Shown: piece by piece, positions 1-64,000 of the stretch | Position numbering within the stretch: position 1 is the first letter of the stretch | Layout: each line of letters begins with the position of its first letter | Assembly (NCBI GenBank): GCA_964354405.1 | Contig: CAYGZP010000001.1 | Location: 15,634 to 79,633, forward strand | Direction of reading: 5' to 3' | DNA length: 64,000 nucleotides | Origin: Candidatus Woesearchaeota archaeon | GTDB taxonomy: Archaea; Nanobdellota; Nanobdellia; Pacearchaeales; UBA284 | Translations under genes and position numbers: made by a program | Notes under the pieces: model-generated | What the model was told of the DNA's origin: nothing | Databases searched by the model: none | What the model saw: the letters and a program-made list of their open reading frames with translations, nothing else

Positions 1-91
1 GTCAATAAATTAATAAAAGAAACAATTTCTGAAAAACCTTCGCTTTTCTAAATGCCCTTTATCCAATTACTTGTCAATTGTAACTTATCAC

Positions 92-469
92 TTATCTTCT
101 TGCCAAGACAATCACTGCCCCAATCAATCCCAACACTGGCCCGATAACAAATCCGTGTGGTGCAAGTATCAGAGCGAACAGGCTCAAAACAAGCAAGAAT
201 ATCGCAGAGACTCTCGCAGTTTTATGTATTACATAAACCAAGACTATCATCAAGGCACCCAAGATAAAGGATATCAACGAAGCCACTGGTTCCATCGCCC
301 CCATCATCGATATGATCGCGGCAATCATCACTAAAATTCCACCAACCAATCCCAAGATATGTTCTGACTGAACAACTGAGACTTGTCTGGCAGCCGGAGC
401 TTTCGGAGCTCTCATCACTTTTCTTCTAGATTTCACTTTCTTTGCTTTTACTTTCCTCTTTTTTGCCAT
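92..469 (-). CDS. small membrane protein with lysine-rich N-terminal tail (hypothetical)
   Basis: 125-aa ORF. N-terminus MAKKRKVKAKKVKSRRK is followed by three hydrophobic helices. No family recognised. Confidence 0.35.
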   Translation of the reverse strand: MAKKRKVKAKKVKSRRKVMRAPKAPAARQVSVVQSEHILGLVGGILVMIAAIISMMGAMEPVASLISFILGALMIVLVYVIHKTARVSAIFLLVLSLFALILAPHGFVIGPVLGLIGAVIVLARR

Positions 470-491
470 GTATAGCCTATACTTTTGAGAT

Positions 492-878
492 TTAAAAAGT
501 TATCTTTGATTTAGAAAATCCATTAAGTGAAATCTGTTTAACTAATTTATGCATCCTTGCTTTTTCAATTTCTTTCCGTGAAAACCATTTATAATTTGTA
601 ACTTCGTCCATCTTTAGATTAATTCTTCCTTTATTGACCTTACAAATATAATGGAGAGTGTTTTTGCCATTGCGTTCTTTAAGTATATAAAATGGCTTTT
701 TCGCAATATTAATATTTAAATTAATTTCTTCCATAGCTTCTCTTTTCATGGCTTTTCTGTTAGTCTCTCCTTTTTCGACATGCCCCGCAACAAACATCCA
801 TATATCTAATTTTTTGTGATATATCAAAAGCAATTTCTTATTTCTAAAAATCAATCCCGCAGCGACCTCTTGTTTCAT
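492..878 (-). CDS. NUDIX hydrolase
   Basis: Nudix box GHVEKGETNRKAMKREAMEEINL matches the GX5EX7REUXEEXGU pattern; 128 aa. Confidence 0.6.
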   Translation of the reverse strand: MKQEVAAGLIFRNKKLLLIYHKKLDIWMFVAGHVEKGETNRKAMKREAMEEINLNINIAKKPFYILKERNGKNTLHYICKVNKGRINLKMDEVTNYKWFSRKEIEKARMHKLVKQISLNGFSKSKITF

Positions 879-944
879 AAAAATAAAATTTGTTAGAGAC
901 TTATAAATTTATTTAATTGTTCCAAAACAAAAGTTTCTTATTTA

Positions 945-983
945 TTAACCCCTCCTCAGTGACAAACCGAAAAGCTTATAAAT
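945..983 (+). promoter_or_regulatory. conserved upstream element A, copy 1: TTAACCCCTCCTCAGTGACAAACCGAAA followed by TATA-like AGCTTATAAAT
   Basis: Near-identical 38-nt element also at 3613-3650 and 11754-11792, each 20-40 nt upstream of a + strand start codon. BRE/TATA-like 3' half. Confidence 0.55.
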
Positions 984-1006
984 GTGAATCTCTTTAAAAT
1001 AAAACA

Positions 1007-1510
1007 ATGAAAGATTTAGTTAAGTTAGCAATGGCGATGTTTACGTTACTCTCTTTGTCTTGCTATCAAAAGGTAAAAAACGAAGAGAAATTTAAAGGCT
1101 GGTTTGCTTCAGCTATAATTTATGATTATCTTGGACAGGAAAAAAAGGCATTAGACTGTTTAGATTCTCTTCAAATCCATGCAAGAGAAGGAGAACTTCA
1201 ATTTTATAAACGATTGCCAAAAAAAAGGCTTCTTGAATTGTCCGAATGGGATTCTAGAGCTTGGATAGAGCGTGGAAAAATTTATAGAGAATTGGGGGAT
1301 TGTGAAGGAGCTCTAAAATGTTTTAGAACTGCTATTACTACTTATTTGGGAAATGGTGAAAGGTTTGAAAAGTTATCTGACTTGGATTCTTGGGATCCTA
1401 TAATTGCTTCTCGTATAGAAAGCGCTAAAACCTTTAAGGAAATGGGTGAAGAAAAAAGGGCTAAAAACTTTGGAAAAATTCTTGAAAAATATCTTAAGGC
1501 AAATTACTAA
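1007..1510 (+). CDS. putative lipoprotein with TPR-like helical repeats
   Basis: N-terminal signal with LSLSC lipobox-like cysteine. Helical repeats with W/Y/G/A spacing typical of TPR. Preceded by element A. Confidence 0.4.
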   Translation: MKDLVKLAMAMFTLLSLSCYQKVKNEEKFKGWFASAIIYDYLGQEKKALDCLDSLQIHAREGELQFYKRLPKKRLLELSEWDSRAWIERGKIYRELGDCEGALKCFRTAITTYLGNGERFEKLSDLDSWDPIIASRIESAKTFKEMGEEKRAKNFGKILEKYLKANY

Positions 1511-1525
1511 TCGCTTCGATTGAAC

Positions 1526-2596
1526 TTAAACTTTGATTAATTCTAAAATTCTATCTTTGTCTGTGGTATAAACAATCTCAAAGGCCTTAGCTTTAATAAT
1601 GGTCTCTCCTTTTTCTGCATTATGTTTTATATCAAAATTACCAATACCAAAACTACAGGCAGTTGACAAAGCTTTTAAAGGATAATTTTTACTTTCTGCC
1701 GAAATACAATAACTAGGGTCTGTTGAACAGCAAATGAGTGTCTCGCCTTGCGTCACTAATTTCACTATAGCATTTCTTAATTCTTGACCATCTTTGTACA
1801 ATTTTCCTTTTTCTACTTTAAGTGTCTTTTCTTTGGAGATATATTTTGCAATTGTTCCAACATTAGCAGTATATTGACTTAGCATCTGTTTTCCTGACTG
1901 ATCTGATTTGATAAGATATGCATTAGCTTCACTCCATGTCAGCTTCCTTTCATCTGGTTTAGAAAATTCTAAAGTTATGCCTGAAATTTGTAATTCTGGT
2001 TGAGTGTAAGGCCTCTGAAATCCACCATAATAGTAAGTCGAAATTATGCTGCCGGCATACATTACGTTATCTTTTTCTTCTTTATATCTTGGCACTGATA
2101 TTTTTCCGTTACTTATAATTCCATTCTTATCGAAGAATATGCTTGTTGAAAGATAATTTATTTGTGTTATTTTATCTTCTACCATAAACGAAGCGAGATT
2201 ACCAAGCATCGCAGCTATCCTATCTCCTTGGTCTACGTCCCTCTCTTCAATAAAAGTTTCTTCATATTGTAGAGCTGCTATAACACTGCTTAAAGGAGTC
2301 TGACCAACATAAGCTTCGTATTTTTGCTGCTGTTGATCATATTTAACATTAAAGGCGCCCCTAAGTTCTCCTTCATCATAAGTTAATCCATAAGTACTTA
2401 AATGATTTTGAACATTTTCTCGAGGAGTAAAGCAAAAGATAAGATGAAATGTGCCAATCTCGTCTTTCCATAAGTGTGCATATTTATTAGGGTCTTGAGT
2501 TGGAGCGCATCCAAAAATAGCTGTCGCAGAAGATGTTAGAAAAATACTTATTAAAATAAACAAGATAAACAACATAAACAGCACATATTTTCTCAT
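1526..2596 (-). CDS. secreted hypothetical protein
   Basis: 356 aa. N-terminal signal peptide MRKYVLFMLFILFILISIFLTSSATA. No recognisable domain. Upstream region is repeat C copy 1. Confidence 0.45.
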   Translation of the reverse strand: MRKYVLFMLFILFILISIFLTSSATAIFGCAPTQDPNKYAHLWKDEIGTFHLIFCFTPRENVQNHLSTYGLTYDEGELRGAFNVKYDQQQQKYEAYVGQTPLSSVIAALQYEETFIEERDVDQGDRIAAMLGNLASFMVEDKITQINYLSTSIFFDKNGIISNGKISVPRYKEEKDNVMYAGSIISTYYYGGFQRPYTQPELQISGITLEFSKPDERKLTWSEANAYLIKSDQSGKQMLSQYTANVGTIAKYISKEKTLKVEKGKLYKDGQELRNAIVKLVTQGETLICCSTDPSYCISAESKNYPLKALSTACSFGIGNFDIKHNAEKGETIIKAKAFEIVYTTDKDRILELIKV

Positions 2597-2654
2597 AATA
2601 AAATAAAACTTTTAAACTTTTTAAATTTATCTCGGTTTCGCAACTGTTCACTCA

Positions 2655-2772
2655 ACCACGACAAGCTTAATCCAGTATAACAATCTTCTTTAGTTTCAAC
2701 TGAAACAACCGATAACTTTGTATGCCAATTGATAGCTTATATTATCAAATGATAGAAAACATTCACTCAACC
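2655..2772. repeat. intergenic repeat C, copy 1 (about 120 nt, roughly 75-80% identical to 5347-5465) containing inverted repeat TTGATAGCTTATATTATCAA at 2729-2748
   Basis: Direct comparison of the two intergenic regions; both lie 50-170 nt upstream of minus-strand secreted-protein genes. Confidence 0.6.
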
Positions 2773-2810
2773 TTCATTCTTTTATCATTCAAGCAATAAT
2801 TCTTAGAACT

Positions 2811-3185
2811 CTAAGTATTGACAACAAGTTCTTTTTCAAAAATCTCATTAGCTTTTTTAGCAATAGTCCACTGCAATCTAAGCATCTGCCTTACTATTGG
2901 ATTTTTTTCATTAAGTTTAAACATTCTAGCCTTGCCAACCTTTCTTGTTTCAATTACAAGCCCTGCCTTAACAAACTCCGGCCAAAACGACATTAAACTC
3001 GTATAGCTTACTTCAGAGTTTTTTGCTATATCTGTTAAACTGTAATCGAAAGCTTGAAACGTAAGCAAAAAATCTAAAACTCTTAATTTTGGACTGTGCC
3101 CTACAACTTTTAAAAATATTGATTCTGACATATTATTTGCAAGAAATTGATATTTATAAATCCTTCTATTTTTAAACAATATCAT
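2811..3185 (-). CDS. putative winged-helix DNA-binding protein
   Basis: 124 aa, small basic alpha/beta protein with an HTH-like segment (SLTDIAKNSEVSYTSLMSFW). TATA-like CTTATAAATTTT about 40 nt upstream of the 3185 start. Confidence 0.35.
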   Translation of the reverse strand: MILFKNRRIYKYQFLANNMSESIFLKVVGHSPKLRVLDFLLTFQAFDYSLTDIAKNSEVSYTSLMSFWPEFVKAGLVIETRKVGKARMFKLNEKNPIVRQMLRLQWTIAKKANEIFEKELVVNT

Positions 3186-3246
3186 ACAAAAATGAAAACT
3201 TTCTTTTTTAAGAAAATTTATAAGTGTATTTCATCTTTATATTTTT

Positions 3247-3513
3247 ATGAAAGAAGAGGAGATCATTGCTACTTTATTAAAAAAACTGTATTTGGCTGGA
3301 AAAATAGGCCATAGCCATACTCCTTTTGAGAACTTGCCAAAGGGATTTCCCTCAAATATTGGGAAAGAAGTAAAGCAAATAGCAAAAATGCTTGCAAGGA
3401 AAGGCATATTAATTTTAAGTAAGCACAACTATGGCATTGGCGTTTCATTAAATCATAAAAGATTACAAGAAATAAAAGTAATTATTGAAAAAGTTTTTCC
3501 AAATATAGTTTAA
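3247..3513 (+). CDS. hypothetical small protein
   Basis: 88-aa ORF, no recognisable family. Confidence 0.25.
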   Translation: MKEEEIIATLLKKLYLAGKIGHSHTPFENLPKGFPSNIGKEVKQIAKMLARKGILILSKHNYGIGVSLNHKRLQEIKVIIEKVFPNIV

Positions 3514-3534
3514 TAAAATTATTGACTCCTCACT

Positions 3535-3612
3535 TCATCAAAACAGCCTTCTCCGGTTTCAATAATTCTTTAGAATCTTTTGGCTTTAGAAAAACAAAGT
3601 AAGTTATAAGTA
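3535..3612 (-). pseudogene. decayed fragment of a T9SS-like C-terminal sorting domain (repeat B), directly abutting element A copy 2
   Basis: Minus-strand translation gives ...GVNTYNLL.. and ..RIIETGEGCFDEV. Nucleotide-level similar to the 6519-6685 fragment and to the C-terminus of the 11821..12813 product. Stop codons and frameshift are present. Confidence 0.4.
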
Positions 3613-3650
3613 TTAACCCCTCGTCAGTGACAAACCGAAACCTTTAAATA
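3613..3650 (+). promoter_or_regulatory. conserved upstream element A, copy 2
   Basis: TTAACCCCTCGTCAGTGACAAACCGAAACCTTTAAATA, 22 nt upstream of the 3672 start. Confidence 0.55.
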
Positions 3651-3671
3651 TCTTAAACCATTATAAACATA

Positions 3672-4172
3672 ATGAAAAACTTAGAAAACAAACTTGGCTT
3701 CGGAGCAACTATTTTTAGTTTAATCTTAGCTCTATCTACAGCACTTTCTTGCGATAAAAAAGAAAAGGGTTTTGCTTATGTAAGTGAAGGCCCCCCATCT
3801 AAAGAAAAAACAGAAAATCCTGCTGAAATTTATATCAAAAAAGCTTTGAACTTTAAAGAGCAGGGGCAGCTTGACAGCGCCTTAGTTTATTCTACAAAAG
3901 CAATAAATAATCAAAGAATATTAGAAAGTGAGCAGGTAGGAAACATGCATTATCTTAGAGCCCAAATACACCAATATTTTAGTAGAAATAAAGAAGCCAT
4001 CGAAGATTATGAAGATGCAATTTACTGTTATTCTAGTAAGATGATGACAAAAGAATGTATTCCAATATATCTTGAAATGACAGAACTTCATGAAAAATTA
4101 GGCGATAAAGAAAAGGCAGAGGAATGTAAAAGATTAGCTGAAAGATTTGAAGAATACCGCAGAACACATTAA
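3672..4172 (+). CDS. putative lipoprotein with TPR-like repeats
   Basis: 166 aa; signal plus ALSC lipobox-like Cys. Helical repeat content. Same size and architecture as the 1007..1510 product. Confidence 0.4.
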   Translation: MKNLENKLGFGATIFSLILALSTALSCDKKEKGFAYVSEGPPSKEKTENPAEIYIKKALNFKEQGQLDSALVYSTKAINNQRILESEQVGNMHYLRAQIHQYFSRNKEAIEDYEDAIYCYSSKMMTKECIPIYLEMTELHEKLGDKEKAEECKRLAERFEEYRRTH

Positions 4173-4176
4173 TTCT

Positions 4177-5301
4177 CTAACCTCTTAATATTTCCATTAT
4201 TTTTATCAGTTCTTCCTCATTCGAAGGCTTTAAAATCTTAACATTCTTCGTTTGAATTTCAGTTGTGATACCAATTTCTTTTTCTCCTTCAGCAATAATT
4301 TTAAATTCACATTCTTCTGCTAAAGAATATTGCAACTTTCCATCAATTTCACCATAACAAAAAAGATATTCATTTTCTGCTTCACTAACTAAAAATGCTA
4401 AATTCTTACTCCTTAAATCAAAATAAGAAGAATAAAGAAAACGCTTGATTAGAGGAATCTTGACTCCTGCAACTATAGCGCCACTGCTATTTTTCTTAAT
4501 CAAAAAAGAGTTGTAAATCCAAGTATAATTAAACATCCCACTAATTCTTGTGAAATCTCTGATATTTAAAGCAAAATCTGAGCTTTGGTCTATAAAATAA
4601 GTTACATATGAACAAAAATCATCGCCAGGAAGATAGCAATAAATCTTTACCTTAGTATTTGGGGCATCCAACCAAAATGAGCCTAATTTATCATAAGTAT
4701 AACTTATTTTCATATCTTCTTCATAGGGTTCATCAAAAGCCTCATAAAAATACCATGCTTTTGTCTTTTCATCATGAATGCTATAGCTTCCCTTATTATA
4801 AACATAAATTTTCCTTTCGGTAAAATTAATTAAAGCCCTCTCGACCCGAATTTCCCAAGATGCTCTTTTGGCAACAATATCTCCAATTGAACTATCTTTA
4901 AACATAATCACTCCACTAACAATTCTTCCACTTTCATCAAGAGATAAATTTTCAATAATTCTGGCTCTTTGCCATTGCATCTCACGAAACAAAGAATCAG
5001 TTGTGTTAAAAATTCCTCGCATTTGTCTTTCATATTGTGGGAGTTCCTTGACTAAGTCGCTTATTTCTTCTTCTGAGAGCTCTCTCTTAATGATTATTTC
5101 AAACCAATAAGTACTTGTTTCGCCTGCTTCAATGAATTCATGATCTAAATCTTTAGCAATTAGATAAGTAAAAATCGCCCTGCCAGGAACATTGTTTACT
5201 AGCCTTATTGGAAGTGTTTGATCCTCTGCAATAACATTAGAAAACAATAAAATAAATGTTAATAATAACAAAATAGACAGTATTGGTTTTTTCAATTTCA
5301 T
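4177..5301 (-). CDS. secreted hypothetical protein
   Basis: 374 aa; signal peptide MKLKKPILSILLLLTFILLFSNVIA. Repeat C copy 2 lies upstream. Confidence 0.45.
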   Translation of the reverse strand: MKLKKPILSILLLLTFILLFSNVIAEDQTLPIRLVNNVPGRAIFTYLIAKDLDHEFIEAGETSTYWFEIIIKRELSEEEISDLVKELPQYERQMRGIFNTTDSLFREMQWQRARIIENLSLDESGRIVSGVIMFKDSSIGDIVAKRASWEIRVERALINFTERKIYVYNKGSYSIHDEKTKAWYFYEAFDEPYEEDMKISYTYDKLGSFWLDAPNTKVKIYCYLPGDDFCSYVTYFIDQSSDFALNIRDFTRISGMFNYTWIYNSFLIKKNSSGAIVAGVKIPLIKRFLYSSYFDLRSKNLAFLVSEAENEYLFCYGEIDGKLQYSLAEECEFKIIAEGEKEIGITTEIQTKNVKILKPSNEEELIKIMEILRG

Positions 5302-5346
5302 ACGAAAAGAAAATGTCGCGACCTTTTATAATTTATCTTTTATTTA

Positions 5347-5465
5347 ATCACGACAAACTTAATCTATTATAACAACTTTCTCCGACTTCAATCTAAACAA
5401 CTGAAAACTTTATCTCTCAATTGATAACTTATATTATCAACTGATAGAAAACATCCATTCACAAC
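5347..5465. repeat. intergenic repeat C, copy 2, with inverted repeat TTGATAACTTATATTATCAA at 5421-5440
   Basis: Aligns with 2655-2772 (cacgacaa.cttaatc...aactgaaa...caattgata.cttatattatcaa.tgatagaaaacat). Followed at 5500-5560 by a short repeat-B-like segment and a TATA (GATTTATAAAC) for gene 5586. Confidence 0.6.
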
Positions 5466-5585
5466 AGATTATCTCGTCTTCACAACTTTTTTTGTTGGCA
5501 ACCCAGCTTCTTCTGGCTTTATGAAATAAACTCTTAAAGAGAAAAAACGAAAGATTTATAAACAATTGTTAAATAATATTAACAT

Positions 5586-6095
5586 ATGTTAAAAATAATT
5601 AACGATTTAATGGTTTTTTTTGAAGATTGCTATAGAGAAATTAATGTAAGAGAATACGCCAAAATTAAAAAAATATCACCACCCACCGCCTCTAAACTAT
5701 TATCTTATTATTACTCTGAAAAGTTTTTAATGAAAAGAAAATATAAGAATTTACTTTTATTTTCAGCAAACAATCAAAATAAGCACTTTATTGATTTATC
5801 TAGAATATATTGGTCTGAAAGAATGAAAGAATTAATTGAATTCATAGAAAAAAGACTTATTTCTCTAACAATAATATTATTTGGCTCTCTTTCAAAAGCT
5901 GAAGTTAAATTAGATTCGGATATTGATCTGGCCATATTTGCGCATAAAAAAGAATTAAATATAGAAAGTTTTGAAAGAAAGTTCAAACGAAAAATAAGAA
6001 TATTTTGGTTTAAATCAGTAAAAGATATTAAAAGTAAAGAGCTCGCAAATAACATAGTCAATGGATATGTTTTAAAAGGGAGAATATTATTATAA
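5586..6095 (+). CDS. minimal nucleotidyltransferase (MNT) with N-terminal HTH-like region
   Basis: GSLSKAEVKLDSDIDLAIF matches the GS-x(9-13)-DxD polymerase-beta-type NTase motif. 169 aa. Confidence 0.55.
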   Translation: MLKIINDLMVFFEDCYREINVREYAKIKKISPPTASKLLSYYYSEKFLMKRKYKNLLLFSANNQNKHFIDLSRIYWSERMKELIEFIEKRLISLTIILFGSLSKAEVKLDSDIDLAIFAHKKELNIESFERKFKRKIRIFWFKSVKDIKSKELANNIVNGYVLKGRILL

Positions 6096-6097
6096 AA

Positions 6098-6511
6098 ATG
6101 AACTGGAGAGAATGCTGTAATAAAAGGATAGTAAAGAATGTAAACCCTGATTTAGATATGACAATCTCTCTAATCAAAAGTAGCGAGAATAAATTGAAAT
6201 CTGAAGAAAAACTTGTTATGAGCGCAGTAACTGCGAGTTCAAAAATTTCTCTTGTTTATGATTCATTGAGAGAACTTTTAGAAGCATTGGCTTTAAAAGA
6301 AGGATACAAAATTTATAATCATGAATGTTACACTGCTTTCATTAAAGAGATTATAAAAGAAAGTGACAGAGGAGACGAATTTGATGAAATAAGAAAGATA
6401 AGAAATGATGTGAATTATTATGGAAAAGAAATATCTGTAGAAGAGGCTGAAAATGTTATTAATAGAATAAAAAACCTAAGAGTTTCTATATCAAAATTAT
6501 TAAAAAAATAA
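6098..6511 (+). CDS. HEPN-like all-alpha protein, partner of the upstream MNT
   Basis: Start is 3 nt after the MNT stop. All-helical 137 aa. Conserved R..RN motif region (RKIRNDVNYY) lacks the canonical His. Confidence 0.4.
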   Translation: MNWRECCNKRIVKNVNPDLDMTISLIKSSENKLKSEEKLVMSAVTASSKISLVYDSLRELLEALALKEGYKIYNHECYTAFIKEIIKESDRGDEFDEIRKIRNDVNYYGKEISVEEAENVINRIKNLRVSISKLLKK

Positions 6512-6518
6512 CTAACCT

Positions 6519-6685
6519 TTACCTCATCAAAACAACCCTCTCCGGCTTTAGCAATTCTTTGCCATCTTCAGGTTTCAAGAAAACAAAGTAAGCCCCATTA
6601 GCCAAGCCATAAGTATTAATCTTATTGCCTTTTCCTTTATAAGCAATCTTCCCAGAAACGTCATAAAGATAATAATTTATCCTTT
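6519..6685 (-). pseudogene. orphan fragment of a T9SS-like C-terminal sorting domain (no start codon)
   Basis: Minus-strand translation is ERINYYLYDVSGKIAYKGKGNKINTYGLANGAYFVFLKPEDGKELLKPERVVLMR*. It has no Met and a stop lies upstream. Matches the LYDASGRKI...NGVYFV...KLTLLK tail of 11821..12813. Confidence 0.5.
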
Positions 6686-6795
6686 CTTAAAAAGGTTTTG
6701 AGTTAAAGAAAATTATTAGCTAAATCTTCAACTTTTTGTTGATTATTATTTAACCATTTAAGAAAATTTATAAAGCTTTTATTCTTATTCGTTAA

Positions 6796-7896
6796 ATGAA
6801 AAAAGAGTTCATGGATCCTTGGGGGGATACTTTATTAGATTATGAAAAAGCTGCAAAAAAATTTGGTATTCAACCTATTTCTGAAGAAATGAAAAAATTC
6901 TTTAAAAATAATAGATTTTTTTCTAGAAATATTATAATGGCACATAGGGATTTTGACAAAGTTTTTGAAAGAATAAAATCAAAAGAGCCCTTTATTCAAA
7001 TGACTGGAATAGCTTCTTCTGGAAAATTTCATTTTGGTCATAAAATGATAGTAGATTTATTTCTTTCTTTCAAGGAATACAATTCAAAAAATTATTTTGG
7101 AATTTGTGATATTGATGGATATGTTAGTAGGCCAGATTTTAAAGTGCCCTCTTTAGAAAAAGCAAAAGAATATGCTATTAATAATTTAGCTCATGTTCTT
7201 GCATTAGGATTAAATGAAAAAGATGTTTTTGTTCAAAGTAAAAAAGAACAAAGATACTATGAATTTGCTTTTGAATTAAGTAAAAAGATTACTGGAAATA
7301 TGTTTAAAGCAGTTTATGGTCATTTAGATTTAGGAAAAATTTCTGCTAATTTATTGCAATATGCAGATATTTTACATCCACAATTAAAAGAATATGAAGA
7401 TAGAATGCCAAGTATTACAGCGATAGGATTAGAACAAGATCCGCATATAAGAGTAACAAGGGATATTGCAAAAAGATTGCCTTATAATCTTGAATTGCCA
7501 AGCTCACTTTACATTATTTACCAAGGGGGTTTATTAGCTAATAAAAAAATGTCATCGTCACAACCAGAAACTGCTATTTTTCTCGATGATAGTGAAGAAG
7601 AAGCAGCAAAAAAATTAAGAAATTCATTTACAGGGGGGCGAGAAAACATAGAAAAACAAAAAGAACTTGGAGGACAACCCCCAATATGTAGAATTTTTGA
7701 AATATATAGATTCCATCATCCTAATGATGATTTTGTTAAAGAAATAGAAAAAAATTGTAAAGCAGGAAAATTAATGTGTAAAGATTGTAAAAAACAATGT
7801 ATAGATTTTATAATTTCATTTTTAAAAAATCACCAGAAAAAACTTGTAAAAACCAAGAAAATTGCTGAGAAGATGGTATTGAAAGATGATAAATAA
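6796..7896 (+). CDS. trpS: tryptophanyl-tRNA synthetase, archaeal/eukaryotic type
   Basis: Class I aaRS with HIGH-like GKFHFGH and KMSSS. Strong similarity to eukaryotic TrpRS blocks (EQDPHIRVTRDIAKRLPY; SFTGGRENIEKQKELGGQP). Cys-rich C-terminal tail. Confidence 0.75.
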   Translation: MKKEFMDPWGDTLLDYEKAAKKFGIQPISEEMKKFFKNNRFFSRNIIMAHRDFDKVFERIKSKEPFIQMTGIASSGKFHFGHKMIVDLFLSFKEYNSKNYFGICDIDGYVSRPDFKVPSLEKAKEYAINNLAHVLALGLNEKDVFVQSKKEQRYYEFAFELSKKITGNMFKAVYGHLDLGKISANLLQYADILHPQLKEYEDRMPSITAIGLEQDPHIRVTRDIAKRLPYNLELPSSLYIIYQGGLLANKKMSSSQPETAIFLDDSEEEAAKKLRNSFTGGRENIEKQKELGGQPPICRIFEIYRFHHPNDDFVKEIEKNCKAGKLMCKDCKKQCIDFIISFLKNHQKKLVKTKKIAEKMVLKDDK

Positions 7897-8935
7897 ACTT
7901 AATCCTTGGAAAATACCTACTTTAACACCTAAAATATATGAATACCTAATTAAGCATTATTCTTTACAACCTATAGATTTTAAATTAAAAAATAATCCCA
8001 TTTTCTTAAGAAGGAATTTAATAGTAGGTCATTATAAATTTTTAGAATGGTTAAAAAAAGCAGAAAAAGGAGAAAAAGTCGCTTTAGTAAGTGGATTTAT
8101 GACGAGTGGTTTTTTGCATTTAGGAAGTTTGGCTGTAATTAAACAAATAGTATATTATCAAAAAAACTACGGTGCTAAAATAATTATTCCAATAGCAGAT
8201 TTAGAAGCTATTTGTGTTAGAAAAACAAAAAAATCTGAAATAAAAAGAATTTTGATAGATTTTTTAGCTCATTTTTTTGCAACTGGTCTTTCTCCAAAAG
8301 ATACTTTAATATATTTACAAACTAAAAATTTAGAAGTATTAAAACAAGCAAGTTTATTTACAGGAAAGATTAGTTTAGAAAATCTAGAAAAAATATATGA
8401 TAGAAAATTAACTCTTGGAGAAATACACTCTTCATTAGTTATGGCTGCTGATATTCTTTATCCTCAATTTTTTAATTATAAAGGAACTTTAATTAATTTA
8501 GGAATAGATGAAATATGTCATTTTTCTCTTGTAAAAGAATTAATTCCTATATTAGGAAAAGAATTTTATATTCCTAGTATAACATACAATAAAATAATTA
8601 CAGGACTAAATGGATCTAAAATGGGCAAAAGCATACCCAAAAATAGCATACTTCTTCTAGATAAACCAAAAATAGCACGATCTAAATTAATAAAATTAAA
8701 AAACAAAAATATAGAATTATTTCAAAACACTGCTTTTAATATTCTTGAATGGTATTGCGAAGATGATTCTATAATTAAGAAAATTTTAAATATTTCTGAT
8801 AAAAAAGAAGCAAATAACTTGGCAATTAATGAAGCTTGTGATGTAGTTCAAAAACTTTTAGAAAAACATCAAAAAAAATATAGAAAAAATCTTCCAATAG
8901 CAAGAAAGATCGTAAAAGAATTAATGAAAGACTAA
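7886..8935 (+). CDS. tyrS: tyrosyl-tRNA synthetase-like class I aaRS (archaeal/eukaryotic type)
   Basis: GFMTSGFLHLGS (HIGH with the second His replaced) and GSKMGKS. Blocks LYPQ...GIDE...TGLNGSKM resemble archaeal/eukaryotic TyrRS. Overlaps the previous gene by 11 nt (operon). Confidence 0.55.
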   Translation: MINKLNPWKIPTLTPKIYEYLIKHYSLQPIDFKLKNNPIFLRRNLIVGHYKFLEWLKKAEKGEKVALVSGFMTSGFLHLGSLAVIKQIVYYQKNYGAKIIIPIADLEAICVRKTKKSEIKRILIDFLAHFFATGLSPKDTLIYLQTKNLEVLKQASLFTGKISLENLEKIYDRKLTLGEIHSSLVMAADILYPQFFNYKGTLINLGIDEICHFSLVKELIPILGKEFYIPSITYNKIITGLNGSKMGKSIPKNSILLLDKPKIARSKLIKLKNKNIELFQNTAFNILEWYCEDDSIIKKILNISDKKEANNLAINEACDVVQKLLEKHQKKYRKNLPIARKIVKELMKD

Positions 8936-8936
8936 G

Positions 8937-9914
8937 ATGAAAAAAACAATAAAATATAAGGCATTAGAATTGGGTAAAGATGGAAAGTTAAGAATTGTAC
9001 AAAAAGAATTATTTACTTCTAAACCATATGCAAAAATGATTTACAGTGGAATTTGTGGAACTGATAAACATGCAATAAATGGGTCTTTGAAATTAGATCT
9101 TCCAATAGTCCTGGGGCATGAAAATGTTGGAATAGTTAACGGAAAAAGAGTTACGTGGTCAACAATTTTACCATGCAAAAAATGCGCCAATTGCTTATGT
9201 GGAATGGAAAACATATGTGAAAAAAATCAATTGTTTGGAATAACAACAAGAAAACCAATGGCAGGTGGTTTTGGTGAATATACCCCTCTGCCCAAAAATA
9301 CAATATTATTTGAGATTCCTGATGATATAGACGATGATGTTGCTGTTTTAATAGAGACTATGGCAAGTACAAAAGCACTAAATAGAGTTAATTTAAATGG
9401 TAAAAAAATATTGATTATAGGTTCTGGTCCAATAGGGATGTTATCTGCAATTCACGCTAAATCTAAAGGTGCCGAAACTATAGGAATTACAGGGTATAAA
9501 GAACAAGTTAATTTAATAAAAGGCATCATTGATGAATTTTATGAAAAAAACATTCCTGTAAAGAAGATAAAAAGTGAATATGACATTGTTATGGATGCTG
9601 GAGGAAATGTTGGTTCACTTGACTATTCTGTTGAAGCGGTAAAACCAAGAGGAATTGTTATAGAAAGTGGATGCATGGTTAAAGATTTCTTCTTTGACAT
9701 TTCAAAATTAGTCAAAAAAGAACTTACAATGATTACGCAACTAGGTTATGTGCCTAAAGATTTCAAATGGGCTATAGAACTAATCAGAAAAAATAAAAAA
9801 ATATTAAAAAAAGTCATAACTCATAAATTTAAAATTACAGAATATGAGAAAGCGGTTGATGTTCTTAAAAATGTAAAACATGGAAAAGTTATGTTTTCTT
9901 TTAAAGAAAACTAA
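8937..9914 (+). CDS. zinc-dependent alcohol dehydrogenase family (MDR) oxidoreductase
   Basis: GICGTDKH and GHENVG catalytic-zinc motifs, structural-zinc Cys cluster CKKCANCLCG, and GSGPIGM Rossmann motif. Confidence 0.7.
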   Translation: MKKTIKYKALELGKDGKLRIVQKELFTSKPYAKMIYSGICGTDKHAINGSLKLDLPIVLGHENVGIVNGKRVTWSTILPCKKCANCLCGMENICEKNQLFGITTRKPMAGGFGEYTPLPKNTILFEIPDDIDDDVAVLIETMASTKALNRVNLNGKKILIIGSGPIGMLSAIHAKSKGAETIGITGYKEQVNLIKGIIDEFYEKNIPVKKIKSEYDIVMDAGGNVGSLDYSVEAVKPRGIVIESGCMVKDFFFDISKLVKKELTMITQLGYVPKDFKWAIELIRKNKKILKKVITHKFKITEYEKAVDVLKNVKHGKVMFSFKEN

Positions 9915-10687
9915 AGCTTATTCTTTTTGAGTATATTTTTTAATTTCTCCTTATTTAAATCTCCTATTTTAATATCCCCTACTTTTTGTTTATAAGTATA
10001 GACTTCTCCTATTGAATTAACAAAACATGAATCCTCAGGCATATCTTTTGCTTTACATGCATTAATGTTTAGATGGGGAAATTTGGACTTTATCTTTAAA
10101 ATTAGAGAATTATACTCCTCATGAGGAATAGAGAATTTTTTCTTGTATCTTTTGGCCTTATTTAGTGGAACAAATTCAAGTAAAAACCATTCATTTATCT
10201 TATAGGTCTTTAATATATCTCCGATATTTTGTATATCTGAAAAATTCAATCGGGTTATTAATGTTTTAATGTCAACTTTTATTCTGAGGTTATTGAATGT
10301 TTTAATTAAATATAATGTTTTGTTGAAGATGTTTCCGCTTTTTCTCATAATAAAACTTTTTTGGTTATTTGAGCTATCTAAAGTCAAACTAACTATATCA
10401 ACATATTTTAATATTTCTTTTGCTTTGTTTTTTGTAATATTCAGTCCAGTTATATGAGCGCTTATAGATAATCCTTTAGACCGAGCATACTTTAAAATCT
10501 CTAGAAAATCCTTGCAATAAGCAGGGTCCCCTCCACTAAGTATAATCCCTTTAAAACCTGCTTTGACAATTTGGGAAATTATAAACTTTTTGAAATTTGT
10601 TGAAACATCCCTATATCTTTTGTCCCAAAAACAAAAATTACAATTTAAAGGACAAGTGTTCCCCATAAGATAATATGCTATTTTCAT
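9911..10687 (-). CDS. radical SAM domain protein
   Basis: CPLNCNFC (Cx3Cx2C) near the N-terminus; GGDP motif; 258 aa. Confidence 0.55.
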   Translation of the reverse strand: MKIAYYLMGNTCPLNCNFCFWDKRYRDVSTNFKKFIISQIVKAGFKGIILSGGDPAYCKDFLEILKYARSKGLSISAHITGLNITKNKAKEILKYVDIVSLTLDSSNNQKSFIMRKSGNIFNKTLYLIKTFNNLRIKVDIKTLITRLNFSDIQNIGDILKTYKINEWFLLEFVPLNKAKRYKKKFSIPHEEYNSLILKIKSKFPHLNINACKAKDMPEDSCFVNSIGEVYTYKQKVGDIKIGDLNKEKLKNILKKNKL

Positions 10688-10722
10688 TTAATCAATAACA
10701 AGAAAAAGCTTTATAAATTTTC

Positions 10723-11703
10723 TTAAAAATTAATTTTCATGGCTTCTTGAGCTTCCTTTAATGTTTGTTTAGCTACTTTTCTTGCTATTTTGCTTGAATC
10801 ATATAAAATCTGTCTTACTTGTTCTCTTTTAGAAGAATAATGGGCTCTTGTTTCTCTAAATAAAGAAAAATGATTGTATAAAATATCTGTTAATTGTCTT
10901 TTACAATCAACACAACCTCTATGACCACTTGAACACTCTAATTTAAGTTGTTGTTTATTTGGATTATAATAATTGTGAAGCATATATACACTACATATTT
11001 CGGGATGTCCAATATCGGCTTTTCTTATTTTTTGGATATCTGTAATCATAGTTGTTACTTTCTTAAGGAGGTTTTCTTTATTTTCTTCTGGAGAAATAAA
11101 ATTCCCTAAACTTTTACTCATTTTCCTTCCATCAGTACCTAATACTTTAGGATTTTCTGTTAAAATTATTTTAGGTTCTGGAAAAACATAATCAAAGAGG
11201 CCATTAAATCTCCTTATGATTTCTCTTGTTAATTCAAGATGAGGTGCTTGATCTTTTCCTACAGGTATGTGGGTTGCTTTGTATAATGCCATATCTGAAG
11301 CTTGTAATATAGGATAACCAAGAATGCCATAACTAGGATTTTTAATTTTTTCATTTACAACTATCTCTTTATATACAGGACACCGTTCTAACCAAGATAC
11401 GGGTGTTATCATAGAAAGCAAAGTATAAAGTCCAGTGTGCTCTGGAACAAGAGATTGCAAGAATATTGTTGATTTATTAGGATCAATTCCCAAAGATAGC
11501 CAATCAATAACCATTTCAAAAATATTTTCTTTTATTTTTGAATAATCTGTTCTATCTGTCATTGCATGAAAATCTGCAACTTCAAAAAAACATTTTTCTC
11601 CTTCATTTTGTAGTTTTAACCAACTATCAACCACCCCTACAATATGACCTAGATGCAACTTTCCAGTAGGTCTCATTCCACTTAATATTACTTTTTTCTC
11701 CAT
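10723..11703 (-). CDS. trpS2: tryptophanyl-tRNA synthetase, bacterial type (second TrpRS)
   Basis: SGMRPTGKLHLGH, GIDPNKSTIFLQSLVPEH, PVGKDQAPHLELTREIIRRFN and KMSKS align closely with bacterial TrpS. 326 aa. Confidence 0.75.
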   Translation of the reverse strand: MEKKVILSGMRPTGKLHLGHIVGVVDSWLKLQNEGEKCFFEVADFHAMTDRTDYSKIKENIFEMVIDWLSLGIDPNKSTIFLQSLVPEHTGLYTLLSMITPVSWLERCPVYKEIVVNEKIKNPSYGILGYPILQASDMALYKATHIPVGKDQAPHLELTREIIRRFNGLFDYVFPEPKIILTENPKVLGTDGRKMSKSLGNFISPEENKENLLKKVTTMITDIQKIRKADIGHPEICSVYMLHNYYNPNKQQLKLECSSGHRGCVDCKRQLTDILYNHFSLFRETRAHYSSKREQVRQILYDSSKIARKVAKQTLKEAQEAMKINF

Positions 11704-11753
11704 ATTTTTTAAAATGACCTTTATTTTAAATATCTTTCTCGAATAGCGGCTTA

Positions 11754-11792
11754 TTAACCCCTCGTCAGTGACAAACCAAAAAGTTTAAATAT
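11754..11792 (+). promoter_or_regulatory. conserved upstream element A, copy 3
   Basis: TTAACCCCTCGTCAGTGACAAACCAAAAAGTTTAAATAT, about 30 nt upstream of the 11821 start. Confidence 0.55.
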
Positions 11793-11820
11793 CTCTTTAT
11801 CTTATAAATCATATCGAAAA

Positions 11821-12813
11821 ATGTCAAATATAATCACATTAGCCCAACTCATAGCCCAACTTCTAAACACAAATCCCCAAGACATGAAGAACACACAATT
11901 CATTCCTCTCAATCCAGTCCAATATGTCATGATAGATGAAAAAAAAGAAGAAAAAATAAGTCCAAGTCTTGCTGCGCCCATGTTTCATGGAAGGGTATGG
12001 AGAGATTTATATGGGGCTGGTGCAGATAGTGCAGATGTAATCATAACAAATAAAAATGGGATTGATACAGTTATGGCAAGAGTTGGAAGGACAGGGACAA
12101 CCAGTTATTACAGTAGAACTGTTCCAGATGGCTGGGGTTTAGTAATAGGAGATATAGTAATAATAAAAGCAAAAGATATTGATGGTGACAGTGCAAAAAC
12201 ATGGAGAAATGTTACAAGTGCAACCGGAGCAAATCTAGTTATTGACTTGTTCACAGAAAATGTATATAATACTCATAAAGGACACTCATTACTTATCAAA
12301 GCAGTTAAGGATGACTTAATTGATAGTGTTGATGCAAAGTGTTGGGTTAAAGGAAAACCAGATACATTGCAAGATAGATTCAGAAGGAATACTTCATTCT
12401 ATAACATTGCTTTCAACGCAGAAAACTTCCCAACAGCTTCAAGGCCAACTTTGGGAGACAGCATTTTTTTCAAGATGACTACAGGTACTTATGCAGCAGA
12501 ATCAAAAGGACTTTATTTAAATCAGTTTATCGACGGTGATACATTCCCTTCATGCTCATTAAGATTACTTGGCGTAACAGAAGAACAATTAGAAAGAAAA
12601 TTAAGAGATAATAGACTTATCATAACACCAAACCCTTCAAAAGGAATGATTGTCTTGCCATCTCAATTCAAAGGATTCTTGTATGATGCTTCAGGAAGAA
12701 AAATTATGGATATAAAAAATGAAAAACTTGATTTGAGAAATTACTCAAACGGAGTTTACTTCGTGACAGACATTGATAACAAACAAAGAGGAAAATTAAC
12801 TTTACTCAAGTAA
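11821..12813 (+). CDS. hypothetical protein with T9SS-type (Por_Secre_tail-like) C-terminal domain
   Basis: C-terminal 65 aa, ITPNPSKGMIVLPSQFKGFLYDASGRKIMDIKNEKLDLRNYSNGVYFVTDIDNKQRGKLTLLK, matches the consensus of bacterial type IX secretion C-terminal sorting domains. No obvious N-terminal signal peptide. Confidence 0.45.
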   Translation: MSNIITLAQLIAQLLNTNPQDMKNTQFIPLNPVQYVMIDEKKEEKISPSLAAPMFHGRVWRDLYGAGADSADVIITNKNGIDTVMARVGRTGTTSYYSRTVPDGWGLVIGDIVIIKAKDIDGDSAKTWRNVTSATGANLVIDLFTENVYNTHKGHSLLIKAVKDDLIDSVDAKCWVKGKPDTLQDRFRRNTSFYNIAFNAENFPTASRPTLGDSIFFKMTTGTYAAESKGLYLNQFIDGDTFPSCSLRLLGVTEEQLERKLRDNRLIITPNPSKGMIVLPSQFKGFLYDASGRKIMDIKNEKLDLRNYSNGVYFVTDIDNKQRGKLTLLK

Positions 12814-12821
12814 TTTATTAT

Positions 12822-15800
12822 TTATTCTTGCACCCAAGTAATATTTGAGGTTAAACCACCAACATAATAAATAGTTCCTGCTTGAAGATTAAAGTTAAGT
12901 TGATCTTCGGGGAAGTCCCTTATAAATTTACATTGTGAAAAGGTACCTAGTAAATAATACTGTTCAATCGGGTCCCATGCCGCAACAACAGAGGTTTCAT
13001 CATTCCCTAATCCCAAACCTAAAGCTATACACAAATCAACCGCCTTCGCCAACCTCGTGTCAAGAGGAAGAGCGATGTAATTGGCCATGCCGTCCTGATT
13101 TCCATATAAATTATAACTAACTCGCTCAGGAAGCTCTCCGACCCACGTGAAATCATCAAAGTCCATTGTCGCAGCGACAAAGTAAGGCGAGTTGTCTGTG
13201 AGAGGGAAAATTCCTGTGACTGTGTATTCTGGAGGCCCTTGAGTGACTGAATCACCAGGAGTGATATAGCCTCCTTGATATTGGTTTGAATAAGCTGTGT
13301 CTTGCATTATCGCCGCCCCCGTCATATAATTATTTCCTTGTTCAGATTGAGTTTCATATCTGTGATCTTCTTCGTAAATTCCATAAATTCCCTTGCCTCT
13401 GTTGAACCATCCTCTCGCCGAGCCCTGTTGATCCTGTCTCATGACATTCCATCTCGCAATATAATCTATAGGAACAGTGCTAAGTAAGAAATCTTTAGTT
13501 GAGTGAATTCCTTCGATTGGAAGGAACAAGAACCAATTGATGCTTGTTTGAGGAGTCTCACCATAACGTTTAGGTTCATTATATATCAGAGGCTGAGTGT
13601 ATTTAACAAAAATATCTGAGCTTTGGTTGCATGCTATAGCATACTCTCCTTCTTCGCACTGGGCATAAGTTATCAGATTATCAGAAGGCTTGGCCAAGTC
13701 ACATCTGACATTATACCATCCCTCGCTCTTTGAAGGCGCAAAACAGCACTGTGGCTCATCTCCTATAACACATAAATCCTCTTTCAAAAACTCTTCTGTG
13801 CAAGGATCATACCATCCCTCGCGATGCACTCCCTGATAATACTGCCAGCACTCTGGCTTGCAAGCTCCTATTCCAAGTTTAACTTTCGCTATGACTTTAA
13901 AAAATTTCAACCTTTCATCAACTCTCTCTTGCCATGAATTCCCCGAGATACCTTGCCCAATCAAAGTGAAATTGCTCAAATTTCTCTGTCCTTGAACCTT
14001 GTCAGCAGCCAAAACATTTGTGTTCAACAACTGATTTCCTGCAGCAGTCTGCCAAGTTAGTATTAATATTTTGTCAGGGATATTCCACGAGACATCTGTA
14101 TCAAGTTTAGGAAGCGCTGAACAATTTGTTATGTTCATTGCACAATCTTCAGGACAATTGCAATAATTCTCGCAACTCTGGCATAATCCATCTCCGCATT
14201 TAGTGCAGCATTCGCTTCCAACAGACGCACACACGTCACAATCATTAGTTGTTCGATAACAATCCATATCGTAAATGAAACTTGTAGTTAATCCTTCACA
14301 ACACTCTTTATAAGAAGGATGCCCTGGAGGAAATATTGCAAATGCCGAGCATAACTGTTCACAGCAATGTCCACAGTCTTCTGGGCAGTTAGTGCAATTC
14401 TCTCCAATGGTTGCATCACAAATACTATCCCCGCACCATTCTACAGGCTCAACTCCGCCTCCACCGCCGCCGCCAGATGTTCTGACATTAAAACAATGCT
14501 CAATATTGCTCATTGTTGTATTCCATTGATCACTTGAGTCATTAGCCCACTGGTTCCAGCATATTATCTTGCCAGCATCTCCTGCTGTATTAATAGTATT
14601 ATTACACCATCCCGAGTTTCCTGCCATATCGCAAGTCGAGACATTAGTCCAAGTTCCCGAATCATTAGTTCTGAAAACTGCTTGGCTCAACTCAACATCA
14701 TCCTCCCAGTAAACATAAACATTGACATTAGTTCCTTGCCTTACACTCCCTCCTGAATTGTCATCATCTTGGCTGTAATTAGGCGCTGAAGTGTCCCCGC
14801 CGCCGGCCTCGCCCATCGGCGCGAAGATGCTGAAGTTGCTGATATTAACATAAACATAATTGCCAGCAGTGCTGACATTGCTTCCATCAATAATGCTCCA
14901 TGTTCCAAACACTGGCGGATCCCCAGAATATTCCCACATTGCTAAAGTGCTTTCATTGACATCGCCGAGCTCGCTTTCATTGTAAGAGATGTTAAGAGTA
15001 ATCCATGGTGAACTAGGAACCCCCAATACACAATTTTGTTGAGTTTCACAATAAGAGTCATTATAAGTGTCACAAGTTGAGTGAGTGCCTTCGCACCATC
15101 CTCCAACATTCCATGAGCAACCCTGCTGTCCAGGACATTCTTCCTCAAAGAAGTTCCCACAGTCTAAAGCCTCCCCCGCACAAAGGAAAGTGCCTGAGAG
15201 ATCTTCAGTTGTGTTGCTTATATTAAGATACTTGCTTATATTTTGATAGCCGTCAGGGTCGGTTGCAGGTGATGTCGCTGATTTCAAGGCAATATTCCAT
15301 GCATTAAAACTGGTTCTCATGTCATCAACGCTCAAATTAGTCACAGAATCATAACCCGAAGCTGGGTCATCAGCATATTCTATATAAAAGTCATAAATCC
15401 CGCTGTTAGTAATCTCATTGTTAGTGAAATCATTGCTGCCGCTCTCTAACAACGCTTCTCCAGGGCTTGCAATATAAATCGCATAATCCACATCATCAAG
15501 AGTATTGCCTTCAACATCACAATTATCCTCATCACTCAAATAGATTCCATAATCTCCTCCTGAAATGTTATTGAATGAGACATTATGCAAACTTCCTGGG
15601 CCACCGCCCCCTCCTGAAGTTGCATCCAGTAAAACATGAACAGTGTTAGCATCCATAACATTTGAAAAGACAACATCACTATCACATAATCTTGCTACAA
15701 CCCCATATTCATTATTCGTAAAATTATTTTCTTCTATTCGGTTGTTCCCATTCACATCATAAACCCCATAATAATTATTGTTTAAGATAGATTCAGAAAC

Positions 15801-18629
15801 ATTCGAGCTTGAAGTGTATTTCATGTAGACTCCTGCAACGCCCTCTTGGTTGTTTGTATCAATGTTGGAATCTTCAATCAAGACTCCTACAACACCTTCA
15901 GCAAGCAGAATTCCATCTTCACTCGAAACATTCCTGAAAGTCAAATCAGAAGGGTCAACATCATAACTGTATCCTACAATAATCTGCCCAGCATCCAAAT
16001 CCTCGACAAGAGTATTAGAAACATTGCAGTAATAATAAACTGGCTTGCCTTCAACCAAGTTACTCGAGTCAATATCACTGGGCTCTGCGCCACCGCCGCC
16101 AGGAGAATAACAATCTGCGCTAATGTCAAATCCATAACCTTTGGCAGTGGTTATAACATTATCTCTGAATATATTTCGTGATTCAGGAGTGTAAGTTTCA
16201 GTGTTTTGAAGATAAATTCCTGTGGCTCCAACTCCTGAAGTTTCTATGTTGTTATTTCGAATATACTTAAAGTCATCCGCAACATAATTTATATGTATTC
16301 CATAACTATAAACCGGGGTGGCGGCTGTTGTAGCATTTCCATAAGTTATGATATTATTATAATCCACATAGGTTGTACTTGGATACTCTAGATAAATCCC
16401 TTTACAGCCCTTGCAATTAGTCGTGATGTTGTTATTGCTAATATTAGTTTGATTACAATATTCTATCCATATCCCGTTGTTCTCGTCATCGCCAGAAGTG
16501 ATTATAGTGTTGTTGAAGAAAGTGTTGTTGATATCACCTTCAGCATTGCAATATACAGTTCCGTCGCGACTTCCTGTTATACTATCTTCAATATAGTTGT
16601 GGGCAAAAAAGTTGTGATCCCCGTCAAACTCAATTTCTGTGATATTGTAAAGACTATTATTCGCAACGATGTCAGAATTACCCGAGAAATAAAGATAGGC
16701 GCCGCCAGTAAAAATATTATCTGTGACTGTATTGTTATTGCATGCCGATCCCGTGCTACAAACTCCCATCACATTTCCAGTAGTAGGAACAACAATATCA
16801 TTATTATCAATTGTATTATGATTTGAACCTTGATAAAAGTTTATCCCTCTCGAGTTACTATTGATGGTGATTATATTGCCTTCGATTGTGCTGTTTTCTA
16901 CATTATTGAAATAAATCGCATTACTGTTAGCCTGGCTAACATTAATCTGTTCTATAACACAATTTCTTATAGTAACATTATCAAAACCCCCAGAATTATC
17001 AATGGCATACCCCGCGCTATTAACACTATAATTGATAGTATTGCCTTGACAATCAATTGTTATGCTGGCATTATTAATAATAAATGCAGTTCCATTGCAC
17101 TGGACATCTTCAACCAAGACAACACTCTCGTTAGCATAATAAGGGCAAGTCATGTTTCCTGTTCCAAGATAAGCAGTGAAGTGTTTAGGATTGAATGAGA
17201 TGTGAGTTCCATTATCAAGGAACTCTAAACCAGAATCTTTCCACGAGCTCAAACATGCAAAATCATCAATACTCCAATCATCACACTGCAAAATTCTCGC
17301 GATAGGCATTGTGCTTATTTTTTCAAGTGTAATTGTTGCGCTCTCAATTTCTATCTCTTGCGAAGGCTCGATCGCAAATATTTCAGTCAACGCGCCCTGT
17401 GATTTCTGCGCGTCTGTTGGTTGGTCTATCTGAATAATAGTTTCTGGAGGAACTGCAATGAAGTTTATCTCAGATTCAGGCAGTGACACAGGATTTTCCA
17501 TTATCACGCCGCCAGTGACTCCTTCTTGTTCAATATTTTCAACTTGAAGGTTATTCTCAACTCGATTTCCAACTTTAACTTTTCCAATTTTTAATTTTAT
17601 TCTCGGCTCATTTGAAGTTATTTCATCTTGGATATTTCCTTCGCTGTCAACAACTTTTATTGTTATTTCAGCAGGCGAGATGGTTACATCTTGTGATTCT
17701 TGCAATAACTCTTGTCCTTGATAAATAAACTTGACAGTCAAAGTATAAGTTCCTGGCTGTTCAGCTCGTAATCCCAAAGCACCCAACTCCAAATTAAAAT
17801 CTTTCTCTTCGCCAAGGTAACTTTCTCCGAAACCGCTGAAACTTTCAAAATATTCTGTTGATGCTTCCAATATATTATCCTTAATCTCAAGTCTGACACT
17901 ATCATCATCAATCTTTTTGTCTTGAACTCGCACACTCCCAACGATTAAATCCGCGCTCTCGCCCTCTCCAAGTTCATAAGAAAATATTTTTTCAGCCGAG
18001 CATGTCGCCTCAATAATCTTGCCATTTGCATTTTCCTCCAATACAGCAAAACCATCCCATATCCCAAATCTTTTAAATAAAGAAATAATAAATCCAGTCA
18101 ATGGATTTTGTGTCTCTTGATTTTCTTCAGCGCCTTCAGTACTAGTACTATTAGTCTCATTATTTTCTTCTGCTGTTTCTCCAACACTTTCAATCTCCTC
18201 TTCGCCATTCTCGCTGTTCACTTCTGCTTGGCCGATATTCAATTTGAAAGAAATTTCGGGATAAACCATATAATGTCCTTCGAAGCCATAACCAAAACCC
18301 TCTCCGCTCAGCTCTTTATCATCAAAATAAAAAGCCCCATGCTGCTCTTCAAGACTCAAGCCACTCGCATCAACAAACTCTTTTAAACTCATTTCTTTAG
18401 TTGCCTCGCCTAGCGTTGCCACAACTCTTGTTGATGAAGGCAACAGCTCCCCTTCTCTAAGCTTTAAGTTCAACATTCCTTTGACAACTTCATTCGTAGC
18501 AAAATCATTTTTCTCGAAGAAAACAGTTCTCCCAGTTATATCAAACTTGACAAATATTAGTAACAATGCTATAACAAAAAGTACAAAAACACTCAAGACT
18601 ATAGTTCTTAGCTTTTCCTCTTTTAACAT
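12822..18629 (-). CDS. giant (1935 aa) membrane-anchored surface protein with parallel beta-helix repeats
   Basis: N-terminal signal/anchor MLKEEKLRTIVLSVFVLFVIALLLIFV. Long runs of N/G/T/I-rich beta-helix (PbH1-like) repeats. Poly-Gly linkers. Cys-rich modules with the repeated CPEDC motif. Confidence 0.7.
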   Translation of the reverse strand: MLKEEKLRTIVLSVFVLFVIALLLIFVKFDITGRTVFFEKNDFATNEVVKGMLNLKLREGELLPSSTRVVATLGEATKEMSLKEFVDASGLSLEEQHGAFYFDDKELSGEGFGYGFEGHYMVYPEISFKLNIGQAEVNSENGEEEIESVGETAEENNETNSTSTEGAEENQETQNPLTGFIISLFKRFGIWDGFAVLEENANGKIIEATCSAEKIFSYELGEGESADLIVGSVRVQDKKIDDDSVRLEIKDNILEASTEYFESFSGFGESYLGEEKDFNLELGALGLRAEQPGTYTLTVKFIYQGQELLQESQDVTISPAEITIKVVDSEGNIQDEITSNEPRIKLKIGKVKVGNRVENNLQVENIEQEGVTGGVIMENPVSLPESEINFIAVPPETIIQIDQPTDAQKSQGALTEIFAIEPSQEIEIESATITLEKISTMPIARILQCDDWSIDDFACLSSWKDSGLEFLDNGTHISFNPKHFTAYLGTGNMTCPYYANESVVLVEDVQCNGTAFIINNASITIDCQGNTINYSVNSAGYAIDNSGGFDNVTIRNCVIEQINVSQANSNAIYFNNVENSTIEGNIITINSNSRGINFYQGSNHNTIDNNDIVVPTTGNVMGVCSTGSACNNNTVTDNIFTGGAYLYFSGNSDIVANNSLYNITEIEFDGDHNFFAHNYIEDSITGSRDGTVYCNAEGDINNTFFNNTIITSGDDENNGIWIEYCNQTNISNNNITTNCKGCKGIYLEYPSTTYVDYNNIITYGNATTAATPVYSYGIHINYVADDFKYIRNNNIETSGVGATGIYLQNTETYTPESRNIFRDNVITTAKGYGFDISADCYSPGGGGAEPSDIDSSNLVEGKPVYYYCNVSNTLVEDLDAGQIIVGYSYDVDPSDLTFRNVSSEDGILLAEGVVGVLIEDSNIDTNNQEGVAGVYMKYTSSSNVSESILNNNYYGVYDVNGNNRIEENNFTNNEYGVVARLCDSDVVFSNVMDANTVHVLLDATSGGGGGPGSLHNVSFNNISGGDYGIYLSDEDNCDVEGNTLDDVDYAIYIASPGEALLESGSNDFTNNEITNSGIYDFYIEYADDPASGYDSVTNLSVDDMRTSFNAWNIALKSATSPATDPDGYQNISKYLNISNTTEDLSGTFLCAGEALDCGNFFEEECPGQQGCSWNVGGWCEGTHSTCDTYNDSYCETQQNCVLGVPSSPWITLNISYNESELGDVNESTLAMWEYSGDPPVFGTWSIIDGSNVSTAGNYVYVNISNFSIFAPMGEAGGGDTSAPNYSQDDDNSGGSVRQGTNVNVYVYWEDDVELSQAVFRTNDSGTWTNVSTCDMAGNSGWCNNTINTAGDAGKIICWNQWANDSSDQWNTTMSNIEHCFNVRTSGGGGGGGVEPVEWCGDSICDATIGENCTNCPEDCGHCCEQLCSAFAIFPPGHPSYKECCEGLTTSFIYDMDCYRTTNDCDVCASVGSECCTKCGDGLCQSCENYCNCPEDCAMNITNCSALPKLDTDVSWNIPDKILILTWQTAAGNQLLNTNVLAADKVQGQRNLSNFTLIGQGISGNSWQERVDERLKFFKVIAKVKLGIGACKPECWQYYQGVHREGWYDPCTEEFLKEDLCVIGDEPQCCFAPSKSEGWYNVRCDLAKPSDNLITYAQCEEGEYAIACNQSSDIFVKYTQPLIYNEPKRYGETPQTSINWFLFLPIEGIHSTKDFLLSTVPIDYIARWNVMRQDQQGSARGWFNRGKGIYGIYEEDHRYETQSEQGNNYMTGAAIMQDTAYSNQYQGGYITPGDSVTQGPPEYTVTGIFPLTDNSPYFVAATMDFDDFTWVGELPERVSYNLYGNQDGMANYIALPLDTRLAKAVDLCIALGLGLGNDETSVVAAWDPIEQYYLLGTFSQCKFIRDFPEDQLNFNLQAGTIYYVGGLTSNITWVQE

Positions 18630-18766
18630 GATATAATAGTTAACAAATTCGCATTTTTAAACATTTTTATATAATTAGTATATATTATTACAGCATCAGA
18701 TTTGCCGGGTTTTCAATAATGTGTAACAATAGTAACCTTTTTATATGGTTTTTATCTACTTTCATT

Positions 18767-19075
18767 ATGGCAAGAACAAGGATAAAACTCGCGAGCATTG
18801 ATATAAGCAAGCTAAATGAAATTATCACTGCAATAAAAGATATAGCGTCGAAGAGCGGAGTTGTGATAAGAGGGCCTATTCCTCTTCCAACTAAAAAACT
18901 AAAAGTCACGACAAGAAAATCACCATGCGGCAACGGCAAAGCCACTTTTGACAGATTTGAGATGAGAATCCACAAAAGACTTATGGATTTGCCAGCTGAT
19001 GAGCGAGTTCTGCACAGCATAATGAGACTATTGATCCCAAAAGACGTCAATGTAGAGATAGAGATGATTGAGTAG
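18767..19075 (+). CDS. rps10: 30S ribosomal protein S10 (uS10)
   Basis: MARTRIKLASIDISKLNEI...VIRGPIPLPTKKLKVTTRKSP...HKRLMDL is typical S10. ORF-track start at 18719 is probably upstream of the true start. Confidence 0.8.
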   Translation: MARTRIKLASIDISKLNEIITAIKDIASKSGVVIRGPIPLPTKKLKVTTRKSPCGNGKATFDRFEMRIHKRLMDLPADERVLHSIMRLLIPKDVNVEIEMIE

Positions 19076-19125
19076 GGACAAATCTTTTAGAATTTCTGAA
19101 TTTTATACAATTTATATCTTAGAAA

Positions 19126-20046
19126 TTATGGCGGCAAGATAACTAAAGACTTTGGCAAGGTTTCTCGATACATGTAAGCCAAAGCAATTTCAAAAGGCGC
19201 TGAATGACTTGCAGCTGCTGATAAAGTTTTCTCGCAAGTGATTGTTCTTACAGTTGTAACTCCAGTCAATGCATTGATTGAACCGTAAGGTGGAACAGCT
19301 GATTGTAACGAGCAAGCGAAGCCTTCCTCGGCCTTGATGCTTATCTCAACTTGGTTCTTTTTCAATTTTTCATCCAAGTCCTGTGTTTGTAGTTTAACAC
19401 AATCAAGTGTAGGCAAATAAACTTCGCCCTTTCCTTTATTCTCGATAGTAAATGTAACATATAATTTGTTTCCCTGAATACTTTCAGTTAAGCTAGTGAC
19501 TTGTAATGGAGCATTAGTGTTGCTTCCTGTCAATATTTTCTCTCCAGAAATGCTGCAGATTCCATCGCCCTTGCCAACACAAATATTTGTCTGTACGAGT
19601 GTAGCATATTTATAGCAAGAGTCAAGTTTGATTGTAAAGTTAAACTCGGCAGGCAAATTTCTCAAAGGCGGAGTCGCTTGGGTGGCAAAAGTCAATCTTT
19701 CCTTGCCCCCCTCCTGCATTGGGGTTTTCTTGTTCAATAAATTAACATTCTGCAGATGTAATGTAACTCCTTGTAAATTCTCGCCTATCCCGCTCAAGAA
19801 GAAATGCGCATTTCCAGGAGCGATGTCAAAACCCCCGTTGTTTGCGATATCAACATAGATTGGATATTTCTCTTCTGTAACAAGCTGTGATGGAGGCGCG
19901 TCAGCAACAAAATTCATTGTTAAGGCAGTCGTGTTAAAAACTGGCTTGGTTTCTTTCTGGCATCCTTGCTGCCCCGAAACTAAAAATAATCCTCCAATTA
20001 ACAAAGCTAAAACAATTCCAACAAAAATATTATGTTTCTCTTTCAT
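19126..20046 (-). CDS. secreted hypothetical protein (paralog of 20062..20994)
   Basis: Signal peptide ending in the LVSGQQGC motif shared with the adjacent gene; 306 aa; no known domain. Confidence 0.45.
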   Translation of the reverse strand: MKEKHNIFVGIVLALLIGGLFLVSGQQGCQKETKPVFNTTALTMNFVADAPPSQLVTEEKYPIYVDIANNGGFDIAPGNAHFFLSGIGENLQGVTLHLQNVNLLNKKTPMQEGGKERLTFATQATPPLRNLPAEFNFTIKLDSCYKYATLVQTNICVGKGDGICSISGEKILTGSNTNAPLQVTSLTESIQGNKLYVTFTIENKGKGEVYLPTLDCVKLQTQDLDEKLKKNQVEISIKAEEGFACSLQSAVPPYGSINALTGVTTVRTITCEKTLSAAASHSAPFEIALAYMYRETLPKSLVILPP

Positions 20047-20061
20047 TTTCCTCTTTTTTTA

Positions 20062-20994
20062 TTAAGTCTTTATGGCGAAAGGATATTGTTTTTCTATCGC
20101 CACTCCGTAATCCAAGGCGATGACAAGCGGATATGCTTGTTGTGACTCTCCAGATAAATATACAACACTTGAGCATTTTATAAGCCTTTCGTTTTGCATG
20201 GTTACTTTGCCTCTGATAATTTCGCCGTTTGCAAGGGAGCATTGCAATTGCTGCGGCGAGAGTTGTGCTGCAAAATAAGTTGTATTTTCTTCTGTGAAAT
20301 CAGCCGAGTATATTTTTACTTGCTGTTGTCTTTTCAAAGAGATTTCCAAATCAACTTTATAAGAATCCTGAACTCTATGAATAGATTTGGTTGCGGCAAT
20401 CAACAAAGGTGAGGGTTCTTGGGCAAGAGCTATCTGCTCATAACCCGGAGTTGGAATTGAAACAGTTCCTGTAGCCTGAGAACTTTGCCTGTATCGAACT
20501 GAAACATACATTTTTTGGCTCCATGGCTGCTGCGAGGCAGGCAATCCCGCATAACTGTAAAAACCATCTTCTGGAAAATAAACATCAACAGTCGCAGGAG
20601 TTATGTCATCAACAATTTTCTTTCCAGTAAGGGTAGAAGTTTCTTTCTTGACAACATCTGCTGCTTGGATGCTGAAGAACTTGCATTCGCCATTGTCCTG
20701 GCTCGAGATGCCTCCATATGTATCAGCCACATTATCCAAGATGCACACTTCTCCTGTTTTCGATTTTTGATCATAATTTTCTATATGAACCCCGACATAG
20801 AAACTTTCTCCTTGCTGCAGTGTTCTTCCTGAAGCGAGATAATCAACTCCCTCAAACAGATTGAAATCCAATCCATATTTGCCTGCCTGTGTTTTTCCAC
20901 CTCCGCCCAAGCCAAAACCCTCACAGCCCTGTTGAGCAGACACAAGAAGCAGAATAATTGCTAGAGCTCCGACAACAAAAATATTTTTATTCAT
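20062..20994 (-). CDS. secreted hypothetical protein (paralog)
   Basis: Signal peptide ending LLVSAQQGC; 310 aa. Confidence 0.45.
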   Translation of the reverse strand: MNKNIFVVGALAIILLLVSAQQGCEGFGLGGGGKTQAGKYGLDFNLFEGVDYLASGRTLQQGESFYVGVHIENYDQKSKTGEVCILDNVADTYGGISSQDNGECKFFSIQAADVVKKETSTLTGKKIVDDITPATVDVYFPEDGFYSYAGLPASQQPWSQKMYVSVRYRQSSQATGTVSIPTPGYEQIALAQEPSPLLIAATKSIHRVQDSYKVDLEISLKRQQQVKIYSADFTEENTTYFAAQLSPQQLQCSLANGEIIRGKVTMQNERLIKCSSVVYLSGESQQAYPLVIALDYGVAIEKQYPFAIKT

Positions 20995-21032
20995 CTTTCC
21001 TTTTTCTTTCCTCTTTTCATTTTTTATGGTGA

Positions 21033-22295
21033 TTACGGCGACTTGATTATTCTCGCTGAATAAGTCGAGTAAACAATATATTTAGATTCTAGCACGACAG
21101 GAGTTAAAACACTTGTTCTTGGCGCGCTTGAGACATACAGTTGGCAAGGCCACGAGAATTTGTCATAAGTTGAGTCATACTGGGTTGAGTTTCTCAATGC
21201 TCCGTAACTATAATCCTTAATCTCGAGCTCGTGATCAATCCCTTGGAAACCTTCACATTGTATCATGATATCATCTGTGAATTTCAAGTTCATATAATTC
21301 AATTCTTTAAGTTTTACATCTTCTGCTCTTTTCTTCAAAACTATAGTGAACTCATAATCTTTGCCTTCATTGAATGGCATATCATTATTGCTTGCCATCG
21401 CAATGCTATAAGGCGCATTGAACTGCATCGAGCTTCTCACTAATCCTATCTTTGGCTCTTGTCCAATGTGCACAGGCCATGTCGTCTTGACAGTTACTGG
21501 CCGCTCGAGCTCAACAACAACATAATCAGAATAAAGTTGCTTGTCAGCTGCGTCATATATATCGCCGACACATCTCAGACTCGTGTGTAACTCTTCGCCG
21601 AGCTGCGTTGTTCCGAACACAAACTCATCTCCAAAAGCATAAGTTCCCATATTCTCAACTCTTAACTCTTGTCTTTTGTCTTTTCCCAAGTAGCATTTGG
21701 GGGTTACTTTAAGCTCAGCGAGCTCAGGATTGATTACAGTTATCGATACCCCCAGATTAACGCGGTTTTGGACAATCCTGTTTTCTGAAAAACTTACATC
21801 TACTCTAAGCTCCTCTTGCGCACTCTGAACATCAGGAGCTTCCCAATCAATCAAGAAAGGACAAGGCGGCTTCAAGTAGAAACATGCGCCCCAGTTAGTT
21901 CTCAAGTCATGCCATCCCTTGCCGACAGAATCAAACATTGGAGAAGCGAACTTCAAGTACTCGGAAGTCAATGGAAGTTTCCATAAAAATATTCCTGCCC
22001 ATATCACTCCGATAATAATAACCAAAACAAACAGATAAGTCACTGGCTTTTTGAGCCATTCAGGGAGAATATACCATATGAAAGTTATCAAGTATATCGC
22101 GATAAATCCGACGATAAATCCAAATGTGGCCAATATCAAAGAAGCAAACAATCCCTGGAATCCAATGTTGAATATCGCAAACAAGCTCAAGACAACCCCG
22201 ATTACTGCTCCGATAATGCCCCCTGCCAAGCCTGCTGGCAAAGAAGCTTTGAAAGAATCCTCTACACTTAATGTTTTTGGCTCTTCATCAGGCAT
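21033..22295 (-). CDS. membrane protein with about 4 N-terminal TM helices and a large extracytoplasmic domain
   Basis: 420 aa. Hydrophobic helices in residues 20-110, followed by a Cys-containing soluble domain. Third gene of a minus-strand operon 19126-22295. Confidence 0.45.
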   Translation of the reverse strand: MPDEEPKTLSVEDSFKASLPAGLAGGIIGAVIGVVLSLFAIFNIGFQGLFASLILATFGFIVGFIAIYLITFIWYILPEWLKKPVTYLFVLVIIIGVIWAGIFLWKLPLTSEYLKFASPMFDSVGKGWHDLRTNWGACFYLKPPCPFLIDWEAPDVQSAQEELRVDVSFSENRIVQNRVNLGVSITVINPELAELKVTPKCYLGKDKRQELRVENMGTYAFGDEFVFGTTQLGEELHTSLRCVGDIYDAADKQLYSDYVVVELERPVTVKTTWPVHIGQEPKIGLVRSSMQFNAPYSIAMASNNDMPFNEGKDYEFTIVLKKRAEDVKLKELNYMNLKFTDDIMIQCEGFQGIDHELEIKDYSYGALRNSTQYDSTYDKFSWPCQLYVSSAPRTSVLTPVVLESKYIVYSTYSARIIKSP

Positions 22296-22520
22296 TTTTT
22301 CCTCTTTTCTTTATAAAAACCCACTCTTATAAAAAGGTTAAAATTTATTAATATATAATCTTTTCTCTTTCGTATGGATTACGGTTTTTCAGAACAGCGG
22401 AAAAGCAAAAAAAGCTTGAAAAAGAAGCGCGCTTACAATATTTATAAAAGGGGCGGCTCTCAAAGAACAAGGAAAAAACAAGAAAATAAAAAGGGATAAT
22501 AGGCAGATTAAACAAATAAA

Positions 22521-23399
22521 ATGGACTTGATAATATTGAGCGACATCTTGTTGTTTTCCATAGCTTTCGCGTTCTTGATATTCGCCTCGATAACCGACAT
22601 AAAGCGGCGAGAGGTTCCAAACTGGCTTTGTTTCTCATTGATCGCGATTGCTTTCTCCATAAGAATTCTTGCTTCAGTCCTAACATCCCAATTTTCATAC
22701 TTGTTTTATGCAATAATCGCCTTCATACTTTTCTTCATTCTCGCTAATGTGCTTTATTATGCAAAATTCTTCGGCGGGGGGGATGCAAAGCTCATTATGG
22801 CATTGGCGATTGTCTTCGCGACAACTCCCTCTTTCATAATAGCATCATCTTTAGAACTTTTCCAGGAGCCATTTCTCCTAAGTTTCCTGATAAACATTTT
22901 CTTCTTGGGCTCGGTTTACAGCATTTTCTTCATAATATTCTTCGCGATAAAAAATTATAGGAGCCTCAAAACAGAAATAAAAAAAATGTGGAAAAAAAGC
23001 AAGACAATGCGGATAATCTTTCTTGTTCTTGCTATAATCTCTCTTGCATTGACATATTTCTCAACACTATTTCTTCTATTCCCTGTAATCATCTTGCTGT
23101 TCCCTCTTCTCTATATTATAGTCAAGGCAACTGAGAACTCGTGCATGATAAAACTTGTCTCTCCGCGAGAACTGACAGAAGGTGACTGGCTTGTCGGTAA
23201 AATTAAAATGGGCAAAAAAATCATCAAGCCAAGCGTCCATGGCCTAAGCTCTCAAGACATCGCAGCATTAAGAAAAGCAAACAAAAAAGTTCTGATAAAA
23301 TATGGCATCCCTTTCGTGCCAGTGTTTCTCATCGCGCTTGTAGCCACAGCATTGTTCGGCGATTTGATTGTTCTAATAATCAAGGCATTCTTCTTTTAA
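22521..23399 (+). CDS. type IV prepilin / preflagellin peptidase (A24 family, PibD/FlaK-like)
   Basis: Catalytic Asp motifs ITDIKRREVPNWL and GGGDAKL in a polytopic membrane protein; 292 aa. Confidence 0.6.
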   Translation: MDLIILSDILLFSIAFAFLIFASITDIKRREVPNWLCFSLIAIAFSIRILASVLTSQFSYLFYAIIAFILFFILANVLYYAKFFGGGDAKLIMALAIVFATTPSFIIASSLELFQEPFLLSFLINIFFLGSVYSIFFIIFFAIKNYRSLKTEIKKMWKKSKTMRIIFLVLAIISLALTYFSTLFLLFPVIILLFPLLYIIVKATENSCMIKLVSPRELTEGDWLVGKIKMGKKIIKPSVHGLSSQDIAALRKANKKVLIKYGIPFVPVFLIALVATALFGDLIVLIIKAFFF

Positions 23400-24081
23400 C
23401 ATGCCTCATTATTTTCTCGTTCTCGTCTTCTTCTTCCTTCTTTTTAACTTTGGCGATTTTCTCTCTTTCAACTTCAAGTTTGCTTCCGATTTCTCTTGCA
23501 GCTTCTTTTCTTAGCTTCTCGCCTAACTTTTCCAATTCTTTTTTATCAGCTTTAAGTTTGTTCCATTCAAAGCTGACTTTATCCTTGCCATATCGAGGAA
23601 TTAAATTGATGCAGAAATGTTTTACTCGTTGTCCAGCTTCATCGCCCTGAGCAACAAAAACATTTGCAGCTTTTGCTCCAGTGACTTTCAGGAAAACCGG
23701 CATGATTGATTTGACAAAAACAAACAATTTATTTAACAACACATCTGAGATATTTTCTATTTTCTCTAAATGCTGTTTCGGCATCACAAGCATATGCCCT
23801 ACAGACGCAGGATAAACATCTAATATTGCAATAATATCAGAATCTTCATAAATTTTTATTGTATCAAGCTTTCCTTCGATAATCTGGCAAAAAATACATT
23901 CATTCTCTCCATCATTGTGTTGTTTCTGCTGTGCCCTCACAAATTGTTCCAATTGCTCGTTGTTCGCGCTCTTGATTTGTTTTTTCAATGTCTCTGCTTG
24001 TTCCTGTTGCTCTTCAGGAAGATTATCAAGTTGCTCAAGCAACTGTTCTCTGATTTCTTCTGCTTCTTCGTCGCTAAACAT
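23380..24081 (-). CDS. HIT-family-like protein with degenerate histidine triad
   Basis: CIFCQII...GHMLVMPKQH is an HIT N-terminal signature, but the triad region reads HFCINLIPRY (HxCxN instead of HxHxH). Acidic N-terminal and KE-rich C-terminal extensions. Confidence 0.45.
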   Translation of the reverse strand: MFSDEEAEEIREQLLEQLDNLPEEQQEQAETLKKQIKSANNEQLEQFVRAQQKQHNDGENECIFCQIIEGKLDTIKIYEDSDIIAILDVYPASVGHMLVMPKQHLEKIENISDVLLNKLFVFVKSIMPVFLKVTGAKAANVFVAQGDEAGQRVKHFCINLIPRYGKDKVSFEWNKLKADKKELEKLGEKLRKEAAREIGSKLEVEREKIAKVKKKEEEDENEKIMRHVKRRMP

Positions 24082-24125
24082 TTTATTTTTTGTTTTTCTT
24101 TTGATAAAATCTTTTTCTAAAAGAT

Positions 24126-24398
24126 TTAGCCAAAAGCCCTTCTGAAGTCTATGGTTTCAACCGATTGTACATTCTCAATTTTTGCAACAGCGTTCTCAAT
24201 CAAATCCAGATCTTTATTCTCAGGCCAGGCAATAGTCAATATGAGCGCATTCAAGCCAAAAGCAATAGGCTCTATCTCACTCGCGTGTAGCCTTGCTTCC
24301 AAACCCTCTATAACTTCTTTTGCATCAGTTTTTATTTTTTCTAAATCAACTTCAGGAGAAACAGGCATTATTTTTATCTTCAAAGCCGCGACCGCCAT
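24126..24398 (-). CDS. translation elongation factor 1-beta (aEF-1beta)
   Basis: 90 aa. MAVAALKIKIMPVSPEVDLEKIK...IEPIAFGLNALIL matches archaeal EF1B. Confidence 0.7.
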   Translation of the reverse strand: MAVAALKIKIMPVSPEVDLEKIKTDAKEVIEGLEARLHASEIEPIAFGLNALILTIAWPENKDLDLIENAVAKIENVQSVETIDFRRAFG

Positions 24399-24413
24399 TT
24401 TATATCGTTTCCT

Positions 24414-24566
24414 TTAAGGCCCTCCGAAACCACAAGAACATTTATATTTAATACTGAGCTTTCTGCAGCGAACACATCTTACTATCTTATTCTTTTCGCA
24501 TTGTGGGCATTTAAAAATAATATTAACCCCTTCCACTTCTTTTCCGCAACATGTACATTTTACCAT
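24414..24566 (-). CDS. small Zn-ribbon protein (COG2888-like predicted RNA-binding Zn-ribbon); not in ORF track (<60 aa)
   Basis: Manual translation: MVKCTCCGKEVEGVNIIFKCPQCEKNKIVRCVRCRKLSIKYKCSCGFGGP, 50 aa with four Cys pairs. Sits between aIF2-alpha and EF1-beta as in other archaea. Confidence 0.5.
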   Translation of the reverse strand: MVKCTCCGKEVEGVNIIFKCPQCEKNKIVRCVRCRKLSIKYKCSCGFGGP

Positions 24567-24594
24567 TTTGTTTTTAGTTTTATTTTTAGTTTAT

Positions 24595-25368
24595 CTACTT
24601 TTCTTTGATTTCAGCTTTATAATTGTTTTCTTTGGCTTTTGCAAGCAGCTCGCCAAGCAAGTTCTGTAATTTCTTGTTTGCCTCTTTATAATTTGAGCTT
24701 TCCAAACTTACAAGATAATTCGGCGCGCCGATATAACTCACTTCCGCGCCCTTGCCTTCAATCTCAACCAAAACTTTCTTTATTTTCTCTATTCCATCGG
24801 CTGCCTCGCTTGTCAGAGCGATTTTTGATTTTGCCACAATCTTTTTTTCTCTTAGCTTCTCACCAACAACTTCCATTAACTTGTTAATCTCTTCATTGTT
24901 CAACTTTTCTTTTAATAAAACTCTGGCTTCTTCAGGGTTGCTGACTATCTTCTGCAGCAAATCGCTGAACTTTATCTTTTTCTTGAGCGCATTTGTGATT
25001 GACTCTGATTTCGCTTTGTCTTTTATGATTAAATTTAGCACAACCAAAAATTCTTTCTCTCTTTTGTATTCTTGTATAATCTCTTTCTTCTCTTTCGAGC
25101 CCACTCGTCTTAAAGATAAATCAATATGTCCTTTGATACGATCAATTCTGAGCGCTTTGCAGACAATTTTCTGTCCGATTCTTACATAATCCCTGATATT
25201 TCTTATCCTGCCCGGCGCAACCTCACTGAAGCTGATAACTCCCTCTTTGTTATAAGTCTCCAGCTTGACAAAAACGCTTGTCCCGATTACTTTGACTACA
25301 GTTCCAAACAGAACTTCATCATCCTCTGGGAATTCTCTGGCAGATTCTTTGATATTCTCTTCGCTCAT
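24595..25368 (-). CDS. eif2a: translation initiation factor 2 alpha subunit (aIF2-alpha)
   Basis: N-terminal S1 domain GTVVKVIGTSVFVKLETYNKEGVISFSEV...IRNIRDYVRIGQ...GHIDLSLRRV. Confidence 0.85.
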   Translation of the reverse strand: MSEENIKESAREFPEDDEVLFGTVVKVIGTSVFVKLETYNKEGVISFSEVAPGRIRNIRDYVRIGQKIVCKALRIDRIKGHIDLSLRRVGSKEKKEIIQEYKREKEFLVVLNLIIKDKAKSESITNALKKKIKFSDLLQKIVSNPEEARVLLKEKLNNEEINKLMEVVGEKLREKKIVAKSKIALTSEAADGIEKIKKVLVEIEGKGAEVSYIGAPNYLVSLESSNYKEANKKLQNLLGELLAKAKENNYKAEIKEK

Positions 25369-25432
25369 GTTAAAATCTCACAAAATTTATTGTTGACTAT
25401 TTGACTATATCTTTGACTATATCTATTTGAAC

Positions 25433-25618
25433 CTATTTGAAAACTTCAAGAACTTTCGCTCGAACCTTGGATTTGCTCGCGGCTGGCTTAGCCAATATAT
25501 AATTGCAGCCCAAGCATCTTACATTAGTCGTTGCCTTGCCGAATATTGCTTGTTCCGCGCTGCATTTAGGGCATCTAACTCGTACAAACTTGCTCTTGGT
25601 GACTCGTATTTCTTTCAT
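25433..25618 (-). CDS. rps27e: 30S ribosomal protein S27e
   Basis: 61 aa; C4 zinc finger VRCPKCSAEQAIFGKATTNVRCLGCNYILAKP. Confidence 0.85.
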   Translation of the reverse strand: MKEIRVTKSKFVRVRCPKCSAEQAIFGKATTNVRCLGCNYILAKPAASKSKVRAKVLEVFK

Positions 25619-25655
25619 AACTAACCTAAGAAAAATGTGTATTTTAAATCTTTCT

Positions 25656-27065
25656 TTAACACACTAACTTTATCTCTTGCGCGGCAAGTTTCTTTTCCAA
25701 AAGCTCAAGAAACTCGGATTCTTTTTCCTTTGAAATTAAACATCCAGCCGCGTTAATGTGTCCGCCGACCTCGCCGCCAGTCCATTCAACAACATCCTGC
25801 AGAATATTATACAAGTTTATCTCTCCGTTCTTGTTTCTGTCTTTCACAATTCGCGCAGAAACTTTAATTTTTGAATCCTTGCGATATGCCATGCCCACGA
25901 TGATAGTGCCAGTATCATAAATATAAGAAGAAGCCATAATACTTACAATTGTCCCTATGATTGTATCTTTAATCGCATCCTTCGCATTGATAATCACATA
26001 GCCATCGCCCTGGATTTTTGGCTTGCTGTTAACCCAATTCAATCCCTTGACAATATGATGCTTATATTGCGCATAAACTTCCTCTATCTTTGAATGAGCT
26101 CGCTTCGAGTCAGTCAAGAAAGCTAAAGCAAGCGAGCTATAACCCAATCTGCCGCAAGCATTTAACATTGTGCTGATTTCCCTTGCATCGAACAGATGAT
26201 TCAGCAATTTTATTAGATAGATATTATCAAGAACATCTTGATTATGTCCGTTGCTCACTCTTCTCAGCAAAACTGCAGTTATCAATCTCGAAAGTTCATC
26301 CTTATTCAAATCTAAAAGAGTCTTGTAGCCATTATTTGTCTTAACCTCTATCCCTAAATCTCGCAGCATTGTTAGCGCGCCGTTGGGCGAGCCAGTAATC
26401 CCAGGAATGAATATGCTCGAACTGAACTCAAGAGCCTTATGAATCGGCCTCATCGACGAAAATACAGTCAATCCCTTTTTAATCTGCATGCCGCTTTCCT
26501 CAGCGTCTTTTAAAATTCCTCGGGCAGTCTTACCTATATTTTTGTCAAGAACATCCCCAATCAAGCCGAGCACAGCAAGCTGAGCCAGATTTTTATCAGC
26601 TCCAAGCTCCTTGACAAACAGATAAGTTAAACATGAAGCGCTCACTTTTTCATTATTGTAAAGATGCGGCGATATAAAGAATAGATTTTTGTCAGACAAA
26701 TTGTCAGCAGATTGAAACTCCGCTACTTTCGATTCAATTTCATGATGATCTATGACAAAAACACAAACATCTTTGGCAATTTCTTTTATCTGTGCTATCT
26801 TGCTTGAGCCCAAATCCAAAAACACAAGCGCTTTCCATTTCTGCTTCTTAGCTTCTTGAATCAATTGCTCAAGCATCTCCGGCTCAAGCTGTTTCACAGT
26901 AGATATCCAATAAATTTGATTTTCTTTTTTCAGAGATTGCGAGAAAATCGCCGCAGAAGTCAATCCGTCTGTATCGAGATGTGAGATAACGCGGATCATC
27001 CCTTCTTTTGAAAATATTTCTTTCAATTTTTTAACAGCTTCTTCTAACATTTTCCTCTTTTCCAA
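25656..27065 (-). CDS. DHH-family RecJ-like nuclease (GAN/archaeal Cdc45-RecJ homologue)
   Basis: DHH motifs ISHLDTDGLTSAAI and VFVIDHH; DHHA1-like C-terminus with GGH; 469 aa. Confidence 0.7.
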   Translation of the reverse strand: MEKRKMLEEAVKKLKEIFSKEGMIRVISHLDTDGLTSAAIFSQSLKKENQIYWISTVKQLEPEMLEQLIQEAKKQKWKALVFLDLGSSKIAQIKEIAKDVCVFVIDHHEIESKVAEFQSADNLSDKNLFFISPHLYNNEKVSASCLTYLFVKELGADKNLAQLAVLGLIGDVLDKNIGKTARGILKDAEESGMQIKKGLTVFSSMRPIHKALEFSSSIFIPGITGSPNGALTMLRDLGIEVKTNNGYKTLLDLNKDELSRLITAVLLRRVSNGHNQDVLDNIYLIKLLNHLFDAREISTMLNACGRLGYSSLALAFLTDSKRAHSKIEEVYAQYKHHIVKGLNWVNSKPKIQGDGYVIINAKDAIKDTIIGTIVSIMASSYIYDTGTIIVGMAYRKDSKIKVSARIVKDRNKNGEINLYNILQDVVEWTGGEVGGHINAAGCLISKEKESEFLELLEKKLAAQEIKLVC

Positions 27066-27126
27066 TTTCTGATTAATTTCTAGTTCCCCGTAGTCTTTCT
27101 CGCTCTGTTCCTTCCCTAATCCTTGC

Positions 27127-27525
27127 CTACTTTTTCTTTCTTTTCTGATAATGCTCTAACTTTCTTATCTTAGCTTCTGTCAATTGTAATCCTCGCTTAG
27201 CTGTCTTGTCGCCCTTATTCTTCTCAAAATGCTTTCCGAGAGTTTTGGCTTTCTTGCGTAAAGCTGTTAATTCCAGAGGTTGAACCTCTATATTGTTCTC
27301 TTTAAGAATCTTCTCGATTTTCTTTCCAGTGATAATCCTAACACTTGGAATGCCATAATTGTCTCTAAGAGTCAATCCAATCTTAGCAGAATCCATGCCT
27401 TCTTTCGCAAGTTTCACTACAAGTTCTTCTAAATCCTTCGCGCTAAGCTTAATCCAATAGGGCTTTTCCTGTTTAGGAGAGTGGCTTCCTGCTTTTCCTC
27501 TTCCCCCACCATATAATGTTGTCAT
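27127..27525 (-). CDS. rps15: 30S ribosomal protein S15 (uS15/S13e)
   Basis: Full-length similarity to S13e/S15P (SAKDLEELVVKLAKEGMDSAKIGLTLRD...HYQKRKK). Confidence 0.85.
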   Translation of the reverse strand: MTTLYGGGRGKAGSHSPKQEKPYWIKLSAKDLEELVVKLAKEGMDSAKIGLTLRDNYGIPSVRIITGKKIEKILKENNIEVQPLELTALRKKAKTLGKHFEKNKGDKTAKRGLQLTEAKIRKLEHYQKRKKK

Positions 27526-27617
27526 TTTTTCCTTAGTATTAACTCCTATATACTTTTATTTTTAAATCTTTTGTAACTAAAATTTAGAACAAGGAAAAAT
27601 AATCAAGAATTATAAAA

Positions 27618-27690
27618 TAGCCCCGCCCGGATTCGAACCGGGGTCTCAGGCTCCAAAGGCCTAAATGCTTGACCGCTACACTACGGGGCT
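27618..27690 (-). tRNA. tRNA-Gln (anticodon UUG)
   Basis: Manual fold of AGCCCCG/CGGGGCU acceptor, D arm, anticodon stem UAGGC/GCCUG with loop CUUUGGA, and T arm CCCGG-UUCGAAU-CCGGG. 73 nt with an A1 start typical of archaeal tRNA-Gln. A T-run follows. Confidence 0.8.
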
Positions 27691-27752
27691 TTAAGAATTT
27701 CAAGACTGTATCTTTTAAAAACCTTATCAAGAATTCAAGATAACAATAGCCA

Positions 27753-28679
27753 TTACAGTTTTTTTATGAAAATATAACTGCCTAACATCTCGCAATATGC
27801 TTTGGCTTTCTTTGTCATCTCGCCATAAGTCAGAAACAAGACAGGCATTTTCCTCAGCATGCCTTGCTGATAAGCCAGGCTTAGATCAGCCTCGCTGATT
27901 TTTTTCTTTGTAGTTCCAACAACTAATAACTTTGCCTTGCCGAAATTGAAATTAGCATGGACAATGCAAATCAGCTCGCCTTCATTAATTTCCGCGATAA
28001 TCTCCACTCCCTGCCCCTTGAGATGCTCATAAATTTTAGCATAAAAATCTTCCTTGCCTTTCTTCCTCGAAACCTTTGGCCTGACTTCCTTGACTTCCGG
28101 GGCCTCTTTTTTTTCTGCGACAATTTCTTTCTTTTCTTCTCTTACTGCTTTTCTTTTCTTTTTCAAAATTTCCTCTACTTTTTTTAGGGCATCTTCTTGA
28201 GCAAGCAAATGATAACGCCAAAAAGTTTTGTCCTTGCCATCGACAGAAAGCTTCAAAGGCATCGCAAAATCCTTGATGCTTTTCATTGCAACGCGATGCG
28301 CAGGCTCAAGAAACTCCTCATCCAACACTTGCGCATCTTTTAAAATCTGAAAAGCTTCCTTCTCTTTAGCTTGAAGATGATTAACAAAGTTATCAAGCAA
28401 AGCATCTTGCCCTTCAACATAATATAAAGGCGAGCCCCCAACTTTCAGATTAGTGAACTTTACACTTTTGTCATTAACCATCTCGCTCAGCAACGCAGAA
28501 GTAAACAACAATGACATATTGACTTCGCGCGAGATAACACTGGGCAATGATGGCCCCTTGTTTTTCATAAGCTCGACAATCGTCTGTTTTTTCAATTGAA
28601 GTTGCTTAACTCTGTCATTATTATAATTAACTTGCATTTTACTTTTTCTTTCCTCAAGGTCTTGTCCAAGAAACTTCAT
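27753..28679 (-). CDS. hypothetical protein (possible nucleic-acid-binding; KE-rich linker)
   Basis: 308 aa with N-terminal helical domain, KE-rich middle and a conserved-looking C-terminal alpha/beta domain. No confident family. Confidence 0.25.
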   Translation of the reverse strand: MKFLGQDLEERKSKMQVNYNNDRVKQLQLKKQTIVELMKNKGPSLPSVISREVNMSLLFTSALLSEMVNDKSVKFTNLKVGGSPLYYVEGQDALLDNFVNHLQAKEKEAFQILKDAQVLDEEFLEPAHRVAMKSIKDFAMPLKLSVDGKDKTFWRYHLLAQEDALKKVEEILKKKRKAVREEKKEIVAEKKEAPEVKEVRPKVSRKKGKEDFYAKIYEHLKGQGVEIIAEINEGELICIVHANFNFGKAKLLVVGTTKKKISEADLSLAYQQGMLRKMPVLFLTYGEMTKKAKAYCEMLGSYIFIKKL

Positions 28680-29244
28680 AATAAGTCACATCGCCTTCGT
28701 CATCAACTATGCCAATCAACAAATTTTTCTTGGTGCTATGAGCAACTCGATTCTTGGCTGCGAATTCGTGCCATGTTAAGCTCGAGGACTCGTAAACAGG
28801 ATAAAGAATCCATTTGGCATGCTCTTTGCCAGGCCTCACGCCTCTTGGATAAACCCTAAAATCCGCGCCGAACTTCAGCGCAGTCTTCAAAATATATCCT
28901 CTTGAGCGCATATCTTTGAACACGCAGTATTTAGTCCAGAAATTATTATCAAGTTTTCGCGCTTTATCGATAAAAGCCTCATGACTCAATTTTTTCTTGC
29001 CTTCGAACACAACAAGCTTCTTTAAATCCAACAGATACAGAGCCTCAACAAGCGAATAATAGATTTTGTTTTCAATTGGCTCGCCGAAACAGCTCCTGCT
29101 GTACAAATCCCGAGCCTCTTTAGCATTCGAGAAAACCCTCTCGCCAGCCAAAATCGCTTTGAATGTGGCTTTAGAAGCCCTTGACTGCTGAACTTCAGAT
29201 TTTTTCTCTTTTTTCTTTGCTTTTGCTTTCTTTTTCTTTGCCAT
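28654..29244 (-). CDS. endA: tRNA-splicing endonuclease subunit (EndA)
   Basis: Catalytic-domain signatures YSLVEALYL, GYILKTALKFGADFRVY and KEHAKW. Lys-rich N-terminal tail. Confidence 0.65.
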   Translation of the reverse strand: MAKKKKAKAKKKEKKSEVQQSRASKATFKAILAGERVFSNAKEARDLYSRSCFGEPIENKIYYSLVEALYLLDLKKLVVFEGKKKLSHEAFIDKARKLDNNFWTKYCVFKDMRSRGYILKTALKFGADFRVYPRGVRPGKEHAKWILYPVYESSSLTWHEFAAKNRVAHSTKKNLLIGIVDDEGDVTYYEVSWTRP

Positions 29245-29313
29245 TCCCTTTTGTCTTTTTAAAAAGATAAGATAAATATTTAAAACTTGCCCTCTTTCAA
29301 AAAACGAGATAAA

Positions 29314-30213
29314 ATGGAAATCACATTTTTAGGCACAAGTCAGGCAACTCCAACAGCGGAGAAAGGTCAGACAGCAATCCTTTTGACTCATAGCAACGAG
29401 AATATTTTAGTAGACTGCGGCGAAGGAACACAGAGGCAATTTAAGATAGCCAAGCTCAACCCTTGTAAAATCTCTAGGATTTTAATCACTCATTGGCACG
29501 GCGACCATGTTTTAGGATTGCCAGGGCTGTTACAAACTCTAGCTTTAAACAATTACTCAAAAACTTTACAGATATATGGCCCATATGGAACAAGGCAATT
29601 CATGTCGCTATTGCTCAGAACATTCATCTTCAGGGAGAAATTAAAAGTCGATGTCCATGAAATCACAAAAGACGGCACATTCCTCGAAGCAAAAGACTTC
29701 AGGCTCGAAGCTTACAAGATGAAACATTTTGTCCCTTGTCTCGCATTCTCGTTCATCGAGAAAGACAAACACAAGATAAACATGAATTATATCAAAAAAC
29801 AAGGCTTGGAAGAAGGCCCGATTTTAAAAAATCTGCAGGAAGGCAAGAATATTACATGGAAAGGCAAGAAAATTCTCGCGAGCAAAGCCACGACACTGAA
29901 GAAAGGCAAGAAAGTTGCATTTCTCTTTGATACCCTTGCCAATGAAAATTGTGTCAAACTTTCAAAACAAGCTGACTTGCTTATCTCAGAAGCAACTTTC
30001 TTGAGCACAGAACACTCAGACAAGGCACTTGAACGAGGGCATTTGACAGCAAAACAAACCGCAACAATCGCCAAGAAAGCAAAAGCCAAAAAATTAATTC
30101 TCACTCACATCAGCCAGAGATATGCAAAGAACAATCACATAATTCTCGAAGAAGCCAAGAAAGTTTTCAAGAATTCTGAGCTCGCCAAGGATTTTATGAG
30201 CTTGATTGTTTAA
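29314..30213 (+). CDS. rnz: ribonuclease Z (tRNase Z), metallo-beta-lactamase fold
   Basis: MEITFLGTS..., HWHGDH and the C-terminal LTHIS motif. The ORF-track start at 29287 is probably too early, since RNase Z typically starts MEITFLG. Confidence 0.75.
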   Translation: MEITFLGTSQATPTAEKGQTAILLTHSNENILVDCGEGTQRQFKIAKLNPCKISRILITHWHGDHVLGLPGLLQTLALNNYSKTLQIYGPYGTRQFMSLLLRTFIFREKLKVDVHEITKDGTFLEAKDFRLEAYKMKHFVPCLAFSFIEKDKHKINMNYIKKQGLEEGPILKNLQEGKNITWKGKKILASKATTLKKGKKVAFLFDTLANENCVKLSKQADLLISEATFLSTEHSDKALERGHLTAKQTATIAKKAKAKKLILTHISQRYAKNNHIILEEAKKVFKNSELAKDFMSLIV

Positions 30214-30223
30214 AGAATAAAAA

Positions 30224-30631
30224 ATGAAATACAAAATCCACCATAAAATTGCAGGGATTATTCTGAAAAATAAAAAATTATTGATGACTAGAAAATATAA
30301 TGAACCCCATTTTATAATGCCTGGCGGCGAGATAAGAAAAAAAGAAACTCCTGAAAAAACTCTTTCAAGGGAATTAAAAGAAGAATTGAATGTCAAACTT
30401 ATTTCTATGAAATATTTTAATATTTATGTTGCAAAGCATTTCAAAAAGAAAAATGTGTTAGTCATAATGGAAACTTATATTGTAAAGACTAGAGGAAAAC
30501 CAAAAGCGAGTCATGAAATAAACGAATTTTCCTGGATTGATTCTTCATATAAAAAGAAGGGCATCAAACTTGCATCAATAAATTGCGATTACTTAATCCC
30601 AGAATTAAAAAAGAGACATTTGATTATCTAA
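30224..30631 (+). CDS. NUDIX hydrolase
   Basis: Nudix box PGGEIRKKETPEKTLSRELKEELNV; 135 aa. Confidence 0.6.
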   Translation: MKYKIHHKIAGIILKNKKLLMTRKYNEPHFIMPGGEIRKKETPEKTLSRELKEELNVKLISMKYFNIYVAKHFKKKNVLVIMETYIVKTRGKPKASHEINEFSWIDSSYKKKGIKLASINCDYLIPELKKRHLII

Positions 30632-30643
30632 AGAATCTTATTT

Positions 30644-31594
30644 TCATTTCTCTTTCTTCTTGTTTTTCTCTAATCTTGCTTCAGCTTCTTTGATCTTGAG
30701 TTTTTCTTCCATTCCTAATTTTTCCAAAAGCTCCTTGTATCGGTTTCTAATCGTGACTTCTGTAATGCCAGCCACATCAGCGACTTCTCTCTGAGTTTTT
30801 TTCTCATCATTCAGCAATGCCGCGACATACAACGCAGCAGCTGCGATTCCAGCTGGCCCTCTTCCACTGGTTAGCTCGGAAGCTTCTGCTTTCTTCAAGA
30901 TTCTCAACGCATCACTCTGTGTCTTCGGAGAAAGATGCAGCACAGAAGCGAATCTTGCGATGTAATCTTTAGGATTGCTGGGGGTTATCTTCATTACGAG
31001 CTTTCTTGTTATGAAACGATATGTTCTTCCAATCTCTTTTCTCTCGACGTCACTTGCAGCCGAAATTTCATCTAAAGTTCTTGGAATGTTAGAACTTCTG
31101 CAAGCAGCATAGATACAAGCCGAAACAACACTCTCCATGCTTCTTCCTCTAACTAATCCGCGCTGCAATACAAGATTATAGATTCTTGAAGCTTCTTCTT
31201 TCACAAAATTTGGCAAATTCAAGAATGAAGCCACTCTTCGCAACTCAGCCATTGCAAGTCTCAAATTTCTCTCGATGCTTGTTGAAACTCGTTCCTGCCA
31301 TTTCTTGAGTCTGAAAAACTTCCTGATTCTCTTTTCCGAGCCCAATTGATAAATATCACTTATCTCGCCGACATTAGTTGTCAAGCCTTGATCAAATTTC
31401 TGCATGCTTAGGGGCGCGCCACCGCGTCCTTTTTTCTCGCCCTCTTTGAACTGCCGCCATTCCTGGCCCATGTCAATCATTTTCTCTTCGACAACCAACC
31501 CGCAATCACCGCAGATAATCTCGCCTTTTTGCTCGTCGTAGATTAGATTAGTAGAACCACATTCCGGACATTTTTTGACAAAACTAGCAGGCAT
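30644..31594 (-). CDS. tfb: transcription initiation factor IIB (TFB)
   Basis: N-terminal Zn ribbon CPECGS...CGDCG, B-linker and two cyclin-like repeats; 316 aa. Confidence 0.9.
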   Translation of the reverse strand: MPASFVKKCPECGSTNLIYDEQKGEIICGDCGLVVEEKMIDMGQEWRQFKEGEKKGRGGAPLSMQKFDQGLTTNVGEISDIYQLGSEKRIRKFFRLKKWQERVSTSIERNLRLAMAELRRVASFLNLPNFVKEEASRIYNLVLQRGLVRGRSMESVVSACIYAACRSSNIPRTLDEISAASDVERKEIGRTYRFITRKLVMKITPSNPKDYIARFASVLHLSPKTQSDALRILKKAEASELTSGRGPAGIAAAALYVAALLNDEKKTQREVADVAGITEVTIRNRYKELLEKLGMEEKLKIKEAEARLEKNKKKEK

Positions 31595-31626
31595 TTTATA
31601 TTTTTTATTACTCTAAAATTCAACAA

Positions 31627-31662
31627 AAGCTTTATAAATCAACTTAAGAAAGCTTTATAAAT
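31627..31662. promoter_or_regulatory. tandemly duplicated BRE/TATA (AAGCTTTATAAATC x2, 22 nt apart) upstream of tfb
   Basis: Seen directly in sequence. The first copy is about 35-40 nt upstream of the tfb start codon. The TATA core TTTATAAA is palindromic. Confidence 0.5.
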
Positions 31663-31737
31663 CTTTGCTTGGACCTTTTTAAAGATTTATAGCATACATC
31701 ATATAGAAATAATGTCAACTCAACAGTTCAAAAAAAA

Positions 31738-32100
31738 TTATATCAGAACAGCGTTAATCTGTCCTTCTTGACTTGGCCTGCTGGTGACCCTGGCTTTCCC
31801 AAGCTCAGTCTCAATTATCGCGCCTTTGACAATGACATTTTTTCTTGCAAGAAACTTGTTGCTAGGCACTTCAACAACATTTTTTATTTCAACCACCTTG
31901 GCTTTATGAGTTTTGGGATCAATGACATTCGCTTTATTCGCTTTTAAAAAAGTAACTTTGATTTTATTGTCTCTAATCTTCAAGTTTTTCTTCTTTTCAG
32001 CCCCAAGCAAGATAAATCTCTGTGATCTTTTTATCTCAAAGAGCTTTTTCTTTCTGCATTTCTTGTATCTCCCGCCTGTAATTTTTTTTCCTGTTCTCAT
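31738..32100 (-). CDS. rps8e: 30S ribosomal protein S8e
   Basis: MRTGKKITGGRYKKCRKKK...NVIDPKTHKAKVVEIKNVVE...IIETELGKARVTSRPSQEGQINAVLI matches archaeal S8e. Confidence 0.8.
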   Translation of the reverse strand: MRTGKKITGGRYKKCRKKKLFEIKRSQRFILLGAEKKKNLKIRDNKIKVTFLKANKANVIDPKTHKAKVVEIKNVVEVPSNKFLARKNVIVKGAIIETELGKARVTSRPSQEGQINAVLI

Positions 32101-32281
32101 ATAGGAGTCATAAGTGCCTCGTTTAAATATCTTTCTAATTAATCATCAATCTTTCCCATTTATCGACATATATTCCAATTTACCGATGTGGTTTTCGCTG
32201 CATCGATGCAGAAAAGTTTAAAAACTGATTTCAACTTCTTTGCATAAGAATAAATTTCACAACAGAAAAATAAAGAAACAA

Positions 32282-32521
32282 ATGACCAATAGTATAGAAA
32301 GGCCATTAGATTTGTTGAATCAGTCGAAAGGCAAAGAGATTTTGGTTCAGTTGAAAAGTGACAGGCAGCTTGTAGGAACTCTACTAGCATTTGACATACA
32401 CATAAACATCGTTCTGAACAACTCAAAAGAATTAGTGAACGGCGAGATAAAAAGAAACATTGGCTTGACCTTTATCAGAGGCGACACCATAGTTTACATC
32501 TCTCCATCAACAGCGCATTAG
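32282..32521 (+). CDS. Sm-like archaeal protein (LSm/SmAP)
   Basis: RPLDLLNQSKGKEILVQLKSDRQLVGTLLAFDIHINIVLNN matches the Sm1/Sm2 fold. ORF-track start at 32240 probably has an N-terminal extension. Confidence 0.75.
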   Translation: MTNSIERPLDLLNQSKGKEILVQLKSDRQLVGTLLAFDIHINIVLNNSKELVNGEIKRNIGLTFIRGDTIVYISPSTAH

Positions 32522-32617
32522 TTCTTAACTTGATTTACTTGAGCCCTTTTACTTTGATTTTAAGGCAAACAGAAGCGAACAATAATTTTAAAAGTTACAC
32601 CTCTCTTGATAATGCAT

Positions 32618-32701
32618 GCGGGGATTCCGGAGTGGTCTAACGGGCTAGGCTTAGGACCTAGTGGCTTAGTGCCTTCACAGGTTCGAATCCTGTTCCCCGC
32701 A
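32618..32701 (+). tRNA. tRNA-Leu (anticodon UAG), long variable arm
   Basis: Acceptor GCGGGGA/UCCCCGC, anticodon stem CUAGG/CCUAG with loop CUUAGGA, long extra arm, and T loop GGUUCGAAUCC. 84 nt, A73. Confidence 0.8.
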
Positions 32702-32829
32702 TAAGAATCTTTTATAAAAAGATTCTATCAAAACTATCAAGAAACTGAGTTTAGCTATTCGGCTATTTGTAATCACTACCCAATGAATACAAACCGAAAG
32801 ATTTATAAATACCCTATTCTTATGAAATA

Positions 32830-33303
32830 TTGGAGATGTCAAATAGACACATTATCAAAATGCCATTGAAAATAAAAATCGGAAAACGTGAATGGTACCC
32901 AAAAGATAGTTGGGACAAACACAAGAAATGGATGAAGCCAACAGCAATTGGAGCAGGATTAGTAGGGATAGTAGGTACAACTGCATTGATTACTTCAGCT
33001 ATGTTTAGTCGCGGTGAAAAAACTACAGTGCCTCCTAAAGTACTAGAAACTCCAGCCGCAGTTACAGTTGTCCCAAGTAATTACAGTCCACAAGGATTGA
33101 CTCCTGATGACTACGCAGATCCAAAAAACTTAGACCCAGACATGACAATAGGACAAGCTATTCAGGGAAAAGAAGCTTGCTTCGAAATCTATAAGATTGT
33201 ACAAAGAAACATAGAAAATGTTGGATATGTACCAGATGGATACACACCAGGGTACACCCCAAAAGCCCCTACAGTGCCAGAAGGCGACGATAAAGATTAT
33301 TGA
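32830..33303 (+). CDS. hypothetical single-pass membrane protein
   Basis: 157 aa. One TM helix (AIGAGLVGIVGTTALITSAMF), then a Pro/Thr-rich region. Upstream BRE/TATA is ACAAACCGAAAGATTTATAAAT. Confidence 0.3.
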   Translation: MEMSNRHIIKMPLKIKIGKREWYPKDSWDKHKKWMKPTAIGAGLVGIVGTTALITSAMFSRGEKTTVPPKVLETPAAVTVVPSNYSPQGLTPDDYADPKNLDPDMTIGQAIQGKEACFEIYKIVQRNIENVGYVPDGYTPGYTPKAPTVPEGDDKDY

Positions 33304-33352
33304 TTATTATTTTTTATTTTATTTATAACTTCTATCATAAAAAGTTCTGGAT

Positions 33353-36300
33353 TTAAACCTTTAATCTGACTAAAGTTGCTTTAGGATCTGTTTCTCTGTA
33401 TCTTTTTAATTGGGTATAACAGATATTTCCTTGCGCGTTCACTAAAGTTCCCTTTTGTGTAGATGGACCATCTACCAAACAAGTACTGGAAGTATAAGTA
33501 ATATCATCCTCCCAATCAATCGCATTGTTTCCATTATCATCAACAAAAACCAATGCATGGTCATACTCCCTCTTATTCTCATTGTACAAAAACAAAACAT
33601 AAAACTCATCTCTGAACAGGATAGCTCTAGAGACAATTTCAGAAACTTTCATTAATCTTATCTCTTCACCAGTACCAATATCTTTCACAACCTCAACATT
33701 GCTGCTCGCAAGAAGTGTGGGGATACTATCAGATGGGAAGCTCTTGCCAAAGGCCTTTTCAGCAGCTATCGCAACAAGCGAATAACATTCCATTCCTTTG
33801 TAGAGATAATTAATGGACTTTCCATTTTCGGCATTAGGAGTTCTACCTACAAAAGGAACATTTTTGAAAGCCTCCATTTCAGCAACAAGAGGATTTGCAT
33901 TAGTGGATTTCCTGCTAACTTTCAAAACATTCTCTATTCCAACATCATATGCAGATGATTCAAGATAATTATTATTAATTTTGCCAGGTGAAGAAACAGT
34001 GCTTGAGTCTAGTGTAATATCCGCACGATACCAATAACTCCCGACAGCACTATTCGCATTAATACACCAACCATCTCCCGAGATGCTCGTCTCATCATAT
34101 TTTATAGGAACGATCCCATTATAGACATCATCCCCATCATAATACGCCTGAATAGGATAAATATTAAACCATTTTATTGAAGCGTCGCCAGAATATTGTT
34201 TCATTTTTTTGTTTCCTACAGTTAAACTCTCGCCCGAATAATAATCATTTCCCATCTTCACAACAGCACATATTTTAACACTATCTCCATAATTAATCTC
34301 AGGCCCATATCCCTTTTCTCTTTCAATTATATTAAAACTGCCACCATTATTAACACTATAAACAAGAGAAACACTTCCTGCCTGCGGTTGCAATTCTTGT
34401 AACCTTGTTGCAATTCTCCCCAGTAAAACATCAGCATTGCTTAAACTTGCTCTGTTGTTTTCAATCAAAAGTTTCAATGAATTCAAATCTTCAATCGACA
34501 TTGTGTTCAATGATAGCATTTTTTTCTGAAGCGCATCATTGATGCTCTGACATTTGCTCTCGAACCACAAGCAAGCCAAAGAGCACTCGTTCTGCTCGCA
34601 ATCTTGCTGCGTTTTAAAAACAAGATCATTTTCAGCAGGAGCATTTCCACCAAACACATTCCCTATATATTCTATAACTCCTATCCCTTTTGTGTCACCT
34701 TCACATTTGTTAGGGCAGTTCTTACAATTATTATACTTAGAATCCCACCAGCATCCCGATGCTGTATCACAGTTTGTTTTAGTTTTTTGATCCTCGCATT
34801 TCTTTCCTTCCTCTTTCACAACTTTTTCTCTGACTCCAAGTTGCTGATAAACATCCTGACAGTTCTTAGGAGTGCATTTTGAGCCAACATATTTTGTCCT
34901 GTCCGCTTCACTGAAGAAACACAATGGATCTTTAGCACAATCTTGAGTATCACATCCTACTCTTATCTCTAAATGTAAATGATCTCCCTCACTATATCCT
35001 GTGTTATCTGCTTCGCCAAGCTTGTCCCCTGCTTTTACAATATCATCTTTCTTAACTCTCACACTGCCTGTTTTCATATGTCCATAAAATGAGTAAACTT
35101 TTTCTTTTCCAATCTCATGTTCTATTGTAACATAATTTCCATAGCCCGTTCCTTTCGTGCCCATCTCAATCTCATTATTTTCTGCATCAATAACTTTTCC
35201 AGGCGCAACCGCAAGAATAGAAGTTCCCTTAGCAGCATTGATATCTAATCCCTTATGTTCATGTAGTTTTGGTCTCACTCTTTCATATCCAAAACAGCTT
35301 CCTGCGCCAAGAACCCCAACTTGAGGAACAGGCCACATGAATTCGAGCTCTTGAATCTTGACTATTTCTCTGCAGCATTTTTGTCCAGGATGCTCGGAAG
35401 AATCGCTGGGATTGGTTATCCACTCGTAATCTGTAGGGCATGTCACAACAGTCATCCACTTTCCCCCTTGCCCAACAACACATTTATCGCCCGCTTCCAT
35501 CTTCATCTCAGTCTGATAAACCTCTCTCGAAGCATAGAGCTTTGCCTTCAAATCATAAAGCTTTGCTATCGAGAACTCTGCGCGGGCTTTCTCATCTGCT
35601 CTCGCGCATCTCGCGCTTATCTGCTTGAAATCATAAGACAATGAATCAATCTCTTTAGCAATCTCACCAATCTCTGTATCAAGCTGAACTTTCACAGTTT
35701 TCAAATCTTCTACTTTGTAATTTCTGACTTCTGTGATGAACGCATTTACTTTATTTTCAATTGTCTGAAGCTTCGGCTCCAAATTATCCAATTCAATTTG
35801 GCTTTGTGCTGGCGCGCTCAAATTATACTTGTCTATTGCCCATGCAATATCTTTTTGATCTGATTCATTCACTATATTTGCGCGGATTCCTAAATCGCTC
35901 ACAGATTCATTGACAGAATTCATGTCAAGCCAGCATCCAACATCTTTGTTGTCGCAATAACCTATTCTCTTGTATCTCTCTGTCTGCTGTACTGACTCTC
36001 CTGGGTTTCGCGAAGAGCATATTCTTACAATTCCTCTCTTGTATATCTGCGGTTCAAGAGAACTTTCAACATAACTCTGGATGTTTAATGTCGCTGTTGG
36101 AATAATTGATGGAGTGCCACTCACGCATTCTTTGGCTGTCTCAACTGGATTATCGAGTTGATTTTGCAAATAAACATTCTGTAATTCATTCACAGCAAAA
36201 TTAGTCGATGCCTGTCCAAACCCACAAATCTCTTGCTGATTGATTCTAATGCAAATTTCTTTATAGCCGCTGGGGGCAGTGAAATCAGGCGAGATGCTTA

Positions 36301-39300
36301 GATACTGCCCTACTCCCAAGTATCCATAGCCATCTTTTACAAGATATTCTTCTGGGATAAACTGTTCATAATATCCTGATTTTGCTGGGCGTCTCAAATA
36401 TATTGAGTAATAAGCTCCCTGGTCATTTCCTGCAAATATGTAAGCAAAGACTTTGTAATGTGAGTCAGGAGATGCTCCTCCCATTGGAATCTCATCGAAC
36501 CATGCAGTTGCCTGTGTAGGAGACTCGGGCTTTGACAATTCATCCAAGAGATTAGACTGAGTAGGATATGTAGTTGAAACAAATTTCTTGCACACCTCAC
36601 TTCCAATCTGTCCTGTGCTTCTTGCTTTGAACGCATTGAAAGAGTTCAGCGCATAATAATCTGTGAAGTAACGAGCAGCATTTACTGATTGTTTCCATGA
36701 TTCAGAAAACAAAGCATACTCTCCTCCCCCTCTTGATGTTAACGATTCCGTAATCGCGGGAATTCCTGCCTTCAAAAAAGGATCTAATTGCTTCCAGAAG
36801 AACTCGCACATATAAACTGATGTTATCTGATCACAAATTCCAACTGTCTTGCCGCTCTTCAATTGTTCTTGCAGACAATCTCTCCCTGATTTCATTATTC
36901 CGATAAAACTATCAATGCCAGCATGGACTCCTGTCAAGCATATAGGAACTATAACACCCTTGCCATTATCAAAATTAGGCAAGCATAGGAGCAATGAACC
37001 CACAACTCCAGTTTGTACAACATCTTCAACAGGCATTCTCCCGCCGAAGTCGCATCTCGATGCAGGACACATCACAGGGTCGCATAAGTTATACATCAAC
37101 TTACAGTCACTCGCGCTCATGAAATCCTCGCATTGCGCAGAAGCTGTCGAGACAGGCGGTTTTCCAAGAGTATAATCGCCACAACTGGTGTGAATTTTTC
37201 TGTTTCCTGCCGCGAACTCGCGAATTGCTTCTGCCGAGCACTTTTTAGCTTTGTTAATCAAGTTCGAAGAACATCCAGGAGTAATGCAGCCCGCGATTTC
37301 TGGAACATTTCCTGTAGCCAACACAACTTGAGTGCAGCAATCATCTCCTAATGGCCCTGAACTATAATCAAAATTAGGCAAACCATCTACTCCAACATTA
37401 CAAATCCAGAAAGTGTTGATATCTCCACTCTCTTTCCAAGCAGCCATCGCACCTTCCAAGCCTGAGTAGCTTGTTGTCGCAACATACCATCCAGCTCTCG
37501 CGTCAACCGGCATCCATGCCACGAATCCTTCATAAACTCCAGACTCCCAGAACTTAATCTCGCTTCTGTGGGGAGTTTTAATCTCATTGTTGTTGCATAA
37601 AGTTATGTCGACTTCTTCGATATCAGGAACATTTATCTCGCGCAATCTTTTTTCAAGCGAAGGTTCTGTCAATGAGTTATAAAACTTTTGGACATTCCCA
37701 TCGCCATCAATCTTATACAATCTGTTGATAGTGAACTTGTGCTCTGCAGCAGAATCAACAACAGCGATGTAATAAGCTCCAAGATATGAGAAGGCGCTAT
37801 ATCTATCTCCAGCTAAAATTTGAGGATGAGTTCCAAATTTAATCTTATTAATGAAATTCAAATCAGCTCGATACACCTGTGCTTTCAATGACTGTGATTG
37901 TTGTGGCCTTGCAACAGTCGGACTAATCCCAAACTTGCTTGAGAACGCGCTCAATGTATTCAAATCTTTCACTTGTTCAGCTGTCTCTGCCAATGTTCCA
38001 TAACCTCCCTTGATTTTTTCCTGGCATATCGCTGAGTTGGCAATCTCACTCTGGCTTTTTCCCGAGCATTGCTTATAAATATCCAAATCCAAGACAATAT
38101 TCTTGACATCATCTTTGAACAATCTTCCGCTGCTGTAAAGTGTTGAGAAATTTCCCGCTATGTTTTCAGAATTAACAACATTATTCAATATCTTTGCGGT
38201 TTTGCTTTTATCCACGCTCGGCTTTGCTTCGAGCAATTTACTGATATTCGCATATGTAACCCCCTCGAACTCAATTGCTCCATCACCTAAAATAATCCGC
38301 CGCAATTCTTTTTGCTCATATACTTTTATTCCTTCCAGTTCCTGAGGAAAGTTCTTCTCAGCTTCTTCCATGAACTTTTCATCATTTACTGTTTTGCTTA
38401 ATCCAAGCAATCCCCCCGTGGTTGTAACTCCATTCTTCGATTTCACATCGCTGATAAACTTGTTTGTCTTGCTCAATGAGTTTTGAACCAATTCTATATC
38501 ATTATTAATCTCTTTTTCTTTGATTCTGTAACAATCCGAAATGCTCTTGGCATTGATGCCCTGTCTGTAAACTGAATCCGAGCATCTTTGAGTCCAAGGT
38601 TTCATGACAATTTTTCTTGCATATGCCTCGCCACTCAATCCCGAAACAAAATTCTTTATCCATAACACCCCCGCTCCAACCTGACAGACTTTCTTCCATG
38701 TTGTTACAATCTTTCCCAAATTATCGCGGATTTTTTCCAAGCTCGCTATGTTCTTGTTGAGTTTCTCTATAAGCTCGTTAGTTTTCTCAGGAGTAAGTTT
38801 AATAGCTCGCTTTTCAATTCCTATCGCAACTGTAAAATTAGTTATTGTTTCTCTTTCCTTTTCAAAAGGCAACACAGTAACTTTGACTTCTTTTTTTAGT
38901 GTTGTGCTTAAAAGTCTTACTTTAGTGCCGCTGAAGTACTGCCACGAGCCCGCTGCTAATGTAACTTCATTGTTTGTAAGATTTTTCAACCTAATACTTG
39001 TGTCATCTATCTCGCTTACGACCCAATCTCCAATTGTATCATCAACTGTGATTGTTGCTTTAGTATCATTCAACTCAACCTGAGCTTCCTTAGTCCCCAA
39101 ACCTGGCTTCTCAATTGAAATAAGCTCGATATGATAACTTCCGCTCGGCCTTGTCATTGAAACGCTTCTGTCGCCTGCGCCCGCAACAGCTCTTCTTAAT
39201 TCTTCTCTCGCGTTCTCAACTTCGCCGATAATCTCTGGCTCATCGCTCTGCGAATATTTATTAATCAGTTCTGTCAAGATTTCAGCCTGGTCAAGTTTTT

Positions 39301-40963
39301 TATGCATGCTCGAAGCCAAATCAGCTGCGTTGTGCAGCGCGATTACTCCATAATAAGTTCCTTGGGGCGAAGGCTGGTTAGCATAAGCAAATGCAACATC
39401 TCGCCATTTCTGTTTTGCCCCTTTGTACATGTCTTCAATATCTTTTGTGTAATAAATCTGTTCAGGTCCAGTTACAGAGATAATCTTGAACGGTACAGAT
39501 AAACTTCCTACATTCAAATCCAAATCCAACTTGGTTTTTCTTGCATAAAACTCCAAACCTTGCGCATAATTTTGGTTCTTGAACAACTCTTTCATCTCAG
39601 TAATCCATTGAGACTGTGCCATGACATTGAGCTCCAAGTTCACTCCCCTCTTGCTCTTGATATATTCGTGGATTCTGCTGACAATCTTCTCTTTATCTTT
39701 AGGATCAATTAAAACATACTCTTTGCTTCGAGAAAACAAAATCATGAAATCTGTGAATCCTTCATTAGTGTATTCTTTTCCTATAAATCCAACATAAAAG
39801 TGTTTTTGAGAATTATCTTTGTTAATCATAATATCGGTTCCTACAGTTGCTGTAACAGTTCTTGCATCAGGATCCTTGACTTCGATTTGGGCTTCATAAT
39901 CTTTTATTGTCAAAGTTTTGAAGCTCCCGACACACTTTATATCCGCACTGCCGCCATAACTTGAACTTGAGATAATATTGTTTATTTCGCATCCCGAATC
40001 CAATAATGGCTCACTGTTTCCAAGCAAGAGTTCATTTCCATTTACTAACACTCGCGCCCTGGTTGTAGGAACAGTTATTTCATCTAATCTCAACTTTAAT
40101 CCAGCCCCGCAATAAAATCCAGGCAACATTATTTCATCTCTTATTGTAGGATCTACTCCTTCGCGAAGTTCAACTGTTTTTATAGGCGCAGAGTTAGGAC
40201 TGGTGTAAACTGATATCTTCGCAGAACTTAATCCAGTAATCTCCTGCAATTTCAAATAGCCTTTTCCTTTCCAGAATCCAAACTCTTTATATCTCAAACT
40301 CCACTCCCCACTGTCCAACAAAGGCAAGACAAACTGATTCTCATTAATCCCGAAAGTCCGAGCGATGTCATATCTTATCTTCACAGACATATTTGCGATG
40401 ACTTTATCAGGCATTTTGTCTTCGCTGGGCTGCTGTTTTAACTGTATCCAAAGATAACCAAGATTATTCATCGTGGGCAATCCTTCAAATCCCGCTTTTT
40501 TCTGTTCAGCTGGCGCATAATAACTCAGGGCAGCACGGGCAGGCAAGAAATTCACGAATCCAATCTCATTTGATTTGTTCTCGACAACAGGGACAATGCT
40601 TTTGATATAAGGCACCTGGATGAGAGGATTGATTTTGATTCCTGTCATCCTGCAAAGCACAGGAACATCCTGCTCCTCTAACAAATCGCTTCTTACAACA
40701 GCAGGCGAGCAAGCAGCAGGATCAATCAAAACAAGGAAATCCATTCCTGATTTGTTGCAATAATCCGCGCTCCAAGAACTTTGAGTCCAAGGATTTACAG
40801 TATCTGTAGGATAAAGATAATTAGTGTTAGTGTTCGAAAGAGTTTGTCCAAGCTCAGCAGCAGTCATTTGAGCATGAACCCCAACAGCTCCGACAGCCAA
40901 GAAAATGAAAAGCGCAAATGCTATGATTATGCCCACGCCAAATCTTTTTTTATTAAATTGCAT
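33353..40963 (-). CDS. giant (2536 aa) secreted protein containing an M23 (LytM/lysostaphin-like) metallopeptidase domain
   Basis: N-terminal signal peptide. M23 signatures HEHKGLD(INAAKGTSILAVAPGKV), GYGNYVTIEHE and GDHLHLEI are encoded at about 34950-35300. Cys-rich and coiled-coil regions lie elsewhere. Confidence 0.7.
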   Translation of the reverse strand: MQFNKKRFGVGIIIAFALFIFLAVGAVGVHAQMTAAELGQTLSNTNTNYLYPTDTVNPWTQSSWSADYCNKSGMDFLVLIDPAACSPAVVRSDLLEEQDVPVLCRMTGIKINPLIQVPYIKSIVPVVENKSNEIGFVNFLPARAALSYYAPAEQKKAGFEGLPTMNNLGYLWIQLKQQPSEDKMPDKVIANMSVKIRYDIARTFGINENQFVLPLLDSGEWSLRYKEFGFWKGKGYLKLQEITGLSSAKISVYTSPNSAPIKTVELREGVDPTIRDEIMLPGFYCGAGLKLRLDEITVPTTRARVLVNGNELLLGNSEPLLDSGCEINNIISSSSYGGSADIKCVGSFKTLTIKDYEAQIEVKDPDARTVTATVGTDIMINKDNSQKHFYVGFIGKEYTNEGFTDFMILFSRSKEYVLIDPKDKEKIVSRIHEYIKSKRGVNLELNVMAQSQWITEMKELFKNQNYAQGLEFYARKTKLDLDLNVGSLSVPFKIISVTGPEQIYYTKDIEDMYKGAKQKWRDVAFAYANQPSPQGTYYGVIALHNAADLASSMHKKLDQAEILTELINKYSQSDEPEIIGEVENAREELRRAVAGAGDRSVSMTRPSGSYHIELISIEKPGLGTKEAQVELNDTKATITVDDTIGDWVVSEIDDTSIRLKNLTNNEVTLAAGSWQYFSGTKVRLLSTTLKKEVKVTVLPFEKERETITNFTVAIGIEKRAIKLTPEKTNELIEKLNKNIASLEKIRDNLGKIVTTWKKVCQVGAGVLWIKNFVSGLSGEAYARKIVMKPWTQRCSDSVYRQGINAKSISDCYRIKEKEINNDIELVQNSLSKTNKFISDVKSKNGVTTTGGLLGLSKTVNDEKFMEEAEKNFPQELEGIKVYEQKELRRIILGDGAIEFEGVTYANISKLLEAKPSVDKSKTAKILNNVVNSENIAGNFSTLYSSGRLFKDDVKNIVLDLDIYKQCSGKSQSEIANSAICQEKIKGGYGTLAETAEQVKDLNTLSAFSSKFGISPTVARPQQSQSLKAQVYRADLNFINKIKFGTHPQILAGDRYSAFSYLGAYYIAVVDSAAEHKFTINRLYKIDGDGNVQKFYNSLTEPSLEKRLREINVPDIEEVDITLCNNNEIKTPHRSEIKFWESGVYEGFVAWMPVDARAGWYVATTSYSGLEGAMAAWKESGDINTFWICNVGVDGLPNFDYSSGPLGDDCCTQVVLATGNVPEIAGCITPGCSSNLINKAKKCSAEAIREFAAGNRKIHTSCGDYTLGKPPVSTASAQCEDFMSASDCKLMYNLCDPVMCPASRCDFGGRMPVEDVVQTGVVGSLLLCLPNFDNGKGVIVPICLTGVHAGIDSFIGIMKSGRDCLQEQLKSGKTVGICDQITSVYMCEFFWKQLDPFLKAGIPAITESLTSRGGGEYALFSESWKQSVNAARYFTDYYALNSFNAFKARSTGQIGSEVCKKFVSTTYPTQSNLLDELSKPESPTQATAWFDEIPMGGASPDSHYKVFAYIFAGNDQGAYYSIYLRRPAKSGYYEQFIPEEYLVKDGYGYLGVGQYLSISPDFTAPSGYKEICIRINQQEICGFGQASTNFAVNELQNVYLQNQLDNPVETAKECVSGTPSIIPTATLNIQSYVESSLEPQIYKRGIVRICSSRNPGESVQQTERYKRIGYCDNKDVGCWLDMNSVNESVSDLGIRANIVNESDQKDIAWAIDKYNLSAPAQSQIELDNLEPKLQTIENKVNAFITEVRNYKVEDLKTVKVQLDTEIGEIAKEIDSLSYDFKQISARCARADEKARAEFSIAKLYDLKAKLYASREVYQTEMKMEAGDKCVVGQGGKWMTVVTCPTDYEWITNPSDSSEHPGQKCCREIVKIQELEFMWPVPQVGVLGAGSCFGYERVRPKLHEHKGLDINAAKGTSILAVAPGKVIDAENNEIEMGTKGTGYGNYVTIEHEIGKEKVYSFYGHMKTGSVRVKKDDIVKAGDKLGEADNTGYSEGDHLHLEIRVGCDTQDCAKDPLCFFSEADRTKYVGSKCTPKNCQDVYQQLGVREKVVKEEGKKCEDQKTKTNCDTASGCWWDSKYNNCKNCPNKCEGDTKGIGVIEYIGNVFGGNAPAENDLVFKTQQDCEQNECSLACLWFESKCQSINDALQKKMLSLNTMSIEDLNSLKLLIENNRASLSNADVLLGRIATRLQELQPQAGSVSLVYSVNNGGSFNIIEREKGYGPEINYGDSVKICAVVKMGNDYYSGESLTVGNKKMKQYSGDASIKWFNIYPIQAYYDGDDVYNGIVPIKYDETSISGDGWCINANSAVGSYWYRADITLDSSTVSSPGKINNNYLESSAYDVGIENVLKVSRKSTNANPLVAEMEAFKNVPFVGRTPNAENGKSINYLYKGMECYSLVAIAAEKAFGKSFPSDSIPTLLASSNVEVVKDIGTGEEIRLMKVSEIVSRAILFRDEFYVLFLYNENKREYDHALVFVDDNGNNAIDWEDDITYTSSTCLVDGPSTQKGTLVNAQGNICYTQLKRYRETDPKATLVRLKV
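34950..35300 (-). other. M23 peptidase domain within the giant protein (approximate bounds)
   Basis: HxxxD and HxH zinc-ligand motifs in the correct order and spacing. Confidence 0.65.
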
Positions 40964-40976
40964 TTTGGTTTTTTGT

Positions 40977-42833
40977 TTATTTCAGTTGAATATTAACTTG
41001 GCTCGCGCCAATCAAGCTATAAATTTCTATCAGATCATTCAAGTTTGCAGGAATGCTGGAAGTCTCCGCGACAAGGCTGATTTTGCTCTTGCCTTTCAAA
41101 TCAGACTCGGTAACAAAAAATTGAGCTTGACCGCCGCCGAACAGAACATTTGTGAAAGATTGCTGAGGTACATCTAGCTCATAACACTGCTCTTGCATCT
41201 GTCCCATCATTCCGCCGATTCCTTCAACAGGAATCTTGACACAAGTCTCTCCTTTCTGTGCTCCAATCGTGATACTGGCTTCTTTATAGACATAAACTGT
41301 AACATTATAATTTCCCTCACTCAAATTAATCTTTTTCTGTTCAGGATAATATATCGATGAACTCGAACCCTGCGAACTGAAACTAATCAAAGCATACTCG
41401 CCTTGTCTCAAGTTAGGCATTTCAACATCTAACTCGTGTGTAGGGGCCAAAAACATGTTTAACACAACTGGTTCTGTAGTTGTGAACATAAGCCTAGATT
41501 CCTTGAATCCTTGAGCTTTCGCGATAATGAATCCGTTGTAGCATTGAGGAACTAAAGTCTCGAGTTTTGCCTTGCCCTCTATCATTTTTGTTCTGCCTAA
41601 GTTGCACACTTGGTTGAAACATTTGAATGAAACATCAGCCTCGACAGGCACAGAGTTCTCATCATAGCTAAAAATCTTTGCTTCTTGTGTTTTATAGTTG
41701 CATATATCAAACTCAACTTCACTAGACTCTGAAACTGTGGCGTTTCTTGCAACACTTTTATCTATAACAACAACTGTCGCGAACTGGAACAATTCGCCGT
41801 TCTTGTTCAACTGCACAACAACTGGATAATAAACATCATAGACAAAATGATAAGGAACATAACATAATCCAACCATTCCTAAAATTCCTAAACCTTCCTG
41901 CATTCCTATTGGTTCGGCTTTCATAATCTCTCCTTCAGTTGGCCATACTTCAATTCTCGAGTTCCACGCAGGAACATACAAGAAATATGCATTTGATGAG
42001 ACAGTTCCAACATCAACTTCAAAATATTTGTTCTCTGGCTTCGCCAAACTGTAATCGCTTCCCTTGACTTTCAGCGCAGCAATATTTCCTTCTAGCGCGC
42101 TCTTCAATTCCTGTTTAACCTCACTTACTTGCCAAATCTTGGGCGCACAGCTTAGCTCAATATCATCAACAGGCGCATAGAGCCTCAAAACATCGACAGA
42201 ATAATTCTCCAAGAACAAAGTTTTTTGCTCAGCTGTGAAAATTTTACCCGCATCATTGTAAAGCGCGCCAAAATTGCTCTTGGTCGTAATTTTGTGATTA
42301 GTTATCACAATACTTTGTTCATCCCAAGCCATTTTAATTGCCCACGCAACATTTGTTTCAATGCTCGAGCCCTTAATCTTTACATCAACAGCGGGCTCTC
42401 CGCTAATTTCAATTTGATAACCTTCTGATTTTATTGAAGTAAAATCACATTCCTTCACACTCTCGCTCAAATAATTTTCAAACTCGCTCTCGATGCTTGC
42501 AAGTGAGGGTTTTCTTTCTCTCGCGAGATTATTTCCCGAAACATAGAACCAGTAAGGGACTGACATTCCAAGATAATTCAACTGATTCGAGAAAGGCATG
42601 TACTCTGAGCCAGCTTCAAACTCCGGCATATCAATATAACCGCCCTGCATGCCCGCGATCTGGCTTGCTTCTTTGACTTTCACATCAACACAATCTTTAA
42701 AATAGTTCTCAGCAGGCTGCAGTTTTGAAGGCACAGTTACTTGTGGTTTTAGAAATAGGAAGGCTAAGAGAGCGAAAGCTACTATAACTATCGCTATAAT
42801 TATAAATAAAGTAACCTGTGCCTTCTTCTGCAT
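40977..42833 (-). CDS. 618-aa secreted protein with pilin-like (class III-type) N-terminus
   Basis: N-terminus MQKKA/QVTLFIIIAIVIVAFALLAFLFL resembles archaeal prepilin signals. Stop is 14 nt upstream of the giant protein start (same strand, probable operon). Confidence 0.45.
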   Translation of the reverse strand: MQKKAQVTLFIIIAIVIVAFALLAFLFLKPQVTVPSKLQPAENYFKDCVDVKVKEASQIAGMQGGYIDMPEFEAGSEYMPFSNQLNYLGMSVPYWFYVSGNNLARERKPSLASIESEFENYLSESVKECDFTSIKSEGYQIEISGEPAVDVKIKGSSIETNVAWAIKMAWDEQSIVITNHKITTKSNFGALYNDAGKIFTAEQKTLFLENYSVDVLRLYAPVDDIELSCAPKIWQVSEVKQELKSALEGNIAALKVKGSDYSLAKPENKYFEVDVGTVSSNAYFLYVPAWNSRIEVWPTEGEIMKAEPIGMQEGLGILGMVGLCYVPYHFVYDVYYPVVVQLNKNGELFQFATVVVIDKSVARNATVSESSEVEFDICNYKTQEAKIFSYDENSVPVEADVSFKCFNQVCNLGRTKMIEGKAKLETLVPQCYNGFIIAKAQGFKESRLMFTTTEPVVLNMFLAPTHELDVEMPNLRQGEYALISFSSQGSSSSIYYPEQKKINLSEGNYNVTVYVYKEASITIGAQKGETCVKIPVEGIGGMMGQMQEQCYELDVPQQSFTNVLFGGGQAQFFVTESDLKGKSKISLVAETSSIPANLNDLIEIYSLIGASQVNIQLK

Positions 42834-42938
42834 TTGGCTAGCCTCTTTTCTTCTATCTAGATTTTTGGAAAAGGAAAAAAGATTATATAAATCTTCTTCT
42901 ACGTCGTCTTCTCTGCTTTTCTCTATTTCTGCGCTATG

Positions 42939-43283
42939 TTAAAACTTGAAAACGTCTCCAAATTTGCCCACTACAGGCAATGGAGCTTTCTTGCCGCTTA
43001 ATGCGTTGATTACTCCAAGTATCCACAACACAACTAATCCAAGCCAGATTATTGTGCCGATTATCCATCCAATAACTGGGATAAATGCCAAAATTACCCA
43101 GAGTATCCATGCAATTATCCATGTAATGAATAAAACAAGTCCTTGTTTGGCATGGTAGATACTGAAATCTCCTCTCTCGCTCTTAGTGGCCAGAACAATT
43201 ATCGGGCCAATAAGTGGGAGTAAATAACACAAAAACGCAAAAAGCTTTTCATCGTCGCTTCCTTTTTTTGCTTTTTCAGCCAT
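42939..43283 (-). CDS. DUF4870-family small membrane protein
   Basis: LCYLLPLIGPII...FSIYHAKQG signature; 114 aa with 2-3 TM helices. Confidence 0.45.
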   Translation of the reverse strand: MAEKAKKGSDDEKLFAFLCYLLPLIGPIIVLATKSERGDFSIYHAKQGLVLFITWIIAWILWVILAFIPVIGWIIGTIIWLGLVVLWILGVINALSGKKAPLPVVGKFGDVFKF

Positions 43284-43320
43284 TTTTTTTATCTCTTTTT
43301 TTATTTAATCTCTGATTCAG

Positions 43321-43393
43321 TGGACCCGGCTGGGATCGAACCAGCGATTTCAACCACGTCAAGGTTGCGTCGTAACCACTAGACCACGGGTCC
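43321..43393 (-). tRNA. tRNA-Val (anticodon GAC)
   Basis: Acceptor GGACCCG/CGGGUCC, anticodon stem CAACC/GGUUG with loop UUGACGU, and T arm GCUGG-UUCGAUC-CCAGC. 73 nt. Confidence 0.8.
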
Positions 43394-43440
43394 ACCTTGA
43401 CTGAAAACTATAAGAAACTGCAATTTAAAAAGATTAAGTT

Positions 43441-43908
43441 TCAAGATATAAGATCAATAATGCTTTTCTTAAAAAGATCCGCCCTAATCCTAGGGGCTTC
43501 TTCTTCTTCTTTGGATTCTCCAATTATAGAGACATAATCCATTCTTTTCTTTTTGCGTTCAAAGAAATATAATTCCCCGCCCCCATATTCGCAAAAATGG
43601 GATTTTATTTTGCGCTTTTTGAAATAACGCATAATTTCATAATGATTTAATCCTCTTAAAATATTGAAGTCAAATTCTTTGTCTACAACATAAAATCTTC
43701 CTTCTTTAAAACACCATCTAAAAAGCTCGTTGAAATCTTCCAAATTCACTTGATTGTGTTCACAGAAAGAACGCATGATATCTTTGGGGGCTATATAGGG
43801 GGCCATATGTTCTTCATCAGCAAATCTTATGTTCAATTTTCCTTGGGCCCCTTTTTCCTCATCAAATTGTATTCTTAATCTGTCAAATCTATTTTTATTG
43901 TTTGCCAT
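43441..43908 (-). CDS. hypothetical protein
   Basis: 155-aa ORF with good coding texture; no family recognised. Confidence 0.3.
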   Translation of the reverse strand: MANNKNRFDRLRIQFDEEKGAQGKLNIRFADEEHMAPYIAPKDIMRSFCEHNQVNLEDFNELFRWCFKEGRFYVVDKEFDFNILRGLNHYEIMRYFKKRKIKSHFCEYGGGELYFFERKKKRMDYVSIIGESKEEEEAPRIRADLFKKSIIDLIS

Positions 43909-43917
43909 TTTTCTTTC

Positions 43918-44316
43918 CTATCCGAAGATAAATCCTATTCCTTCTGAAGCTCCTTGCTCCAACGCTTCAATTTTTTCTTTAATCTCCTGAGCATCTTTTC
44001 CTCCCAAAACTTTCGCGCCTAAATCAAATAAAACTTTCTCGTTTCTCTCGAAAAATTTCTCATCTCCCGAGATATACAAATATGAAACTTTCTTTTCTAT
44101 GCCCAAGGCCCTTGCCTCTCGCAAAATATAACCATTTTTCTTGAATTCATTGACTCGCCATGCCTTTGCTTTCTCCAAATTGCCCTTGCCTGCCTCTTTC
44201 TCAATCTCAACATCCAACTCGCCTGTTGCAGTGTCCTGAGCTTCCAAGACATTCTTGATTTTCTGCAACTTCGCCAACTTAATCTCATATATTTTTATCA
44301 TAACAAATCTTAGCAA
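43918..44316 (-). CDS. hypothetical protein
   Basis: 132-aa ORF; KE-rich helical; no family recognised. Confidence 0.3.
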   Translation of the reverse strand: MLRFVMIKIYEIKLAKLQKIKNVLEAQDTATGELDVEIEKEAGKGNLEKAKAWRVNEFKKNGYILREARALGIEKKVSYLYISGDEKFFERNEKVLFDLGAKVLGGKDAQEIKEKIEALEQGASEGIGFIFG

Positions 44317-44336
44317 ATCTCCATTTTTAAAAGTTT

Positions 44337-45611
44337 TTACATTCCAGTATAATCTTTCACTTTCTCTTCAAAGTTAAAAAACCAGTCATGAAGTTTGGTT
44401 CCTGCATGATAATATTTTCCTTGCAAAGAAGGCCACACTTCCCGGGTTAAATGAAAGAATCTTCCGAAAGTCTGTACATATATCGCTGTCGCTGCGAAAA
44501 GCAGTGTATCGAAAGTCAGATAAAGAGGAATGAAAGGAATGAACTTCTTGCCGGTTTTTATCCTCAAGAAAGCAGTCATCATAGCGATATTCATCATGGC
44601 AAAATCAAGAGCAGCGAAAAACACAGAATAAACCGAGTTCAATGAAAATAAAAATGTGATAATCAAAACTAATGCCACAAGCTGGATTGCATGAGGCCAT
44701 GCTTCCATAAACTTTTTCCATTTCTTTGTCTGCCCGAAAAAAGAATTAATGTTCACTTTATACCATCGGGTTCTCTGCCTCCAATACTGCTGCAATGTCT
44801 CGACTTCCTCTTCAACTCCTGTCGCTGAGACACCAACAGATTTCCATCCATTATCAATAACTTTTGTAATCACTTCAAGATCATCTAACAGATTTGTGCC
44901 AAATTTTGTTTGCTCCCATGCCTTTCTCCTCAAAGCCTGATTTGCGCCAACAGAAAAAACAGTTTCCGAATCTCGCAGCATCGGCGCGACAAACCTCCAT
45001 TCATCCTCGACAGCCCGCATCATTGTAATAATGCTTTTATAATAATTCCCGCAATGGATTGTTCCCGCAACTGCGCCCACTTTCTCATCCTTGAAAGGCT
45101 GGACAATATCCAGAATCCAGTCTTTCTCAGCAATTACATCAGGATCAGTCATCAGAAGTATCCCGCCCGTGGCTAGTTTTTCTATAGCCAAGTCAAGCAG
45201 CGGGCCCTTCATTGGATATCGCTTTTCAGCTCTCAGATATTTAATCAAGCCTTTTTTCTTATATTCTATACATATCTCGTCTGTCTCATCTTTTGAGGCA
45301 TTATCATAGACAATTATTTCATACTTGCTCTTGGGGTAATTCTGTTTGAGCAGATTGTCAATTATTCTTCTAATTATGTTCCCTCCATCCTTTGAGTAAA
45401 CCATCACAGAAACCATAGGAAAATAATCATGAACAATCTTTTTTCTGCGGGTAGTTAAACTAAAATAAATAATATAGACACAATACAGAAAAATCAGCAG
45501 CAAGAAAAACATAACAATATAAAACCCCGGATTGTTCAGTTCTATAGGCGCTGGCCTTGCTAAACTAATTTCTGGTATGTTTAATTCCATAAGGGGTTGG
45601 ATATCTGCCAT
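44337..45611 (-). CDS. family 2 glycosyltransferase (membrane-bound, cellulose-synthase-like topology)
   Basis: IIVYDNASKDET (DxD-type region), TDPD, and QRTRWYKV resembling Q(R/Q)xRW. TM helices at both ends; 424 aa. Confidence 0.65.
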   Translation of the reverse strand: MADIQPLMELNIPEISLARPAPIELNNPGFYIVMFFLLLIFLYCVYIIYFSLTTRRKKIVHDYFPMVSVMVYSKDGGNIIRRIIDNLLKQNYPKSKYEIIVYDNASKDETDEICIEYKKKGLIKYLRAEKRYPMKGPLLDLAIEKLATGGILLMTDPDVIAEKDWILDIVQPFKDEKVGAVAGTIHCGNYYKSIITMMRAVEDEWRFVAPMLRDSETVFSVGANQALRRKAWEQTKFGTNLLDDLEVITKVIDNGWKSVGVSATGVEEEVETLQQYWRQRTRWYKVNINSFFGQTKKWKKFMEAWPHAIQLVALVLIITFLFSLNSVYSVFFAALDFAMMNIAMMTAFLRIKTGKKFIPFIPLYLTFDTLLFAATAIYVQTFGRFFHLTREVWPSLQGKYYHAGTKLHDWFFNFEEKVKDYTGM

Positions 45612-45633
45612 TCTTTATTCTCGCACAAATAAA

Positions 45634-45705
45634 AGCCTCTGGAGGGATTTGAACCCCCGACCCCCTGTTTACAAAACAGATGCTCTGCCACTGAGCTACA
45701 GAGGC
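45634..45705 (-). tRNA. tRNA-Thr (anticodon UGU)
   Basis: Acceptor GCCUCUG/CAGAGGC, D arm GCUC-AGUGGC-AGAGC, anticodon stem UCUGU/ACAGG with loop UUUGUAA, and T arm GGGGG-UUCAAAU-CCCUC. 72 nt. Confidence 0.8.
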
Positions 45706-45758
45706 ATACGATAAAAGAGTTTAGAAAACTTTTAAACTTTGCCTTTGCTTTCCGAGTT

Positions 45759-46289
45759 TTATGCTTTCACTTTCTCAACTTTCACAACTCGCAACTCGCA
45801 AACAGCCAAAGGATAGACTTTTTTCAAGCGCTTTGACAATTGTCTTTGTAAAATCCCTGTTATCACAGCTTGGAAAATCTGGTCTCTCGTTCTTTCAACA
45901 GCTGTCTTCTCTAAAAAGTCCCGGGCATCATCCCTCAAAGCTTTCATAACGCTTCTGTGGACTTTTTTTCTCGTGATAAGGAAAGGTTTTATTCTCAAAG
46001 CACAATCTTGGGCCTTGACAACAAAGGAATCTTCTACAATGCTGATGTTATGTCCAATTAATCTTCGTATATAAGAAGGATATATCGTGAAAGAGTATAT
46101 CTCGCCGATCATCTCATTCTCAATTTTCTTCACAAGAAATTTTGCCTCACAGTTCTTGCCCTTCAAAATCTTTGTTAAATCCAGCTTGACAACTCTTCCA
46201 ATCAAAAGGTCAGCGTTTGTCGTGAGCAATGGAACTATAGAATCTAATACTTCAAGCCTTACATCAAAAAATTTCTTTTTTTCAACCAT
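45759..46289 (-). CDS. rps3ae: 30S ribosomal protein S3Ae (eS1)
   Basis: Block similarity to archaeal S3Ae (LIGRVVKLDL; YIRRLIGHNISIVED; KVYPLAVCELRVVKVEKV); 176 aa. Confidence 0.6.
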   Translation of the reverse strand: MVEKKKFFDVRLEVLDSIVPLLTTNADLLIGRVVKLDLTKILKGKNCEAKFLVKKIENEMIGEIYSFTIYPSYIRRLIGHNISIVEDSFVVKAQDCALRIKPFLITRKKVHRSVMKALRDDARDFLEKTAVERTRDQIFQAVITGILQRQLSKRLKKVYPLAVCELRVVKVEKVKA

Positions 46290-46312
46290 TTTAGATTTTT
46301 ATTTTTATATTA

Positions 46313-46633
46313 TTATTTTCCTTCCTTTATCTGCCCCTTGCTAGAGCGTCTTCCATAAGTCGCTTGTTTGCTTTTTTTGCAAACTTGACAAGTATAAATC
46401 AACACAACTTTTTTGGTGGATTTAGTTTTTCTTTTCCATTTCCCTATTGCAGCTTTGCTTCCCCATTTGCCTAAGTTTCCCATTCCTCTTCCCCTGCCTC
46501 TTTTCCTGGCTCTCTGGATACTAAATTTTTTCATCGCGCCCCTCTTGATTATTGGGCTTACAAATCCAACTTTATGTTCTGTGTGTTTCTTACAATATGG
46601 ACAATATCTGTTTATTTTCTTTGGAAATTTCAT
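46313..46633 (-). CDS. rpl44e: 50S ribosomal protein L44e (eL42)
   Basis: CPYCKKHTEHKV...CQVCKK zinc-binding pattern and overall L44e similarity. Confidence 0.8.
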   Translation of the reverse strand: MKFPKKINRYCPYCKKHTEHKVGFVSPIIKRGAMKKFSIQRARKRGRGRGMGNLGKWGSKAAIGKWKRKTKSTKKVVLIYTCQVCKKSKQATYGRRSSKGQIKEGK

Positions 46634-46668
46634 TTTTCTTTATTTTTATTTTATTTGATGATATTTGA

Positions 46669-47235
46669 TTATTTTTCTTCGTCTATCAAGGCGGTTTTGC
46701 CGTCTGTCACGAGTATTTCTGCGATTTCTTTCGGCAAATTAGCAACATCACCCTTTTTGAAAGGCCCTAATTCATTGCCATTACTGCCAAAAAATGCGGG
46801 CACTTCCTCTTTAAACCTCACGAAGAGATTTTTTAAATCTTTCTCCTCTTTGACTTGTCCTTCTAATATTGCAGCAACATTCTGATGGTTCTGCTCAAGT
46901 TGTTTCACAGCAACATTAAAGAGTTCTTGTTCATGCACCAAAAGACTTTCAGTGTCGCGCCTACTTATCCCTGTCGCAGCAGCTACAAAAGCCAAATCCA
47001 AAACTTTTCTTTGCCTAATAGCTAATATCTCTTTGATTATACTCAAGGCATTGTCAAGTTGTTTTCGAGTCATTCGTAAAGTGTCAGAAAACAAGTTGCC
47101 TTCTCTCGCAACAATGCTCTTTTTCTCGTTTAAATAAGTGCCAACTTCCTGTAAAAAGTTCTCGGGAAGCGTTTGCAGAGCTTCATTATATTTCTCTTTG
47201 CGCAACACGTCATAAATTTCTTGGTAAGTTATCAT
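46669..47235 (-). CDS. hypothetical helical protein
   Basis: 188-aa ORF; no confident family. Confidence 0.25.
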   Translation of the reverse strand: MITYQEIYDVLRKEKYNEALQTLPENFLQEVGTYLNEKKSIVAREGNLFSDTLRMTRKQLDNALSIIKEILAIRQRKVLDLAFVAAATGISRRDTESLLVHEQELFNVAVKQLEQNHQNVAAILEGQVKEEKDLKNLFVRFKEEVPAFFGSNGNELGPFKKGDVANLPKEIAEILVTDGKTALIDEEK

Positions 47236-47307
47236 TTTCTAAATCCCATCTTAGCCAAACTGACAAGCAACCCTCGATTTAAAAACTTTTATGTAGAATT
47301 CTATCTT

Positions 47308-47883
47308 TCAACATTTCACAGAATACTCAAAATAATCATCCCAAGGATTTTCAAGCTTCATCATCTGCTTCACAGTTAAATGTTCGAAATGCCGCCTGAA
47401 AGGCCTCATTGAATTTCCCGAAGCCGAGATAGCAACATTGACTTTCTTGCTTTTCATCAATTTTAACATATCTTTAATGAAAGCCAACACTCGCTTTTCA
47501 ACCACCTTGATGCTTTCGCCGCTCGGCGGAGGAGTATCATAGCTTCGATGATAAATATCAAACTTCTCCTTGCCATATTTCTCAATAAACTTCTTGTGAC
47601 TCAACCCCTGTAACTTGCCATAACTCCTTTCGCGCAATCTCCAGTCAACTATCTTTTTTTTGCATTCTGGATGATATCTAAGAACTTCTTTGAGTGTTTT
47701 AGTACATCTCAACAAATCACTTGTATAAGCAACCGAGAATTTTTTATTTTTCAGTTTCTTGGCAATAATCTTAGCTTGTTTAATACCAAGAGGAGTCAAT
47801 TTAGAGTCTTTCCATCCCGTAAATATATGATCTCTATTGTAAAACGTCTGCCCATGCCTAAACAAGTAAATCTTGCAAATCAT
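47308..47883 (-). CDS. histidine phosphatase family protein (phosphoglycerate-mutase-like)
   Basis: LFRHGQTFYN...TGWKDSKLTPLGIKQA catalytic RHG motif; 191 aa. Confidence 0.6.
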   Translation of the reverse strand: MICKIYLFRHGQTFYNRDHIFTGWKDSKLTPLGIKQAKIIAKKLKNKKFSVAYTSDLLRCTKTLKEVLRYHPECKKKIVDWRLRERSYGKLQGLSHKKFIEKYGKEKFDIYHRSYDTPPPSGESIKVVEKRVLAFIKDMLKLMKSKKVNVAISASGNSMRPFRRHFEHLTVKQMMKLENPWDDYFEYSVKC

Positions 47884-47930
47884 TTCTGCCTCTTTTATAC
47901 AGTTAATTAATAAAGATTTATAAATTCTTC

Positions 47931-49067
47931 TTGTTTTTCTGTTTCATGTTCAGCTTTTTAAAGAAAAAGATAAAGGAATTCATCACAGGAACGAAGCAAG
48001 AGTTGGCAGAAGAATCAAAAGTTGAGGAAAAAGAACTTAAGCAAGAGATTAAAGAGACAGAAAAAGAAATAGAAGAAGTCAAAGAAGAGATTCAAGAGTT
48101 GAAACAGGAAGAGAAAGGAGAGCGAGATGTTGAAGAAAGAGTAGAAGAAAAGACAGAAGAAGTTGAAGAGGAGAAAGCTCTTGAGGAGAAAAAAGGCGGA
48201 TTATTCTCAAGATTGAAAAAAGTCTTTGTATCAAAAAAGCTTGGCGATGATGAGTTCAACAAGTTTTTCAATGGACTCGAGACAATCCTCATAGAGAACA
48301 ATGTTGCTCTCGAAGCCATTGATGCTCTACGAGTAAAACTCAAGCAAGAACTTGTCAACAAGGAGATTTCTCGCAAGGATTGGGAAAATAAAATTGAAAC
48401 TGCGCTCAAAAACGCAATTTCTTCATTATTGCTCGAGCCTTTTGACTTAATTTCAAAAATAAAACAATCAGAAAAGCCATTTGTAATAGTTTTTTTCGGA
48501 ATAAATGGAAGCGGCAAGACAACAACTATAGCTAAAGTCGCGCACATGCTCAAGCAAAACAAAATAACTAGTGTCTTGGCAGCCAGCGATACATTCCGAG
48601 CAGCAAGCATAGAACAGCTGGAGAAACATTCGAGCAAACTTGGGGTTGAAGTCATTAAACAAAAATACGGAGCAGACCCTGCTGCAGTTGCTTTCGATGC
48701 AATTGCTCATGCAAAATCCAAGGCAATTGATGTTGTGCTTGTGGATACGGCAGGAAGAATGCACACAAAAGCAGACTTGTTGAGAGAGATGGAAAAAATT
48801 GTCCGCGTCACCAAGCCATCATTGAAAATTTTTGTTGGCGAGGCCATAACCGGCAATGATGCTGTAGAACAGGCGCGCTCATTCAACAACACAATTGGCA
48901 TCGACGCTGTTATCTTGACAAAAGCAGATGTAGATGAGAAAGGTGGGGCCACAATAAGTGTGAGTTATATAACAAAAAAGCCTATCTTGTTCCTTGGAAT
49001 GGGCCAGGAATATAGCGACTTAAAAAAATTCGACAAGAAAGAGATTCTTAAGCAATTGTTCGGCTGA
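47931..49067 (+). CDS. ftsY: signal recognition particle receptor FtsY
   Basis: Acidic/KE-rich N-terminus, and NG domain with GINGSGKTTTIAK, DTAGR and TKAD. Confidence 0.8.
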   Translation: MFFCFMFSFLKKKIKEFITGTKQELAEESKVEEKELKQEIKETEKEIEEVKEEIQELKQEEKGERDVEERVEEKTEEVEEEKALEEKKGGLFSRLKKVFVSKKLGDDEFNKFFNGLETILIENNVALEAIDALRVKLKQELVNKEISRKDWENKIETALKNAISSLLLEPFDLISKIKQSEKPFVIVFFGINGSGKTTTIAKVAHMLKQNKITSVLAASDTFRAASIEQLEKHSSKLGVEVIKQKYGADPAAVAFDAIAHAKSKAIDVVLVDTAGRMHTKADLLREMEKIVRVTKPSLKIFVGEAITGNDAVEQARSFNNTIGIDAVILTKADVDEKGGATISVSYITKKPILFLGMGQEYSDLKKFDKKEILKQLFG

Positions 49068-49749
49068 GATAGTGATCTTTAGGAACAATCTTACCATCCT
49101 TCATCCTGATTATCTTGTCAGCATGTTCCGCAATATCCATATCATGTGTCACAACAATGACTGTCGCTTTTTTCTTCAATGCCACGAGCAGCTGCATAAT
49201 CTCGTGGCCTGATTTTGAGTCCAGATTTCCAGTTGGCTCATCCGCGATTATGAGAGATGGCTCATTCACCAAAGCTCTTGCTATAGCAACTCTCTGTTGC
49301 TCGCCGCCCGATAATTGATTAGGAAAATGATTTGCCCTGTGCTCTAACCCCATAATCTTCAAGAGTTCCAAAGCTCTTGTTCTCCTCTCTTTTTCAGAAA
49401 CTCTAGCAATTGTCAAAGGCAATTCAACATTCTCGACTGCCTTCAGAATGGGATGCAAATTAAAGAACTGAAAGATAAATCCTATTTTTTTATTTCTTAA
49501 TTTCGCGAGTTTATTGTCATCAAGTTTGGATGTATCCACCCCATCTAAGTAAATTTTTCCCTTGGTTGGCTTGTCAAGACAACCCATTAAATGTAACAAA
49601 GTGCTCTTGCCACAGCCGCTTGGCCCGACAATCGCCGTGATTTTATTCCTGTGGATTCCAAAAGTGATATCATCAACTGCTTTGACAGTGACTTCCTCAT
49701 CTCCGTAAATCTTGCTCAAGTTCTTAGCATGCAAAACATAATTTTCCAT
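49048..49749 (-). CDS. ABC transporter ATP-binding protein (MacB/LolD-like)
   Basis: Walker A GPSGCGKST, signature LSGGEQQRVAIARAL, Walker B IIADEPTGNLD. Confidence 0.8.
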   Translation of the reverse strand: MENYVLHAKNLSKIYGDEEVTVKAVDDITFGIHRNKITAIVGPSGCGKSTLLHLMGCLDKPTKGKIYLDGVDTSKLDDNKLAKLRNKKIGFIFQFFNLHPILKAVENVELPLTIARVSEKERRTRALELLKIMGLEHRANHFPNQLSGGEQQRVAIARALVNEPSLIIADEPTGNLDSKSGHEIMQLLVALKKKATVIVVTHDMDIAEHADKIIRMKDGKIVPKDHYLSRTIA

Positions 49750-49817
49750 TTTTTGTTTTTATTTTTTCTTTTTATCTTTTATTTTTTTATCTTTTGATAA
49801 AATCTTTTTCTAAAAGA

Positions 49818-51062
49818 TTACTCGTAACGCAACGCTTCTACAGGTTGTAGGTTCGCAGCTCTTCTGGCGGGGAATATCCCAGAGATTATCCCAATTCCAA
49901 CTGAAAACGCGAGTGCAAAAAATATTAATCCAGGTGTTATTGAAACCATTGTCGCGCCTCCAAGGTGTGAGCTCACAAGTAACATTGCTGCAATCTGCCC
50001 GATTATTCCAGATATCACAAATCCCACGAGCAATCCAAGGATTCCTCCGACAAGCCCGATTAATGCAGATTCAACAAGGAACAAATTCATCACATCTTTG
50101 TTAGTCATGCCGAGTGCTTTCAAAATTCCTATCTGCCTTGTTCTCTCTGTGACCGAAGTGAACATGGTATTCGCGATTCCGACAGCTCCGACAACTAATG
50201 ATATCGCAGCAATTCCATAAAGGAACATATTGATTGTCCCAAGAATTCCCATCACGATTTCTTGAAGCATCTTAGGCGTATAGAGAGAAAAATCAAGAGT
50301 CTCCTCAGTAACATGTCTTGATATCATTAATCTCTCTTTGATTTTTTCCGCGATTTCATCTGTTCTTTCTTGTTCAACTTGAATCTCAATAGCATAATAA
50401 TTGTCCACTCCGAATCCCCCAGAATATGGTTCTGCATCATCAAGAGAAAGATAAACTGATTGATCCTCATTTGCGCCGCCCATACCTCCAATCTCATTTA
50501 TTATTCCTATAACTCGGAAAGATTCATTTTCTATTTTAATCTGCGAGCCCAAATAAATCTCTTTATCAAAAGCTTCTTTCGCAACTTTATTCCCCAGAAC
50601 CACAACTCCGCTGTCTCCCTTAGAAAGAAACCTTCCAGATTCCATCGAGACACTTTTTTCTCGCACCTTCGCCCAATTCTCATCAGTGCCCATCAGATAA
50701 AGATTCTTGGTCTCATCAAGATATTCGACATCGACAAAACCAAATAAATCCGGCGCGACATATAGAACTCCCTCAACAGATTTTATAATTTCGATATCAT
50801 TATCATCTAACTCTCCTGGTTCTTTGGCAAAACTTTGCCCTCCGAAACCCCCGCTAAAAGAAGAGCCCGCCATAACATAAACTTGGTTGCTGCCTAGCGC
50901 ACCAAGTTGATTAGAAATGACCCCTTGCATCCCCTGCCCGACAGAAACTATCGCGACAATTGACGCTACTCCGATAATAACCCCAATAATCGTAAGCCAG
51001 CTTCTCAGTCCTCTCGTGGTTAGATTATTCAAGGCAAATTTTAGTGAATCTGTAAATTTCAT
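49818..51062 (-). CDS. ABC transporter permease, FtsX/MacB-like
   Basis: N-terminal TM, large extracytoplasmic domain, then 3 C-terminal TM helices (FtsX fold); 414 aa. Confidence 0.7.
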   Translation of the reverse strand: MKFTDSLKFALNNLTTRGLRSWLTIIGVIIGVASIVAIVSVGQGMQGVISNQLGALGSNQVYVMAGSSFSGGFGGQSFAKEPGELDDNDIEIIKSVEGVLYVAPDLFGFVDVEYLDETKNLYLMGTDENWAKVREKSVSMESGRFLSKGDSGVVVLGNKVAKEAFDKEIYLGSQIKIENESFRVIGIINEIGGMGGANEDQSVYLSLDDAEPYSGGFGVDNYYAIEIQVEQERTDEIAEKIKERLMISRHVTEETLDFSLYTPKMLQEIVMGILGTINMFLYGIAAISLVVGAVGIANTMFTSVTERTRQIGILKALGMTNKDVMNLFLVESALIGLVGGILGLLVGFVISGIIGQIAAMLLVSSHLGGATMVSITPGLIFFALAFSVGIGIISGIFPARRAANLQPVEALRYE

Positions 51063-51111
51063 CTCTCCCCCCTTAGTTGCTTCTTAGTTGCTTAACTGCT
51101 TAAAATGAATT

Positions 51112-51990
51112 TTATTTTTTCCTTCTTTTTTTCAGAATCCTGAACAAGATAAAAATGATTACTATGCCGACTATTCCTATAGCAATATAAATCAGGGTGG
51201 TGTAATTTGGAGTTCCATTGTTGTTTGTCTTCTGTATGTAACTCGAGGCTTTGAAAACAACTGCTTTTTCAACTTCTCTTCTTATTCCTATAGAATCTGT
51301 ATACAATATTTTCACGATAAGCGGGCCGTCCTGGTTCGGCGTTATCTTAAAAGAAGCGATAGTATAATCATTGGCTTCAATGCCCCCTAAAATATTTTTG
51401 TCAGAGCCCAATATCGCAATATTGCTTTGTTCAGGCAGGATAACAGTGACTGAGTTAGCATCCTCATCACCAATGTTTGAGATAGCCAAACTCAAACTAT
51501 TAGTTTTGTAAGAATAATCTTGTATCGCGACATCGAAATCTGTTTTTGTGTCTTCTATTGTGATGTTAAATTCATTCGTGACATAATTTCTCCATTCTTT
51601 GTTAGAATCATAAACATATCTTACACTTATCTCGTTCTCGCCATCGATGGCATCTTTATCAACTCGAACTTTATATTTAACATAAATCGCTTTCTCGTCA
51701 TATTGCCCTATTCCGATGTTCCCCAAATCCTTCACAGCACTCGAATCCAAGGTGAAAGGATATTGCGGGAGGAGTTCAATCAAGAAATCTTTCACTTCCA
51801 GATTTCCTGTATTCTCAACTTTAAACACAACTTCAACATAAGTATTTGGCTGGGCAGGATAAGGGTCTTGATTTAATACAGTAACTTGCATCGCGCTGTA
51901 TCTGTCTTGAGCAAGAGCATTTGGAGAGGTTAGGATGAACAAATTTACAACAATCGTTGCCAATATTAACAAAAATAATCGCTTCCCCAT
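51112..51990 (-). CDS. secreted protein with C-terminal membrane anchor (possible accessory component of the ABC exporter)
   Basis: Signal peptide, beta-rich ectodomain, C-terminal TM plus KKRRKK stop-transfer; 292 aa. Confidence 0.4.
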   Translation of the reverse strand: MGKRLFLLILATIVVNLFILTSPNALAQDRYSAMQVTVLNQDPYPAQPNTYVEVVFKVENTGNLEVKDFLIELLPQYPFTLDSSAVKDLGNIGIGQYDEKAIYVKYKVRVDKDAIDGENEISVRYVYDSNKEWRNYVTNEFNITIEDTKTDFDVAIQDYSYKTNSLSLAISNIGDEDANSVTVILPEQSNIAILGSDKNILGGIEANDYTIASFKITPNQDGPLIVKILYTDSIGIRREVEKAVVFKASSYIQKTNNNGTPNYTTLIYIAIGIVGIVIIFILFRILKKRRKK

Positions 51991-52058
51991 TTTCTTACAA
52001 AAAATTTATCCATCACAGATTTATAAATCTTTATAAATAACTACAGCTTTTCATTTTT

Positions 52059-53432
52059 ATGTTAGACAAATTAGGCGAGACACTGAAAAAAGCATTGAAT
52101 AAGATAGCCTCAAGTGTCTTTATTGACAAGAAGGTCATTGATGATATAACCAAAGAACTCCAGCGAGCGCTTCTTGAAGCAGATGTTGACACCAAGACTA
52201 CAACTGAACTCATAGAAAAGATAAGAAAGAAAGCTAATGAAAACATAAAAGGCTTGGAGAAAAAAGAACAGTTAATCAAACTTATTCATGACGAGTTAGT
52301 TGAGATTCTTGGCAAAGAAGAGCATGAGATTAAAATAGACAAAAAGAAGAAGCCGTTCAAAATAATGCTCCTCGGATTATACGGATGCGGCAAGACAACC
52401 ACTTCAGCAAAACTCGGTTTCTATTACAGCAAAAGAGGATTCAAAACCTGTTTGGTTGGCTTGGATGTTCACAGGCCCGCAGCTCCTGAACAACTCGAGC
52501 AGCTCGCGCAAAAAGCAAGACTCCCATATTTTATTGACAAACAAGAAAAGAATGCTCTGGCAATATGGAAAAAATTCGAGAGCAAGATAAAGCAACACGA
52601 TCTTGTAATCATTGATACTGCTGGAAGAGATGTTCTAAACTCCTCGCTCATCAATGAAATTAATTCTCTATACAAAGAAATCCAGCCCGACATAATCATT
52701 CTAACTCTTGCAGCTGATATTGGCAAGGCAGCCTCGAGCCAAGCACAAGGTTTCAAAAAAGCTTGCCCAATCAATGGAGTGATAGTCACAAGACTTGATG
52801 GAACAGCAAAAGGCGGCGGCGCTCTTGTTTCTTGCGCAGAGACAAACTCCCATATTTTGTTTATAGGAACAGGCGAGAAACTCCAAGATATCGAAACTTT
52901 CGACCCAAGCTCGTTTGTCTCAAGATTGTTAGGAATGGGAGACATCCGCTCGCTATTGGAAAAAGCCAAGCTCATCATAGAAGAAAAAGAACAGGCAAAA
53001 ATGAAATCGCGCTTAGAGGAGGGCAAGTTTACACTTAATGATTTGTATGACCAGATAAAAACAATGCAAAAAATGGGCCCATTAGACAAAATCGCAGACA
53101 TGATTCCAGGACTTGGGGGAGTAAAGACAAAAATGCCCGACCTGTTCAATGTTCAAGAAGCGAAGATGAAACGCTGGAAATTTGCAATAGATTCCATGAC
53201 TCTCCATGAACGCGAGAATCCCGAAACCCTCAACTCCAGCAGGATTCAAAGAATTTCCAAGGGCTCAAATGTCCCAACCAATGAAATCCGCGAGCTGATA
53301 AAACAGCACAAGATGATGAAAGAACTAGTCACTGGCTCAGCAAAAGACATGCAGGGATTAGCTTCTGGACAGATGGACAAGAAAACTCTGCAAAAGCTCG
53401 CAAAGAAATTCGGCAGAGGAATGAGGTTCTAA
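52059..53432 (+). CDS. srp54: signal recognition particle protein SRP54
   Basis: N domain; G domain with GLYGCGKTTT, DTAGR and TRLD; Met-rich M domain at the C-terminus. Confidence 0.9.
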   Translation: MLDKLGETLKKALNKIASSVFIDKKVIDDITKELQRALLEADVDTKTTTELIEKIRKKANENIKGLEKKEQLIKLIHDELVEILGKEEHEIKIDKKKKPFKIMLLGLYGCGKTTTSAKLGFYYSKRGFKTCLVGLDVHRPAAPEQLEQLAQKARLPYFIDKQEKNALAIWKKFESKIKQHDLVIIDTAGRDVLNSSLINEINSLYKEIQPDIIILTLAADIGKAASSQAQGFKKACPINGVIVTRLDGTAKGGGALVSCAETNSHILFIGTGEKLQDIETFDPSSFVSRLLGMGDIRSLLEKAKLIIEEKEQAKMKSRLEEGKFTLNDLYDQIKTMQKMGPLDKIADMIPGLGGVKTKMPDLFNVQEAKMKRWKFAIDSMTLHERENPETLNSSRIQRISKGSNVPTNEIRELIKQHKMMKELVTGSAKDMQGLASGQMDKKTLQKLAKKFGRGMRF

Positions 53433-53465
53433 AAATTTAATCTAAAAAAGTAACAAAAAACAAAA

Positions 53466-53954
53466 TTATCCGCCTTTCTTAGTCAAAAGCCATGCTGCGA
53501 ATATAGTTAATCCTACAAGAAGAACTATCCCCAATATCTGCGGCTGTAGCAAGAATGCCTTGGGCTCGCCCATATACTTGTTTATTACATCTGCAAAAAC
53601 ATAAACTGCCGAAACTAGAAAAATTACAATCAAGACAATCACAATGAACCATGCAAATCCAGGCTTGAAAACTTTTTCCATAGTTTCTTTTCCCATCAAG
53701 CCGACAATCAGCCCAATGAAAAGCAATGAAACAACTAGCGCAGCAAACCACGGCGTCACAACCTTGACATATTCAATCGCGTTCGCAGAAACAAGAAATA
53801 TAATTGCGATGGCAAAACTAGTAAGGATATGGACAAACTTGTTCTCTCCAAGTAATTTTGTCTTGCCAAGCAAAGCATAAGTAACGACAAATACAAGCAA
53901 AAATCCAAACACTGGAACGAAAGTGCCTATTCCAGTCAAATCAATCTCAACCAT
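53466..53954 (-). CDS. small polytopic membrane protein, tandem paralog 1 of 3
   Basis: Shares the LLVFVVTYALLGKTKLLGE-type motif with the next two genes; 4-5 TM helices. Confidence 0.4.
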   Translation of the reverse strand: MVEIDLTGIGTFVPVFGFLLVFVVTYALLGKTKLLGENKFVHILTSFAIAIIFLVSANAIEYVKVVTPWFAALVVSLLFIGLIVGLMGKETMEKVFKPGFAWFIVIVLIVIFLVSAVYVFADVINKYMGEPKAFLLQPQILGIVLLVGLTIFAAWLLTKKGG

Positions 53955-53989
53955 TTTATTATTTTATTTTTTAATTTTTAACTTTTGAT

Positions 53990-54535
53990 TTACTGCGAAC
54001 TGATAGTGCCAAGTTTCTTTCCTTTCTCGCCGCCAACTCCAACGACAAGCGCGACAATGACAAAAGCAACTATGAACACCAATATTAAAGCAGCTGAGTT
54101 TTGCTGCATCCAGTAAAAGGCATTTGCCCCGAAAACATATGTAAAAAATCCTGATTTAGCTAAAACAACTAAAAGTAAAATGAACCCCCCAATTCCAAAA
54201 ACCCATTGCCATGTTTTTTCTTCAGGTTTAAATGCTATTCCAAGCAATATAATCATGACAAGCAATATCGCGATTCCTATTGCCAAGTTTGAGAACAGAT
54301 ACATAAAAAACACAGAAACATAAGGATTTGTTATCGCGAAAAACGCCAAAACAAGCGCAATGACAAGGTTGACTCCCCTGTTCTTGAAAATATTGATTTT
54401 TTCCAATATCGCGAAAACAAGAGTAAACACAAGTAACAAAGGCAACAAGACATCGAATATTCCGAACTGCGCCCATTGGTCTATAACAGTTCTGAAAGAA
54501 CTCATGCCCCAACCATAATCAGTCAATCCGTCCAT
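53990..54535 (-). CDS. small polytopic membrane protein, tandem paralog 2 of 3
   Basis: Motif LLPLLLVFTLVFAILEKINIFK; 181 aa. Confidence 0.4.
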   Translation of the reverse strand: MDGLTDYGWGMSSFRTVIDQWAQFGIFDVLLPLLLVFTLVFAILEKINIFKNRGVNLVIALVLAFFAITNPYVSVFFMYLFSNLAIGIAILLVMIILLGIAFKPEEKTWQWVFGIGGFILLLVVLAKSGFFTYVFGANAFYWMQQNSAALILVFIVAFVIVALVVGVGGEKGKKLGTISSQ

Positions 54536-54600
54536 TTTCCAATCCTCTTTATTATCTTCCTTAATTTATTCTAATCAAAGACCTTTTATATATTTTTCTT

Positions 54601-55086
54601 TTAACTCGAAGGTTGCTTGCCCTTCGCCGATAGCACTAGCGCGACAGCCCCGCCCAAAATCACTAAAAATACTACAACTCCGACTGTTCCTGCAGTTATG
54701 CTTCCTGTCAACTTGTCTAAAACTCCTGCAGCCCATAAAACTGCTGCAATGAAAGCCAAGCCAAAGATTATTCCTAGAGCAATCTGCAATCCCTTGACTT
54801 TATGGATATCAATAAAACCAAACACTAGAAAGTAGCCAAGTAAAATAACAAGGAACACCGCGATAAGCGGCAATAATCTTAGAGTGAATCCAACCATGCT
54901 CTGGGCCCCTATAAACAACAAGCCAATAATTATGGCTATAATCAGATTAGCATATCTCTTCTCCTTGCCCAAAAGCTCGGTTTTTTCAAGTATCGCAAAA
55001 ATAACGACAAAAACGAGCAAGAAAGGAAGTAATATATTCGATAAAAAAGGACTTGAGAGTATCCCCAAGGTTTGTGCATCACCCAT
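54601..55086 (-). CDS. small polytopic membrane protein, tandem paralog 3 of 3
   Basis: Motif LLPFLLVFVVIFAILEKTELLGK; 161 aa. Confidence 0.4.
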   Translation of the reverse strand: MGDAQTLGILSSPFLSNILLPFLLVFVVIFAILEKTELLGKEKRYANLIIAIIIGLLFIGAQSMVGFTLRLLPLIAVFLVILLGYFLVFGFIDIHKVKGLQIALGIIFGLAFIAAVLWAAGVLDKLTGSITAGTVGVVVFLVILGGAVALVLSAKGKQPSS

Positions 55087-55119
55087 TTTTTAATATGAAT
55101 TGCTTTGTTGAGTTTATGT

Positions 55120-55404
55120 TTAATCAACTGGAATGTCGTCTGCCTTTTCTTCCATAATGGGCACTGCAGCCTTGCTTATTATTAAAACCTCTCCAAAAGC
55201 CTTGACATATTGGTGGGGGATTATTAAGCCTCGTGCGCCAGATAAAACTGCAGTCAAAGTGCTGTCTTTTGCGATTCTTACCTTCCATCCGTCTATCTTA
55301 TTCTCGACGATGTTTGCTTCTTCAACAACGCCAAGGTAATCGCCGGCATCAGTAAAAATCTTCATTCCTACAACATCGCTTACTCTTAAGATCTTTAACA
55401 CCAT
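55120..55404 (-). CDS. PRC-barrel domain protein
   Basis: 94 aa; VVGMKIFTDAGDYLGVVEEANIVENKIDGWKV pattern typical of PRC barrels. Confidence 0.5.
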   Translation of the reverse strand: MVLKILRVSDVVGMKIFTDAGDYLGVVEEANIVENKIDGWKVRIAKDSTLTAVLSGARGLIIPHQYVKAFGEVLIISKAAVPIMEEKADDIPVD

Positions 55405-55541
55405 TTTTCTGTTTTATTTAAAAATTGTCGTTTAAATTTAATTTAAATGTAATAATTTTTCAAGAGGAGACAGCTTTATATACTTTTTGATGCTATTTGG
55501 AAATCTTTTTATAATCTTTTTTCCTGAGAATAAAGTCAATA

Positions 55542-57740
55542 TTGGGCGATTTTCCTGATATTTTGACAAAAAGAGGCATGGTAACGAAAGACGAAGTTAG
55601 AGATATCTTAAAAAGTTATGAAGCCAAGATAGCGCGCGAGTTGAAAGAGGAGGCTCCGAGCGATTATTCTGTTGAATACAACAAATTCAGAGAAGAAACT
55701 TTAGCTTCCTTGAATTCTTATGAGAGCGCTTGCAAAAACTTCGGCAAGATTATATCGCTAAAGCTCAATGAGAAAGACGAAGCTAAGATCAAGAGATCTA
55801 TAGAAACAGCACATCTTGAAATAGAACCAAGCCAGGCAGCTGGGTTAGCAGTCTTCGCTCTCATCGCCGGCATTTTCATAACTCTCCTCATCTCAGTCGC
55901 GATTTATCTGTTGACAGAAACTATTCCTACATTAATTTTCATGCTTTTGTTTTTTGTTTCAATCTTTATTTTCTATTATCTTAATACCATGCCGCAAAGA
56001 TTAGAGCAGAAATGGCGCTTAAAGGCCTCAAGCCAGATGGTCCCATGCATCTTGTATCTTGTGGTATATATGAGACACACAAGCAACATGGAGAGCGCTA
56101 TAAGATTCGCCTCGCAGCATCTACAGCCTCCACTCTCTCTTGATTTGAAAAAGATATTCTGGAATGTCGAGACAGCGAAATTCGCCACGATAAAAGATGC
56201 CTTAGACGCTTATCTGGAGACATGGCGCGAGTACAGCATCGAGTTTGTCGAAGCCATTCATCTTGTCGAATCCTCCCTGTACGAGCCACAAGAATCAAGA
56301 AGAATCTCAATTCTCGAGAAAGCTTTGGAAGTTATGCTCGACGGAGTTTACGAAAAAATGCTGAGATACACACATGATGTCCAATCTCCTATAACAAACA
56401 TCTACATGTTGGGCATTGTCCTGCCAACTCTTGGCCTCGCGTTATTACCTTTAGCTTCAACTTTGCTACAAGGTGCGATTCAATGGTATCATGTCGCGAT
56501 ATTATTCAACATAATTGTTCCTTTCCTTGTTTTCTACATGACTAATCAAGTGCTCAGTAAAAGGCCAGGGGGTTTCGGAGAAACCGAGCTCCTTGAGAGA
56601 AATCCCGAATACGCGAGCTACAAAGACAAGAGTCATTATTTCACAGCAGCTTTAATCGCACTTCCCTTCTTTATCATAGGAATTCTGCCGTTATTAATGC
56701 AATTTGGATTAGCAGATGCTTTAGGAATCCAATCAGATTACAGCTTCGAGCAGCTAGGCATTGGTTTCTTTGGCAATCAGACAATGTTCGACTTCAAAAC
56801 AGCTGAAAATGGAGCAACAGTCGGCCCGTTCGGCCCTGTCGCGCTGCTCCTAAGTATTTTAATTCCGTTTTCAATTGCATTATTTTTCGCGATAGCTTAC
56901 AAGTTAAAGACTCGGAAGCTCATAGAAACAAGAAACAAAACAAAAAACCTTGAGCAAGAGTTTTCGTCATCGATATTCCAATTGGGCAATAGACTTGCTG
57001 ATGGAATTCCAGCTGAAATGGCTTTCGGCCGAGTTGCAAGTTCATTGAAAGGAACACCAACAGCGGGCTTCTTTAATACAGTAAACATGAATATCCAGCA
57101 AGCAGGCATGAGCGTAGAACAGGCGATATTCAATCGCTCCCGCGGCGCGATTAATTTTTATCCAAGCGAGCTAGTCAAGACATCGATGCAGATTCTGATT
57201 GAATCAGTAAAGAAAGGTTTACAAGTTGCCGCTCGAGCATTAATGGCAATAAGCGATTATGTTAAGAACATCCACAAAGTCAACGAGAGATTGAAAGACC
57301 TGCTCGCAGAAATCACAAGCGGAATGAAAAGCAACATGACTTTCCTTGCTCCTCTCCTCGCTGCGATAGTGGTGGGATTGGCATCAATGATAACCATGAT
57401 TCTCTCAAGATTACAGTTGATGCTAACAGTGGGCGATCTCTCTGGCACAGAAATGATTGGAGGCATGGGCATCAGTGCGATAACCCAGATGTTCGATGTA
57501 GTAAAAATGATTCCGCCCTTCTGGCTCCAAGTTATCGTAGGAATTTACTTAATAGAAATAATCTTCATTCTTACTCAAACCCTAGTTACAATAGAATCTG
57601 GCGAAGACAGATTGAGCGAGAAAGCAGAAATAAGCAAAATGTTAATGACAGGCATGACTCTTTACACACTCGCGGCATTCATATCAGTAATCGCCCTAGC
57701 CGCATTGGCAGCGGTCGCAGTCTCGGGGATTGTTGTTTAA
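55542..57740 (+). CDS. polytopic membrane protein, candidate FlaJ/TadC-like (T2SS-F-like) pilus platform protein
   Basis: 732 aa with two groups of TM helices separated by cytoplasmic helical domains (AIRFASQHL...; second after residue 450). Size, topology and location beside prepilin-like genes fit an archaeal pilus platform. Sequence-level assignment is tentative. Confidence 0.4.
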   Translation: MGDFPDILTKRGMVTKDEVRDILKSYEAKIARELKEEAPSDYSVEYNKFREETLASLNSYESACKNFGKIISLKLNEKDEAKIKRSIETAHLEIEPSQAAGLAVFALIAGIFITLLISVAIYLLTETIPTLIFMLLFFVSIFIFYYLNTMPQRLEQKWRLKASSQMVPCILYLVVYMRHTSNMESAIRFASQHLQPPLSLDLKKIFWNVETAKFATIKDALDAYLETWREYSIEFVEAIHLVESSLYEPQESRRISILEKALEVMLDGVYEKMLRYTHDVQSPITNIYMLGIVLPTLGLALLPLASTLLQGAIQWYHVAILFNIIVPFLVFYMTNQVLSKRPGGFGETELLERNPEYASYKDKSHYFTAALIALPFFIIGILPLLMQFGLADALGIQSDYSFEQLGIGFFGNQTMFDFKTAENGATVGPFGPVALLLSILIPFSIALFFAIAYKLKTRKLIETRNKTKNLEQEFSSSIFQLGNRLADGIPAEMAFGRVASSLKGTPTAGFFNTVNMNIQQAGMSVEQAIFNRSRGAINFYPSELVKTSMQILIESVKKGLQVAARALMAISDYVKNIHKVNERLKDLLAEITSGMKSNMTFLAPLLAAIVVGLASMITMILSRLQLMLTVGDLSGTEMIGGMGISAITQMFDVVKMIPPFWLQVIVGIYLIEIIFILTQTLVTIESGEDRLSEKAEISKMLMTGMTLYTLAAFISVIALAALAAVAVSGIVV

Positions 57741-57779
57741 TTTTACCCCCTTTAGTCAATGAATTACAAATAATAATTT

Positions 57780-58886
57780 TTATTTTGAATTCCTAAACGC
57801 ATCTTCTAAATTAATAAATTCCCCCCTATCCTTATTATAGGGCATTACTCTTAGAATATTTTGGTTATCATCAACATAAACTAAATAAGTATCTCTATCT
57901 CCCATCCTTAGGTCTTCATTTAAAGGCACTATACAAGTTATTTTAAAACAATTATTGCCCATTAGAACCACCTCTTCTAATTTTATTTTGTAAGAGTCAG
58001 TATAATCAATATTAGTATTGGGATTCTCATACTGTGTAATCTCAAAAGAAGTTGGTGTTAATCTTCTATAAGATATTGAGTCTAATCCCTCTGGAAGCGG
58101 GCACTGAGCTTTGAGATAATTCAAGATATATTCTAGAGACTTTGCAAAAATCTCTTCTTTCCACCTTTCTCCTAAATTTCCTTCTAAATTTTCCGTAGTT
58201 TGCTTTTTTATTTCATAATATCCTTCGCGCAAGCCCAAGTTCTCAAGACTTGCTAAAGGTGTAGAACTTTTGCCATGGCAAAGCCAAACATTGTCTTCTA
58301 TATATCTGGCAATTTTTCTTCCATTTCCATAAATATCGTTTTCGCCAACTGCAAAAACCATTTTCCTTGAAGCTGCAAACTCGCGAGCAGCGCCGACAGT
58401 TATTTCATCAAAAGGTGGGCTGTTAGGATAAATTCGCTTAAGTTTGTTGGGATTAAGTCTCTCATACATTCCTGCCTTGTAATTGCCATTAACGTCTCTG
58501 CCTTCATAATCTGAGGTCCATATTTTTCTACCATTCACATCTTTTATTAAAAAATCTCCAGAAGGATCTATGGCTTTTTTATCGCTCAGCGCTCTGAAAG
58601 AAGCATTGACAACAACATAATATCGTTTAAGCTCTCTTCCGGGATCATCCTTTGGGGGAATTGGATCAATAAGAGAATCTAAATAAACTTTATTAATTTT
58701 TACAGCAATATCCTCCATTATTCTCCAATAACTGCCGTCGTATCCAAACTCCCAAGAATCCCAATATTTCCAATCAACGTTATCTTTTACTCTTTCCATT
58801 TCTTCATATTCTTCTGCTTCTTGAGCTTTAATTAAAGCAGGCGTAAGAAATAGACTAGAAATTAAAAGCCAAGTTTTCCATCCCAT
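57780..58886 (-). CDS. secreted hypothetical protein
   Basis: Sec-type signal MGWKTWLLISSLFLTPALIKAQ; W/Y-rich; 368 aa. Confidence 0.4.
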   Translation of the reverse strand: MGWKTWLLISSLFLTPALIKAQEAEEYEEMERVKDNVDWKYWDSWEFGYDGSYWRIMEDIAVKINKVYLDSLIDPIPPKDDPGRELKRYYVVVNASFRALSDKKAIDPSGDFLIKDVNGRKIWTSDYEGRDVNGNYKAGMYERLNPNKLKRIYPNSPPFDEITVGAAREFAASRKMVFAVGENDIYGNGRKIARYIEDNVWLCHGKSSTPLASLENLGLREGYYEIKKQTTENLEGNLGERWKEEIFAKSLEYILNYLKAQCPLPEGLDSISYRRLTPTSFEITQYENPNTNIDYTDSYKIKLEEVVLMGNNCFKITCIVPLNEDLRMGDRDTYLVYVDDNQNILRVMPYNKDRGEFINLEDAFRNSK

Positions 58887-58927
58887 ATATTAAATAAATT
58901 TTTAAAGTTAAAAAACATTGTGGTTGT

Positions 58928-59107
58928 ATGCGATATAAAGGGGGTAAAAGCAACAAGAAAGGAAAAAAGGGCGTTGAGCGCGAAGTCATAGCATGGGTCA
59001 TAGCATTATTGGTTCTTGCGTTCGCAGTAATCTTAATATTGATTCTTAACAAACAGGGCATAAACGTCATAGATAAAATAAAAGAGTTTTTGCGCTTCGG
59101 AAGATAA
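58928..59107 (+). CDS. small prepilin-like protein (class III signal peptide); not in ORF track
   Basis: Manual translation: MRYKGGKSNKKGKKG/VEREVIAWVIALLVLAFAVILILILNKQGINVIDKIKEFLRFGR, 59 aa. Confidence 0.4.
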   Translation: MRYKGGKSNKKGKKGVEREVIAWVIALLVLAFAVILILILNKQGINVIDKIKEFLRFGR

Positions 59108-59141
59108 GCTAAAAGATAAAGATAAAAAAAAGAGTTAAAAA

Positions 59142-59774
59142 ATGTCATTTGATATATGGGTTATCATAAAGATGATTCTTGGTTTAGTTTTGGTTCTCGG
59201 AGTTGCCTATCTCCTATTCATCGGCCCTGGCAAGCAGCTTTTGATTAGTCTAGGGGTTCTCGGGGGCATGGCAAAAGAAGCTCAAGAATTCAGTGATAAC
59301 AATTTTAATGCTCTATCACAAAAAATTTCATCGTGTCAGGCAATGAAAGATTCAAACTGTTTATGCGAGATTTTTCCTTCGTGGCCAGCAACTTTTGCGA
59401 AAGATTCTGTACTTGTAATCAAAGCGACTGGAAAAGATACATTATTAGAATGGAAATATAATAATAAAGTTTACAGAACACAGATTATAAGCAACTTGTT
59501 CCTGAGCGCAAAAGAAATCGAGACAAAACAGGATATTACTTTCTCATCAACTAAAAACTTGAACTGGAAAAGCGAACCCCCAACATTTGAGCAAGAGGGT
59601 TTGGGAAGCAAGGGTTTCTTAGGTTCTCCCATAGGAAAAAAAGAGTACAAAGTCGTGAGCAGCTCAGTTTACAAAACAGAAAATGGTTTATATCTGTTAA
59701 TTTCAAGAGAAACTCAAAACAAATTATCTGAGCTAGAGCCAATGCTGAGCGCTATAAAGAAATGCAGTTCATAA
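59142..59774 (+). CDS. membrane-anchored hypothetical protein in pilus-like locus
   Basis: N-terminal hydrophobic anchor IWVIIKMILGLVLVLGVAYLLF; 210 aa. Confidence 0.35.
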   Translation: MSFDIWVIIKMILGLVLVLGVAYLLFIGPGKQLLISLGVLGGMAKEAQEFSDNNFNALSQKISSCQAMKDSNCLCEIFPSWPATFAKDSVLVIKATGKDTLLEWKYNNKVYRTQIISNLFLSAKEIETKQDITFSSTKNLNWKSEPPTFEQEGLGSKGFLGSPIGKKEYKVVSSSVYKTENGLYLLISRETQNKLSELEPMLSAIKKCSS

Positions 59775-59838
59775 AAGAAAGTTTTAAAAACAACTCGCGC
59801 TTTAAATTAAATAAATAAAACAGGAAAAAAGAGGGAAA

Positions 59839-60216
59839 ATGAATAAGAAAGCTGTTGAGATGAATGTGAACACAATAATTATAGTGATTCTTGCGATACT
59901 TGTTCTAGTGATTTTGGCTTTATACTTTACAGGAGGTATGACTAATCTTTGGCAAAAGATAACACCAATAGCTCCAAGTTATGATGTCGGCGATATCACA
60001 AGAGCAAAACAGTTCTGTGCGACTTTATGTTTGAGCAACGACAAAATTTCTTATTGTAACTATGTTGCGGCATTGCCAAAGAAAGATGCGCAAAACAAAA
60101 CAGTAGGGACAGATAATAAGCATTGCTGGGAATCTCCTATAAAAGCTTACCAAGAAGCTGAATGTAAAAATGTTGGCTTCGACGACCCAGAATTTTGTAC
60201 AGCTCCGGCAGAATAA
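59839..60216 (+). CDS. prepilin-like protein (class III signal peptide)
   Basis: MNKKA/VEMNVNTIIIVILAILVLVILALYF; Cys-containing globular domain; 125 aa. Confidence 0.5.
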   Translation: MNKKAVEMNVNTIIIVILAILVLVILALYFTGGMTNLWQKITPIAPSYDVGDITRAKQFCATLCLSNDKISYCNYVAALPKKDAQNKTVGTDNKHCWESPIKAYQEAECKNVGFDDPEFCTAPAE

Positions 60217-60246
60217 GCTTAAGCAGTAAACTCAACAAACATTAAA

Positions 60247-60429
60247 ATGCACAACAAGAAAGGCTTAGAGCTTCCTATCAATACAGTTATTATTATAATT
60301 CTTGCACTAATCACGCTAGTAATTCTTTTGTTGATTTTCTCCAGCTCGATGAGGCAAGTAGTCGGGGATTTGATGACAAAGATAAAAGGCGCTTTCGGAT
60401 TCTGGAACGCAACTCAAGTAACCCCGTAA
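60247..60429 (+). CDS. minor prepilin-like protein (class III signal peptide)
   Basis: MHNKKG/LELPINTVIIIILALITLVILLLIF; 60 aa. Confidence 0.5.
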   Translation: MHNKKGLELPINTVIIIILALITLVILLLIFSSSMRQVVGDLMTKIKGAFGFWNATQVTP

Positions 60430-60479
60430 TCAAATCAATCAAAACAAAATTTTAAATATCACAATTTAGTTCTTTATTT

Positions 60480-61571
60480 ATGGATAAAAGAGGCATTCTC
60501 TTAAAGCAGATAATAGAAATCTTAATTGCTGTTGCGATAGTCGTGATAATAATCATAGCAGCCCAAAGATTCTTCGCAACCTATTTCGGAAATCAAAAAG
60601 ATATGCAGGCAAAAGGGACTCTAGATAAAATAACCCAAATCTTAGGAAATTTGACAGAAGCTGAAACAAAGAGGTATGTGTTACAAAGTCCAGGAGGATG
60701 GTACATTGTAGCTTTCGATGCCCAGCATAATGAAAACAATAAATTCGCAAAGCCACAGAAATATGTTAATCAAAATTTGTTATGCATTTGCGACAAGAAA
60801 TGTTCAATCTGCCAGACAATAGCTCTGCCATTGATGCATAACGAGACTCTTGCATTTGTTAAGATAGGGCTTTCGGATATATGGCTAACAAATGCTAAAA
60901 CATATTACAATATTAGTAAAGTCAAGGCAACTGTTTCATCAACGCTCACAGAACAGGAAAAAACAGAAATTTCATTAAAAACCACAACAACAAATCAAGC
61001 AATAACAAACAATAATTATCAGCCAGCCATCGATTCAGCTGTAAGCAAATATTATCCAGAAGTGAAAGAATATATTGCAAATCAACAAGAATTCGCAAAA
61101 ATTATCAAAGCCATAATCGCAATAGAATCCCAAGGTGTATGGAACGCTGTAGGTAGAGATGGGGAAGTTGGCTTGATGCAGTTGATGCCGCAGACAGCCG
61201 ATGCTCTCGGTTTGAAAATTTATGATCCTGATAACAAATTCACAGGACAGGGATGGAATTTTGTAGACTCGCAATACAGCCAAACCAGTTATTACAACTC
61301 TCTCAAAACTCTTGCATCCTCAAAAACCAAGGCTGAGCTCATAGTGATAGACGAGCGCTTCGACGAAACAAAAAATATAGACGCAGCAACAAAACATTTA
61401 GTCTCATACATCAAACAATTCCAAGATTACGAACTTGCTATCATAGCATTCAACGCCGGAGGCGGCGGGGTAACAAACAACTGTAGGCCCCAAGTCATAA
61501 CAGCCTGCAATGTAAATTTTGACGGTTACAAATATTTCCAGAAAGTAAAAACAGCAATGGAGAGCGCATAA
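60480..61571 (+). CDS. prepilin-like N-terminus fused to a family-1 lytic transglycosylase (SLT) domain
   Basis: MDKRG/ILLKQIIEILIAVAIVVIIIIAA, then IIAIESQGVWNAVGRDGEVGLMQLMPQTA (catalytic E-S and GLMQ motifs) and IIAFNAGGGG (AYNAG-like). Confidence 0.6.
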   Translation: MDKRGILLKQIIEILIAVAIVVIIIIAAQRFFATYFGNQKDMQAKGTLDKITQILGNLTEAETKRYVLQSPGGWYIVAFDAQHNENNKFAKPQKYVNQNLLCICDKKCSICQTIALPLMHNETLAFVKIGLSDIWLTNAKTYYNISKVKATVSSTLTEQEKTEISLKTTTTNQAITNNNYQPAIDSAVSKYYPEVKEYIANQQEFAKIIKAIIAIESQGVWNAVGRDGEVGLMQLMPQTADALGLKIYDPDNKFTGQGWNFVDSQYSQTSYYNSLKTLASSKTKAELIVIDERFDETKNIDAATKHLVSYIKQFQDYELAIIAFNAGGGGVTNNCRPQVITACNVNFDGYKYFQKVKTAMESA

Positions 61572-61678
61572 AATGGAAACTGAAATGCTTGTAAGAATCA
61601 TTATAATCGTAGTGCTTTTTGCAACTATAGGCGCGGGAATTTTCTTTTTGCTGAAGCGCTTTGGTGTTGTTTAAATCT

Positions 61679-62023
61679 TTACCATTCTTTTATTTTTTTA
61701 ATTTGAGTTATTCTGCCTTTATCGTAATCAATCATAATTTCATAAGCGCCTTTCTCCTTTTCTTTTTGCATAATCAAAAGATGCTTTCCTTTTCCTTCAC
61801 TTTCGCTTTGCTTTTCAAAATGATAATCAATCTTTTGTCCGTCGTCATAAAAAGTTGACATTTCATAAGGATAGTTAGAATATCTAAAGTTTTTAGCACT
61901 ATCCTCCAATTTGCTAACAAGAGAAGGAGAAATATCCTTACTTCCACCACAGCCAATCAAAAAAAGCAATCCAACACCGGCCAAAAGACTTTTTAATTTA
62001 TTTTCAATTGAATTAGTTGTCAT
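61679..62023 (-). CDS. putative lipoprotein
   Basis: Probable start at internal Met (MTTNSIENKLKSLLAGVGLLFLIGC, lipobox LIGC); the ORF-track N-terminal extension up to 62197 is unlikely to be real. Confidence 0.35.
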   Translation of the reverse strand: MTTNSIENKLKSLLAGVGLLFLIGCGGSKDISPSLVSKLEDSAKNFRYSNYPYEMSTFYDDGQKIDYHFEKQSESEGKGKHLLIMQKEKEKGAYEIMIDYDKGRITQIKKIKEW

Positions 62024-62075
62024 GCACTTAATTAAAAAGGAAAGGTTTATTAAATTTATTGTTATTAAAAATACA

Positions 62076-62981
62076 ATGAAAAATAAAAGAGGCATGACAG
62101 TGCAATCCATGCTCATTGGTATTATTATCACAATTTTGTCAGCTGCGATAATTTTTCTTTTTTTGAGAGCATTTCCATTCACGAGCACAGTTGACAAAGA
62201 AGCCTGTCATAATTCTGTTATTCTAAGAAATAATGCGCTGCTCCGAGGCGAAGGCATTTTGCCTGAAACAATCCCCCTCAATTGCAAAACTCAAGATATT
62301 AAAATCTCCACATCGAATGAAGAAGTCATCAAGCGCGATATAGCCAATTCAATGTATGACTGCTGGTGGATGATGGGCGAAGGCAAGATGGACTTTTTTT
62401 CTGAAAGTGCTTGGCGTGATTGGGGGGTTCCTGGCGCCGGGACAGCAAAATCAAGCTGTGTCATCTGTTCAACAATCACTTTTGAAGAAAACGCTCAAGG
62501 CCATCAAGTTGATTTGTTAAGTTATCTCGAGCAGACAAGGGTTCCATCAAAAAATTTAACATATCTTGAATATCTTAGCCAAGAAGAAAAAGCAGAGTTA
62601 CCAACGGAAATTAAGGTAGAAAAGTTAGACACAAATCAAAATTATGCAATAGTTTTTATGTCAATAAAAGGGGCAGATATAGTGGGAGAAATTAAAAATT
62701 ATATAGGATTTGGCGGCACCACGGCCTTTTTCGTTCCTCGTCTTTTAGCTAAAGGCCTAACTAAAATAGGAGTAAAGGGAGCGACAAAACTAATTCCTGT
62801 TGTTGGTTGGATCATAGCTATAGCAGAAGCTGCCGGTCACACGATTACCTTCTTTACTTCAGCGCACGCAGCCGCAATGCACTGTGATGGTGAGCGCGAA
62901 GGTTGTAATGCTATAATTTTAACCCCGCTAACAGCATCAGACATCGCAGCCCAATGCCAAAACATAGAAAGCATTCCTTAA
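62076..62981 (+). CDS. prepilin-like protein (class III signal peptide), about 300 aa
   Basis: Probable start MKNKRG/MTVQSMLIGIIITILSAAIIFLFL, internal to the ORF-track call 61911..62981; Cys-rich globular part. Confidence 0.45.
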   Translation: MKNKRGMTVQSMLIGIIITILSAAIIFLFLRAFPFTSTVDKEACHNSVILRNNALLRGEGILPETIPLNCKTQDIKISTSNEEVIKRDIANSMYDCWWMMGEGKMDFFSESAWRDWGVPGAGTAKSSCVICSTITFEENAQGHQVDLLSYLEQTRVPSKNLTYLEYLSQEEKAELPTEIKVEKLDTNQNYAIVFMSIKGADIVGEIKNYIGFGGTTAFFVPRLLAKGLTKIGVKGATKLIPVVGWIIAIAEAAGHTITFFTSAHAAAMHCDGEREGCNAIILTPLTASDIAAQCQNIESIP

Positions 62982-62997
62982 ATTTTAATTCTATAAT

Positions 62998-63813
62998 TTA
63001 ATCTGATCCAACTTTTTTGATATTTGTTATCTTTTGTTTCCAGAAGTCTATTGTAAGTTTATAATAATCCCTTCGATCCTGGATTTTTACCATTAAACCA
63101 TAATTATGTACTCCCGTTTTTATATCTCCCCCTTCCTCTAATATATAGAAAACATTTTGTTTCGAAGATTGATCATAAATTTCTCCTGTAAGTCTGTGAA
63201 CAAAAAAATACATCCCATCTTCTAAGTCAGAGATTGTTGTTTCTTTAACTGCTTTTTCTTCTATTTCCTTTCTAACAAGGGGAGGAATTCCGCCGGGATT
63301 AATCGAAGAAAACAAATTCCCTATATTCTTCTTTACATTAGAATAAGTTTCATTAACAACATCTCCGATATTTTTTCCTTTTGGTTTGTTAGTTTGTTCT
63401 TCTGTTGGTTGTTCTTGCGATATTTTGCCCCTTCCTATTGGAACAAGTTTTATATTTTTATCAGCAATCACAAGAGTTTCTCCTTTAAAAAAATAAGAAG
63501 AAGAAGATTCAATAGACCATATGAAAGCTCCTGGGTTCAATTTGGGATCAAGATAATAATTCTTCGATCCCCACTCGTCTGAAAACATCTTATTTTTTTC
63601 TTCATACACATAATACTCCATATATTGACCATTAGTTTTTCTTAGATGATTATTTTTAGAAAACTCCCAAATGTTTCCATTATTTACATCTCTCCATTTA
63701 TGCGCCTGCATTCTCTTCAAATCTCCTTGTTCAGCATTTGCAATTTTTGGCACGCCGAGTAAGAAATATAACAAGCCTCCAAATATCAAAAAATTCCTTA
63801 ATCCTTTTCCCAT
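62998..63813 (-). CDS. secreted hypothetical protein
   Basis: N-terminal signal MGKGLRNFLIFGGLLYFLLGVPKIANA; 271 aa. Confidence 0.4.
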   Translation of the reverse strand: MGKGLRNFLIFGGLLYFLLGVPKIANAEQGDLKRMQAHKWRDVNNGNIWEFSKNNHLRKTNGQYMEYYVYEEKNKMFSDEWGSKNYYLDPKLNPGAFIWSIESSSSYFFKGETLVIADKNIKLVPIGRGKISQEQPTEEQTNKPKGKNIGDVVNETYSNVKKNIGNLFSSINPGGIPPLVRKEIEEKAVKETTISDLEDGMYFFVHRLTGEIYDQSSKQNVFYILEEGGDIKTGVHNYGLMVKIQDRRDYYKLTIDFWKQKITNIKKVGSD

Positions 63814-63874
63814 TTTTAACCCTAATCACTAAATTTATTAATACCCTTTCATTTAAAAAAATATCTGTACTAAG

Positions 63875-64000
63875 ATGATAAAGAATAAAAGAGGCTTCGA
63901 GATAGGATGGGAATTTTTCTTCAACTTGCTTTTTGTTGTAGCCATAATCATAACAGTTACTGTATGGATTAATTCTCAATCTTCCGGAGGAGCAATGAAA
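63875..64000 (+). CDS. prepilin-like protein, 5' partial (runs off window)
   Basis: MIKNKRG/FEIGWEFFFNLLFVVAIIITVTVWI. Confidence 0.4.
   Translation, partial: MIKNKRGFEIGWEFFFNLLFVVAIIITVTVWINSQSSGGAMK

What the first reader, a model, noticed from the sequence alone, without database searches (positions are those of the whole stretch)
53466..64000. Archaeal type-IV-pilus-like locus packed with class III signal peptide genes
At least six genes (58928, 59839, 60247, 60480, 62076, 63875) begin with a short basic N-terminus, (K/R)(K/R)(G/A), then a 20-25-residue hydrophobic helix. That is the PibD/FlaK substrate pattern. They sit next to a 732-aa polytopic protein whose topology fits FlaJ/TadC, a PRC-barrel protein, three tandem small membrane paralogs and secreted proteins. 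A matching A24 prepilin peptidase lies at 22521..23399. No FlaI/TadA ATPase is in the window, so the machine is either incomplete here or continues past 64 kb. The gene order and the enzymatic pilin (next finding) do not match characterised archaella or Aap/Ups pili.
Basis: partly seen in the sequence, partly recalled or inferred. Interest (0 to 1): 0.8.

Follow-up and report, generated by a model that had tools for sequence, protein, structure and literature searches.

The report
Pacearchaeal type IV pilus locus
This stretch of a tiny DPANN (Pacearchaeota) archaeal genome encodes most of a type IV pilus-like surface machine, with a highly diverged membrane platform and about ten pilin-like subunits, one fused to a bacterial-cell-wall-cutting enzyme; it is a lineage-specific variant of a known machine, not a new kind.

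Summary
Six genes at 58928-64000 start with (K/R)(K/R)(G/A) followed by a strongly hydrophobic helix, and four more lie just past the window. The motif is conserved in orthologues from dozens of species.

The 732-aa protein gets no direct Pfam T2SSF hit. Three results still mark it as a diverged FlaJ/TadC/PilC-type platform:
- Distant full-length family members do pass Pfam T2SSF.
- In 60 of 82 related loci it lies within 10 kb of a 760-aa T2SSE ATPase, in 24 of them directly downstream of it.

The A24 peptidase at 22521-23399 has both catalytic motifs. In relatives its orthologue sits inside the cluster.

The ATPase is absent from the window. It appears to be on the same 420,182-bp contig, and by synteny with the nearest relative it should start about 6.6 kb past the window end.

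The PRC-barrel gene most resembles CdpB cell-division proteins. With the three membrane paralogues it forms a separate operon, so its role in the machine is unproven. The opposite-strand secreted-protein genes are lineage-specific insertions. The SLT-pilin fusion occurs only in the window's closest relatives.

Verdict: a real Tad/Epd-like type IV filament system, a new variant of a known kind.

The parts
55542..57740 (+). Platform protein of the type IV filament machine (diverged T2SSF/FlaJ/TadC/PilC family). About 9 TM helices and two cytoplasmic helical domains (about 160-285 and 460-600). The true start is probably the ATG at 55578 (720 aa).
58928..59107 (+). 59-aa class-III-signal protein with no globular domain (mature about 44 aa, conserved C-terminal LRFGR). 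A Flp-like short pilin or a platform-associated subunit.
   Evidence: Motif KKG|VEREV plus helix. Orthologues in 35 loci by tblastn; 23 N-termini recovered, all with K/R-G/A. They usually lie right next to the platform gene.
59142..59774 (+). 210-aa protein with an N-terminal hydrophobic anchor and no K/R-G/A motif. Accessory or minor subunit of unknown role.
   Evidence: Sequence. Orthologues at the same position in 12 close loci. Only 34 nt after the previous gene.
59839..60216 (+). 125-aa pilin-like protein, a candidate major pilin. It has a very conserved mature N-terminus (VEMNVNTIIIVILAILVLVILALYFTGGM) and a small Cys-rich head.
   Evidence: 31 orthologous N-termini all carry [KR][KR][GA] followed by x-E/G-hydrophobic. 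No PDB sequence match.
60247..60429 (+). 60-aa head-less pilin, a paralogue of the 125-aa gene. Flp/EpdE-like candidate filament subunit.
   Evidence: Its N-terminus parallels that of the 125-aa protein. Weak Pfam Flp1_like hit, E 6e-4, 19.6 bits, below the 33.5-bit cutoff. Orthologues.
60480..61571 (+). 363-aa class-III-signal protein. It has a conserved pilin-like N-domain (about 1-160) fused to a C-terminal SLT lytic transglycosylase domain. SLT signature motifs: ES at residues 216-217 (IES starts at 215), GLMQ at 231, FNAG at 324.
   Evidence: Pfam SLT E 6.7e-18. Motif positions. The N-domain is conserved in 25 loci. The SLT domain is present only in L004, L006, L007 and L008 by tblastn and in L086 by its Pfam annotation, plus the window.
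62076..62981 (+). 301-aa class-III-signal protein, the most widely conserved pilin-like component. N-terminal helix plus an alpha/beta head with no recognisable fold.
63875..64000 (+). Start of a 115-aa class-III-signal gene. Three more (157, 143, 266 aa) follow just beyond the window end.
   Evidence: L001. Orthologues.
22521..23399 (+). A24 prepilin/preflagellin-type peptidase, the processing enzyme for the class III signals. It lies about 32 kb from the cluster in this lineage.
   Evidence: Pfam Peptidase_A24 E 3e-15. NCBIfam FlaK_Arch E 4.5e-12, below cutoff. Both catalytic motifs present, D26 in TDIKRREVPN and GGGD at 84-87. Its best tblastn matches lie just after the pilin genes in 45 of 82 related loci. 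A Pfam A24 gene sits at that position in L062.
55120..55404 (-). 94-aa PRC-barrel protein. It is adjacent to the machine, but membership is unproven. It most resembles CdpB-type archaeal cell-division proteins.
   Evidence: Pfam PRC E 1.3e-4. PDB 8onw/8qzo E 2e-8; 8QZO is A. fulgidus CdpB2 according to PMC13488343. In relatives it heads an operon with the three membrane paralogues.
53466..55086 (-). Three tandem paralogous small polytopic membrane proteins (161, 181, 162 aa) of unknown function. They are co-oriented with the PRC gene. A link to the pilus machine is possible but not shown.
   Evidence: Shared N-terminal motif, pairwise E about 5e-6. No family or PDB match. Found within 7 kb of the ATPase in 32-40 of 60 loci.
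57780..58886 (-). 368-aa Sec-signal protein on the opposite strand. A lineage-specific insertion, probably not part of the machine. The same applies to the 113-aa lipoprotein at 61679-62020 (-) and the 271-aa Sec-signal protein at 62998-63813 (-).
   Evidence: tblastn finds relatives in only 2, 0 and 0 of 82 loci. The lipoprotein gene call is in L088.

Best explanation
The region 55.5-64 kb, continuing about 2.1 kb past the window end, is the platform-plus-subunit half of a type IV filament (TFF) machine. This machine is present in hundreds of Pacearchaeota/Woesearchaeota (GTDB Nanoarchaeota) genomes.

Proposed mechanism:
1. About ten membrane-inserted precursors carry class III signal peptides. 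The A24 aspartyl peptidase encoded at 22.5 kb cleaves them after the (K/R)(K/R)(G/A) motif.
2. The processed subunits have hydrophobic N-terminal helices. The 732-aa T2SSF-type platform extracts them from the membrane and polymerises them. A hexameric 763-aa T2SSE ATPase drives this; it is on the same contig, predicted about 6.6 kb beyond the window.
3. The head-less 59/60-aa proteins and/or the 125-aa protein form the shaft. The larger subunits (301 aa, the 363-aa SLT fusion and others) act as minor or tip subunits. They would give the filament adhesive activity and, in this sublineage, peptidoglycan-cutting activity towards bacterial partner cells.

Shown: the presence, conservation and synteny of the four core components; the platform fold; the catalytic motifs. 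Inferred: cleavage, filament formation, which subunit is the major one, and the role in host contact.
For: - Class III motifs are clustered. They are conserved across orthologues of all nine families although leader length varies.
- Platform by transitive homology: family members that match the profile end to end at E below 1e-80 hit Pfam T2SSF. P0431 scores 32.8 bits and P0419 30.4 bits against a gathering cutoff of 25.2. Two show two T2SSF stretches, and 8 of 10 have E<0.1.
- Synteny in the canonical relative L062: T2SSE ATPase (Pfam E 3e-13), then platform, then pilin-like genes, then A24 peptidase. An ATPase is within 10 kb in 60 of 82 loci and the A24 in 45 of 82.
- Nearest relative (87% identical platform): same gene order as the window, with the ATPase 4.6 kb after the last pilin-like gene.
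- Same contig: the window's proteins and ATPase P0126 are each recorded on an NCBI contig of exactly 420,182 bp. P0126 is 88% identical to the relative's ATPase.
- ATPase relatives: closest solved structures are A. fulgidus GspE (4e-25) and CpaF of the Tad pilus (2e-21), ahead of FlaI (5e-12).
- A24 catalytic D and GGGD motifs are present.
- Genes are tightly spaced, with 30-64 nt gaps between the first five.
Against: - No direct sequence model recognises the 732-aa protein as T2SSF. No internal duplication is detectable by hhalign, though the alignment is shallow (Neff 1.8).
- None of the pilin-like proteins passes any pilin family model. The best is Flp1_like, below cutoff.
- The best-conserved subunit has no recognisable pilin head fold.
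- In this genome the ATPase and peptidase are unlinked from the cluster. The ATPase's position on the contig was not read directly.
- There is no expression, processing or filament evidence for any Pacearchaeote.
Confidence: 0.8

Rival explanations
1. The same ATPase/platform/peptidase core does not build a long pilus. Instead it works as a bindosome-like or pseudopilus-like display or secretion device. It would anchor functional class-III-signal proteins (SLT enzyme, lectin-like heads) at the cell surface.
For: - There are many (about 10) class III proteins with heterogeneous heads, including an enzyme and a Laminin_G_3 lectin-like head in L062.
- The ATPase also matches NCBIfam BasE weakly (E 1.3e-15).
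- A 2026 preprint proposes functionalised TFF machineries carrying class-III-signal binding proteins (10.64898/2026.04.22.720090).
Against: - The BasE score is 57 bits against a cutoff of 1000, and the FlaI and TadA models score higher.
- No substrate-binding-protein domains were found in the cluster.
- Two head-less Flp-like subunits and a strongly conserved 125-aa pilin are what a true filament needs.
Confidence: 0.15
2. This rival concerns one part of the finding. The PRC-barrel gene and the three membrane paralogues are not pilus components. They are a separate housekeeping operon, possibly CdpB-type cell division or envelope related. They stay next to the pilus genes only because gene order in these tiny genomes is conserved.
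For: - The PRC protein's best solved relatives are CdpB cell-division proteins (E 2e-8; identity of 8QZO).
- PRC-barrel proteins occur in 509 of 524 archaeal genomes and act in division (10.1101/2023.03.28.534520).
- The block forms its own operon, separated from the ATPase by two opposite-strand genes.
- RPA, an unrelated gene, is equally persistent at the other end of the cluster (40 loci).
- In the window's lineage the block is inverted relative to the platform gene and separated from the ATPase.
Against: - The block remains within 7 kb of the ATPase in 32-40 of 60 loci through several rearrangements. SRP54 is seen as a neighbour in only 11 loci.
- No function is known for the three paralogues.
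Confidence: 0.6
3. The N-termini are ordinary uncleaved signal anchors or Sec signals, the 732-aa protein is an unrelated polytopic membrane protein, and the clustering is coincidental.
For: - No pilin or T2SSF model hits the window proteins directly.
- One cluster gene (59142) lacks the motif.
Against: - The platform fold and its transitive T2SSF homology.
- Adjacency to a T2SSE ATPase and an A24 peptidase across dozens of species.
- The K/R-G/A motif keeps an invariant position relative to the helix although leader length varies.
- Enrichment p of 1.5e-4 or less.
Confidence: 0.03
4. The locus encodes an archaellum, a rotary swimming organelle.
For: The ATPase's top NCBIfam hit by E-value is the FlaI model (8.8e-34). 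JGI names some homologues FlaI.
Against: - The FlaI score is 117 bits against a cutoff of 550.
- Solved FlaI is a weaker match than GspE and CpaF.
- No archaellin, FlaF/G or FlaH/C/D/E/X family hit appears in the window cluster or the canonical locus.
- The ATPase carries a roughly 295-residue N-terminal region with no match in the shorter solved chains, including FlaI.
Confidence: 0.02

Closest known systems
Archaeal Epd pilus (Methanococcus maripaludis; 'System 1' of archaeal TFFs) and its bacterial derivative, the Tad/Flp pilus
   Same: - The ATPase is closest to archaeal GspE and CpaF/TadA.
- A multigene cluster of about 11 genes with many pilin-like genes.
- Head-less short pilins of about 45-55 mature residues, with a weak Flp1_like hit.
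- A dedicated A24 peptidase encoded inside the cluster in most relatives.
- The description of System 1 is taken from 10.64898/2026.04.22.720090.
   Different: - One fused platform gene of about 720 aa with two T2SSF-like halves, instead of two split platform genes (EpdJ/K, TadB/C).
- The platform is too diverged for a direct Pfam hit.
- The ATPase is about 760 aa, with a roughly 295-residue N-terminal region that has no match in solved structures.
- In the window's lineage the ATPase and peptidase are displaced.
- One subunit carries an SLT fusion.
FlaJ/ArlJ, PilC, GspF (T2SSF platform proteins, Pfam PF00482)
   Same: - Encoded next to the T2SSE ATPase in relatives.
- Distant family members pass PF00482.
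   Different: - The window protein and its 19 closest aligned homologues give no PF00482 hit at all.
- The family profile reaches only 1,240 cluster representatives, so it does not connect by sequence to the broad T2SSF superfamily.
- It is unusually well conserved, with median 56% identity across 82 loci from different species-level genomes.
Sulfolobus Aap and Ups pili and the archaellum
   Same: The same four-part logic: class III signal peptidase, ATPase, platform and pilins.
   Different: - No archaellin, FlaF/G or FlaH family hits.
- FlaI is a weaker match than GspE and CpaF.
- Gene order and subunit number differ.
- AapX and UpsX were not specifically tested.
Large extracellular SLT-domain proteins of Pacearchaeota/Woesearchaeota (fam00969, Castelle et al. 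2021, PMC8204110)
   Same: An SLT (murein lytic transglycosylase) domain in a Pacearchaeote that presumably makes no murein. It was read in that paper as a tool against bacterial cell walls.
   Different: Here the SLT domain is on a 363-aa protein with a class III signal peptide and a conserved minor-pilin-like N-domain, inside the pilus gene cluster. It is restricted to the window's closest relatives. The described proteins are up to 3,000 aa.

Membership tests
Type IV filament (TFF) superfamily core machinery | Secretion ATPase of the T2SSE family (PF00437) | tested here: met
   Not in the window. P0126 (763 aa) is recorded on an NCBI contig of the same 420,182-bp length as the window's proteins. 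It is 88% identical to P0135, which carries PF00437 in a syntenic relative. Walker A GTRSSGKT is present. Its position on the contig is inferred, not read.
Type IV filament (TFF) superfamily core machinery | Polytopic platform protein with a T2SSF fold, partnered with the ATPase | tested here: met
   [not shown]
Pfam T2SSF (PF00482) by direct sequence model | Score above the gathering threshold (25.2 bits) on the protein itself | tested here: not met
   No T2SSF hit at E<=10 for the window protein or any of 19 close homologues. No PDB sequence hit for the protein or its profile.
Type IV filament (TFF) superfamily core machinery | A24 aspartyl prepilin peptidase with two catalytic Asp motifs | tested here: met
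   Pfam E 3e-15. D26 and GGGD motifs present. The orthologue lies within the cluster in relatives.
Type IV filament (TFF) superfamily core machinery | Subunits with class III signal peptides (short basic leader, G/A at -1, hydrophobic helix) | tested here: met
   Six in the window plus four beyond it. The motif is conserved in orthologues.
Type IV filament (TFF) superfamily core machinery | Cleavage of the leader by the peptidase and assembly into a filament | not testable with these tools
   This needs N-terminal proteomics, a heterologous cleavage assay, or cryo-ET.
Archaellum | Archaellins plus ArlF/ArlG stator proteins and ArlH; ATPase scoring as FlaI | tested here: not met
   No such Pfam or NCBIfam hits in the cluster or the canonical locus. 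The FlaI model scores 117 bits against a cutoff of 550.
Epd/Tad-like ('System 1') pili | Head-less short major pilin | tested here: inconclusive
   The 59- and 60-aa class III proteins lack a head domain. The Flp1_like hit (E 6e-4, 19.6 bits) is below the 33.5-bit cutoff. Which subunit is the major one is unknown.
Epd/Tad-like ('System 1') pili | Two separate platform genes (EpdJ/EpdK, TadB/TadC) | tested here: not met
   A single gene of about 720 aa in all 82 loci. Two T2SSF stretches lie within one protein in P0419 and P0436.
Epd/Tad-like ('System 1') pili | ATPase of the TadA/CpaF/archaeal GspE clade | tested here: inconclusive
   Best PDB matches are afGspE 4e-25 and CpaF 2e-21, ahead of FlaI 5e-12. 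The TadA family model gives 1.2e-32 but is below its cutoff. No phylogeny was made.
Bindosome (Bas) system | BasE-type ATPase and class-III-signal substrate-binding proteins | tested here: not met
   BasE scores 57 bits against a cutoff of 1000. No solute-binding domains in the cluster.
Family 1 lytic transglycosylase (SLT, PF01464) | SLT domain with ES, GLMQ and AYNxG-type motifs | tested here: met
   Pfam E 6.7e-18, 64.8 bits. ES at residues 216-217 (IES starts at 215), GLMQ at 231 and FNAG at 324. Activity was not tested.
CdpB-type PRC-barrel cell-division proteins | Single PRC-barrel domain similar to CdpB1/CdpB2 | tested here: met
   Pfam PRC 22.3 bits against a cutoff of 21.2. PDB 8onw/8qzo E 2e-8. 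8QZO is AfCdpB2.
CdpB-type PRC-barrel cell-division proteins | Interaction with SepF and localisation to the division ring | not testable with these tools
   This needs localisation or interaction experiments.

The most novel reading that the evidence does not exclude
The machine is the host-attachment and host-breaching organelle of Pacearchaeota. It would be a type IV filament that, in this sublineage, carries an active peptidoglycan lytic transglycosylase as a filament subunit. It would act together with a 2,536-aa surface protein bearing an M23 endopeptidase domain. Together they would let an archaeon tether to a bacterial partner and locally open its cell wall, a form of cross-domain episymbiosis or predation. 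The PRC-barrel protein, the three membrane paralogues and the two coiled-coil proteins next to the ATPase would then be previously unrecognised accessory parts of this machine.
Probability: 0.2. Interest if true: 0.85.

Novelty: new variant of a known kind. Interest (0 to 1): 0.55.

Why it matters
Pacearchaeota are uncultured, metabolically minimal archaea thought to live attached to other cells. How they attach, and to whom, is unknown.

- At least one cryo-TEM study used pili to call ultra-small cells CPR bacteria. Its stated reason was that type IV pilus components are missing from DPANN genomes (10.1101/2020.05.14.094862). That same study found Pacearchaeota to be the DPANN lineage most strongly retained with larger cells.
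- A complete TFF gene set is present in at least 563 stretches of species-representative genomes. It is probably overlooked because its platform escapes the standard Pfam and NCBIfam models, and NCBI mostly names it 'hypothetical protein'. This weakens the stated assumption.
- The locus gives a concrete candidate for the attachment device.
- A cell-wall-cutting enzyme on a pilin-like subunit, plus an M23 peptidase on a neighbouring giant protein, points to bacterial rather than archaeal partners.
- The family alignment made here could be turned into a model for finding this platform in surveys of archaeal TFF systems.

Tried and rejected
- Direct family and structure-sequence searches of the 732-aa protein and its profile found nothing: Pfam, NCBIfam, PDB phmmer and hmmsearch.
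- hhalign of the two halves of the platform alignment showed no internal repeat. The alignment was too shallow (Neff 1.8).
- Foldseek against afdb50 was unavailable.
- PDB sequence searches with a membrane paralogue and with the 125-aa pilin found nothing.
- I could not read the window's own contig beyond 64 kb plus 3.6 kb. The NCBI record is not in the gene-position index, and only short Logan contigs were found. The ATPase position is therefore inferred from the nearest relative.
- The coiled-coil pair next to the ATPase gave only noise-level Pfam hits.
- The archaellum and bindosome readings were considered and rejected on family scores and missing components.
- Makarova et al. 2016 (PMC4858521) contains no mention of DPANN, Pacearchaeota or Woesearchaeota in its text.

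Full report
ORGANISM AND SETTING. The window is archaeal. It encodes ribosomal protein S3Ae, Gins51, eIF2-alpha, a GAN/Cdc45-like DHH protein, SRP54 and FtsY. It has about 37% G+C. The 732-aa protein's nearest relatives (57-87% identity) come from MAGs labelled Candidatus Pacearchaeota. Related loci come from genomes labelled Pacearchaeota, Woesearchaeota or Nanoarchaeota. The window's own proteins are recorded on an NCBI contig of 420,182 bp.

THE OBSERVATION. All six named ORFs exist. Each starts with a short basic leader ending in (K/R)(K/R)(G/A), followed by a helix of mean Kyte-Doolittle hydropathy 3.0-3.7 over 18 residues. I scanned every ATG-started ORF of at least 45 aa in the window with the same rule. 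The five complete cluster genes were recovered, along with only one other convincing case, the 618-aa protein at 40977-42833. The remaining four hits were internal TM helices of ordinary membrane proteins. Enrichment in the cluster gives Fisher p between 6e-6 and 1.5e-4.

The cluster continues past the window. A 4.5-kb contig identical over the shared genes (L001) shows the truncated gene is 115 aa. It is followed by three more class-III-type genes (157, 143, 266 aa) and then replication protein A. So there are ten class-III-type genes plus one anchor-only gene (59142-59774). They are tightly packed, with gaps of 30-64 nt between the first five. Two opposite-strand genes interrupt the run.

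CONSERVATION OF THE SIGNAL. I recovered the N-termini of orthologues of all nine families from up to 64 related loci. In almost all of them, [KR][KR][GA] sits immediately before the hydrophobic helix, while the leader in front varies from 3 to about 20 residues. For the 125-aa and 60-aa families the residues after the putative cut are also conserved (x-E/G-hydrophobic, then T/N-T-[IV]-I-[IV]-[IV]-I-L-A). This is the expected behaviour of a processed class III signal. It is not expected of a random signal anchor.

THE 732-AA PROTEIN. Direct searches fail:
- No Pfam T2SSF hit for it or for 19 homologues.
- Nothing in NCBIfam.
- Nothing among PDB sequences, with the single sequence or with a profile.

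An exhaustive profile search found 1,240 cluster representatives. Ten of the most distant full-length members in the listing match the profile over nearly its whole length at E of 1e-81 to 1e-93. I scanned these ten against Pfam:
- Eight hit T2SSF with E<0.1.
- Two exceed the gathering score (P0431 at 32.8 bits, P0419 at 30.4 bits, against 25.2).
- Two show two T2SSF stretches.

The protein has about nine hydrophobic segments and two cytoplasmic helical domains. It is therefore a diverged but genuine member of the T2SSF platform superfamily. The likely start is the ATG at 55578, which gives 720 aa like the homologues.

SYNTENY. The family alignment retrieved 80 loci from a one-genome-per-species collection, and at least 563 stretches encode a relative. 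I mapped the window's proteins and a T2SSE ATPase onto 82 loci.
- An ATPase lies within 10 kb in 60 loci: immediately upstream on the same strand in 24, further upstream in 12, convergent downstream in 19, and elsewhere in 5.
- The A24 peptidase orthologue lies just after the pilin-like genes in 45 loci.
- The commonest order (for example L062 and L066) is: PRC barrel, two or three membrane paralogues, two opposite-strand coiled-coil genes, a 760-aa ATPase (Pfam T2SSE E 3e-13), the platform, the pilin-like genes, the A24 peptidase, then RPA.
- Ten loci with good flanks show no ATPase. Nine of them are the window's nearest relatives, where the PRC/paralogue block is inverted and the ATPase and peptidase have moved.

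In the closest relative with a long contig (platform 87% identical), gene order matches the window gene for gene. There the ATPase lies on the same strand 4.6 kb after the last pilin-like gene. It follows RPA, RadA, a PDDEXK nuclease and the two coiled-coil genes.

WHERE THE WINDOW'S ATPASE IS. Neither the window nor L001 contains an ATPase homologue. However, an ATPase (P0126, 763 aa) is recorded on an NCBI contig of exactly 420,182 bp, the same length as the contig carrying the window's platform, peptidase, SLT-pilin and 301-aa proteins. P0126 has an intact Walker A motif and is 88% identical to the relative's ATPase. L001 shows RPA starting at window-equivalent position 66,018. Adding the 4,598 nt seen in the relative predicts the ATPase start near 70.6 kb. 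This position is an inference; I could not read that DNA.

WHICH KIND OF TFF. The ATPase's best solved relatives are A. fulgidus GspE (4e-25) and the Tad-pilus ATPase CpaF (2e-21). FlaI is weaker (5e-12). All NCBIfam models score far below their cutoffs. No archaellin, FlaF/G/H or solute-binding domains occur in the cluster. The head-less 59- and 60-aa subunits, the weak Flp1_like hit, the many minor pilin-like genes and the in-cluster peptidase in relatives resemble the Epd/'System 1' pili described in a 2026 survey (10.64898/2026.04.22.720090). That system has two split platform genes, whereas this one has a single fused gene. The survey's text does not mention Pacearchaeota, PRC proteins or transglycosylases.

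THE PERIPHERAL GENES.
- PRC barrel. Its best solved relatives are the A. fulgidus CdpB cell-division proteins (E 2e-8; identification). PRC-barrel proteins are near-universal in archaea and act in division.
- The PRC gene and the three paralogues form their own operon. Its persistence near the ATPase (32-40 of 60 loci) is suggestive. But RPA is just as persistent at the other end of the cluster, so synteny alone does not make these genes part of the machine.
- The three paralogues share only an N-terminal helix motif and match nothing known.
- The opposite-strand Sec-signal and lipoprotein genes have relatives in 2, 0 and 0 of 82 loci. They are insertions.

THE SLT SUBUNIT. The 363-aa protein joins a pilin-like N-domain conserved in 25 loci to an SLT domain. 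That domain is found only in the window, L004, L006, L007 and L008 and L086. It is therefore a recent fusion in the window's sublineage. The SLT domain scores E 6.7e-18 and keeps the ES, GLMQ and FNAG signature motifs. Large SLT proteins were already noted in Pacearchaeota and read as tools against bacterial walls (PMC8204110). An SLT domain on a class-III-signal protein inside the pilus cluster is a different arrangement from the large proteins described in that paper.

VERDICT. The locus is the platform-and-subunit part of a Tad/Epd-like type IV filament machine that is widespread in Pacearchaeota-type DPANN archaea. In this lineage it is split into three pieces: the peptidase at 22.5 kb, the platform and pilins at 55.5-66 kb, and the ATPase at about 70.6 kb. 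It is a new variant of a known kind.

Interest is moderate (0.55). The core logic is standard. Three things raise its value: the platform is invisible to standard annotation, at least one study assumed DPANN lack type IV pili, and the enzyme-bearing subunit offers a testable lead on how, and on whom, these archaea live.

Noticed in passing
window 33353-40963 (-) and 40977-42833 (-): A 2,536-aa protein carries a Peptidase_M23 (peptidoglycan endopeptidase) domain at residues about 1902-2007 (E 6e-23). The adjacent 618-aa protein has the only other convincing class-III-like N-terminus in the window (MQKKA|QVTLFIIIAIVIVAFALL). This is a second bacterial-wall-targeting activity, possibly also processed by the A24 peptidase.
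   Followed up: partly
window 12822-18629 (-): A 1,935-aa protein with NosD/right-handed beta-helix repeats and an N-terminal hydrophobic anchor. It is probably a large surface adhesin or enzyme.
   Followed up: partly
L066 6300-7374 (-); L087 8567-9854 (-); L005, L012, L016 and most other loci: Two coiled-coil proteins (about 130 aa and about 220-300 aa, the larger with a small N-terminal helical domain) always sit head-to-head with the T2SSE ATPase gene. They move with it when it relocates. They have no family match. They may be scaffold or regulatory partners of the ATPase. They are not in the window.
   Followed up: partly
proteins P0137, P0201, P0207, P0217, P0220 (homologues of the ATPase): Some ATPase homologues are about 1,280 aa and carry intein/LAGLIDADG domains (PF14890, PF14528). 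They are intein-containing versions of this pilus ATPase.
   Followed up: no
window 55542 vs 55578: The 732-aa ORF starts at a TTG. Homologues are 718-726 aa and align from about residue 10, and an in-frame ATG at 55578 would give 720 aa. The deposited 732-aa annotation may be 12 codons too long.
   Followed up: partly
window 4001-12000: G+C drops to 0.27-0.30, against 0.36-0.42 elsewhere, and GC skew turns positive at 6-10 kb. This may be a foreign or differently oriented gene block.
   Followed up: no
L062 12236-13288: In a more distant relative, the gene right after the platform encodes a 350-aa protein with a Laminin_G_3 (concanavalin-like lectin) domain (E 1.4e-19). The subunit heads in this cluster are swapped between lineages: lectin there, SLT here.
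   Followed up: no
window 47931-49067 (+) and 52059-53432 (+): FtsY and SRP54, the membrane-protein targeting pair, flank an ABC/FtsX (MacB-like) transporter just upstream of the cluster. This order is kept in the window's close relatives (L004, L086) but not in distant ones.
   Followed up: partly
window 19126-20994 (-): Two tandem genes of about 306-310 aa next to the A24 peptidase region start with signal peptides ending in SAQQGC and SGQQGC, which look like lipoboxes. They have no family hits.
   Followed up: no

Follow-up and report, generated by a model that had tools for sequence, protein, structure and literature searches.

A putative modular pilin with a lytic transglycosylase domain in a filament locus of a Pacearchaeota-type DPANN archaeon

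Why should an archaeon, which makes no murein itself, encode a putative murein-cutting enzyme behind a pilin-like N-terminus? The question is raised by an open reading frame situated at positions 60480..61571 on the plus strand of the 64,000 nucleotides analysed here (contig CAYGZP010000001.1 of assembly GCA_964354405.1; this whole stretch is referred to as the window). Its product of 363 aa, beginning with MDKRGILLKQIIEILIAVAIVVIIIIAAQ, is bimodular and consists of a carrier and an SLT module. An earlier sequence-only reading had regarded it as an archaeal prepilin joined to a family-1 lytic transglycosylase and had suggested a tool for breaching bacterial cell walls. On balance we consider it probable that this Pacearchaeota-type DPANN archaeon encodes a type IV pilin-like protein of modular build, by which bacterial murein is cut.

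Concerning the enzyme module, the catalytic motifs named in the sequence-only reading are present in the product (AIESQG, GLMQLMPQTA, and AFNAGGGG), and the profile and structure searches that it had proposed agree in their outcome. Pfam recognises SLT (PF01464) with E=6.7e-18 and 64.8 bits against a cut-off of 21.3, i.e., far beyond chance; Pfam, Foldseek, and conservation together delimit an SLT/GH23 family-1 lytic transglycosylase domain at aa 181-362 (61020..61565, plus strand). The full-length homologues (n=19; 344-388 aa, 31-59% identity) carry a precomputed PF01464 assignment in all 19 cases. Glu216 (codon GAA, 61125-61127), the catalytic residue on whose conservation the earlier interpretation had been made to depend, is found in all 34 aligned relatives, down to an identity of 31%. 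The same holds for G231, while Q234 is retained in 33 and Ser217 and G327 in 32 each; position 324 is Y or F in every relative, and F in the window protein. Further motifs of the domain are E-S, G-L-M-Q-x-M-P, D-E-R-F-x3-K-N, and A-[YF]-N-x-G, as well as a conserved pair of cysteines (Cys335/Cys343).

The AF2 model of the whole protein has a pLDDT of 88.7; within aa 181-362 values are mostly above 90, with an insert of lower confidence at around aa 250-270. When the SLT module was compared to the PDB by Foldseek, MltD was the best match (E=8e-6), followed by MltE, Slt70, MltC, MltF, and g-type lysozyme, with a probability of 1.00 throughout. The PDB sequence search likewise had murein lytic transglycosylases as its top matches, tape-measure gp41 and gp16 being weak ones, and among the PHROGs a lytic tail protein is matched (phrog_2013, E=1.6e-15). 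By sequence and predicted fold, the domain thus appears as a catalytically intact family-1 lytic transglycosylase, and it is not vestigial, since the catalytic residues are strongly conserved.

SLT domains are overwhelmingly bacterial, and a scan of GTDB genomes with the SLT motifs returned almost only bacteria and one Woesearchaeota match; furthermore, the GC content of the window falls to 0.27-0.30 at 4-12 kb. Both observations could indicate a bacterial gene mis-joined to an archaeal contig, by chimeric assembly or contamination, which the sequence-only reading had named as fatal to its own interpretation. The probability of such an origin is nevertheless negligible. The window contains archaeal genes (TFIIB (TFB), Gins51, ribosomal S3Ae, GAN/DHH-CID, and SRP54), and the SLT gene recurs with its neighbours in the same archaeal synteny, with SRP54 upstream and RPA and RadA downstream, in five independent assemblies (from ENA, JGI, NCBI, and Logan). 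As these assemblies share the synteny and homologues of the neighbours bear the name Candidatus Pacearchaeota, the gene does not stem from a chimera, and this objection can be dismissed for practical purposes. The GC content of the locus (0.35-0.36) matches that of the contig, the low-GC stretch is situated 50 kb away and contains housekeeping genes, and translational coupling ties the SLT gene to archaeal pilin-like ones. Prophage origin was considered as well and rejected, the flanks being housekeeping genes in conserved synteny.

The carrier module (aa 1-155; 60480..60944, plus strand) begins with the putative class III (prepilin-type) leader MDKRG (60480..60494, plus strand), for which motif conservation suggests cleavage after Gly5. 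Leader and hydrophobic stretch, MDKRG/ILLKQIIEILIAVAIVVIIIIAA, conform to a FlaFind-type rule ([KR][GA], then around 20 hydrophobic residues). K3 is invariant and G5 at least 90% conserved among the homologues. Throughout the wider carrier family, with a mean identity of around 25%, [KR][GA] is found in 136 of 149 members, and the +1 residue belongs to the set allowed by FlaFind in 87%. The distance from KRG to the hydrophobic core differs by 0-6, often acidic, residues among homologues and is thus looser than in canonical pilins. According to the AF2 model (pLDDT 88 for helix and beta-sheet), an unbroken helix of 55 residues (aa 3-57) with a hydrophobic N-terminal half is packed on a beta domain of eight strands, which resembles the layout of type IV pilins; fold similarity to pilins is weak. 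The beta domain exhibits a near-invariant CxCx3Cx2C motif (C102, C104, C108, C111). Carrier and enzyme are connected by a helical linker (aa 158-177; 60951..61010, plus strand; DSSP on the AF2 model) with a conserved L-[ST]-E-x-E-K at its start. The prepilin signal, termed a textbook case in the sequence-only reading, stands at the level of the motif, i.e., of MDKRG and the hydrophobic helix; among the curated profiles for class III signals and archaeal pilin N-termini, none matched the protein in Pfam (E<=0.1) or NCBIfam (E<=1). Such profiles are short and insensitive, such that the missing match weakens membership among the pilins but does not exclude it.

The pilus-like locus claimed in the earlier reading is clearly recognisable. 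Six window genes on the plus strand (starting at 58928, 59839, 60247, 60480, 62076, and 63875) encode [KR][GA] followed by a hydrophobic N-terminus, and in the syntenic loci L001 and L003 this leader is shared by 10-11 consecutive genes. First in the cluster is a pilin-like gene of 59 aa (58928..59107) with KKG and a hydrophobic helix, orthologues of which (51-58 aa) occupy the same position in L001, L003, L087, and L089. It is followed by a conserved member of 210 aa with an N-terminal membrane helix (59142..59774, plus strand; orthologues of 195-205 aa; no Pfam family), by a pilin-like gene of 125 aa (59839..60216; MNKKA/VEMNVNTIIIVILAILVLVIL; orthologues of 119-120 aa in L001, L003, and L089), and by a Flp-like short pilin candidate of 60 aa (60247..60429; MHNKKG/LELPINTVIIIILALITLVILLL). 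The latter possesses the class III motif, an under-cut-off match to Flp1_like in Pfam (E=6.3e-4), and a weak match to the N-module profile. Directly after the SLT gene, a single-helix protein of 33 aa is encoded (61573..61674, plus strand), the orthologues of which in L001, L003, and L089 have 39-44 aa and a KKG leader; its ATG lies 1 nt past the stop codon of the SLT gene, so that the two genes are probably co-transcribed. The scan for bacterial sigma-70 promoters and terminators stayed at chance level and does not apply to an archaeon. Further downstream follow a pilin-like gene of 301 aa (62076..62981; MKNKRG/MTVQSMLIGIIITILSAAIIF; orthologues of 299-331 aa in L001 and L003) and the start of another one (63875..64000; MIKNKRG/FEIGWEFFF...), which ends at the window edge and has full orthologues of 115-116 aa (L001, 12601-12951; L003, 12211-12558).

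Concerning the machinery, a prepilin (class III signal) peptidase, Peptidase_A24, is encoded at 22521..23399 on the plus strand (Pfam PF01478, E=3e-15, above cut-off; NCBIfam FlaK_Arch, E=4.5e-12, below cut-off), and the HIT-Peptidase_A24 pair also adjoins the pilin cluster in L087 and L088. The T2SSE ATPase lies outside the window and is found in L001, L003, L087, and L089, situated around 8 kb (L001) or 7 kb (L003) downstream of the SLT gene; in L087 it comes first in the cluster, and one gene of 90 aa separates it from a membrane protein of around 710 aa. The window contains a polytopic membrane protein of 720 aa (55578..57740, plus strand) with more than 3400 homologues, the top 120 of which show 57-100% identity; homologues are labelled 'Candidatus Pacearchaeota' in NCBI and, in several cases, 'Flp pilus assembly protein TadB' in JGI. 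It is from these names that the taxonomic placement of the SLT protein family was taken, as the GTDB scan, dominated by distant bacterial SLT proteins, provided none. Since no T2SSF/FlaJ signature was detected in Pfam (E<=10), NCBIfam, or a comparison of the family profile with the PDB, this protein is regarded as a candidate platform (TadB/C-, FlaJ-like). The SLT gene is linked with type IV filament machinery by its pilin-like neighbours, the A24 peptidase, and the syntenic ATPase, presumably complemented by this platform.

The carrier is not confined to the SLT protein. It forms a widespread family (1684 representatives) whose position within a conserved filament locus is fixed; the module either stands alone (around 150-180 aa) or is joined to a domain of the SLT, glucosaminidase, VanY/M15 peptidase, Amidase_2, or 3D type. 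Pfam recognised 21 SLT, 10 glucosaminidase, 6 VanY/M15, 4 Amidase_2, and 4 3D grafts; every one of these is a murein hydrolase, and different bonds are targeted by them. Among the syntenic loci, the Amidase_2 fusion, the VanY fusion, and a graft-less form of 157 aa share a single slot. About half of the long family members, including the P0208, P0221, and P0168 groups and many singletons, possess C-terminal modules without assignment in Pfam, PHROGs, or PDB profiles, and the statement that all grafts are murein hydrolases is therefore limited to the recognisable ones. As the carrier stands alone or is variously fused within this one position, the graft behaves like a 'warhead on a pilin' that can be exchanged. 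A modular pilin, as defined in PMC8179133, joins an N-terminal pilin module by a linker to a module that is not peculiar to pilus biology, with alternatives on one carrier; the present protein agrees with this definition in its two modules, which fold separately on either side of helix 158-177, and in the variety of grafts.

Such an N-terminus might also serve a protein that never enters a filament. The SLT protein would then be an ectoenzyme held at the archaeal surface on a short stalk, its helix providing the anchor either as a signal or after class III processing, as in the sugar-binding proteins of the Sulfolobus 'bindosome'. It would cut foreign murein at the contact zone or in wall debris, from which amino sugars and peptides could be scavenged. 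The missing pilin HMM match, the weak fold similarity to pilins, and the variable spacing after KRG would fit such an enzyme, archaeal prepilin peptidases process non-pilins such as substrate-binding proteins as well (PMC4858521), and these archaea are seen as scavengers with minimal metabolism (PMC8204110). We nevertheless consider it unlikely, though deserving of serious weight, given the fixed position of the gene in a run of 10-11 pilin-like genes beside the ATPase and the membrane protein, the graft-less form in the same slot, as expected of a structural component, and the pilin-like layout (alpha1 plus beta-sheet) of the modelled carrier.

Concerning the substrate, the bacterial sacculus is taken as the target because the archaeon makes no murein. 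The window protein shows weak NCBIfam likeness to the flagellar-assembly lytic transglycosylase BB0259 (E=1.4e-5, far under the cut-off) and to EmtA. Specialised lytic transglycosylases (VirB1, FlgJ, EtgA, BfpH) accompany bacterial trans-envelope machines, and the SLT gene might accordingly derive from a 'space-making' enzyme acquired together with bacterial machinery, which is now vestigial or lets the filament pass through the producer's own wall. What the present enzyme shares with VirB1, FlgJ, EtgA, BfpH, and BB0259 is membership in the SLT family and a gene in a filament or secretion locus; these enzymes, however, open the producer's own sacculus as periplasmic accessories, whereas the present producer has no sacculus and its enzyme is fused to a pilin-like module. 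Derivation from a space-maker is very improbable: the host is archaeal, no report of murein synthesis in this lineage was found in the literature, the catalytic residues are maintained, the locus is archaeal in type (Peptidase_A24/FlaK-like), and neither fusion to a pilin-like carrier nor replacement by amidases and carboxypeptidases would be expected of a space-maker. Its own-wall variant was rejected, given the lineage without murein according to that literature and the swapping of the graft for amidase or peptidase.

GH23 also includes chitinases, and Foldseek found a GH23 chitinase (3w6f/3w6e) besides g-type lysozymes, which would be compatible with another GlcNAc polymer as substrate, i.e., chitin or chito-oligosaccharides, pseudomurein if the host is a methanogen, or a glycan on the surface of the archaeon itself. 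According to the accessible part of PMC11291902, all DPANN cultivated so far have archaeal hosts, and pseudomurein as a possible target of SLT domains is raised speculatively in a preprint on Omnitrophota. Such a substrate is improbable in view of the Amidase_2 (MurNAc-L-Ala amidase) and VanY/M15 (D-Ala-D-Ala or stem-peptide peptidase) modules, which this carrier also bears in the same slot and whose bonds occur in murein and not in chitin. Murein lytic transglycosylases are also the best matches by structure and sequence, and the murein theme recurs in the window in a protein of 2536 aa with a Peptidase_M23 domain. The wall-breaching function proposed in the sequence-only reading is supported by the recognisable grafts and their common slot. 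The outer membrane of diderm bacteria would screen murein from an external enzyme.

We infer that the protein is processed like a pilin, incorporated into a filament, and active as an enzyme on its target in the following way. The class III-type N-terminus would place it in the membrane, where the A24 peptidase may remove MDKRG; by its hydrophobic alpha1 it could then be loaded into a filament, or at the tip of one, by the T2SSE ATPase and the membrane protein of around 720 aa, the filament itself presumably being built from the short pilins encoded around the SLT gene. The helical linker, as judged from sequence and fold, would hold the GH23 domain outside the cell. Once the filament touches a bacterial sacculus, the enzyme would cut its MurNAc-beta-1,4-GlcNAc bonds, and through the opened wall the archaeon may attach to, penetrate, or lyse a bacterium serving as its host or prey. 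Beyond the single protein, it is possible, if slightly doubtful, that in Pacearchaeota-type DPANN in general a type IV filament serves as a device for breaching walls across domains, the warhead of the tip or minor pilin being swapped between lineages among at least five murein hydrolase classes and presumably tracking the wall chemistry of bacterial hosts or prey. If so, the device would be the first molecular mechanism for episymbiosis or predation of an archaeon on bacteria, and its carriers would form the first family of modular pilins from Archaea that bear enzymes.

The organization of the protein may be compared to the Sulfolobus 'bindosome' and other non-pilin class III proteins processed by PibD, in which an extracellular domain follows a class III or pilin-like N-terminus, processing is by an A24 peptidase, and assembly is carried out by a machinery resembling type IV filament systems. 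The bindosome serves uptake in Crenarchaeota by means of solute-binding proteins, whereas the present cargo is a DPANN enzyme predicted to degrade walls, and a globular pilin-like domain belongs to the carrier itself. The substrate range of PibD is broad (PMC4858521). Modular type IV pilins are described for bacteria, e.g., PilB (with vWA) and PilC (with a lectin module) of Streptococcus sanguinis (Raynaud et al. 2021, PMC8179133), and, as far as the accessible part of that paper goes, they share with the present protein a small N-terminal carrier, a short linker, a grafted effector, a gene in a pilus locus, and many alternative grafts, and are proposed to sit at the filament tip. The pilins covered there are bacterial, possess the class III motif IPR012902, and bear mainly adhesive or lectin grafts; the survey was without archaea, and the same part of the paper mentions a peptidase module and no murein hydrolases. 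The present carrier, in contrast, is archaeal, with a DPANN-specific fold, the CxCx3Cx2C motif, no detectable sequence kinship with the IPR012902 pilins, and murein hydrolases as its only identifiable grafts; as it lacks the IPR012902 signature, its likeness to them is an analogy of design, not homology. The modular pilin principle would thereby be extended to Archaea and to enzymatic cargo.

Phage lytic transglycosylases (T7 gp16, SLT tape-measure proteins, and the 'lytic tail protein' PHROGs) equally place SLT on a filamentous delivery structure and attack the wall from outside, whereas the present gene is a cellular archaeal one flanked by housekeeping genes, and its carrier is pilin-like and not a tail protein. 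For a halophilic archaeon, killing of bacteria by secreted peptidoglycan hydrolases is shown experimentally in the accessible part of Strock et al. (2025, PMC12352652); both systems direct archaeal murein hydrolases against bacteria, in the present case presumably. In the main text of that paper neither pilin nor pili occurs, and DPANN transglycosylases enter only through a citation of Vigneron et al.

For the very abundant Pace- and Woesearchaeota, a life on bacteria is a matter of debate, which has so far turned chiefly on their large SLT proteins. SLT proteins of this lineage were earlier interpreted as a means of attacking bacterial walls (PMC8204110, 2021; Vigneron et al. 2022, PMC9723730), with earlier mentions cited there (Rinke 2013, Castelle 2015, as given in these citing papers). 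Lineage, SLT/GH23 domain, and the proposed binding or degradation of bacterial walls in episymbiosis or predation agree with the present case. Those proteins, however, are large (up to around 3000 aa), extracellular, and without pilus link (PMC8204110, PMC9723730), whereas the present one has 363 aa, a pilin-like N-module, a fixed slot in a filament locus, and interchangeable hydrolase modules. While SLT genes in Woese- and Pacearchaeota are thus known, the N-terminal module as a large family, alone or fused to varied murein hydrolases in the same slot, is new, and the literature search brought up no account of archaeal murein hydrolases that are borne on pilins and exchangeable. The family constitutes much stronger genomic evidence for bacterial murein as a routine target and suggests a concrete mode of delivery, i.e., an enzyme on a filament. 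The type of graft may predict the wall type of the host and could, as a marker, guide co-culture, and the grafts amount to a collection of compact lytic enzymes for cell walls that may prove useful. The product of 363 aa does not belong to the class of very large SLT proteins, and the giant proteins of the window bear Peptidase_M23 or NosD/beta-helix domains instead of SLT.

The gene at 60480..61571 (+) appears in the ORF listing of the window as an open reading frame with an ATG start, and encodes a protein of 363 aa (N-terminus MDKRGILLKQIIEILIAVAIVVIIIIAAQ; SLT protein), in which the motifs AIESQG, GLMQLMPQTA and AFNAGGGG all occur exactly as the sequence-only reading had quoted them. Residues around 190-340 match the Pfam SLT domain PF01464 (E=6.7e-18; 64.8 bits at a curated cut-off of 21.3 bits), and the PDB sequences matched by phmmer, i.e., MltC, EmtA/MltE, a phage tape-measure protein and T7 gp16, all align across the E-S...GLMQLMP region. 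An AlphaFold2 model of the full protein, computed with 17 family members as input, exhibits a mean pLDDT of 88.7 (SLT part mostly >90, an insert at about aa 250-270 at lower confidence); its top Foldseek matches in the PDB are solely lytic transglycosylases and goose-type lysozymes, led by MltD (E=8e-6) and followed by MltE, Slt70, MltC, MltF and Cj0843. The placement of the domain among the SLT enzymes thus holds, and its best viral-family likeness in PHROG is a 'lytic tail protein' (phrog_2013, E=1.6e-15). Among 34 SLT-bearing family members, with identities down to about 31%, the catalytic Glu216, which the earlier claim needed to be conserved, is invariant (34/34), as are G231 and the aromatic position of A-[YF]-N-x-G (Phe in the window protein), while Ser217 is found in 32 and Q234 in 33 of them; the pair Cys335/Cys343 is also conserved. 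Judged by these residues, the SLT domain is predicted to be catalytically intact.

Concerning the N-terminal carrier module (aa 1-155), a model of this part alone (input of 19 sequences, two of them relatives with a different C-terminus) reaches a pLDDT of 88.4 and consists of a single unbroken helix of residues 3-57, hydrophobic in about its first 25 residues, and eight short strands, such that the predicted fold resembles the 'ladle' known from type IV pilins. The model had no Foldseek matches, and none of the curated class III signal or pilin profiles of Pfam and NCBIfam match the SLT protein. In the close family, K3 of the leader is invariant and G5 is conserved at ≥90%; in the wider family, with an average identity of about 25%, 136 of 149 members possess a [KR][GA] leader, the 13 others mostly resembling truncated start calls, and the +1 residue lies within the FlaFind-allowed set in 87% of the 149. 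Some homologues depart from canonical pilins by 0-6, often acidic, residues between KRG and the hydrophobic core. The 'textbook archaeal prepilin signal' proposed before stands at the level of the motif; the predicted overall architecture is pilin-like. The beta-domain of the carrier additionally contains a CxCx3Cx2C motif (60783-60815; aa 102-111), nearly invariant across the 149 members (C102 invariant; C104, C108 and C111 each ≥90%), which could provide two disulfides or bind a metal and is, at the sequence level, the best signature of the carrier family.

The SLT gene is situated inside a pilus-like locus, as had been suggested. A FlaFind-style rule, which asks for [KR][GA] within 25 residues and, after it, an uncharged hydrophobic window of 16 residues, selects the plus-strand genes at 58928, 59839, 60247, 60480, 62076 and 63875, and 10-11 consecutive genes in two related loci with the SLT form (L001 and L003); only scattered matches of different appearance are found in the remainder of the 64-kb window. 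The 60-aa gene starting at 60247 (+) shows a sub-threshold Flp1_like match. A Peptidase_A24 prepilin peptidase (22521-23399 (+); E=3e-15), FlaK-like by NCBIfam, is encoded in the genome, and a polytopic membrane protein of 720 aa (55578-57740 (+)) lies just upstream of the pilin-like cluster. Several homologues of the latter are named 'Flp pilus assembly protein TadB' by JGI; profile searches in Pfam, NCBIfam and PDB did not confirm a relationship of the ~720-aa protein to T2SSF, and we regard it as a candidate filament platform. The T2SSE secretion ATPase is located past the window end and is present in each longer syntenic locus; in L087, a related locus with an Amidase_2 fusion, the ATPase, a 90-aa gene, a membrane protein of ~706 aa and pilin-like genes form a contiguous run. 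The carrier gene occupies a constant position in this type IV filament locus.

Some further genes accompany this cluster. The gene for a membrane peptide of 33 aa (61573-61674 (+); METEMLVRIIIIVVLFATIGAGIFFLLKRFGVV) has its ATG only one base behind the stop codon of the SLT gene, which suggests co-transcription. The orthologues in L001 and L003 (39-41 aa; MKNKKGITSEILIK...) possess an N-terminal KKG leader which this peptide lacks; in the window genome, it is therefore a plain single-helix peptide. Three minus-strand genes for secreted proteins without Pfam family matches (57780-58886, 61679-62197 and 62998-63813) are interleaved with the plus-strand pilin cluster: two of the products possess Sec-type signal peptides, the one of 172 aa contains a lipobox-like LIGC, and those of the second and third gene resemble each other in a motif at the C-terminus (...IDYDKGRITQIKKIKEW / ...IDFWKQKITNIKKV). 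At the position of the first, L001 and L003 contain a gene of 248-263 aa, and they have no equivalent of the other two. Between SRP54 and the 720-aa protein, three small multi-helix membrane proteins of 161-181 aa (53466-55086 (-)), to which domain searches assigned no family, are kept together with a ~96-aa gene in L001, L003 and the graft-less locus L089, and could belong to the filament machinery as well.

The setting is archaeal: the window encodes TFIIB/TFB (30644-31594), Gins51 (46669-47235), ribosomal protein S3Ae (45759-46289), a GAN/Cdc45-like DHH-CID protein (25656-27065), SRP54 and FtsY, and the GC content at the SLT locus (0.35-0.36) is typical for the contig. The 720-aa protein has >3400 homologues, and among the closest 120 (57-100% identity) the NCBI-named ones are nearly all 'Candidatus Pacearchaeota archaeon', which places the source among the Pacearchaeota-type DPANN archaea. 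The identical SLT protein exists on one 420-kb NCBI contig and two Logan contigs. Its relatives P0009 and P0010 (43-45% identity) are found in ENA, JGI and NCBI assemblies in unchanged gene order: SRP54, four small minus-strand membrane genes, a membrane protein of ~724 aa, genes of 51-58, 195, 119-120 and 58 aa, the SLT protein, genes of 39-41 and 299-331 aa, four more pilin-like genes, RPA, RadA, and a T2SSE ATPase of 766 aa. Since this order recurs in separate assemblies, a bacterial/archaeal mis-assembly, i.e., the chimeric contig considered earlier, is excluded. In each of the five related loci (L001 14735-16729; L003 14371-16374; L087 11639-13667; L088 7252-9474; L089 13924-15970), an RPA-like ssDNA-binding protein and the recombinase RadA directly follow the pilin-like cluster; this adjacency may be mere synteny of streamlined genomes, or could hint at a filament for DNA uptake coupled to bacterial lysis.

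The first homology search already contained two proteins (P0017, P0018) 45-53% identical in the N-terminal half and ending in a glucosaminidase (PF01832) instead of SLT. With a profile of the carrier module, 1684 members at E<=1e-3 (372 at E<=1e-10) were retrieved from 1.84 billion representative proteins; by length, they form a group of ~150-180 aa, which is the module alone, and one of ~280-460 aa. In the best 149 of these 1684, Pfam identified SLT (21 members), Glucosaminidase (10), VanY / Peptidase_M15 (6), Amidase_2 (4), the 3D domain (4) and DUF5715 (1, overlapping M15 hits), and no other families; within this scope, the Pfam-recognisable grafts are thus all predicted peptidoglycan hydrolases, whose targets together would comprise two different bonds of the glycan strand, the MurNAc-L-Ala amide and the stem peptide. 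A single slot of this archaeal locus is filled by an Amidase_2 fusion in L087, a VanY/M15 fusion in L088 and a graft-less form of 157 aa in L089, flanked in each by RPA and RadA and variously by T2SSE, HIT-Peptidase_A24, aS21 and EF1-beta. Each locus has one copy of the module, which is faintly similar to the adjoining pilin-like genes. By domain assignment, murein hydrolases of at least five classes are exchanged on the carrier in a cassette-like manner. The generalisation is restricted to recognisable domains, as about half of the long members have modules at the C-terminus without Pfam, PHROG or PDB-sequence match (P0208/P0209/P0210/P0252/P0282/P0290/P0292; P0221/P0278/P0283; P0168/P0182; many singletons), which are candidate new wall-active or adhesive modules.

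The earlier reading of a pilus-tethered murein glycosidase is supported and extended by the pilin-like carrier, its slot in the filament locus and the swapped murein hydrolases. The leader would be removed after Gly5, the hydrophobic alpha1 helix would allow the ATPase/platform machinery to load the SLT protein into a filament of the short pilins encoded next to it, in which, by analogy with the modular pilins of bacteria (PMC8179133), it would probably be a rare subunit or one at the tip, and the enzyme would act on the murein of a contacted bacterium; we consider this chain as a whole rather probable. The main alternative, considered less likely, is that the same enzyme sits on a short membrane-anchored stalk, bindosome-like, and not on a filament. 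Concerning the substrate, the predicted activities of the carrier family overall point to bacterial peptidoglycan rather than to chitin or the archaeon's own glycans, because the bonds addressed by Amidase_2 and VanY/M15 exist only in murein-type walls. A difficulty is the outer membrane: unless it is breached by other factors, murein is directly accessible to an external enzyme only in bacteria that are monoderm or lack this membrane.

An SLT domain in an archaeon is in itself ordinary for the Woese-/Pacearchaeota lineage. Such proteins were first noted in single genomes (Rinke 2013, Castelle 2015, as cited), were described as a lineage-wide family of large extracellular proteins of up to 3000 aa with proposed bacterial wall binding/degradation (PMC8204110) and, under the name of 'large lytic murein transglycosylases', as a hint at predation (PMC9723730), and are mentioned again in PMC10936187; experimental proof of secreted archaeal peptidoglycan hydrolases killing bacteria exists for a haloarchaeon (PMC12352652). 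None of these four publications mentions pilins or pili; peptidoglycan, murein and transglycosylases, in turn, are absent from the 2016 census of archaeal type IV pili (PMC4858521) and from a 2026 preprint on archaeal TFF machineries, and a full-text literature search yielded nothing combining Pacearchaeota, pilin and peptidoglycan. 'Modular pilins', i.e., a carrier pilin with a grafted effector, are established for bacteria and share the present design, but in the text searched they are not archaeal and include no murein hydrolases (PMC8179133). The enzyme family, the lineage-level hypothesis and the design principle are thus known, whereas their combination, the carrier family and the cassette-exchange pattern are new; what merits follow-up is that a pilin-like carrier keeps one slot of a conserved filament locus and that murein hydrolases of at least five classes are swapped on it.

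A further murein-directed activity is predicted elsewhere in the window for a protein of 2536 aa (33353-40963 (-)) with a Sec-type signal peptide and a Peptidase_M23 domain at aa 1902-2007 (E=6.4e-23). This protein is adjoined by a 618-aa protein (40977-42833 (-)) with a very canonical class III-like leader (N-terminus MQKKAQVTLFIIIAIVIVAFALL), such that another pilin-like protein appears paired with a giant wall-targeting protein. A protein of 1935 aa (12822-18629 (-)) contains NosD/right-handed beta-helix repeats (E=1.6e-16), and a NosD/beta-helix protein is likewise situated near the pilus locus in L089. Its 330-aa neighbour in the window (11821-12813 (+)) exhibits a sub-threshold likeness to Por_Secre_tail (E=2.7e-5; 24.8 bits vs a cut-off of 27), a bacterial T9SS C-terminal sorting domain, which is odd in an archaeon. 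Three paralogous class I Trp/Tyr-type tRNA synthetase genes (PF00579; 6796-7896 (+), E=3.9e-33; 7886-8935 (+), E=2.7e-28; 10723-11703 (-), E=4.5e-60) lie within 5 kb where GC falls to 0.27-0.30, a redundancy unusual in a reduced genome.
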